Positions 1 through 32,000 are shown, numbered from the stretch's first letter. The stretch: DNA of 32,000 nt from Candidatus Brocadia sp. (GCA_021650915.1 CP091279.1:1-32000); one strand, 5' to 3'. Notes: generated by a model not told the origin, from the letters alone. Numbers and translations: made by a program.

Positions 1-52
1 TCGAAAATGAAAGCGAAGTAGTTAATCTAAGAAGAAATGGAAAGAACCTGAC

Positions 53-2040
53 ACGTAAAAAAGAAAAGGAATAAACTGGCTTTTTCAAAATGGTTCTTGT
101 ATAATAGATTCATGAACCATGAAGAGACACGAAAAAGCGTAGTACCATCGGGCGGTCTTCACGGCATTGAAGTAAGACCCATCCGTCGGGAAGAACGAAC
201 CCGATGGGACGAACTCATGCGCCAATACCATTATCTTGGGCTTCACTCTCTGATCGGGGAAAGCATCCGGTATCTGGCGATACACCAGGGACAATGGCTT
301 GCCTTGATCGGATGGTCAGCAGCGGCGCTCAAATGCAAGGTACGAGACCGCTGGATAGGATGGCCTTGCTTTCTTCAGTACCGGCGGTTGTCTTTTGTTG
401 CCAATAACAGTCGTTTCCTGATCTTCCCTCATGTCCGTATACCCAACCTTGCCTCTTATGTCCTCGCCCGGAATCTCAAACGATTATCCCAAGACTGGCA
501 AACCATCTATAACCATCCGATCTATCTTGCAGAGACCTTTGTCGATCCGCGCTCTTTCAAGGGCACCTGTTACAAGGCCCAGGGCTGGGAGTTTCTGGGA
601 TATACCCGCGGGTTTGCAAAATGCGCTCACCGGTATTATTCCCACAACCAACCCAAGATGGTCTTTGTTCGTCCTGTTCTTCCCGATGGGAAAAGAAAAC
701 TCTCTGAACCGTATCTCGAAACCCGAAACACCCCAAAGGAGGTAAAACCGATGCGCCTTTCTCTGAAAGATGCTGAATCACTGAAAGAACGATTATCCCA
801 GATTCCTGATCCCCGTCTATCACGCGGCAAACGACACAGAAAGCTTTCCGTCATGACCATTTCTCTTTGCGCCCTTCTGTGTTCTGCCACAAGCTTTGCC
901 GCTATCGCTGAGTGGGCAAAATCATGCAGTCAAAATATGCTCAAACGTCTCGGCTGTCGTCTGAACCCAAAGACCGGCATCTATGAACCTCCCAGCGAAC
1001 CTACCATCCGCAGGTTCCTGCAAGACGTTGATGCCGAAGCGGTAGATACGGCCCTCTACGGCTGGCTTCAGTCCCTTGCCGGAGAAGATACTGCCCTTGC
1101 CATTGACGGGAAGACCCTCAAGGGCGCATACCAGGAAAACGGGCAGAAAATTCATCTCCTCTCTGCCTTTCTCCAGCAAAAAGGCGTCGTTATCGCCCAA
1201 TGTCCCGTTGACCAGAAAACCAACGAAATCCCAACGCTGAAAACCCTCCTTGACCCCTTAGACATCAAGGACAAGGTGGTCACTCTCGATGCCCTGCATA
1301 CCCAAAAAGAGACGGCGCGGTATCTCGTTGAAGACAAGAAAGCCGATTACCTCTTTACCGTAAAAGACAACCAACCCACTCTCAGACAACATATCGAAGA
1401 CCTCCGCCTGGTCTCTTTTCCCCCCCTCAGCACAAAACCATCGACAAACATCACGGACGCATTGAAATCCGCCAGGTCTGGACCAGCGCCGATTTAAACC
1501 ATTACCTTGCATTCCCCTTGGTTGGACAGGTCTTTTGTATCCACAGAAAATTTACCTACCTCAAATCCCAAAAAACAACCGAAGAAACGGTCTATGGCAT
1601 TACCAGCCTTACGCAACAAAAGGCAGACCCTGCCCGCATACTCCGCTTGAACCGGGGACATTGGAGTATTGAAAACAGCCTCCATTACGTTCGTGATGTC
1701 ACCTTTGATGAAGACCGCTCCCCGATTCGAACAAACCATGCACCCAAGGTTATGGCCTCCCTCAAAAATTGCATCATCAGCATCTTTCGCTCACTGGGGA
1801 GAACCGCTATCGCACAAACTCTTAGAAATTTAACCTACCAACCTCACCTTGCCCTGAAACTCCTTCGCTTATAACGTCTCTTTCTTCCCCTTCCCCCCTT
1901 ATTTCCCATGCCCTTCGAGGCGCATGGGGATTCCCTTGTCTTTTATGCCTTTTTTTGTCATCTTTTCGTGTCTTTGCTCGTTTTTCCCTCTTCAAACCCC
2001 TTCTTTCCCTTGCCTTGCCACTCTCTCTTTTTTTGATCAT
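53..2040 (+). mobile_element. ISAs1-family-like insertion sequence (~2 kb) carrying a DUF4338-transposase fusion gene
   Basis: The left end ACGTAAAAAAGAAAAGGAATAAAC and the right end ...CTCTCTTTTTTTGATCAT form an imperfect A-rich inverted repeat. The same two ends occur joined together, without the transposase, at 31051-31143, and this delimits the element. Boundaries are +/-10 bp. Confidence 0.6.
112..1874 (+). pseudogene. ISAs1-family DDE transposase with N-terminal DUF4338 (DruA-like) domain, split by one frameshift
   Basis: ORFs 97..1497 and 1518..1874 are one gene. From 1419 the third frame reads SPPQHKTIDKHHGRIEIRQVWTSADLNHYLAFPLVGQVF, continuous with ORF 2, and the shift lies in the C7 run at 1420-1426. 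ISAs1/H-repeat hallmarks are LDALHTQKETA and NRGHWSIENSLHYVRDVTFDEDRS. The N-terminal ~200 aa (ETFVDPRSFKGTCYKAQGWEFLGYTRG) matches my recollection of DUF4338. The first ATG is at 112. Confidence 0.75.
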
Positions 2041-2061
2041 CATGACTTTGACGTTACCCTG

Positions 2062-2711
2062 GGGGTTTCATCGTGGACCATGTGGTAGGAGAAAAACAGG
2101 CGGATGTATCGTTGGTAATTCCATTGGCAGATAGGTTGTTGAGCCGTTACGGAGAAGGCACAATAAAGAGTATAAGTTTTGATAAAGGTTTTTACAAGAA
2201 AGAGAATAAAGAGTTGCTGAGTTTGTATATACCAGAGGTAATCCTTCCCAAGAAGGGCAAGAAGAATAAGGCGGAACAGGAAGAGGAATCGGGTAAGACA
2301 TTTAAGAAGCTAAGGCACAAGCACTCGGCGGTAGAATCGGATATCAATCGTTTGGAGCATCACGGCTTGGATAGGTGTCCGGACAAAGGGCTGCATGCCT
2401 TTAAAAGATATTGTGCAATGGGCGTGTTAGCTGCGAATTTGCACAAGCTGGGAAACGTGCTGCAGGAGAAGGCACGGAAGCAGTGCGAAAAGTTGCGAAA
2501 AGCCGCCTAAGCAAGCAAAAAACACGAAGAAAAACAGTCTGCCGGGAGGCAGGTACGCCCAGACAAGGCTAAAATAAAGGGGAAAACAAGGGAAATATGT
2601 AAAAGAACAGTATTTTTGCCAAAAACCCTAATCTCAAATCTTAAAATTATCTATTGGTAAATAGAAAATCGACCTCGCACTTTTACAAAAAGTGCGTTTT
2701 CGTTCAGACAC
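2062..2711 (+). mobile_element. Truncated 3' portion of the ISNCY/ISDol1-like IS (carries the C-terminal 145 aa of the transposase, ORF 2073..2510)
   Basis: Colinear and essentially identical to 30384..31033 of the intact copy. It ends with the same right terminus ...CGTTCAGACAC at 2711, followed by TAAGTA. The 5' two-thirds of the element are absent. Confidence 0.9.
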
Positions 2712-3065
2712 TAAGTACGAATTATATATTGTGGACAATTATAGTTATATAGCGCTGCAAAACAGCATTTATATGTTTCGTTATTAATATGTCTGTACAC
2801 TAGAAAATTGTTAGGAAGATTGTTGTTGGGGGCGAAGCGTCCACGTTTTTAAAATTGCTTCTGGTTGAAGTCCCTGCAACAGTGACATGCACTGATTTTT
2901 CGCCGGTTTAATTGTCCACGACTGAACCAAAACGTTTGGTGTTTTTTAGGAGTAGCGTTTGTTCAGAACGTAGCGTAAAGGTGAAACATCTGGTTCAAAC
3001 TATAAGTTTGAACTAACAGGGAACTGTAAATTTGAATCAGCGTGGGGTGCTGTCTGCGGATAACG

Positions 3066-4370
3066 CTAGTGTTTTTTTGTGCTCAGTAAGCGGTATTGGC
3101 CGTCCGTGAAACCGTATATGCCAATAACACGTGGGGTTCCGGGGTCTCTGAAGGACACGGCAAATTTCAGGCGCTGATAGCCAACGATTGCGGGCGTGGG
3201 TTCTACTTCTGCGTAGGTGAGATGCGCCTTGTGCTCAAGGCTCAGGATATTCCATTGAGTCCCCTTTTGATCAGGAAATTCCGCCTCTGCTAGTCGGACG
3301 ATATTTTCCTTCAAAAATGCCTCCCTTTGCGCCGGCGTACTTTCCTCACTGATCACTACCGCTTCCTGCTTTGGCGGTATGTCTTCCTGGCTTGCCGCAC
3401 TCATCTCTCCTGTTTCATCAGGGTTCTCCGGAGAACCCGCTGTATCCGTTTGATCATCAACGGCTGTGGTTCCTGTCGATTCCTGCGCTGGCGGTGTAAC
3501 GGCAGTCAGCGTTTCGTTTGTTTGCGGCATTTCCTGAATACCCTCCTGCATGGCCGCATCCGGCGACTTTTCCGTTTCTTCTGCACCCGTCCTGGACCCT
3601 TCTTCCATCGTCTTGTCGGCTTCTATTGCTATGGTGTCCATTATTCCGCCCGGCATGGACGCCATGGTCTGCCCAACGTCGACCTTCCACTGTCCGTCTT
3701 CCTCTACGAGAACGGTCTGCATCCGGGTTTCAGCCATGGTTGTCCCGCGTTGCGCTTGCACGACGGTTGGAATGGTCGCCTTGTTCTCTTTTACCTTGGC
3801 TTCACCAAAGGTTATCGTGTGGTTGGCAAGGGCGCCGTCTATGGTCAATAACCGGTTCCCGCTCTCTTTTGTGGAAAACAGCCTTACCGATTGAATATCG
3901 TTGGTATTTATTGTATTCCAGAATTGCCGGGCAACAGCCAGCGGGCCGCCGGTATTTTCTGTAATCTGAACATCGGATGTCTGGGCAAGAGAGGGTTCAC
4001 TGTCGGAAACGACTACGTTGGTTACTACGGAGGTATTTTTTTGTGTTGGGGCAATCTCCGGAACGGTTACCGGCAGATGAAGCCTGTTGATCTGATCAGT
4101 CAAATCCCGTATCATTGCTTCTAATCCATCAATCTTTTGTTGCATGATGGTGTTGTATGTCTTGGTTATCTCCACTTCATTGTGGAGCATATTTGCGTCA
4201 GATACCACAAGGTTCATTTTACCGGCTAAATCATCGATCCTTCCTTCCAGCGACCCGTTGTCGACCCGATGCTCCGTTTTTGTCCACCGGTGAATAAGGT
4301 TAGAACAGCCAAAAAGAGACAATATCAGGAAGCAAACGCCGGGTAATATGCAGGTTCTTTTGTTAAGCAA
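3066..4370 (-). CDS. Hypothetical lipoprotein (N-terminal coiled-coil, Pro/Glu/Thr-rich linker, two small globular domains)
   Basis: 434-aa ORF with a TTG start 6 nt after GGGAGG. The signal peptide has a lipobox (LILSLFG-C). No family is recognised beyond that. Confidence 0.7.
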   Translation of the reverse strand: MLNKRTCILPGVCFLILSLFGCSNLIHRWTKTEHRVDNGSLEGRIDDLAGKMNLVVSDANMLHNEVEITKTYNTIMQQKIDGLEAMIRDLTDQINRLHLPVTVPEIAPTQKNTSVVTNVVVSDSEPSLAQTSDVQITENTGGPLAVARQFWNTINTNDIQSVRLFSTKESGNRLLTIDGALANHTITFGEAKVKENKATIPTVVQAQRGTTMAETRMQTVLVEEDGQWKVDVGQTMASMPGGIMDTIAIEADKTMEEGSRTGAEETEKSPDAAMQEGIQEMPQTNETLTAVTPPAQESTGTTAVDDQTDTAGSPENPDETGEMSAASQEDIPPKQEAVVISEESTPAQREAFLKENIVRLAEAEFPDQKGTQWNILSLEHKAHLTYAEVEPTPAIVGYQRLKFAVSFRDPGTPRVIGIYGFTDGQYRLLSTKKH

Positions 4371-4754
4371 GCAATACCTCCCTTTCCTGTTCCGATTTAC
4401 GCAGGTTTCTTAAAAGAATTTTGTAAGAGTTCCGTATGAGATGAATCTTCTGTGCTTAAAAGCCACCGTCAAAGGCCTGATTAAATCAGGAAAACGATGG
4501 GAATTATGGTCAGTTACTATGCAAGCATAATAACTGTTTCCCTATCCATGTCAATAATTTTGTCTTTTATGCAGGTTGAAATTTTGTAGAGCGTTAGCTT
4601 TTAAAAATACGAATAGTTTGTCCTGTTTTTACAACAGGGTTGCAGAGGCAATTCATGCATGACCTCTACCGCTTACCGGTGTTGTAATTGTCAGAATTTT
4701 TTAAAAAGCTGAGGTGTCACAAAATGTCTTTGCATGACGCCAGGACTACCAACA

Positions 4755-4786
4755 GAAAAAGCCACCCGGATTACGAGCGGCTTTTC
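4755..4786 (-). terminator. Rho-independent terminator candidate (minus strand)
   Basis: The minus strand reads GCCGCTC-gtaatcc-GGGTGGC, a 7-bp stem including two G-U pairs, followed by TTTTT. It lies ~310 nt downstream of the tatA stop. Confidence 0.5.
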
Positions 4787-5003
4787 GATATCGTGTTTGC
4801 GGTAAAGATGAAACGGTATTTATCTGCCGTCCAAAAGCTGAACGCAGGCGGTTAAGCGTGGCAAGATTTATTTGTACCTTCCTACCCTTCGTCCCTTGCA
4901 TCCCATCTTTCCGTGATTCGCGCGTTTGCTGCGCCATGTTAATCTTTGTCTTCTCTTGTCTCTCATGATTAATTACCCCTATTGTAATGAATTAATTTGA
5001 ATT

Positions 5004-5056
5004 AGGCCTTCGGCGACCTTCTCAAGGCAGAGCGACGAGCCTCGTCGCCCTACAAC
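5004..5056 (+). repeat. REP-like palindromic intergenic element, copy 1
   Basis: AGGCCTTCGGCGACCTTCTCAAGGCAGAGCGACGAGCCTCGTCGCCCTACAAC contains the palindrome GCGACGAG-C-CTCGTCGC (5032-5048). A second copy is present in inverted orientation at 7167-7221. Confidence 0.75.
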
Positions 5057-5093
5057 CGAAGCTTTTAGAGCCTATGCGTCAGAGTACCTTTGT

Positions 5094-5309
5094 TTACTGT
5101 TTGGCGACGTCCTTCTCTGTATCTATCTTCTTCTGCGCAGATTTGCTGCTTGCGTCCTCGACATCATCTTCGACTCCCTTAACGCCTTTCTTGAACTCAA
5201 CGATGCCGCGTCCCAGGGATTTCATTACCTCAGGGAGTCTTTTGCCAAAGATCAGAAGCGCCACAATCAGAATGATAAGCCATTCCCAACCGCCCGGCAT
5301 ACTGAACAT
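5094..5309 (-). CDS. tatA: Twin-arginine translocase subunit TatA/E
   Basis: 71 aa. MFSMPGGWEWLIILIVALLIFGKRLPEVMKSLGRGIVEFKKG is the canonical TatA transmembrane segment plus amphipathic helix. AGGAGG lies upstream of the ATG. Confidence 0.9.
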   Translation of the reverse strand: MFSMPGGWEWLIILIVALLIFGKRLPEVMKSLGRGIVEFKKGVKGVEDDVEDASSKSAQKKIDTEKDVAKQ

Positions 5310-5440
5310 GTTTGTGCCTCCTTATATAAAATTCTACAAATAAGCAAATTATATCACCGGGCCATTGAAAATCAATGAATTTGTTTTGGAAAAGACATTT
5401 CCGGTGTTGGCGGTTCATGGCGTGTGTTTCACAATTGCCG

Positions 5441-6445
5441 TCAGTTGCTGGCGTGCCGGTACGGTCTTATTTCCCGCAGCGAGGATACCAGCCGTGATAT
5501 GTCCTCAGGCAGATCTGCCTGGAATTCCATTTTCCTGTTCTCGATGGGATGATAAAACTCGATCCGGTGCGCATGAAGGGCCTGTCTCTCGATAATGGGA
5601 GATTCCCCGGTTTCCCGTTCCTTCCCCAGCAGGTCGGAGAGATAGCAGGATTCATGGTCGCTGTACATAAAGTCGGCAACAACGGGATGCCCGATTGACC
5701 GCATATGCACGCGGATCTGGTGTGTTCGTCCCGTTTTTGGCATGATTTTTACCAGGGTATAGCCGCGAAACCGTTCTATCACCTCATAGACAGACACCGC
5801 CTCCTTGCCTGTGTCACGCCTGACCGCCATCTTTTGCCGGACGTTCTTGTGTCGTCCAATGGGTAAATAAATCTCGTCGGAATCAAACGCCATCTCGCCC
5901 TCCACGACGGCAAGATATTCCTTTCTGATGTGCCTTTTTTCAAATTGCATGGCAATGTGGGAATGGACGGCGTCACTTTTGATAACCAGCATAATCCCGC
6001 TGGTATCCCTGTCCAGCCGGTGCACGATCCCTGCCTTTAACGGTCCGTTGACCTGGGAGAGGTTTTGGCAATGGAAGGCGACGGCGTTGACCAGTGTCCC
6101 CGACGGATGGCCGCCTGCAGGATGGATAACCATGTCGTACGGCTTATTAATCAGCATTAAATAATCGTCTTCGTAGACGATGCACAAGGGGATATCTTCG
6201 GGGACGATCCTGCTTTCTTCAAGCACCGGCACATGGACGGAAATGCGGTCCCCCTTCTGAATATCGTAACTGCTCTTGACCATGCGTCCATTGACCAGCA
6301 CGGTCCCTTCTTTTATCAGCTTTTGAAGAAAAGTCCTTGAATAATCGGGGAGGCGTGCAGCGAGGTACCGATCGATCCGTTTGTCGTCAAATCCCTTCTT
6401 TATATCAAACGTTACTTCTTTTAGTTGCGGAGCAGCCTGTCGCAT
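5441..6445 (-). CDS. rluD: RluA-family (RluD-like) pseudouridine synthase with N-terminal S4 domain
   Basis: Catalytic motif HRLDRDTSGIMLV, plus an S4-like N-terminus (RIDRYLAARLP...). I chose the start at ATG 6445 (MRQAAPQ...), 1 nt after the upstream gene's TAA. The longer ORF to 6511 would overlap that gene. Confidence 0.85.
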   Translation of the reverse strand: MRQAAPQLKEVTFDIKKGFDDKRIDRYLAARLPDYSRTFLQKLIKEGTVLVNGRMVKSSYDIQKGDRISVHVPVLEESRIVPEDIPLCIVYEDDYLMLINKPYDMVIHPAGGHPSGTLVNAVAFHCQNLSQVNGPLKAGIVHRLDRDTSGIMLVIKSDAVHSHIAMQFEKRHIRKEYLAVVEGEMAFDSDEIYLPIGRHKNVRQKMAVRRDTGKEAVSVYEVIERFRGYTLVKIMPKTGRTHQIRVHMRSIGHPVVADFMYSDHESCYLSDLLGKERETGESPIIERQALHAHRIEFYHPIENRKMEFQADLPEDISRLVSSLREIRPYRHASN

Positions 6446-6446
6446 A

Positions 6447-7097
6447 TTATCGAATTGCCGACAAGCGGTATTGTGCCATACTTGCCCAGTTGCTCTTTGG
6501 AGAGAGTTCAATGGTCTTCGAATATGAGCGGATGGCGTCGCTCGTCAGACCCAGCTTTTCATAACAACGCCCTGCATCCCAGTTTCCCTGCGCCACGAGA
6601 AAATTTTGCCCGTGTGTTGAAAGATACTCAAACTGCTGAACGGCCTCCTGGAAGAGCCCTTTTTCTTCGTAGGCATATCCCAGAGACTGTCTTACGATGG
6701 GGGCAAGGGAATGACCGCTGTGGCGGGCTAAAAAATCCTGATACGCACGGATAGCCTCATCGTAATTTTTCAGACGATAATAGACATTTCCCAGTTGAAA
6801 TACGACCCACGGCACAGCGCTGGAGGATGACAAATTGTCTCTCATGTATTTGAACGCCTCGGCCGTTGTGCCTAATGCCGCGGTTTTCTCCTTTTCCCCT
6901 TTTCCCTGCTGCACTGCCGTCGCCAGGTCATTATTGATCCTCCAGAAATTTTTCCAGGCGAAGTCATCCTTTTTTGCCTTTTGGATAACGAAAAAAGCAG
7001 ATCCGCCGCCTGCGGCAATGGCAATACCAACACCAATTGCAATATAGATTTTGTATTTATTCAGTCTTTTTAATACGGTGAGCGCGGTTTCTTTCAT
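6447..7097 (-). CDS. Membrane-anchored tetratricopeptide-repeat protein
   Basis: 216 aa. One N-terminal transmembrane helix (IYIAIGVGIAIAAGGGSAFFVI) is followed by TPR-like repeats (LGNVYYRLKNYDEAIRAYQDFL, LGYAYEEKGLFQEAVQQFE, AGRCYEKLGLTSDAIRSYSKTIE). Confidence 0.75.
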   Translation of the reverse strand: MKETALTVLKRLNKYKIYIAIGVGIAIAAGGGSAFFVIQKAKKDDFAWKNFWRINNDLATAVQQGKGEKEKTAALGTTAEAFKYMRDNLSSSSAVPWVVFQLGNVYYRLKNYDEAIRAYQDFLARHSGHSLAPIVRQSLGYAYEEKGLFQEAVQQFEYLSTHGQNFLVAQGNWDAGRCYEKLGLTSDAIRSYSKTIELSPKSNWASMAQYRLSAIR

Positions 7098-7166
7098 GTT
7101 CGTTCCTTTTTTAAATGGATGTATCAGAATTTCAAATGGGTAATTTCCCCTTTAGAAAGAGGGGAG

Positions 7167-7221
7167 TTGTAGGGCGACGAGTCTCGTCGCTCTACATTGA
7201 GCAGGTCGCCAAAGGCGGCCT
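7167..7221 (-). repeat. REP-like palindromic intergenic element, copy 2 (inverted relative to copy 1)
   Basis: The reverse complement reads AGGCCGCCTTTGGCGACCTGCTCAATGTAGAGCGACGAGACTCGTCGCCCTACAA, colinear with 5004-5056. It lies between the PHP gene stop and the TPR gene start. Confidence 0.75.
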
Positions 7222-7234
7222 GATTCGACGGCAT

Positions 7235-7876
7235 TTATAGACCAACCAAAGATGCTGCATCCTGAAACATTTCCTGAATATCCTTCTCCTCCAGACCTGC
7301 CCCGCGTGCGATGGATTCAGCCCGGCTTCGGTCCAGCAAATCATCAGGCGTATGGGAATCTGAACCAAAGACGAGTTTTGCGCCGGTCTTCTTTGCTATC
7401 ATGGCGACATGACCATTCGCATAGGCATGTCCCTTTCTGCCGGAAATTTCCAGTCGCACCCCCTTCTCTCTGGCAAGCTGCGCATCGCTTTCTGAGATTA
7501 TGCCCGGATGCACCAGGATATCGGCTCCGGCCTCAATAGCCGCCCGGTTTGTTCCCGGAAGCACGGGCTCCGTAATCGTTTCGCCGTGCACCAGCACAAG
7601 ATGTGCGCCCAGTTCTCTTGCCCGTTTCACCATCGCCTTTATATGCTCCGGGCGGAGGTGGGTTAATTCTGCCCCCCCAAACACCTTCAACTTTGAAACA
7701 GGAGCTATTTCCCTGCATGCCTTTAAAACATTGGGTATGACCATATCGATATTTGAGTAATCGACGTGGTCTGTTATTACCAGCCCGCGAAAACCCTTTG
7801 CCTCACAACGCCGGATTAATTCCGCCGGCAAGAGCACCCCGTCAGAAAATAAGGTATGCGTGTGCAAGTCGATCAT
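7235..7876 (-). CDS. PHP-domain metal-dependent phosphoesterase (histidinol-phosphatase-like)
   Basis: 213 aa. It begins with the PHP signature MIDLHTHTLFSDG, and later has ITDH and GSDSH metal-ligand motifs. Confidence 0.8.
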   Translation of the reverse strand: MIDLHTHTLFSDGVLLPAELIRRCEAKGFRGLVITDHVDYSNIDMVIPNVLKACREIAPVSKLKVFGGAELTHLRPEHIKAMVKRARELGAHLVLVHGETITEPVLPGTNRAAIEAGADILVHPGIISESDAQLAREKGVRLEISGRKGHAYANGHVAMIAKKTGAKLVFGSDSHTPDDLLDRSRAESIARGAGLEEKDIQEMFQDAASLVGL

Positions 7877-7903
7877 AAGCAGAAATACCGAGAAAAAAAT
7901 TAA

Positions 7904-7977
<74 letters not shown>

Positions 7978-8119
7978 ATGTGATCAATGCAATCGTATTC
8001 CAAAACAAAGGTGCACGTGTACAAGGAATACGTCAAAATCGTTAAAAAACTAAATTATAGCCTCAGGATGAAAAAAATCAACATCATTCCACGCCCAGAA
8101 TTCAATTGAAGTGGAGAAA

Positions 8120-8196
8120 ACTTCGTATTACAATGCAGCCGTTTTCACCGATGATGTGAAGCGCTTTGTCAGATACGATTTGCGAAATCCCTTATC
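8120..8196 (+). pseudogene. Possible short remnant of the Y1 (IS200/RAYT-like) transposase domain belonging to the decayed gene at 10542..12469
   Basis: SYYNAAVFTDDVKRFVRYDLRNPL resembles the Y-K-A-x-L-V...RY-x-x-LNPV block I recall from RAYT/IS200-like proteins. The match is weak, short, and has no start codon. Confidence 0.25.
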
Positions 8197-8198
8197 CC

Positions 8199-8292
8199 AT
8201 AACGCAGCACAGTCGCAACCAAAAAAGTTCAACCACAAAGAGCACAAAGAAAACATCACAGAAAAAAGAAGTTTTTGTAGAGTAATACTATA
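8199..8292 (+). repeat. Modular miniature element, short copy (d)
   Basis: It has the shared 5' module ATAACGCAGCACAGTCGCAACC and the shared 3' module CACAGAAAAAAGAAGTTTTTGTAGAGTAATACTATA. The core is a short A-rich non-palindromic sequence (CCACAAAGAGCACAAAGAAAAC). Confidence 0.7.
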
Positions 8293-8386
8293 GAGCCTGC
8301 GCATAAACTAACCCGACTTTCGCAATTCGAGGGGTATGCAACCCGCTAAGCCAGTAAAATCAAGGGGTCATGTAAAAAGGTCGGCA

Positions 8387-10439
8387 CTACAGACCGACCT
8401 GTCCGGATGCGTAAACCTTGGGCGGCGGTTGTGCAGGAAGCGTTAATCCCAACTGCACCAAAAGGAGTAAAGCGCCCTTCTCCGGCTGGGTATAACGGCT
8501 CATGACAATATGACGGCCATCCGTGGTCGGTAAATGAACGTCTATCATTTGAATGCCCGACAGTTTTTCCAAAATCGCTTCAGACGTCAGCCCTCCGGCC
8601 CTCCCCCGCGCAAGATTGCGCAGTGTCGTGTGGAGACAAAAAGCCAAAAAGGAAACAAAGATATGGGCTTCAATTCTCCGTTCCAATTGATGCCATAGGG
8701 GCGGACGGAAAGAGACCCCTTCAAGTCCTTAAATGCCTGTTCTATCCGTGTCAACAGCAAATAATTTTCCCAGACGGTTTCTGGCGCGGTGGCCTGCATG
8801 TTGGAACGAAGCAAATAACGCCCCTCGCGCCGATACGCCTGCCTCAGGCGTTCCCGATCCAAACTGAACCGGAACGTATTCTCATTGACCGGTTCCTGCG
8901 GTTTGGGAATGGAGATCGTGACCAGTCTGTAGTCTCGTCCGGCTTCTTTCTTTAACGCGCCAATATGCATGAGCAGGTCATCGCGCGTGAGGGCTTTTCG
9001 ATTGCGAAGTTCGCGCAGGCCCATCCACAAACGTCTGAGTCTGCGCCTACGCATGGCACGCTCCTTAGACACCCGGTCATGGCTTTCCACGTAAACGTAA
9101 AACTCCGATTCCTGCCGAAGAACTTTCACGCGGACGCTCTCCCTCGCCCGCATCCAGGTTTGTTCGAGCAGCGGTTTTTCTACTCTCGTCAAATGCCCCT
9201 TCGGAGTACCAACCAAATAATCAATCCCTCGCTCACGCATCTTTTCCAACATCTCCTCCGTTGGAATACCTCTATCCATGAGCCAGGTGCGCCGGAATTT
9301 CCCATACTGCTTTTCAATCCGATCCAGAAATTCCTCCAGCGTTGCGGTGTCTCTGGTATTGCCCGGATACACTTCGTAGGCAACGGGAAATCCTTCCGGC
9401 GTTAACACCAATGCCACTACCACCTGCACGCAATCCGAACGTTTGTCCCGACTATATCCAAACCGTTTCTTACTCCCCGATCCAGTCGGAGGTGGGTCAC
9501 TTTTCAAAATACGTACTCGTCAAATCATACAGCAGCACATCGTACTTCGCCCCAAAGAGCTTGCCCCACTTCTCCTTTAAATAGGCAAACAGCTCGTCCC
9601 GATGCTCAAGCAACAAATCCAAACAACGATACGCCTTGTCCTTCTGCGCCAGGGAATAATCCTCTCCCAGCAGATCGCCTGTTGCGCTCCGCACGTACCA
9701 CTCACGGTGAAAACGAAATTCGCTTCCCGGATCGATCAACCGGTAACAGACAAGCGCCTTCAGTATATTCAACCAGCTTGTCCCCTTCCGGCTTGACGGC
9801 AGACGCATCCTCCAGAATGTGTCCAGTTCCAGCATATTCCATAGCGCGGCACAGCCGCAACCAAATTTCCTTTATGAAAGCGGGGAGATTGCTTCGGAAA
9901 AGGCCCTCGCAATGACACCGGCCATGCACTTTGATGGTACACTGCATGTTGTCATTGCGAGTGAAGCGAAGCAATCTTTCACTCATAAAAAACGGTACCT
10001 CCTGAAAGGGGTTTGTGAAAAAACTCACAGAAAAAAGAAGTTTTTATACAGTAATACTATACATACAATCCCAACCAGCTCGCTCCCCACTCCCGCGGAT
10101 GGCGCAGCTCTATTTTGTCCAATCTCATCCGGACTGTCTCACCATCCGGTATCGGCCTGGCTTCTCGGTCGTCCGGGGAAACAACGCCAGTTGTCTTGGC
10201 CTGGGTTCTTTACCCGACACCGTCTCTATCGTCCGAACCCACCCAGCCCGTTGATTGTCATTGAGTTCTCCCAAAGAGAGAACCTGCCGCTGCACCACCC
10301 TTCTTCCGCTGACCCGGCGGTTCTCTACCATGCTCCAATAACGGTGGGTTTTTCCATCTTTCGTTCGTGTCTTTTCCCGGAGAAGCATGCGAGCATTTTC
10401 GCACTTCCCCCTGCATGCGTCAAGAGGGTAGGTCGGCAC
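8387..10439 (-). pseudogene. IS1634-family transposase, copy A (multiple frameshifts plus nested insertion)
   Basis: The pieces are ORFs 10125..10439, 9497..9835, 8587..9507 and 8387..8686. Family hallmarks are KDGKTHRYWSMVE, YDLTSTYFE and GYSRDKRSDCVQVVVALV. It carries the same lesions as copy B plus a 1-bp deletion. Confidence 0.85.
9841..10065 (+). repeat. Modular miniature element with 89-nt hairpin core, nested in IS1634-like copy A
   Basis: Identical to the nested element in copy B (15732-15956). The hairpin spans 9887-9975. Confidence 0.75.
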
Positions 10440-10750
10440 TACAAGCCGTTTTGAAAATTCACCCCTTGAATATCACGGGTTTCCTGGCGACTCTTGCCCA
10501 AAAATAACCTTTTTTGGGCGCGAATTGCGAAAGTCGGGTTAGGCTGTATCGACGATACCCGAAGAAGCGGTATTATTGATTATGCCAGGATACTTGAGTC
10601 GTATGGGGGAGACAACATAGAAGGAAGGAGATTGTATTGGGAGACGGTCTGCAAGGATATATCGACAGGTATTGACATAAAAGAAGAGGTTGTCGGAGGA
10701 AGCATACTGGAAAGTGATACATTTATCACGTGGGCAAGAGACAAGTTTTT

Positions 10751-12136
10751 AGTAGCGTTGTCAAGTGGAGACCTGAGAAAAGTCCTCCAATGTATAGTTG
10801 TCACGCATCAAAGCCGTTGTAGTAATAGGCAAGCCGAATTTTGGTAACGTTCAGCGCCCCAGCAACACTCCATTTGCTCACATTCACCCGCAGGTTAACC
10901 GTACGCATGACGCGCTCTACTTTACTTGTCGTTCTGCCATTGAGCCTCTTTTCTATCGCCGTAAACATATCAGGCCTGGCATTCTCAAGATAAGACGCGG
11001 TATGAGCATATCCCTTCGACAAACAATACTGAATCACCGCACCCAATCGTTTCCTCTTGGACTCTATCATTTTCTCGATGGTCTTCTGGCAATCAACCAA
11101 TGGCCGTATCGCACAGACCTCCATAAGCTCCGACATCACCTCCAGCCATTCTTTCCCCTTGCTCTTGACCCCATCTTGCCACAATACATACTTTGCCTGA
11201 TACGGAATATGCCACAAACATCGCTGTACAAGCACCTTGATCTTACCTTTCAAACTATCCAAAATAGAGGTGTCTCCATCGGTTATCAAAAGAAACTGGG
11301 AAAACTTCCTGAACACCTTAACACTCTTACCAAACAGCGTATCCCAACTACCGTTGTAATCCCCTATGTCAAGCCCTGCCACTCTCACCCCTCCACCGCT
11401 CTTGTATTGCACAAAGACCTTGAGTTCCTTGCCTCGTTTGGCTATCCCCTTAATCCCTACCCCTGTCCCGTCTGCTTCTCCCAGGGGAAGTCCCTTCTCG
11501 TCGAGTTGAAAATCTATCTCTGCTGCCGTCTTTTGTACCGATTTCCCTATCGTCATCTTGTCTACTGTCCAGCCAAACATCGACACGATCTTCTTCGCTA
11601 CCCGGTAGGTCGTTAACGATCCTACCAGCCCAAGCTTCCGATACGTCTCCGGTGGTATTCGCTTCATCCGCTCCATCCCCAGAAGCTTTCGCGTTATATA
11701 CATCTTATGACCGCACCTCTTGCACTGCACCTGCAACTGCTCTAATCTCAACCACTGAAAGACCGTCAGTATCTTCGTCTCTTTTCCATGCCTCGTCTTC
11801 CAGATAAACTCCTTGTCATTCCCACATTCGTCGCAGCAAAATGGCTTCCGTGATTGCGCCATCGCACTCTCACCAAAACCAACCACGATCTTCTGAATAA
11901 AATCCCTTAATATCTCCGGCAGTATCTTGCAAAATGCCTTGAGAATCGACTCCAGGCTGCCGTCCTTTAATTCAACCCGAATTTGACAACCAAATTCTAT
12001 TGTGATACCATCTGTGCATGGGGTTGCTCCCATATAGCCCTCCTTTTCTTTATGGTTTAGTTTCTTGTATCAAAACTATTTTTTACCATATTTGGAGGGC
12101 TTTTTCTTTAACCAAGTCTCTCTTTTTCTACTCTAC
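10751..12136 (-). mobile_element. ISKra4-family-like IS (1386 bp) with 9-bp target duplication
   Basis: Direct repeat CAAGTTTTT at 10742-10750 and 12137-12145. Removing the element plus one repeat restores the host reading frame. The ends are imperfect and gapped: GTAGcG...GAGAC...GAAAAGtCCTCC versus GTAGaG...GAGAC...GAAAAAGcCCTCC. Confidence 0.7.
10801..12033 (-). CDS. DDE transposase, ISKra4-like (possibly ISLre2/UPF0236-like)
   Basis: Intact 410-aa ORF. N-terminal zinc-ribbon pairs (CCDEC...CKRC) are followed by ADGTGV, ITDGDTS and CLWH motifs, in the order typical of ISKra4-type transposases. The family call is from memory only. Confidence 0.6.
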   Translation of the reverse strand: MGATPCTDGITIEFGCQIRVELKDGSLESILKAFCKILPEILRDFIQKIVVGFGESAMAQSRKPFCCDECGNDKEFIWKTRHGKETKILTVFQWLRLEQLQVQCKRCGHKMYITRKLLGMERMKRIPPETYRKLGLVGSLTTYRVAKKIVSMFGWTVDKMTIGKSVQKTAAEIDFQLDEKGLPLGEADGTGVGIKGIAKRGKELKVFVQYKSGGGVRVAGLDIGDYNGSWDTLFGKSVKVFRKFSQFLLITDGDTSILDSLKGKIKVLVQRCLWHIPYQAKYVLWQDGVKSKGKEWLEVMSELMEVCAIRPLVDCQKTIEKMIESKRKRLGAVIQYCLSKGYAHTASYLENARPDMFTAIEKRLNGRTTSKVERVMRTVNLRVNVSKWSVAGALNVTKIRLAYYYNGFDA

Positions 12137-12752
12137 CAAGTTTTTGCCAGCGAAGTCACGTGAAATACCGACGGTACAGCGGTTAAAAAAATATGTCGCA
12201 AAAGAGGCAATCATTGCCGCACTCTGCAAAGAGGCGAAGAAAAGTATTGATGAAATAAAAAAGAAACGGGGTATAGCAAGGCAAGTGGCGATGGACTTGT
12301 TCTATCGGGTTGGCGGACTCAGCGGGACTGAGATAGGGGAATGATGGGGATAGACTATAGTATCATGAGTGTGGGACGAAAACGATTACGGGAAAGACTG
12401 AAAGGCAACAAGCATCTTTCCCAAATGATCCAAAGAATTGAGATAGATTTGGCAACAATAAAGATTTGACCTTTTCTGCTCCTCATGCTGGCAATTTGCG
12501 AGGATGTGGAATAGGTGGGATGGTTGTGAATGATTTTGGCATTGAACGGATTGTGGTAATGGCGGGTCGCGCTTGCCTTACCTCACATTGATAGATTCAA
12601 TCTGGCAGGCGATGCCATGCCCCACGTAAAAATTGCATGAATACACAAATTGTAGTTGGGCAGGGTGGACATATACGGCTCGTTCACTTTGCTTGTTTTT
12701 TGTGGGCGATGCCCACTGTAGTTGCACAGTCTTAAATATATTGAAAGCCTTT

Positions 12753-13667
12753 TTATTTGTGCCAAAAATCCCGTTTTACCCTTAATGAAAGGTTGATATG
12801 CGGTCGTAGGTAAACAAACCAGAAAATGATACCAATCAGAACAACTCCACCTACAATATTTCCCAAGGTAACGGGTATAAGATTATTTATTAAAAATCCT
12901 TTCCAGGTAAGATGAGAAAGGTCTAATGGTTTTCCCGTCATTTTTTCCGATGCTGCGATTATTGCTTCGTTTTTCCGCAATACGATTCCTGTTGGAATAT
13001 AATACATATTAGAAACACATTGTTCAAACCCACTGGCAACGAAACCGCCTATAGGGAATATGATAGAAATAACCTTGTCCGCCACACTCCTGCCGCTAAA
13101 ACACAGCCAGACCGCGAGACATATTAACGCATTGCAAAGAACTCCTCTGGCAAAGGCATTCATAAAAGACAGGTTGACCTTTTTGTGAGCAATAAGCAAT
13201 GCCTTTGCACCAACCATGTGGTTAAAAAATTCCCATTGCTGCGATTTGTACATCCAGCAGACCATGAGGAGGCAACCTATAAAATTACCAGTATATGAGA
13301 TGATCCAGTTGCTCAGCAATTCACGCGTTGTAATCCTTTTGCTCACATATCCCATTATTATTAAGCAGTTACCGGTAAAAACTTCCGCACCACCGATGAT
13401 AGCCAGAATAAATCCTAATGAATATACTATACCTTCAATGAGAGACGTGAGTCCTAAATGTAATGTAGAATCACTTATTACTAAGGTGGCAAATTGCGCT
13501 CCCAGAGCAAGATAGCTGCCTGCCAGAATACTGAGCATAAATGTCTGGGAAGGGCTTAATTTTGCTTTTACCAATGCGACCCTGTCAATCCGGGCGGCGA
13601 TTTGTGGCGGTGAATAGGCATCCGTAACTTCAGGCCCCGCAGGTTTTGGTATATTATTTTCAGTCAT
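12753..13667 (-). CDS. Formate/nitrite transporter (FNT: FocA/NirC family) channel
   Basis: Six-transmembrane FNT layout with GGAEVFTGN (omega-loop Thr motif) and GFEQCVSNMYYIP, the position of the family GFEHS(I/V)ANM motif. I chose the ATG at 13667 (MTENN...). A TTG at 13682 is an alternative start. Confidence 0.85.
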   Translation of the reverse strand: MTENNIPKPAGPEVTDAYSPPQIAARIDRVALVKAKLSPSQTFMLSILAGSYLALGAQFATLVISDSTLHLGLTSLIEGIVYSLGFILAIIGGAEVFTGNCLIIMGYVSKRITTRELLSNWIISYTGNFIGCLLMVCWMYKSQQWEFFNHMVGAKALLIAHKKVNLSFMNAFARGVLCNALICLAVWLCFSGRSVADKVISIIFPIGGFVASGFEQCVSNMYYIPTGIVLRKNEAIIAASEKMTGKPLDLSHLTWKGFLINNLIPVTLGNIVGGVVLIGIIFWFVYLRPHINLSLRVKRDFWHK

Positions 13668-13705
13668 CGTTGTGATTCTCAAAAGGTATCAATGAATTTT
13701 CCGTG

Positions 13706-13729
13706 CTGTCAGGAGTTTCCTCCTGACAG
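13706..13729 (-). promoter_or_regulatory. Perfect 10-bp stem / GAAA tetraloop hairpin in the ATPase-FNT intercistronic spacer
   Basis: Minus-strand RNA: CUGUCAGGAG-GAAA-CUCCUGACAG. It lies 11 nt after the ATPase stop and 38 nt before the FNT ATG. No U-tract follows. Confidence 0.5.
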
Positions 13730-13739
13730 ACTAAAGTTT

Positions 13740-14200
13740 CTATACAATTGGGATTAGATGCACAAATGCCTCATCGATCGAGAGATTGACTTGCATTCCG
13801 TGGGTAAGCCCAAGCTCCTTGGCCACGATCCGGCTTATCCGTATTTTAAGGACTTCGTGAAGGGTAACTAACACCTTGGTTTCGAGGTCCCTTCCAATAG
13901 GATGAATAGATTCTACCACCCCAGTGAAAACGTTTCTGCCCGGTTGTATACGATGGGTACTAAGATGGATGGCTCCGGGACGAATGCATACCGTTACCTG
14001 ATCTCCTTCTGATAATTTCAAGAGGGTAAATATTTTTAACATAATGTCATTTATCTGAATGGTTACCTTATTCCCAAACGTATGGATGATCTTTCCTTTT
14101 AACACATTCTCCGTGTTCAGAAAGTGTGCAACAAATAGGGTTTTAGGCTTATAGAAAACCTCATCAGGACTCCCGAATTGCTCTATTGTGCCATTGTTTA
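13740..14200 (-). pseudogene. ABC transporter ATPase (ModC/CysA-like), C-terminal fragment with TOBE-like domain
   Basis: It reads NNGTIEQFGSPDEVFYKPKTLFVAHFL... then a TOBE-like tail. It continues exactly from the N-terminal fragment (...EMADRLGIL) once IS copy B and one TA are removed. Confidence 0.85.
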
Positions 14201-14276
14201 ACCCGACTTTCGCAATTCGAGGGGTATGCAACCCTCTGAGCCAGGAAAATCAAGGGGTCATGCAAAAAGGTCGGCA

Positions 14277-16330
14277 CTACAGGCCGACCTGTCCGGATGC
14301 GTAAACCTTGGGCGGCGGTTGTTCAGGAAGCGTTAATCCCAATTGTGCCAAAAGGAGTAAAACGTCCTTCTCCGGCTGGGTATAACGACTCATGACAATA
14401 TGACGGCCATCCGTGGTCGGTAAATGAACGTCTATCATTTGAATGCCCGACAGTTTTTCCAAAATCGCTTCAGACGTCAGCCCTCCGGCCCTCCCCCGCG
14501 CAAGATTGCGCAGTGTCGTGTGGAGACAAAAAGCCAAAAAGGAAACAAAGATATGGGCTTCAATTCTCCGTTCCAATTGATGCCATAGGGGGCGGACGGA
14601 AAGAGACCCCTTCAAGTCCTTAAATGCCTGTTCTATCCGCGTCAACAGCAAATAATTTTCCCAGACGGTTTCTGGCGCGGCGGCCTGCATGTTGGAACGA
14701 AGCAAATAACGCCCCTCGCGCCGATACGCCTGCCTCAGGCGTTCCCGATCCAAACTGAACCGGAACGTATTCTCATTGACCGGTTCCTGCGGTTTGGGAA
14801 TGGAGATCGTGACCAGTCTGTAGTCTCGTCCGGCTTCTTTCTTTAACGCGCCAATATGCATGAGCAGGTCATCGCGCGTGAGGGCTTTTCGATTGCGAAG
14901 TTCGCGCAGGCCCATCCACAAACGTCTGAGTCTGCGCCTACGCATGGCACGCTCCTTAGACACCCGGTCATGGCTTTCCACGTAAACGTAAAACTCCGAT
15001 TCCTGCCGAAGAACTTTCACGCGGACGCTCTCCCTCGCCCGCATCCAGGTTTGTTCGAGCAGCGGTTTTTCTACTCTCGTCAAATGCCCCTTCGGAGTAC
15101 CAACCAAATAATCAATCCCTCGCTCACGCATCTTTTCCAACATCTCCTCCGTTGGAATACCTCTATCCATGAGCCAGGTGCGCCGGAATTTCCCATACTG
15201 CTTTTCAATCCGATCCAGAAATTCCTCCAGCGTTGCGGTGTCTCTGGTATTGCCCGGATACACTTCGTAGGCAACGGGAAATCCTTCCGGCGTTAACACC
15301 AATGCCACTACCACCTGCACGCAATCCGAACGTTTGTCCCGACTATATCCAAACCGTTTCTTACTCCCCGATCCAGTCGGAGGTGGGTCACTTTTCAAAA
15401 TACGTACTCGTCAAATCATACAGCAGCACATCGTACTTCGCCCCAAAGAGCTTGCCCCACTTCTCCTTTAAATAGGCAAACAGCTCGTCCCGATGCTCAA
15501 GCAACAAATCCAAACAACGATACGCCTTGTCCTTCTGCGCCAGGGAATAATCCTCTCCCAGCAGATCGCCTGTTGCGCTCCGCACGTACCACTCACGGTG
15601 AAAACGAAATTCGCTTCCCGGATCGATCAACCGGTAACAGACAAGCGCCTTCAGTATATTCAACCAGCTTGTCCCCTTCCGGCTTGACGGCAGACGCATC
15701 CTCCAGAATGTGTCCAGTTCCAGCATATTCCATAGCGCGGCACAGCCGCAACCAAATTTCCTTTATGAAAGCGGGGAGATTGCTTCGGAAAAGGCCCTCG
15801 CAATGACACCGGCCATGCACTTTGATGGTACACTGCATGTTGTCATTGCGAGTGAAGCGAAGCAATCTTTCACTCATAAAAAACGGTACCTCCTGAAAGG
15901 GGTTTGTGAAAAAACTCACAGAAAAAAGAAGTTTTTATACAGTAATACTATACATACAATCCCAACCAGCTCGCTCCCCACTCCCGCGGATGGCGCAGCT
16001 CTATTTTGTCCAATCTCATCCGGACTGTCTCACCATCCGGTATCGGCCTGGCTTCTCGGTCGTCCGGGGAAACAACGCCAGTTGTCTTGGCCTGGGTTCT
16101 TTACCCGACACCGTCTCTATCGTCCGAACCCACCCAGCCCGTTGATTGTCATTGAGTTCTCCCAAAGAGAGAACCTGCCGCTGCACCACCCTTCTTCCGC
16201 TGACCCGGCGGTTCTCTACCATGCTCCAATAACGGTGGGTTTTTCCATCTTTCGTTCGTGTCTTTTCCCGGAGAAGCATGCGAGCATTTTCGCACTTCCC
16301 CCTGCATGCGTCAAGAGGGTAGGTCGGCAC
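14277..16330 (-). pseudogene. IS1634-family transposase, copy B (two frameshifts plus nested insertion)
   Basis: The N-terminal ORF 16016..16330 stops while another frame continues PDGETVRMRLDKIELRHPREWGASWLGL. The nested element lies at 15732-15956. The middle ORF is 15388..15726. A frameshift in the A4 run (15392-15395) follows YDLTSTYFE. The C-terminal ORF is 14277..15398. Confidence 0.88.
15732..15956 (+). repeat. Modular miniature element with 89-nt hairpin core, nested in IS1634-like copy B
   Basis: The 5' module is ATAGCGCGGCACAGCCGCAACC. The hairpin at 15778-15866 pairs GATTGCTTCG...CTCGCAATGACA with TGTCATTGCGAG...CGAAGCAATC. The 3' module is CACAGAAAAAAGAAGTTTTTATACAGTAATACTATA. 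Boundaries are +/-8 bp. Confidence 0.75.
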
Positions 16331-16432
16331 TACAAGCCGTTTTGAAAATTCACCCCTTGAATATCACGGGTTTCCTGGCGACTCTTGCCCAAAAATAAAC
16401 TTTTTTTGGCGCGAATTGCGAAAGTCGGGTTA

Positions 16433-17051
16433 AAATGCCAAGCCTGTCTGCCATCTCCAGTGTTTCCTGCTGATCGTGCGTAATGTAGACCATCGTGATG
16501 TGTAACTTCTTTTGAAGTTCTTTAAGTTCTGCCTTGATCTTTTGCCGCGTTTCTATATCCAGGGCACTTACTGGTTCATCCAATAATAGGAGTGATGGTT
16601 CAATAATCAATGCCCTTGCCAATGCCACCCTTTGCATCTGCCCTCCACTCAGTTGAGATGGAAAATGATGCTCGAGTCCTTGCAGGCTAAAATCATCAAT
16701 AAATTGTCTGACCCTTGTTTGTATGATATTTTTCGGGACCTTGCGCAGTCGCAACCCAAAGGCAATATTATCAAAGACCGTGTGATTGGGGAAGAGTGCG
16801 TAATTTTGAGGCACATATCCAATATTCCGTTCCCCGGGACTGAGGTTTGTAACGTCTACTCCGTCTATGATTACCCGACCGCTGTCAAATGGCTGCAAGC
16901 CAATGATGCCAAGAAGTAAGGTTGTCTTCCCACCCCCGCTGCTACCAAGGATGATAAATAACTCATTTGAAAAAATTTCAAGTGATAAATTGTCCAAAAC
17001 AGTATGCGGACCAAAGCTTTTGGACACATTGAATAATTGCAATTTATGCAT
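16433..17051 (-). pseudogene. ABC transporter ATPase (ModC/CysA-like), N-terminal fragment
   Basis: Walker A GSSGGGKTT, signature LSGGQMQRVALARAL, Walker B LLLLDEP, H-loop ITHD. The ORF then runs into the IS end (TRLSQFAPKK...). The ATG overlaps the permease stop (ATGCATAA). Confidence 0.9.
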
Positions 17052-17631
17052 GGATTTTCCGTGTCGTTTCCTTAAAGAAGAATTTTATAATGGTCAATAA
17101 GACAAACGTCAGAAATTCAAGGATAATGGCAAGGGCGATGGCCTTATCCATTTCTCCTTTTTGCGTGGCAAAATAGATCAACACCGACATGGTCCCTGTA
17201 GAAGAGGTCATACCTCCCGCAAGGATCAGGGTTGCTCCGATCTCGCCCAAACTCTTCGAAAGGGCCATGATAAGCCCCTTCAGTACACCCCAAATGGAAA
17301 GCGGGAAAGTCAGTTTGTAAAATATCTGGAGGGGGCTTGCGCCCAAGGTATAGGCCACGTTCTCAATGTTTTTATCTACACGATCAAATGCCTCCCGAAC
17401 GAAGCTGATCATGAAGGGAATGCATACAAAGAGTTTGGCCAAGACTACGGCTGCAAAGGTATAAGGCACGTAGATATGAAAATATCCGAAAAATTTACCC
17501 AGAATGCCCGTCCTCGATAATAAGAGCAGAAGAATGAGTGCGTCTACACCAGGCGGGAAAGACAGGGGCAAATCAACCACCACCGTCTCCAGGATACGTT
17601 TTCCCCAAAAGGTCTTTCGAGATAGTATATA
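17044..17631 (-). pseudogene. ABC transporter permease (ModB/CysTW-type), C-terminal fragment
   Basis: It reads LSRKTFWGKRILETVVVDLPLSFPPGV... with an EAA-loop-like segment REAFDRVDKNIENVAYTLGASPLQIFYKLTFPL. It is cut off from its N-terminus by the IS at 17632-19481. Confidence 0.85.
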
Positions 17632-19481
17632 GTGTCTGAACGAAAACGCACTTTTTGTAAAAGTGCGAGGTCGATTTTCTATTTACCAATAGATAATTTT
17701 AAGATTTGAGATTAGGGTTTTTGGCAAAAATACTGTTCTTTTACATATTTCCCTTGTTTTCCCCTTTATTTTAGCCTTGTCTGGGCGTACCTGCCTCCCG
17801 GCAGACTGTTTTTCTTCGTGTTTTTTGCTTGCTTAGGCGGCTTTTCGCAACTTTTCGCACTGCTTCCGTGCCTTCTCCTGCAGCACGTTTCCCAGCTTGT
17901 GCAAATTCGCAGCTAACACGCCCATTGCACAATATCTTTTAAAGGCATGCAGCCCTTTGTCCGGACACCTATCCAAGCCGTGATGCTCCAAACGATTGAT
18001 ATCCGATTCTACCGCCGAGTGCTTGTGCCTTAGCTTCTTAAATGTCTTACCCGATTCCTCTTCCTGTTCCGCCTTATTCTTCTTGCCCTTCTTGGGAAGG
18101 ATTACCTCTGGTATATACAAACTCAGCAACTCTTTATTCTCTTTCTTGTAAAAACCTTTATCAAAACTTATACTCTTTATTGTGCCTTCTCCGTAACGGC
18201 TCAACAACCTATCTGCCAATGGAATTACCAACGATACATCCGCCTGTTTTTCTCCTACCACATGGTCCACGATGAAACCCCACTGATCGCTTGCTACCAG
18301 AATATTATGTCCCAACTCTACCCTTTTGTTTGACTTGCCTTTGTACAGCCACTCCGTATGCGGCTCAAACAACGAATGAACCTTTTCTGCCGCCGGTATT
18401 ACCTCATCCCGGATCACCCTTCTCTCCACCAGGTCTATCTGTTTATTCAACATCCCGTGAAAATACTCCAGTGTCCCTATTTTCCCTGCATGCTTGTCTA
18501 CCTGGTTCGTCGTTAGCACCTTTTCGTAGATGGCTAACAGACTCGCTCCTATCTTTTCACTCAAACCCCTCGATAATTCCAAGTAACTCCTCACATGCTC
18601 TTCCTTGTTTTTCCCCCCCGCTGCTTGACGCCTTTGCGCTTATCCTCATCAGCTTTTTTAACTCTCTCCTCCAATATTTGCTCTTGCGCCATCCTTTCCC
18701 CGCCAGGATGCCTTCCTCTATTGCATCCTCTATCATGTCCAGACTCTTGCGTCCCGCATCCCACAATAAATTCATATCGGTCGGAAAGTGTACATTCGTC
18801 TCTAACACATACGTATCCACCTTAATACACAGTCCTTCGTCCTTTTTTTTAACCAACTGATGCCCCGATGATATCACCACTTCATTTATCTGCCTGAGGG
18901 TCTCCTCATCCAACAATCTTATATTGTCCTTGATGCTCTGCATCGAAAAAACCTTCGCCTCTCCAAATGCCGTCTCAACCCCCATTATCTGCCTGATAAG
19001 TTTGTGATGGTTGGCAAAATCCTCCAACCTGTCATAATCGGCATCTAACCCTAATCTTACCACCGACAACACCAAAATATGCCATAAATCCATCCCATAT
19101 CTTCCCGTCTTTTTCTTCCCCTTCGTTACCTTCGCCTCTAATATCCGGAATACCTCCTCGTTCAACTCCGGTGTAACATAGATATGTTGCAACGCCCTCA
19201 GTATCGGTGGTAGCTCATCTCGACTCTTTATTGGCAGTTTTACCCCTGAAATGGGTATGATGCCAAGCTTCAATTGCTGCTCAAATCTCTTTCTCATCTT
19301 CTATCGAATGTCCTTTGGCTAGTGGGTTAATGAACCGAATATTTGGACTCTTTATACCCAGAATCCCTTCATTTTCGCCATATTTTACCCTTTTACCCGA
19401 AAAAATTCAATGACTTTCATGAACATTTTTCACCAGCTTCTCCTTACTTTACAGGGCTCTGGGGGGTTTCCGTTCAAACAC
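17632..19481 (-). mobile_element. ISNCY/ISDol1-like IS, frameshifted copy (1850 bp), inserted in the permease gene
   Basis: Termini are GTGTCTGAACGAAAAC / GTGTTTGAACGGAAAC (imperfect inverted repeats). A 6-bp target duplication TATATA lies at 17626-17631 and 19482-19487. Excision restores ...SVPTAYI-LSRKTFWGK in frame. Confidence 0.93.
17833..19297 (-). pseudogene. ISNCY/ISDol1-like transposase split by +1 bp in a homopolymer
   Basis: ORFs 18557..19297 and 17833..18594 together equal the intact 487-aa protein at 29369..30832. The only disruptive difference seen is C7 at 18613-18619 versus G6 (30056-30061) in the intact copy. Confidence 0.9.
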
Positions 19482-19487
19482 TATATA

Positions 19488-19724
19488 GGCAGTGGGTACA
19501 CTGAAAACAAACACTATCAGGGAGGCAATAAAAGAAGAGCCGAATGTTACGACAATGGAGACAAGTATCACGCGGCTACTCAGTTGTTGAAGGAAAGAAG
19601 ATGGGGTTGTCGTAAAGAACAGCGACCCGATAATTAAAAACATAAAGGCAATAAGGATGAAGGAAAAGAAGTAATTGGTGCCTTCAAATACCTTATTCGC
19701 CACTTTTAGATAAAGCTTCCCCAT
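19488..19724 (-). pseudogene. ABC transporter permease (ModB/CysTW-type), N-terminal fragment
   Basis: MGKLYLKVANKVFEGTNYFFSFILIAFMFLIIGSLFF...SVPTAYI, with the ATG at 19724. The 174-aa ORF in the track is a chimera of miniature element, this fragment and the IS end. Confidence 0.75.
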
Positions 19725-19727
19725 ATC

Positions 19728-19955
19728 ATAACGCAGTACAGTCGCAACCAATTCCCCATTTTGAAAGCGGGAGATTGCTTCGGACAAGACCCTCGCAATG
19801 ACACTGGCTATGTCTTTGATGACATCCAGTACGTTGTCATTGCGAGCGAAGCGAAACAATCCTCCTCTTATAAATAAACGGTACCTTCTGACAAGGGATA
19901 AATAGGGTTGCAAAAAAACTTGCAAAAGAAGAAAGATTTTATGCGGTAATACTAT
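19728..19955 (+). repeat. Modular miniature element with hairpin core, copy (c), 4 nt from the permease ATG
   Basis: 5' module ATAACGCAGTACAGTCGCAACC, hairpin at 19773-19861 (the same arms as the nested copies), 3' module AAGAAGAAAGATTTTATGCGGTAATACTAT. Confidence 0.75.
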
Positions 19956-20075
19956 AACGCAGCACAGTTGCAACTAAACTAAATTAACCACCCCTTCAGC
20001 CCCTCCTTGCAAGGAGGGGCTGAAGGGCGGCAAAATATCTTTCTGGAAAAAGAAATTTCTACAAGGTAATACGAT
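19956..20075 (+). repeat. Modular miniature element, copy (e), head-to-tail with copy (c); core is a 36-bp perfect palindrome
   Basis: It starts with the 5' module AACGCAGCACAGTTGCAAC. The core is CCCTTCAGCCCCTCCTTG/CAAGGAGGGGCTGAAGGG (19992-20027). The 3' module is GGAAAAAGAAATTTCTACAAGGTAATACGAT. Confidence 0.7.
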
Positions 20076-20104
20076 GGTGATGTTTTGCGATTTCAAAAAC
20101 AGAT

Positions 20105-21154
20105 TTACAGTTTCGTTATCGTGTCGCTGTCGTAGTTTGCCACCCAAATGTTAGCGCCATCAAAGACAATTCCCCGAGGGTTGATGCCTACATCATAGGT
20201 GCCGATCACGGCGCCGTCACTTGCTCTCATTTTTGTTACGTCGTTACTGCCCGCATTCGTCACCCAGATATTGGCGCCATCAAAGGCTATTCCGTATGGG
20301 TACATTCCCACAGCGTAGGTGCCGAGTGTGGTCCCATCATTTGCTCTCAGCTTTGTTACCTTACCGCTGCCGTAATTTGTTATCCAGATATTGGCGCCGT
20401 CAAAGGCCACCCATTTGGGGATCCAACCCACAGCGTAGGTGCTGAGTAAAGTCCCATCGCTTGCCCGTAGCTTCGTTACGCTGTTGCTATTAGAATTTAC
20501 CACCCAAACGTTGGCGCCGTCGAAGATCACTCCTCGCGGATTTAGACCCACGGCATAGGTGCCGAGTATCGTTCCATCGCTTGCCCGTAATTTTGTCACA
20601 TCGTTACTGCCGGAATTTGTCACCCAGATATTTTCCCCATCAAAGGCCACTCCATAGGGATAGAAACCCACGACATAGGTGTCGAGCACCGCTCCATCGC
20701 TTGCTCTCATTTTTGTTATGCTGTCGCCGCCGGAATTTGCCACCCAGATGTTAGCGCCATCAAAAGCTATTCCCCTTGGGATGAAGCCCACGGCATAGTT
20801 GCCAAGTACGGTCCCGTCACTTCCCCTTAGCTTTGTTATACTGATGCTACCAGAATTCGTCACCCAGATATTGGTTCCGTCAAAGGTCACTCCATAGGGT
20901 TGAAAACCCACGGAAAAGGTAGAACTGCTGTGGGTTGTCAGTTCATACCATTGTTTGAGCTTTCTAAAGCGCGTTTCCTCTGTGTCGACATCTTCATTTG
21001 AGACAGTGAGAGAAGGGCGTTGCACATTCGGAAGGATGAAGCGGGAAAGAGTCTCTCCTGGAGTTGTGCGTTTTTCATATGATTCCGCCCGGGGCGCCAT
21101 GCTGGTAAATAAGACTAATGCAATAAAAAAGAAGATGTTCCTGGAGACCTTCAT
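20105..21154 (-). CDS. Secreted repeat protein, 7 x ~40-aa repeats (beta-propeller-like, NHL/YVTN-type impression)
   Basis: Signal peptide MKVSRNIFFFIALVLFTSMAPRAES, with AAGGAG before the ATG. There are seven units of the form G(I/V)AFDGANIWV(T/A)NxGSxxVTKLRASDGxxLGTYxVGxxP. The repeat is visible at DNA level as ~120-bp tandem units (20108-20896). Confidence 0.8.
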   Translation of the reverse strand: MKVSRNIFFFIALVLFTSMAPRAESYEKRTTPGETLSRFILPNVQRPSLTVSNEDVDTEETRFRKLKQWYELTTHSSSTFSVGFQPYGVTFDGTNIWVTNSGSISITKLRGSDGTVLGNYAVGFIPRGIAFDGANIWVANSGGDSITKMRASDGAVLDTYVVGFYPYGVAFDGENIWVTNSGSNDVTKLRASDGTILGTYAVGLNPRGVIFDGANVWVVNSNSNSVTKLRASDGTLLSTYAVGWIPKWVAFDGANIWITNYGSGKVTKLRANDGTTLGTYAVGMYPYGIAFDGANIWVTNAGSNDVTKMRASDGAVIGTYDVGINPRGIVFDGANIWVANYDSDTITKL

Positions 21155-21177
21155 TTTTTTCTCCTTTCAGGTTAACG

Positions 21178-21738
21178 TTACGGAGGTGACGTGACCTCGA
21201 TTTCTTGAAGCACGGGAATAACGATTTTACCAACGTATTTAAACGACTCAAAAAGCATGAAAAAGAAGACACCTACGGCTACGGCGATAATAACCGCTCC
21301 TGCCCAATGCTGGAAATGAAATCGTTTCAGTGAAGGAGCAAAAGTAATCAGGCCGAACACGGCGGAAAGCACCGTTATAGCATCAAGGCTCGCCCGTTGC
21401 CAGTAAGGGCCTCCCAAATGCAGCCACATTCCAAACTCGTCAAAGGTTAATGCCATACCGCTTCCGTAAATTATGGCAGCTATTTCCAGGTTTCGACCAC
21501 CCGGATGCCAGAACAGCTGATATGCACCGACACCGGCAAGGAGAAAAATGCCATAATTGAGATGATGAACATGCGTTCCCCCTAAATGCAGGTAGAGATC
21601 GGGTATTCTCCGGGACATAATTAAAATGACAAGCACTCGAACCACAATAAACGTCAAAATGAAAGTGACAAGCACTAACCGAGCAAGATGGTTGGAAATT
21701 TGTAGTGACGTTATGCTAGGATTTGTGCCGTTTGCCAT
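21178..21738 (-). CDS. Integral membrane protein of unknown function (4-5 TM; HHLNYG and TFDEFGMW motifs)
   Basis: The ORF lies directly downstream of the MprF-like gene. I chose ATG 21738 (MANGT...); TTG 21780 is an alternative start. No family is recognised. Confidence 0.6.
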   Translation of the reverse strand: MANGTNPSITSLQISNHLARLVLVTFILTFIVVRVLVILIMSRRIPDLYLHLGGTHVHHLNYGIFLLAGVGAYQLFWHPGGRNLEIAAIIYGSGMALTFDEFGMWLHLGGPYWQRASLDAITVLSAVFGLITFAPSLKRFHFQHWAGAVIIAVAVGVFFFMLFESFKYVGKIVIPVLQEIEVTSPP

Positions 21739-21789
21739 TGTTAACAATCTACGAAAAGTGCCAAGAGAATAGTAGTGCAATATCTCTCT

Positions 21790-24342
21790 CTATAAAATTG
21801 CAACAACTCCCCTGGTTCCTCTCAAAATAAGAAAAGCAATGTTGGTAAGAATACGCGGCAGTTTTAAGCCCCCGGGAAATGCCAGATATTTGGGTTCCCA
21901 TTCAGGATCAAACTTTTCCTTGTACTGTCGTAATCCCTGGAAGTTATAAAAATGTTCCCCGTGACGAAAAACTAACGATCCAAGCCTGCTCCAGAGCGGT
22001 GCAAGGGCGTGTTCCTCAAGTCCGGAGAGGGGCGCCATTCCCAAGTTAAACCACTTATATCCCTCTTGCTTTCCCCAGAGCATAAGCTGTACAAACAGAT
22101 ATTCCATGACGCCGTTTGGGGCATCGGGGAAGTGTCGCATAAGATCTCCAGAGACCTCCGCCTTCTCACTACTGAGCCAGACGTTCACAAAGGCGATGAT
22201 CTTGCCATTCTTTCGCACTATCCCGGCGGGGTAATGTTTCAGGTATTCTGTATCGAAGAACCCTATGCTGAATCCTTTCTCGGTGATATTTTTTTCCTGC
22301 AGCCACGCGTCTGATATTATCTTAAGTTTTGGCAGTAAAGACGGTATTGTGGTGGTTGGGACTAACTCAAAGGTACAACCCTCCTTCTCAAGGCGATTAC
22401 AGGTGTGGCGTAATCCCTTCCTGGCGGACCCTTCAAGAGAAAACGTTGTCAGGGGGACGCGAGCTTCTTCGCCAAGTTTAAGCAGGGTTAGGCCAAGGTC
22501 AATATAAATGGGGAGATTCCTTCGGTTTACCTCGTAGAAGACCGTCCATCCATCATGACGATCGCATAGTTCATGGAATTTCCAAATCAGTTCGGGCATT
22601 TCATTTTCCGGACCGACGGGGTCACCCAGCGCCACCCAACTTCTGCCATTAATTGCGTACATTATGAATGCATTTCTGCGCTCGTTCAAGAGGAATAATT
22701 TGTCCCCAAGCAGGGCAAAATTGGCGTACGTTCCTTTTGACCCTTTCACGATAGCACGGACTATTTCCAAGTCCGTCGCTAATGGAATCGATGGTTTCGC
22801 AAATGCCGGGCGTAAGAGTTTTAACACGGCGAAAAAAAGCGCTAAAATTACAACTCCCGCGGTAGCGCGGAGAAACCGCGGTGCATTACCTGACAAACTG
22901 AAATGCCACCATAACTCATTGGAATACGCAACATGTTTGTGACAGAAGAATCCCAGCCAGACTGAGCAAAGAATAACAATTACGATAGCTGCGATCCAGC
23001 GTGCAGTAAACGGCTCATTTATGAGAGACGTTTTGCGGTAGAAATGACGGCGGGACGGTAGGAGCGCACCTAACATAAGAGCCAAAACAACCGCCTCCTC
23101 ATAATCGAATCCCTTAAGTAAGGAAAAGACAATTCCGGCGCTTAAAAGGGCTATGGTGAGAGAATATACGGCATTAAGTCTGCGTTGCAGACCCCAGGAT
23201 AATAAGAGAAGCAAAACACCGGCAATGCTACCCAAAAAATGGGAGATTTCCATAACCGATAGCGGCAGTAAATCTTTGAGCCACATTATACGAATATTTA
23301 CTGCAGGGATTGCTCCCGAAAAGAGAAGAATGGCGCCACCGACAAAAGAGGTAACGGAGAGTACTGTTGGTATAATCTCTGGCGTCCATTGTCCAAAGAT
23401 GCGGGCAAACAGTCTGCATGCCTCTTTTCTCAGAAGGAGTTCGTGGATACCAAGCAACACCGTGGCGAAACAGATAGGCAGCAAGTAGTATATTCCACGA
23501 AAGACCAAAAGCGATCCAAGGATAGAAGAAGCCGGTAGCGTGGGCGAAAGGAAGACGATGAATACGGTTTCAATAATCCCAAGTCCGCCGGGAACCTGGC
23601 TTACTAACGTTGCTATTTGGGACAGAACAAAGATACCAAGAATCTTGAGATAAGACAATTTTTCCATAGAGGGAAGCAGGACGTAAAGCACGCTTCCGTT
23701 CAATATCACATCAAGGCATGCAATTACGGTTGAAGAAAGAGAGAACTTTAGCGAAGGAATGGAAAACTCCCATTTCAGAACCCTGAGAGGTTTCTTTCTC
23801 ATGGCGCTGAATAACAGGTATCCGGTAATAAAAACGAGGAAGAATATCCCAAGATGCGGTTCTGACACAAAACGGAGGTGAATCAATGCAGGAATTCCTA
23901 GTGGTTCTGAAAGAAAAACAATTCCACCTATGGTGAAGATGCCCAGCCAATAGCTTAAACCACTAAAAATGACAATTTTGGTGACGTCAATCGCAGAAAG
24001 TCCCCACGCTGAGTAGAGCCGGTAACGGATTGCGGCGTGCATGGGTGTGCCAACGCTATTGCTGAAGGCATAACCGATGAAACCGGCGGTGGCAAGCTTG
24101 TTATACCCCAGCGGGCGATGTACATAGCGGAGTGCAACGGATTCATACTCTATCATTGCTAAATAACTAAACACGGTAAGCACTAGGGCAACGAGAAGAT
24201 GAGAAGCCGGGATTGTTTTCAGTTGATGTAGGACATCCTGATAATGATACTCCTTTAGTTCATAACGGAGCACATACAGTGCGGCGGCAAAGAGTAAGAG
24301 GCCAAATAGAGCGCCAAGACTTTGGAGGAGCTTTTTTTTCAT
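21790..24342 (-). CDS. mprF: MprF-like bifunctional lysyl-phosphatidylglycerol flippase/synthetase
   Basis: 850 aa. About 14 transmembrane segments are followed by a C-terminal DUF2156/LPG-synthase-like domain (ALGDPVGPENEMPELIWKFHELCDRHDGWTVFYEV...FRHGEHFYNFQGLRQYKEKF). Confidence 0.85.
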   Translation of the reverse strand: MKKKLLQSLGALFGLLLFAAALYVLRYELKEYHYQDVLHQLKTIPASHLLVALVLTVFSYLAMIEYESVALRYVHRPLGYNKLATAGFIGYAFSNSVGTPMHAAIRYRLYSAWGLSAIDVTKIVIFSGLSYWLGIFTIGGIVFLSEPLGIPALIHLRFVSEPHLGIFFLVFITGYLLFSAMRKKPLRVLKWEFSIPSLKFSLSSTVIACLDVILNGSVLYVLLPSMEKLSYLKILGIFVLSQIATLVSQVPGGLGIIETVFIVFLSPTLPASSILGSLLVFRGIYYLLPICFATVLLGIHELLLRKEACRLFARIFGQWTPEIIPTVLSVTSFVGGAILLFSGAIPAVNIRIMWLKDLLPLSVMEISHFLGSIAGVLLLLLSWGLQRRLNAVYSLTIALLSAGIVFSLLKGFDYEEAVVLALMLGALLPSRRHFYRKTSLINEPFTARWIAAIVIVILCSVWLGFFCHKHVAYSNELWWHFSLSGNAPRFLRATAGVVILALFFAVLKLLRPAFAKPSIPLATDLEIVRAIVKGSKGTYANFALLGDKLFLLNERRNAFIMYAINGRSWVALGDPVGPENEMPELIWKFHELCDRHDGWTVFYEVNRRNLPIYIDLGLTLLKLGEEARVPLTTFSLEGSARKGLRHTCNRLEKEGCTFELVPTTTIPSLLPKLKIISDAWLQEKNITEKGFSIGFFDTEYLKHYPAGIVRKNGKIIAFVNVWLSSEKAEVSGDLMRHFPDAPNGVMEYLFVQLMLWGKQEGYKWFNLGMAPLSGLEEHALAPLWSRLGSLVFRHGEHFYNFQGLRQYKEKFDPEWEPKYLAFPGGLKLPRILTNIAFLILRGTRGVVAIL

Positions 24343-24463
24343 AGCGAATGCGTAATTCAGACATTATTAGTTTACCATAGCGAGACAAGCAACTCTTGAA
24401 CTCAATCCCTCTGCAAATACAATGGAAACTATCTGAAACGTGCAAATCTATCGGTATTGCTTG

Positions 24464-26527
24464 TTAATCCGCATTGGTTGCATACTTAAGGCCGAAATTA
24501 GTATCGTCATAATAGCTGATGTGCGCCTTGCCCGCTGTGTCCACTGCAATGGAGGTATACCCGCCTACGTTCCCGCTACTATCAAGAGTTTTTATTTTCC
24601 ATGAACCGGAAATATTGGTTGCATACTTGAGATCGTCATTCGTATCATCATAATAGCTTATATGAACCTTGTTTGATGTGTCTACTGCAATGGAAGTATG
24701 TCCGCCTACAGTTCCACTGCCGTCCACAGTCCTGGTTACCCACGAACCGGAAGTATTCGTGGCATACTTGAGGTCACCACGAGTATAATCATAATAGCTG
24801 ATGTGCGCCTTGCCTGATGTGTCTAGTGTTAAGGAGGAAAACTGTCCGACATCACCATCGCTGTCAATAGTCTTGGTTGTCCATAAACCAGCGGCACCCG
24901 TGGCATATTTGAGGACATCTTTTGTGTTATCATAATAACTTATATGTACCCTGCCTGATCTGTCCACTGCGATCGAGGTATATTCCCCTACATTTCCATC
25001 GCTGTCAATGGTCTTGGTTACCCACGAACCTGAGGCGTTGGTGGCATACTTGAGGTCTTCATTGGTGCAATCATAATAGCTTATGTGCGTTTTACCAGAT
25101 GCATCCACTTTTATGGAGGAAAACTCTCCTGCATTTCCTCCGCTATCAACAATCTCGGTTGCCCATGAACCAGAGGCATTGGTGGCGTATCTGAGATCAC
25201 CGTTCGTACTATCATAGTAGCTGATGTGCACCTTGTTTGATATGTCCACTGCTATGGAAGTAAATTCGCCTACATTTCCTTGACTGTACAAGCTTGTGAC
25301 TACCCATGAACCGGAGGCATTGGTAGCGTACTTGAGGTCGCTTTTTGTGCTGTCATAATAGCTGATGTGTACCTTGTTTAAGGTATCTGTTGCTATGGAG
25401 GTATATGCCACAACATTACCGCCACTGTCGATAGTTTCAGCTCTCCATAAGCCAGGAATATTAGTGGCATATTTGATACTACCATTGACGCTATCATAAT
25501 AACTTATATGCACGTTACGAGATGTATCCACTGCTATGGAGGTATAACTACCAACATTTACATCCTTAGCCACAGTATCTATTCTCCATGTGCCCGTGGC
25601 ATTGGTGGCGTGCCTGATGCTACCGGTAGTAATATCATAATAGCTGATGTGTACCTTACCCGCTGTGTCAGCTGCTATGGAGGTATATCCACCTACATTC
25701 CCGCTGTTATCTACAATAACCAATGTCCATGTGCCAGAGGCATTGGTGGCGTATTTGAGGTTTTTCCTGGTAGTATCATAATAGCTGATGTGTGCCTTGC
25801 CAGATGCGTCCACTGCTATGGAGGAGTATTCACCTACCCATTCGCCTTTGTCCACAGTAGTGGCTAACCATGATCCGGAGGCATTGGTGGCATATTTGAG
25901 GTTTTTCCGGGTAAGATCATAATAACTGATATGCACCTTGCCCGCTGTGTCCACTGCTACGGAGGTATATGTCCCCACATCCTCGTTATTATCTGCCGTG
26001 GCTGTTACCCATGTGCCAGAGCTATTCGTGGCATATTTGAGATCGCCGTTGAAATCGTCATAATAACTGATATGTACTTTATTTGAAGAATCAAGCGCTA
26101 TGGAGGTATATCCGCCTGTTTTCCCGCTGTTATCCACAATAACGGTTATCCATAAGCCTGATGCATTGGTGGCATATTTGAGGTTTTTATTCGTAAGATC
26201 GTAATAGCTGATGTGTACCTTGCCCGATTTATCCAGCGCTATTGAGGCATATCCGCCTACTCCAGAGGAAGGATCCACCGTCACGATATGCCATCTGCTG
26301 CCATCATGACGTGCATAGTAAAGGTGGTCGCCTCCAAAGACAATATGAGGATGGCCATGAGTGTCGATGGCCATTGCCCTCGAATAACCCTGTTGGGAAT
26401 ATTTTTCTTTTATAACGGTTTCTATCGGCCACGTTACCGCAAATGATGTATTTGTCATAAAAAGAAAGTTGGTAAAAATGAGAAATACGGGCAATAACGA
26501 TCTTTTGTTCATAATTATTCCCATCAT
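24464..26527 (-). CDS. Secreted repeat protein, 14 x ~44-aa repeats (HISYYD...LKYATNxSGxW), probable tandem beta-propellers
   Basis: AGGAGG lies 6 nt before the ATG, and the N-terminus is hydrophobic. There are 13 near-perfect units G(G/E)YTSIAVDxxGKVHISYYDxTxxDLKYATNASGSWxxxxVDxxGNV plus one degenerate first unit. The repeat is visible as ~132-bp tandem DNA units (24467-26380). Confidence 0.8.
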   Translation of the reverse strand: MMGIIMNKRSLLPVFLIFTNFLFMTNTSFAVTWPIETVIKEKYSQQGYSRAMAIDTHGHPHIVFGGDHLYYARHDGSRWHIVTVDPSSGVGGYASIALDKSGKVHISYYDLTNKNLKYATNASGLWITVIVDNSGKTGGYTSIALDSSNKVHISYYDDFNGDLKYATNSSGTWVTATADNNEDVGTYTSVAVDTAGKVHISYYDLTRKNLKYATNASGSWLATTVDKGEWVGEYSSIAVDASGKAHISYYDTTRKNLKYATNASGTWTLVIVDNSGNVGGYTSIAADTAGKVHISYYDITTGSIRHATNATGTWRIDTVAKDVNVGSYTSIAVDTSRNVHISYYDSVNGSIKYATNIPGLWRAETIDSGGNVVAYTSIATDTLNKVHISYYDSTKSDLKYATNASGSWVVTSLYSQGNVGEFTSIAVDISNKVHISYYDSTNGDLRYATNASGSWATEIVDSGGNAGEFSSIKVDASGKTHISYYDCTNEDLKYATNASGSWVTKTIDSDGNVGEYTSIAVDRSGRVHISYYDNTKDVLKYATGAAGLWTTKTIDSDGDVGQFSSLTLDTSGKAHISYYDYTRGDLKYATNTSGSWVTRTVDGSGTVGGHTSIAVDTSNKVHISYYDDTNDDLKYATNISGSWKIKTLDSSGNVGGYTSIAVDTAGKAHISYYDDTNFGLKYATNAD

Positions 26528-26784
26528 TTGCGGCCTCCTGTGAGTATTTTTTGGATTTCAATATAAGCTCCTTCCGCCATTTTAGCACATGGTGAATACT
26601 CAGGCAAGTTGAATAGGTCGTGCGGATACAAAAACTGTGCATTTATGAAACAGATGATCGTATTTTCATGATTGCATTTTTGTCTGGACTTATTTTTATG
26701 ATCGGCCACAAGGTATGCAGGAAGTCATACGTCCGGCTAGCGTAAGAACCGTAAACGCCGTATGAACACAAGTCTCGAAAGTTG

Positions 26785-26829
26785 CATCATCATCATCATC
26801 ACCACCACCACCACCACCACCACCACCAC
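26785..26829. repeat. Perfect trinucleotide microsatellite (CAT)5(CAC)10
   Basis: 45 bp with no interruption. It lies in the 725-bp region between the divergent genes starting at 26527 (-) and 27253 (+). Confidence 0.98.
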
Positions 26830-26891
26830 CGCCAGCAGTTCAACCTGTTCATGAGCGCATTCAGTACACAGAATCGATCTTCTTCTGTACC

Positions 26892-27215
26892 TCATCTGCC
26901 CATACCAACCTGCACCACCGATGTCGCTCCTGCTATCAGCCCAATCACTTCCATGTGCACGGCGCCTACAACCTGATACCGTGTGTTTTCCACGCGCCCC
27001 TGTCTTACTGTCTCCTGGGCTCGTTTCCTGAATAATAATTTCTCTATGAACGTCGGTGCCGGTAACAGCCCTGCATGAATAGCTAATCCCTTCCCATTCA
27101 TCTTCGTCCTGATTTTCGGTTGTCTTCTCTCCGCTTTTTGTGCTATATTCTTCATGAAGAAGGTACGTTTTCCATTTATATTCTTATTCATACCGATTGA
27201 ACTGGTTAAAACCAT
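26892..27215 (-). CDS. Hypothetical basic protein (doubtful)
   Basis: 107-aa ORF with no recognisable family. It overlaps the plus-strand His-run ORF and has no clear RBS. Confidence 0.25.
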   Translation of the reverse strand: MVLTSSIGMNKNINGKRTFFMKNIAQKAERRQPKIRTKMNGKGLAIHAGLLPAPTFIEKLLFRKRAQETVRQGRVENTRYQVVGAVHMEVIGLIAGATSVVQVGMGR

Positions 27216-27252
27216 CTGATCTCGTGGACGCTCATTTTACAATAAGAAAACA

Positions 27253-28995
27253 ATGATTTTAAAAAAATTTGTCTTGTGCTATGAGAAAATCAAAAGATTC
27301 GCCAAAGTCGATCTCTGGGACGATAGACGAGAGTCCTCTGCCGCCCTGTGGTTTTTGCGTCGGGTAGTAAAGTTTTGTGCCCTTACCGGAAGCGAATTTA
27401 CTGAAGGCCGTTGCTTGCTAAAGGCATCGGCGCTGACCTTTATTTCATTGATGTCGCTCATACCCCTCCTGGCTTTTATTTTATCCGTTGCAAAAGGACT
27501 TGGTGCGGAAAAAGCGCTGGAGCAAAAAATCGACACCTATATCTTTAATCTCCCCGGGGGGGAGGTGGTTTCTTCTTTTATCAATTTCAAGCGCGGGTTT
27601 TTTTACCAGATTGACAGTCTTGATTTTTCAAAACCTACTGCCCGGGAAGAGATTCTTGGCGCTCTTGAGACCTTCGACGGGTTCATTTTTCCTACCGGGG
27701 AAAAGATACTTTCTGCGATGCCAGACACCCCAGGAGATACCACGGACAACACGCAGGATATATCGTATGAGCGCCTGTCAGAAGAAGAGACAAAAACAGC
27801 TTTACACAAATACAAAAGGGAACTTGCTCATATTATTGTATCCGTGGACTTGACCGGTAAGGATGCGAAAAGTGAACTAAAAGAACGCATTGAAGACTCT
27901 GTGCTGTCCATACCTTCAAACATCAGCTTAAATGCCTTCCTGTACAAAAAACAGATTATGCACTTTGTCGACCGGACAAGCTTTGGATACCTTGGCGCAA
28001 TCGGGTTAATATTTCTTCTCTTTTCTGTTATTAATATGATTGGCAATATTGAGACCTCCTTTAATGATGTTTGGAAGATTAAAAAATCCCGTTCGGTCTT
28101 GAGAAGGTTTACTGACTATACCAGCATGATGTTTATCCTTCCCATCCTTCTTCTGGCGTCGACAACAATTACGGCGGTTTTAACGAATGAAAAGCTCGTC
28201 GCGCTCTTAGATAAAATAGGGATTGGCAACATTTATTTGAGCACGTTGGGATCATTTTTGCCGATTCTTGTGCTGTGGATAGCATTTATTTCTGTTTATA
28301 TTTTTCTGCCAAACACCAGGGTCAGGGCCATTCCAGGGATAGCCGGTGGTGTGATAAGTGGAACGCTCTTTTATGTACTCCAGGTATTTTATTTTAAAAG
28401 CCAGATTGGACTTGCACGGAACAACCTGATTTATGGCGCATTTGCGGCTATTCCCTTTTTCCTGTTGTGGTTACAAATGAGCTGGAATGTTGTTCTTTTG
28501 GGAGCGGTGATCTCATATGTTATCCAAAACATCAGGTTTATTAAGCTGAAAAGTCAACCCATGGGGATAAACTATGCATCAAGGGAACTTTTGGGACTAT
28601 TTATCATGGAGCGGATATCCACACGGTTCTTGGAAGGAAGAGGCGAGCGATGGTCAAGGGAGGGTTTATCAAAGGCGCTGAACATTCCCGCTGAAACGGT
28701 TCAGGAGATTGTAGCCGAACTTTCAAAGGCATCTCTGATTGCTGAAATCCCCGCAGAAAAATATCTGTACTACCTGCCCGCCCGTGATTTGGATGCAATC
28801 CACGTAACGGAAGTAGTATTTGCCATGAGAAATATTGGTGAAAAGTACACCCCTGTTGCTCTGTCACTGCAGGATCAAAAAATGGTAAAACTCCTTGACG
28901 ATCTCCAGGATGCTATCCGGGATCATATGAGATTTACCATAAAAGATATTATTCAGGATACAAGGGCACAGAGTAAGGTCGCTTGCAACAGGTAA
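27253..28995 (+). CDS. YihY/BrkB (virulence factor BrkB) family membrane protein, long form
   Basis: YihY-type N-terminus (RCLLKASALTFISLMSLIPLLAFILSV) and a multi-transmembrane core (FLLWLQMSWNVVLLGAVISY). A ~140-aa hydrophilic insertion follows TM1, and there is a ~130-aa soluble C-terminal extension. Confidence 0.75.
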   Translation: MILKKFVLCYEKIKRFAKVDLWDDRRESSAALWFLRRVVKFCALTGSEFTEGRCLLKASALTFISLMSLIPLLAFILSVAKGLGAEKALEQKIDTYIFNLPGGEVVSSFINFKRGFFYQIDSLDFSKPTAREEILGALETFDGFIFPTGEKILSAMPDTPGDTTDNTQDISYERLSEEETKTALHKYKRELAHIIVSVDLTGKDAKSELKERIEDSVLSIPSNISLNAFLYKKQIMHFVDRTSFGYLGAIGLIFLLFSVINMIGNIETSFNDVWKIKKSRSVLRRFTDYTSMMFILPILLLASTTITAVLTNEKLVALLDKIGIGNIYLSTLGSFLPILVLWIAFISVYIFLPNTRVRAIPGIAGGVISGTLFYVLQVFYFKSQIGLARNNLIYGAFAAIPFFLLWLQMSWNVVLLGAVISYVIQNIRFIKLKSQPMGINYASRELLGLFIMERISTRFLEGRGERWSREGLSKALNIPAETVQEIVAELSKASLIAEIPAEKYLYYLPARDLDAIHVTEVVFAMRNIGEKYTPVALSLQDQKMVKLLDDLQDAIRDHMRFTIKDIIQDTRAQSKVACNR

Positions 28996-29184
28996 ATCAC
29001 GTGCAGGTTGTATAAAAACCAGTATAAGAGCCTGCTAACCGGCTGTATTCCTCAGAAAAATGAATCATCATTTATTGGCGGTAGTTTTCAGGCAGGGACG
29101 GGCTAATTATGAAAGAACAAACGGTTATTTGGTGATGAACGAAGCAGCTTCCATTTGTTCGCAATGCTACGTCAAATATAAGTA

Positions 29185-31033
29185 GTGTTTGAACGGAAAC
29201 CCCCCAGAGCCCTGTAAAGTAAGGAGAAGCTGGTGAAAAATGTTCATGAAAGTCATTGAATTTTTTCGGGTAAAAGGGTAAAATATGGCGAAAATGAAGG
29301 GATTCTGGGTATAAAGAGTCCAAATATTCGGTTCATTAACCCACTAGCCAAAGGACATTCGATAGAAGATGAGAAAGAGATTTGAGCAGCAATTGAAGCT
29401 TGGCATCATACCCATTTCAGGGGTAAAACTGCCAATAAAGAGTCGAGATGAGCTACCACCGATACTGAGGGCGTTGCAACATATCTATGTTACACCGGAG
29501 TTGAACGAGGAGGTATTCCGGATATTAGAGGCGAAGGTAACGAAGGGGAAGAAAAAGACGGGAAGATATGGGATGGATTTATGGCATATTTTGGTGTTGT
29601 CGGTGGTAAGATTAGGGTTAGATGCCGATTATGACAGGTTGGAGGATTTTGCCAACCATCACAAACTTATCAGGCAGATAATGGGGGTTGAGACGGCATT
29701 TGGAGAGGCGAAGGTTTTTTCGATGCAGAGCATCAAGGACAATATAAGATTGTTGGATGAGGAGACCCTCAGGCAGATAAATGAAGTGGTGATATCATCG
29801 GGGCATCAGTTGGTTAAAAAAAAGGACGAAGGACTGTGTATTAAGGTGGATACGTATGTGTTAGAGACGAATGTACACTTTCCGACCGATATGAATTTAT
29901 TGTGGGATGCGGGACGCAAGAGTCTGGACATGATAGAGGATGCAATAGAGGAAGGCATCCTGGCGGGGAAAGGATGGCGCAAGAGCAAATATTGGAGGAG
30001 AGAGTTAAAAAAGCTGATGAGGATAAGCGCAAAGGCGTCAAGCAGCGGGGGGAAAAACAAGGAAGAGCATGTGAGGAGTTACTTGGAATTATCGAGGGGT
30101 TTGAGTGAAAAGATAGGAGCGAGTCTGTTAGCCATCTACGAAAAGGTGCTAACGACGAACCAGGTAGACAAGCATGCAGGGAAAATAGGGACACTGGAGT
30201 ATTTTCACGGGATGTTGAATAAACAGATAGACCTGGTGGAGAGAAGGGTGATCCGGGATGAGGTAATACCGGCGGCAGAAAAGGTTCATTCGTTGTTTGA
30301 GCCGCATACGGAGTGGCTGTACAAAGGCAAGTCAAACAAAAGGGTAGAGTTGGGACATAATATTCTGGTAGCAAGCGATCAGTGGGGTTTCATCGTGGAC
30401 CATGTGGTAGGAGAAAAACAGGCGGATGTATCGTTGGTAATTCCATTGGCAGATAGGTTGTTGAGCCGTTACGGAGAAGGCACAATAAAGAGTATAAGTT
30501 TTGATAAAGGTTTTTACAAGAAAGAGAATAAAGAGTTGCTGAGTTTGTATATACCAGAGGTAATCCTTCCCAAGAAGGGCAAGAAGAATAAGGCGGAACA
30601 GGAAGAGGAATCGGGTAAGACATTTAAGAAGCTAAGGCACAAGCACTCGGCGGTAGAATCGGATATCAATCGTTTGGAGCATCACGGCTTGGATAGGTGT
30701 CCGGACAAAGGGCTGCATGCCTTTAAAAGATATTGTGCAATGGGCGTGTTAGCTGCGAATTTGCACAAGCTGGGAAACGTGCTGCAGGAGAAGGCACGGA
30801 AGCAGTGCGAAAAGTTGCGAAAAGCCGCCTAAGCAAGCAAAAAACACGAAGAAAAACAGTCTGCCGGGAGGCAGGTACGCCCAGACAAGGCTAAAATAAA
30901 GGGGAAAACAAGGGAAATATGTAAAAGAACAGTATTTTTGCCAAAAACCCTAATCTCAAATCTTAAAATTATCTATTGGTAAATAGAAAATCGACCTCGC
31001 ACTTTTACAAAAAGTGCGTTTTCGTTCAGACAC
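29185..31033 (+). mobile_element. ISNCY/ISDol1-like IS, intact copy (1849 bp)
   Basis: Termini are GTGTTTGAACGGAAAC ... GTTTTCGTTCAGACAC. A 6-bp target duplication TAAGTA lies at 29179-29184 and 31034-31039. The size and 6-bp duplication fit what I recall for the ISDol1 group. Confidence 0.92.
29369..30832 (+). CDS. ISNCY-family (ISDol1-like) DDE transposase, intact
   Basis: 487 aa. MRKRFEQQLKLGIIPISGVKLPIKSRDELPPILRALQHIY... and VDTYVLETNVHFPTDMNLLWD are typical of proteins annotated as ISNCY family transposase (from memory). Confidence 0.85.
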   Translation: MRKRFEQQLKLGIIPISGVKLPIKSRDELPPILRALQHIYVTPELNEEVFRILEAKVTKGKKKTGRYGMDLWHILVLSVVRLGLDADYDRLEDFANHHKLIRQIMGVETAFGEAKVFSMQSIKDNIRLLDEETLRQINEVVISSGHQLVKKKDEGLCIKVDTYVLETNVHFPTDMNLLWDAGRKSLDMIEDAIEEGILAGKGWRKSKYWRRELKKLMRISAKASSSGGKNKEEHVRSYLELSRGLSEKIGASLLAIYEKVLTTNQVDKHAGKIGTLEYFHGMLNKQIDLVERRVIRDEVIPAAEKVHSLFEPHTEWLYKGKSNKRVELGHNILVASDQWGFIVDHVVGEKQADVSLVIPLADRLLSRYGEGTIKSISFDKGFYKKENKELLSLYIPEVILPKKGKKNKAEQEEESGKTFKKLRHKHSAVESDINRLEHHGLDRCPDKGLHAFKRYCAMGVLAANLHKLGNVLQEKARKQCEKLRKAA

Positions 31034-31050
31034 TAAGTACTAATAGTCAT

Positions 31051-31143
31051 ACGTAAAAAAGAAAAAGAAGAAACTGCCTTTTCAAAATGGTTTTTGTTTA
31101 CCCTTCTCTCTCTTGCCTTGCTATTCCCCCTCTTTTTGACATT
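31051..31143 (+). repeat. Miniature (transposase-less) derivative of the ISAs1-like element
   Basis: 31051-31100 matches 53-103 (ACGTAAAAAAGAAAA.GA..AAACTG.C.TTTTCAAAATGGTT.TTGT). 31101-31143 matches 1997-2040 (CCCTTCT...TTGCCTTGC...CTCTTTTTGA). The two IS ends are therefore joined directly. Confidence 0.7.
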
Positions 31144-31342
31144 GAAAAATAGTATCAGTTTAGTTTCATAAAATCCTGGCAAAACAATTTTTCACAAGCT
31201 TTTGCTGGTTCAATTGTTCTCGATTGAACCAGCCGTGGGAGGATTACTCCTGCCGTCTATTCGATCGGCAAATGCACGTTGAACCATGCCTTTTTCTATC
31301 GTATCACGGACTGAATCGAACAGTTTCAATGCGAACTTATTC

Positions 31343-31369
31343 TTGACAAGATGATCCGCTTTATAATAT
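31343..31369 (+). promoter_or_regulatory. Sigma70-like promoter candidate upstream of the OsmC-like gene
   Basis: TTGACA (31343-31348) is followed by TATAAT (31362-31367, 13-nt spacer) or TAATAT (31364-31369, 15-nt spacer). The hexamers are good but the spacing is suboptimal. Confidence 0.35.
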
Positions 31370-31420
31370 CTTAACATGATACATCTTTATGACATCGGCT
31401 ATAAGGAAAGGCGGAGAGAT

Positions 31421-31978
31421 ATGGCACAGGAAAAGAAAGTCAATGGAGTAGACGTTGAGCAGTTATTTAGTACCATTGAGGGCATTAAAAAAAAACCAGA
31501 AATTGCGAAGTTTAAATTCCGGGCAACGAATAAGTGGGTCGACGGCACACACAATCGTGCAACGATTAAAGATTTTTATGGCGCTGGCAAGGAGGATAAT
31601 TCACGTGAGCCTCTCGTATTTGAGTTAGATGAACCTCCTGTTCTTTTGGGAAAGAATGAGGGGGCCAATCCTGTTGAATATCTTCTCGTTGCCTTATCGG
31701 GTTGTTTGACGACAAGTCTGATTGCTCATGCATCTGCCAAAGGCATCAAAGTAAGGGCGGTTGAATCCAGGCTGGAGGGAGATTTAGATCTTCGCGGTTT
31801 TCTGGGAATATCGGAAGACGTTAAAGTCGGTTTCGAGAAGATCCGCGTATACTTCAAAATCGACGCGGATATATCCGCGCAACAGAAGGAGGATCTCATC
31901 CGTATGGCTCAGAAATACTCACCGGTATATAACTCTATCGCCAATCCTGTTCCTGTCATTGTTCAACATGAAGAGTAA
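31421..31978 (+). CDS. OsmC/Ohr-family peroxiredoxin-like protein
   Basis: GANPVEYLLVALSGCLTTSLIAHASAKGIKV is the OsmC-type Cys-containing core. I chose the ATG at 31421 (MAQEKK...), preceded by GGAGAG. The ORF in the track starts earlier, at 31376. Confidence 0.8.
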   Translation: MAQEKKVNGVDVEQLFSTIEGIKKKPEIAKFKFRATNKWVDGTHNRATIKDFYGAGKEDNSREPLVFELDEPPVLLGKNEGANPVEYLLVALSGCLTTSLIAHASAKGIKVRAVESRLEGDLDLRGFLGISEDVKVGFEKIRVYFKIDADISAQQKEDLIRMAQKYSPVYNSIANPVPVIVQHEE

Positions 31979-32000
31979 GGTCTATTTTATCAAAGTCGAA

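What the first reader, a model, noticed from the sequence alone, without database searches (positions are those of the whole stretch)
19728..20075. Family of miniature non-coding elements with conserved ends and interchangeable palindromic cores
Five copies occur in this window: 8199-8292, 9841-10065, 15732-15956, 19728-19955 and 19956-20075. All share a ~20-nt 5' module (A)AACGCAGCACAGTCGCAAC(C) and a ~30-nt 3' module AGAAGTTTTT.TA..GTAATACTAT(A).

The middle differs between copies. Three copies have an 89-nt imperfect hairpin pairing GATTGCTTCG..CTCGCAATGACA with TGTCATTGCGAG..CGAAGCAATC. One has a 36-bp perfect palindrome, CCCTTCAGCCCCTCCTTGCAAGGAGGGGCTGAAGGG. One has a non-palindromic A-rich core.

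Two copies lie head-to-tail and fill the whole space between the upstream gene and the permease ATG, ending 4 nt from it. Any promoter for that operon must therefore lie inside them.

None of the copies encodes a transposase. I cannot assign them to a named MITE or REP family. The constant ends with cassette-like cores are not explained by simple decay of one ancestor.
Basis: seen in the sequence. Interest (0 to 1): 0.7.

Follow-up and report, generated by a model that had tools for sequence, protein, structure and literature searches.

The report
Miniature copies of an unclassified transposon
The five short repeats are gene-less passenger copies of a widespread 1.7-kb jumping element that nobody has classified, and whose single protein looks like a plasmid rolling-circle nicking enzyme rather than any known transposase.

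Summary
Five copies, four of them independent, share a ~22-nt 5' end, (C)ATA-RCGCRGC-NNN-GYYGCAAC, and a ~45-nt 3' end, ...AAAAAAGAAGTTTTT-N6-GTAATACTATA. Their cores are unrelated.

They are mobile. The copy at 9844-10061 is a clean 218-nt insertion into an IS1634 transposase gene. Removing it restores a junction peptide identical to an intact 97%-identical homologue.

A metagenome scan with the 3' end found 1.7-kb full-length elements carrying both ends. This protein family has more than 11,000 clusters at 50% identity, across many phyla. It matches nothing in Pfam, NCBIfam, PHROGs, PADLOC or PDB sequences.

The predicted structure (pLDDT 87) is a TBP-like double repeat plus a winged helix. 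Invariant residues FD20R, Y321DK and LR328xE330 mirror motifs N', III and IV of Rep_trans rolling-circle initiators (RepC D46, Y191, E214). Profile comparison does not support this link.

Several DNA features fit nick-and-copy (rolling-circle-like) transposition:
- asymmetric ends with hairpins and no inverted repeats;
- an ATA at both junctions;
- head-to-tail arrays;
- a transposon-plus-miniature composite that moved three times.

A cut-and-paste enzyme that duplicates its target is not excluded. The promoter idea and the Y1/RAYT idea are not supported.

The parts
8199..8292 (+). Miniature element copy 1 (94 nt). 5' end is ATA-ACGCAGCACAGTCGCAACC. The core is A-rich, of the ACCACAAAG..CACAAAG type. 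3' end is AAAAAAGAAGTTTTTGTAGAGTAATACT-ATA. It lies 15 nt from the end of the IS1634-family element.
   Evidence: The same core type occurs in L010, L020, L066 and L017. It has no stable fold.
9841..10061 (+). Miniature element copy 2 (221 nt with both ATAs; 218 nt net insertion, 9844-10061). It carries a 90-nt REPIN-like hairpin core at 9887-9976 and sits inside the IS1634-family transposase gene.
   Evidence: Removing the 218 nt restores ...GASWLGLYVWNMLELDTFW..., identical to the intact homologue P0001. DNA of an 89%-identical homologue (L071) is uninterrupted at this site. The 5' hairpin GCGGC-ACA-GCCGC folds at -5.8 kcal/mol.
15732..15952 (+). Copy 3. This is the same insertion as copy 2, carried along in the second copy of the IS1634-family element.
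   Evidence: 100% identical at a constant offset of 5891 nt.
19728..19956 (+). Miniature element copy 4 (229 nt) with an 89-nt hairpin core at 19773-19861. Its 5' end lies 4 nt from the start of the minus-strand LysO-like ORF.
   Evidence: z = -4.1.
19954..20076 (+). Miniature element copy 5 (123 nt) with a 36-bp perfect palindrome core at 19992-20027 and a degenerate 3' end, GTAATACGATG. It joins copy 4 head-to-tail through one shared ATA (19954-19956).
   Evidence: I18; z = -5.5. The same tandem junction, GTAATACT-ATA-RCGC, occurs in L017, L120, L095, L142 and L137.
8308..10542 (-). Context: IS1634-family insertion sequence, copy 1. It has 22-nt inverted repeats. Its transposase gene is broken by two frameshifts and by miniature copy 2.
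   Evidence: (I6).
14197..16434 (-). Context: IS1634-family insertion sequence, copy 2. It carries miniature copy 3 and splits a modC-like ABC ATPase gene.
   Evidence: (I5).

Best explanation
The five repeats are non-autonomous, gene-less members of a transposable-element family that no current classification covers.

Autonomous members are about 1.7 kb long. On the window's + strand orientation they have:
- a 5' end made of a short GC hairpin (GCGGC-loop-GCCGC) a few bases inside the boundary, followed by AAC;
- a ~115-nt leader;
- one ~515-aa gene;
- a 3' end, ...AAAAAAGAAGTTTTT-N6-GTAATACT.

Every copy is bounded by ATA (at least TA) on both sides, and the empty site holds one ATA. The miniature copies keep only these two termini, which are all the enzyme should need, so it can move them in trans.

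Shown: the family is mobile, the termini are shared, and the autonomous partner and its distribution exist.

Inferred: the 515-aa protein is the transposase. It appears to be a TBP-fold, Rep_trans-like tyrosine nickase with a C-terminal winged helix. On this model it would act as follows:
1. It recognises the terminal hairpin.
2. It nicks after ...ATA at the left boundary.
3. One strand is displaced and copied to the next 3' terminus.
4. That strand is inserted next to a (C)ATA target.

This rolling-circle-like scheme would explain several features. The ends are asymmetric. A new copy can land on the ATA that ends a resident copy, giving head-to-tail arrays. Read-through of the first 3' end mobilises whatever lies before the next one. 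That last point gives a source for the 'interchangeable cores', alongside nested insertion of independent hairpin repeats.

The confidence of 0.55 is for the whole statement. Taken separately: about 0.9 that these are non-autonomous mobile elements sharing termini with the 1.7-kb unit, about 0.7 that the 515-aa protein is the transposase, and about 0.4 that it is a Rep_trans-like nickase working by a rolling-circle-like route.
For: Mobility:
- The 218-nt insertion sits in an IS1634 transposase ORF. The junction peptide GASWLGLYVWNMLELDTFW is restored exactly, and the whole reconstructed protein is 97% identical to the intact homologue P0001.
- A second filled site, L079, can be compared with uninterrupted paralogues in L143, L021, L175 and L111.

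Family:
- The 21-mer scan hit 64 genome loci. About 20 complete elements come from anammox genomes.
- The 3'-end scan gave more than 100 metagenome loci. Element lengths run from 86 to 346 nt, with modes near 117, 170 and 220 nt.

Autonomous partner:
- L120 holds two tandem 1700-bp units with both termini around a 515-aa ORF.
- L095, L142 and L137 have three different left and right flanks.
- L186 is from Brocadia sapporoensis.
- L032 is from a Binatia genome. Its protein is 36% identical, and the identical 21-mer lies 140 nt upstream.
- L176-L185 and L194-L196 are distant relatives with sharp boundaries and many different flanks.
- A Brocadia genome that also holds the 97% IS1634 homologue carries at least 5 loci of the protein.

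Hairpin:
- The stem is kept while the loop varies freely.
- Compensatory variants occur: GCAGC/GCTGC in L194-L196 and GCGGCC/GGCCGC in L176-L184.

Protein:
- 4444 homologues were found, and 11,090 clusters at 50% identity.
- No library gives a meaningful hit.
- The AlphaFold model has pLDDT 87 and a twice-repeated S1-H1-S2..S5-H2 topology plus a winged helix.
- The best fold matches are TBP proteins, the ASFV and phycodnavirus TBP-like proteins, and an Inoviridae protein. One of them, A0A2N9QVX7, is also reported as a fold hit for the Rep-Arvir nickase in PMC13107129.
- Invariant D20, Y321-D-K and L-R328-x-E330 match Rep_trans motifs N', III and IV. They correspond to RepC D46, Y191 and E214.

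DNA signs of rolling-circle behaviour:
- Tandem transposon-transposon, transposon-miniature and miniature-miniature junctions all share a single ATA.
- The transposon-plus-miniature composite moved as one unit three times.
Against: - Profile-profile comparison with a RepC profile gives probability 0.07, though that profile was narrow, built from sequences at least 81% identical.
- Pfam Rep_trans and DUF7845 do not hit, even at E <= 1.
- Rep_trans motifs I (RxD) and II (T/SxY/ExG) are not literally present.
- All fold-search matches are weak: E >= 0.001 and TM <= 0.23 on the query length. RepD structures do not appear in the 50 listed PDB hits.
- In the clostridial-type copies the variable base next to the TATA is the same on both sides in 5 of 7 loci. 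That suggests a true target duplication, which classical rolling-circle transposons do not make.
- No experiment shows that the 515-aa protein moves anything.
- The window itself holds no copy of the gene.
- The Brocadia copies that could be read (L187) are decayed.
Confidence: 0.55

Rival explanations
1. The same mobile family, but the 515-aa protein is an unrecognised cut-and-paste or copy-out/paste-in transposase. It would make a staggered 2-4-bp cut at (T)ATA and so create a true target duplication. The acidic invariants (D20, E247/D251, E330) would act as a metal-binding triad for hydrolysis and transesterification, and Tyr321 would not be a nucleophile.
For: - One ATA is present in the empty site and two in the filled site.
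- The variable base beside the TATA is duplicated in 5 of 7 clostridial-type copies.
- Tandem dimers with abutted ends separated by 2-3 bp are typical intermediates of the IS3, IS30 and IS21 families (established knowledge).
- The L120 junction looks like this.
Against: - There are no terminal inverted repeats at all; the ends share only ATA(G).
- The 5' flank reads CTA and the 3' flank reads ATA in four independent full-length copies. At most TA is therefore shared.
- No RNase H-like fold or DDE family hit is found.
- The invariant Tyr sits in a YDK context on a beta-strand, as in Rep_trans.
Confidence: 0.25
2. The 515-aa protein is cargo or a regulator, for example a TBP-like or winged-helix DNA-binding protein. 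The termini would be moved by some other enzyme encoded elsewhere, such as a Y1 HUH transposase/RAYT acting on the hairpins, as with REP/REPIN elements.
For: - Hairpin-bearing asymmetric ends and insertion next to a short fixed sequence resemble IS200/IS605 and REP/RAYT systems.
- The elements also carry other cargo, namely PF05635 genes.
- No catalytic domain is recognised by sequence.
Against: - The only gene common to full-length elements from Planctomycetota, Binatia and Firmicutes-type contigs is this one.
- Its contigs are typically 1.7-2.5 kb, so the gene and the termini assemble as a repeat unit.
- No conserved neighbouring gene, and no Y1 gene, lies near 64 genome loci.
- The 5' and 3' hairpins differ from each other, unlike the ends of IS200/IS605 elements.
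Confidence: 0.1
3. The repeats are host-maintained structural or regulatory intergenic elements of the REP/BIME or BOX type, such as promoters, terminators or mRNA stabilisers. They would have spread by recombination, and the link to the 1.7-kb element would be incidental.
For: - The mosaic architecture resembles BIME and BOX elements.
- Many copies sit just upstream of gene starts.
- The tandem pair fills a whole intergenic spacer.
Against: - One copy interrupts a coding sequence with base-exact boundaries.
- Orientation relative to neighbouring genes is mixed.
- No promoter or terminator consensus lies inside the copies.
- The identical termini bound a protein-coding unit that occurs in many genomic contexts.
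Confidence: 0.04

Closest known systems
IS91 / ISCR / Helitron rolling-circle transposons (HUH Y2 enzymes)
   Same: - Asymmetric ends without inverted repeats.
- Hairpins near the ends.
- Insertion next to a short fixed target sequence that stays at one boundary.
- Tandem multimers.
- Read-through of the terminator end mobilises adjacent DNA.
- Non-autonomous derivatives share only the termini.
   Different: The enzyme has no HUH motif and no Y2_Tnp, Rep or helicase domain. The predicted fold is TBP-like rather than RRM-like. The target is (C)ATA, not GTTC/CTTG or A^T. A possible short duplication is seen.
Rep_trans family (PF02486): pT181 RepC/RepD, CTXphi RstA, the MOBT relaxases of Tn916 and ICEBs1, and the archaeal Rep-Arvir family (DUF7845)
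   Same: - Predicted TBP-like double repeat followed by a winged helix. PMC13107129 reports the wHTH fusion as a Rep-Arvir feature that is not seen in bacterial Rep_trans.
- An invariant Tyr on a beta-strand in a Y-x-K context.
- Invariant acidic residues in the equivalent strands: FD..M..G, and L/W-R-x-E.
- Action expected at a hairpin-containing site.
   Different: There is no detectable profile similarity, and motifs I and II are absent. The proteins are about 200 residues longer than RepC. They sit in chromosomal, multi-copy, IS-like units, not in plasmids, phages or conjugative elements. No transposon using this enzyme class turned up in the literature searches.
IS200/IS605 elements, their miniature PATEs, and REP/REPIN-RAYT systems
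   Same: - Small hairpin-bearing elements without inverted repeats.
- Insertion beside a 3-5-nt sequence.
- Miniature derivatives mobilised in trans.
- The 89-nt core (two inverted TGTCATTGCGAG..CGAAGCAATC units) looks like a REPIN and also occurs on its own (L056:1171-1240).
   Different: No Y1 transposase gene is associated. The left and right hairpins are unrelated in sequence. There is no GTAG head on the terminal modules. The autonomous partner encodes a different protein.
TA-duplicating MITEs (Correia/NEMIS; IS630/Tc1-mariner derivatives) and the pneumococcal BOX mosaic elements
   Same: - Size of 90-230 nt.
- TA at both junctions.
- Modular make-up with constant outer modules and variable inner ones.
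- Frequent location next to genes.
   Different: There are no terminal inverted repeats and no IS630-type transposase. The outer modules match the ends of a 1.7-kb element with an unrelated protein.

Membership tests
MITE in the strict sense (miniature inverted-repeat transposable element) | Terminal inverted repeats matching those of a parent DDE insertion sequence | tested here: not met
   The two ends share only ATA(G); no inverted repeat appears in any copy.
MITE in the broad sense (non-autonomous miniature transposable element) | Short, non-coding and multi-copy; shares its termini with an autonomous element; insertion polymorphism with exact boundaries | tested here: met
   Lengths run from 86 to 346 nt. 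The termini equal those of the 1.7-kb units in L120, L095 and L186. An exact empty site was found for copy 2, and a paralogous empty site for L079.
REP / REPIN-RAYT | GTAG-headed imperfect palindromes associated with a Y1 (RAYT) gene flanked by REPs | tested here: not met
   The terminal modules lack a GTAG head. No Y1-like ORF recurs near 64 loci. The partner protein has no Y1_Tnp hit.
IS200/IS605 (and PATEs) | Similar subterminal hairpins at both ends, bound by a Y1 HUH TnpA; no target duplication | tested here: not met
   The 5' hairpin is GCGGC-N3-GCCGC, whereas the 3' end is A/T-rich and unrelated. No TnpA or TnpB is present. Rfam gives no omega-RNA or other hit.
IS91/ISCR/Helitron | HUH Y2 rolling-circle transposase | tested here: not met
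   There is no Y2_Tnp, Rep or helicase hit in Pfam or NCBIfam at E <= 1, and no H-U-H among the invariant residues.
IS91/ISCR/Helitron | Asymmetric ori and ter ends, a fixed target next to one end, tandem copies, and read-through capture | tested here: met
   C-[A/C]TA precedes the 5' end in 62 of 74 copies. Tandem junctions are seen. A composite unit moved three times.
Rep_trans (PF02486) superfamily | Detectable sequence or profile similarity to PF02486 or PF25227 | tested here: not met
   hmmscan finds none. hhalign against a RepC profile gives probability 0.07. PDB sequence search finds none.
Rep_trans (PF02486) superfamily | TBP-like catalytic fold with the catalytic Tyr on a beta-strand | tested here: inconclusive
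Rep_trans (PF02486) superfamily | Motifs N' (D), I (RxD), II (T/SxY/ExG), III (YxK..), IV (W/LxRxE) | tested here: inconclusive
   N' is present (F-D20-R-M..G), III is present (Y321-D-K) and IV is present (L-R328-x-E330), each invariant in 35-36 of 36 sequences. Motifs I and II are not literally present (motif definitions from PMC5714925 and PMC13107129).
Known IS families (ISfinder / NCBIfam transposase models) | Transposase matches a curated family model | tested here: not met
   No NCBIfam or Pfam model hits at E <= 1. All 120 listed homologues are unnamed or called 'hypothetical protein', and none carries a Pfam domain.

The most novel reading that the evidence does not exclude
The window's miniature repeats are the visible tip of a new superfamily of prokaryotic transposons. 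Its transposase would be a TBP-fold, Rep_trans-like tyrosine nickase. That enzyme class is so far known only from plasmid and phage replication and from conjugative relaxases. The family has more than 11,000 sequence clusters across many bacterial phyla and appears in no protein-family or IS database. Its members also ferry PF05635 (23S rRNA intervening-sequence / Avd-like) genes inside long inverted arms, which could explain where ribosomal intervening sequences come from.
Probability: 0.35. Interest if true: 0.9.

Novelty: new variant of a known kind. Interest (0 to 1): 0.78.

Why it matters
Transposases known today fall into a handful of chemical classes: DDE, HUH, serine, tyrosine and Cas1-like. 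A very large family has gone unannotated, its proteins named only 'hypothetical protein' where named at all. If it moves DNA with a Rep_trans-type nickase, that adds a class. It would also link rolling-circle plasmid initiators to chromosomal transposons, as HUH enzymes already do.

There are practical consequences. These elements break short-read assemblies: the public contigs that carry the neighbouring gene end inside the repeat. They inactivate genes and other insertion sequences in anammox bacteria used in wastewater treatment. They supply the spurious small ORFs seen in many environmental genomes.

The shared termini give a simple search key (5' hairpin plus GTAATACTATA) for annotating them. 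The cargo of PF05635 genes offers a testable route to the origin of 23S rRNA intervening sequences.

Tried and rejected
- Rfam scan of the whole window at E <= 1: only tRNA-Arg and a chance microRNA hit on the palindrome.
- Reading the repeats on the minus strand as promoter-plus-5'-UTR cassettes ending in ATG: rejected. No promoter consensus is present, the ATG is usually out of frame or followed by a stop, and orientation relative to genes is mixed.
- Sigma-54 promoter, integron attC site, CRISPR repeat and fragments of tRNA, SRP or RNase P: compared by eye with recalled consensus sequences, and none fits.
- Search for a conserved neighbouring gene around 64 loci holding the 21-mer: only ordinary housekeeping genes turned up.
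- Viral contigs: no occurrence of the 21-mer.
- Literature string search for the 21-mer, and keyword searches for anammox MITEs and for TBP-fold or Rep_trans transposons: nothing relevant except the Rep_trans and Rep-Arvir papers used as a lead.
- Fetching the near-identical Brocadia genome copies (P0001, P0003, P0141, P0153): not on record.
- AlphaFold model of RepC as a topology control: failed, pLDDT 40.
- Relaxed regular expressions for the ends are unspecific on shuffled sequence. The stem statistics are therefore indicative only.

Full report
**1. The observation**

The 5' module occurs five times in the window and never in shuffled sequence. An alignment of the five regions shows two conserved blocks separated by unrelated cores. 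All copies lie on the + strand, and relaxed scans of both ends reveal no sixth copy.

Copies 2 and 3 are one and the same insertion. They sit at a constant offset of 5891 nt inside two copies of a 2.2-kb element with 22-nt inverted repeats (8308-10542 and 14197-16434). That element is an IS1634-family insertion sequence. Four insertions are therefore independent.

Genes around the finding run on the minus strand. The tandem pair 19728-20076 fills the spacer between an NHL-repeat gene and a small truncated LysO-like ORF. The cores are as described:
- An 89-90-nt hairpin in copies 2, 3 and 4.
- A 36-bp palindrome in copy 5.
- An unstructured A-rich core in copy 1.

**2. Proof of mobility**

On the minus strand, the IS1634-family element carries an N-terminal transposase fragment upstream of copy 2 and the remainder downstream. 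Deleting exactly 218 nt (+ coordinates 9844-10061, or 15735-15952 in the second copy) gives the reading ...GASWLGLYVWNMLELDTFWRMRLPSSRKGTSW....

The reconstructed protein is 97% identical over its full length to an intact 593-aa IS1634 transposase from a Candidatus Brocadia genome. The junction peptide is identical. DNA of an 89%-identical homologue is uninterrupted at the site.

The filled site reads TTCC-ATA-[GCGCGG...GTAATACT]-ATA-CATAC on the + strand, and the empty site holds one ATA. A second case, L079, shows the same thing against four uninterrupted paralogous repeats.

**3. The family**

An exact-pattern scan of one genome per species with the 21-mer ATARCGCRGYACAGYYGCAAC found 64 loci. 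In Brocadia, Scalindua and Wunengus genomes the whole architecture recurs, including the 3' module and the head-to-tail junction GTAATACT-ATA-RCGC.

At least four core types recur in several species:
- the ACCACAAAG type;
- the CCCCTCCTTGCAAGGAGGGG palindrome;
- a short C5-loop-G5 hairpin;
- the REPIN-like hairpin.

The REPIN-like hairpin also occurs alone, without the termini (L056). At least this core is therefore an independent unit.

The 21-mer alone occurs in Gemmataceae (many contig ends), Hydrogenedens, Deltaproteobacteria, Binatia, Anaerolineae and Acidobacteriota. No conserved neighbouring gene and no fixed orientation relative to genes was found. Rfam, viral contigs and literature string searches gave nothing.

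**4. The autonomous partner**

A metagenome scan with the 3' module returned more than 100 loci. About half pair with a recognisable 5' module within 86-346 nt. Most of the others carry diverged 5' modules such as GCGGC-GTA-GCCGC.

L120 holds two tandem 1700-bp units. Each runs from ATA-GCGCGGCTACGCCGCAACC, through a ~115-nt leader and a 515-aa ORF, to ...AAAAAAGAAGTTTTTACAGAGTAATACT-ATA.

Full-length relatives with both termini occur in several places:
- L095, L142 and L137, with three different flanks.
- L186, from Brocadia sapporoensis.
- L032, the Binatia genome locus found with the 21-mer. Its protein is 36% identical and the 21-mer is identical.

More distant members keep the plan:
- Ten loci of a clostridial-type element, 50% identical to the L120 protein, have sharp boundaries N|CACAGCGCGGCC-TAC-GGCC... 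and ...GAGAATTATATA|N.
- Three copies of another type have C|ATA|GCGCAGC-ATA-GCTGCAAAC. That is a compensatory A-T pair in the stem.

A Brocadia genome that also holds the 97% IS1634 homologue has at least five loci of the protein. The related copy that could be read, L187 from another Brocadia assembly, is truncated and carries a stop codon. The window itself has no copy.

**5. The protein**

The family has 4444 hits in the word-indexed search and 11,090 clusters at 50% identity (1593 at E <= 1e-30). Its contigs are typically 1.7-2.5 kb long, as expected for a repeat unit. No Pfam, NCBIfam, PHROGs or PDB-sequence match was found, and PADLOC gave only a marginal partial hit.

AlphaFold2 on 36 sequences gives pLDDT 87. 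The order of secondary-structure elements is strand-helix-four strands-helix, twice, followed by helices and a winged helix.

Foldseek gives only weak matches:
- In the PDB: archaeal and yeast TBP, and winged-helix proteins.
- Among viral models: a phycodnavirus TBP (A0A2N9QVX7), an Inoviridae protein, the ASFV B263R homologue and the poxvirus VETF-L protein.

A 2026 paper (PMC13107129) reports that Rep_trans initiators and the archaeal Rep-Arvir family have exactly this TBP-like catalytic fold, in Rep-Arvir followed by a winged helix. It lists the same phycodnavirus TBP among its hits. It gives the RepDE catalytic set as Y191, D46, D142 and E214. The review PMC5714925 lists the motifs N' (D), I (RxD), II (T/SxY/ExG), III (YxK..E) and IV (W/LxRxE), with the tyrosine on a beta-strand.

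I rebuilt RepC of pT181 and confirmed that Y191 lies in IRIYNKK. The 515-aa family compares as follows:

| Feature | 515-aa family | RepC |
|---|---|---|
| Motif N' | F-D20-R-M..G, invariant | SFD46AM..G |
| Motif III | Y321-D-K, invariant | Y191-N-K |
| Motif IV | L-R328-x-E330, invariant | W-R-V-E214 |
| First strand of second repeat | E247 and D251, invariant | near D142 |

Motifs I and II are not matched. hhalign against a narrow RepC profile is negative. The Rep_trans relationship therefore rests on fold topology plus three of five motifs, and it remains an inference.

**6. Mechanism**

The following are shown:
- The ends are asymmetric, with no inverted repeats.
- The 5' hairpin keeps its stem while its loop varies (compensatory variants).
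- C-[A/C]TA precedes the 5' end in 62 of 74 copies.
- The 3' end finishes in ...ACTATA.
- One ATA is present in empty sites.
- Transposon-transposon, transposon-miniature and miniature-miniature arrays share a single ATA.
- A transposon-plus-miniature composite is found in three different places.

The simplest single scheme is a nick after ...ATA at the left boundary, copying to a 3' terminus, and insertion 3' of a (C)ATA. That target includes the ATA at the end of a resident copy. Read-through to the next 3' terminus then mobilises intervening DNA. Together with nested hairpin repeats, this would generate the interchangeable cores.

A 515-nt element with the same ends carries an antisense PF05635 gene inside long inverted arms (L172). 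The miniature element that travels with the transposon in L095, L142 and L137 has the same arms without the gene, so it looks like a deletion derivative. Cores can therefore also arise by cargo loss.

Against a pure rolling-circle scheme, the variable base beside the TATA is the same on both sides in 5 of 7 clostridial-type loci. That hints at a short true duplication, so a staggered-cut transposase remains a serious rival.

**7. Comparison with known systems, and verdict**

The elements behave like miniature non-autonomous transposons. They fail the defining tests for several known kinds:
- inverted-repeat MITEs;
- REP/RAYT systems;
- IS200/IS605 elements;
- IS91/Helitron enzymes;
- every curated IS transposase model.

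They work most like IS91/Helitron-type elements. Their enzyme most resembles Rep_trans/Rep-Arvir nickases, but membership in that superfamily is not established. No description of such a transposon turned up in the searchable literature, and that search is not exhaustive.

Its interpretation is largely right about the family. It is wrong or untested on the partner enzyme and on the promoter.

Noticed in passing
window 5006-5056 and 7166-7216; also L058 (about 100 nt upstream of its 21-mer): A 51-nt inverted pair (90% complementary) contains a GTAG-headed palindrome, GTAGGGCGACGAG.CTCGTCGCCCTAC. It flanks the rluD-like and TPR genes. The same palindrome replaces the usual 3' module in one Brocadia element. 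It looks like a separate REP-like repeat family.
   Followed up: no
window 8308-10542 and 14197-16434: Two copies of an IS1634-family element share two frameshifts and the 218-nt insertion. A defective element was therefore duplicated or mobilised in trans. The second copy splits a modC-like gene (TOBE domain 13740-14231; ABC ATPase 16350-17051).
   Followed up: partly
window 17623-19483, 29183-31042 (inverted) and 2062-2718 (partial): Three 100%-identical copies of another insertion sequence with a DDE_Tnp_1 transposase. One of them truncates the small LysO-like ORF next to the tandem miniature elements.
   Followed up: no
L172:1170-1685; L176-L184 (121-aa gene divergent from the 509-aa gene): PF05635 genes (23S rRNA intervening-sequence protein, Avd-like four-helix bundle) ride inside elements with the same termini. 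In L172 the gene is antisense and lies within long inverted arms. This may bear on the origin of 23S rRNA intervening sequences.
   Followed up: partly
L001:6700-6832 and L003:5220-5353: Public short-read contigs that carry the neighbouring NHL-repeat gene stop in the middle of the 36-bp palindrome of copy 5. These elements break assemblies.
   Followed up: yes
window 97-1497: An ISAs1-type transposase (DDE_Tnp_1_assoc plus DDE_Tnp_1) has an N-terminal region matching the Druantia DruA domain (E = 4e-25).
   Followed up: no
window 24464-26527 and 20105-21154: There are long in-frame coding tandem repeats: 12 units of 141 nt in a BNR_4-like protein, and 6 units of 120 nt in the NHL-repeat protein.
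   Followed up: no
L008-L070, non-anammox loci (for example L030, L037, L048; the Gemmataceae contig ends): Outside anammox bacteria the 21-mer is flanked by ACCACAGAG.CAC.GAG-type short repeats, sometimes on both sides, and by other hairpins. In one Gemmataceae assembly more than 20 contigs end within 10-50 nt of it, which implies a very high copy number there.
   Followed up: partly
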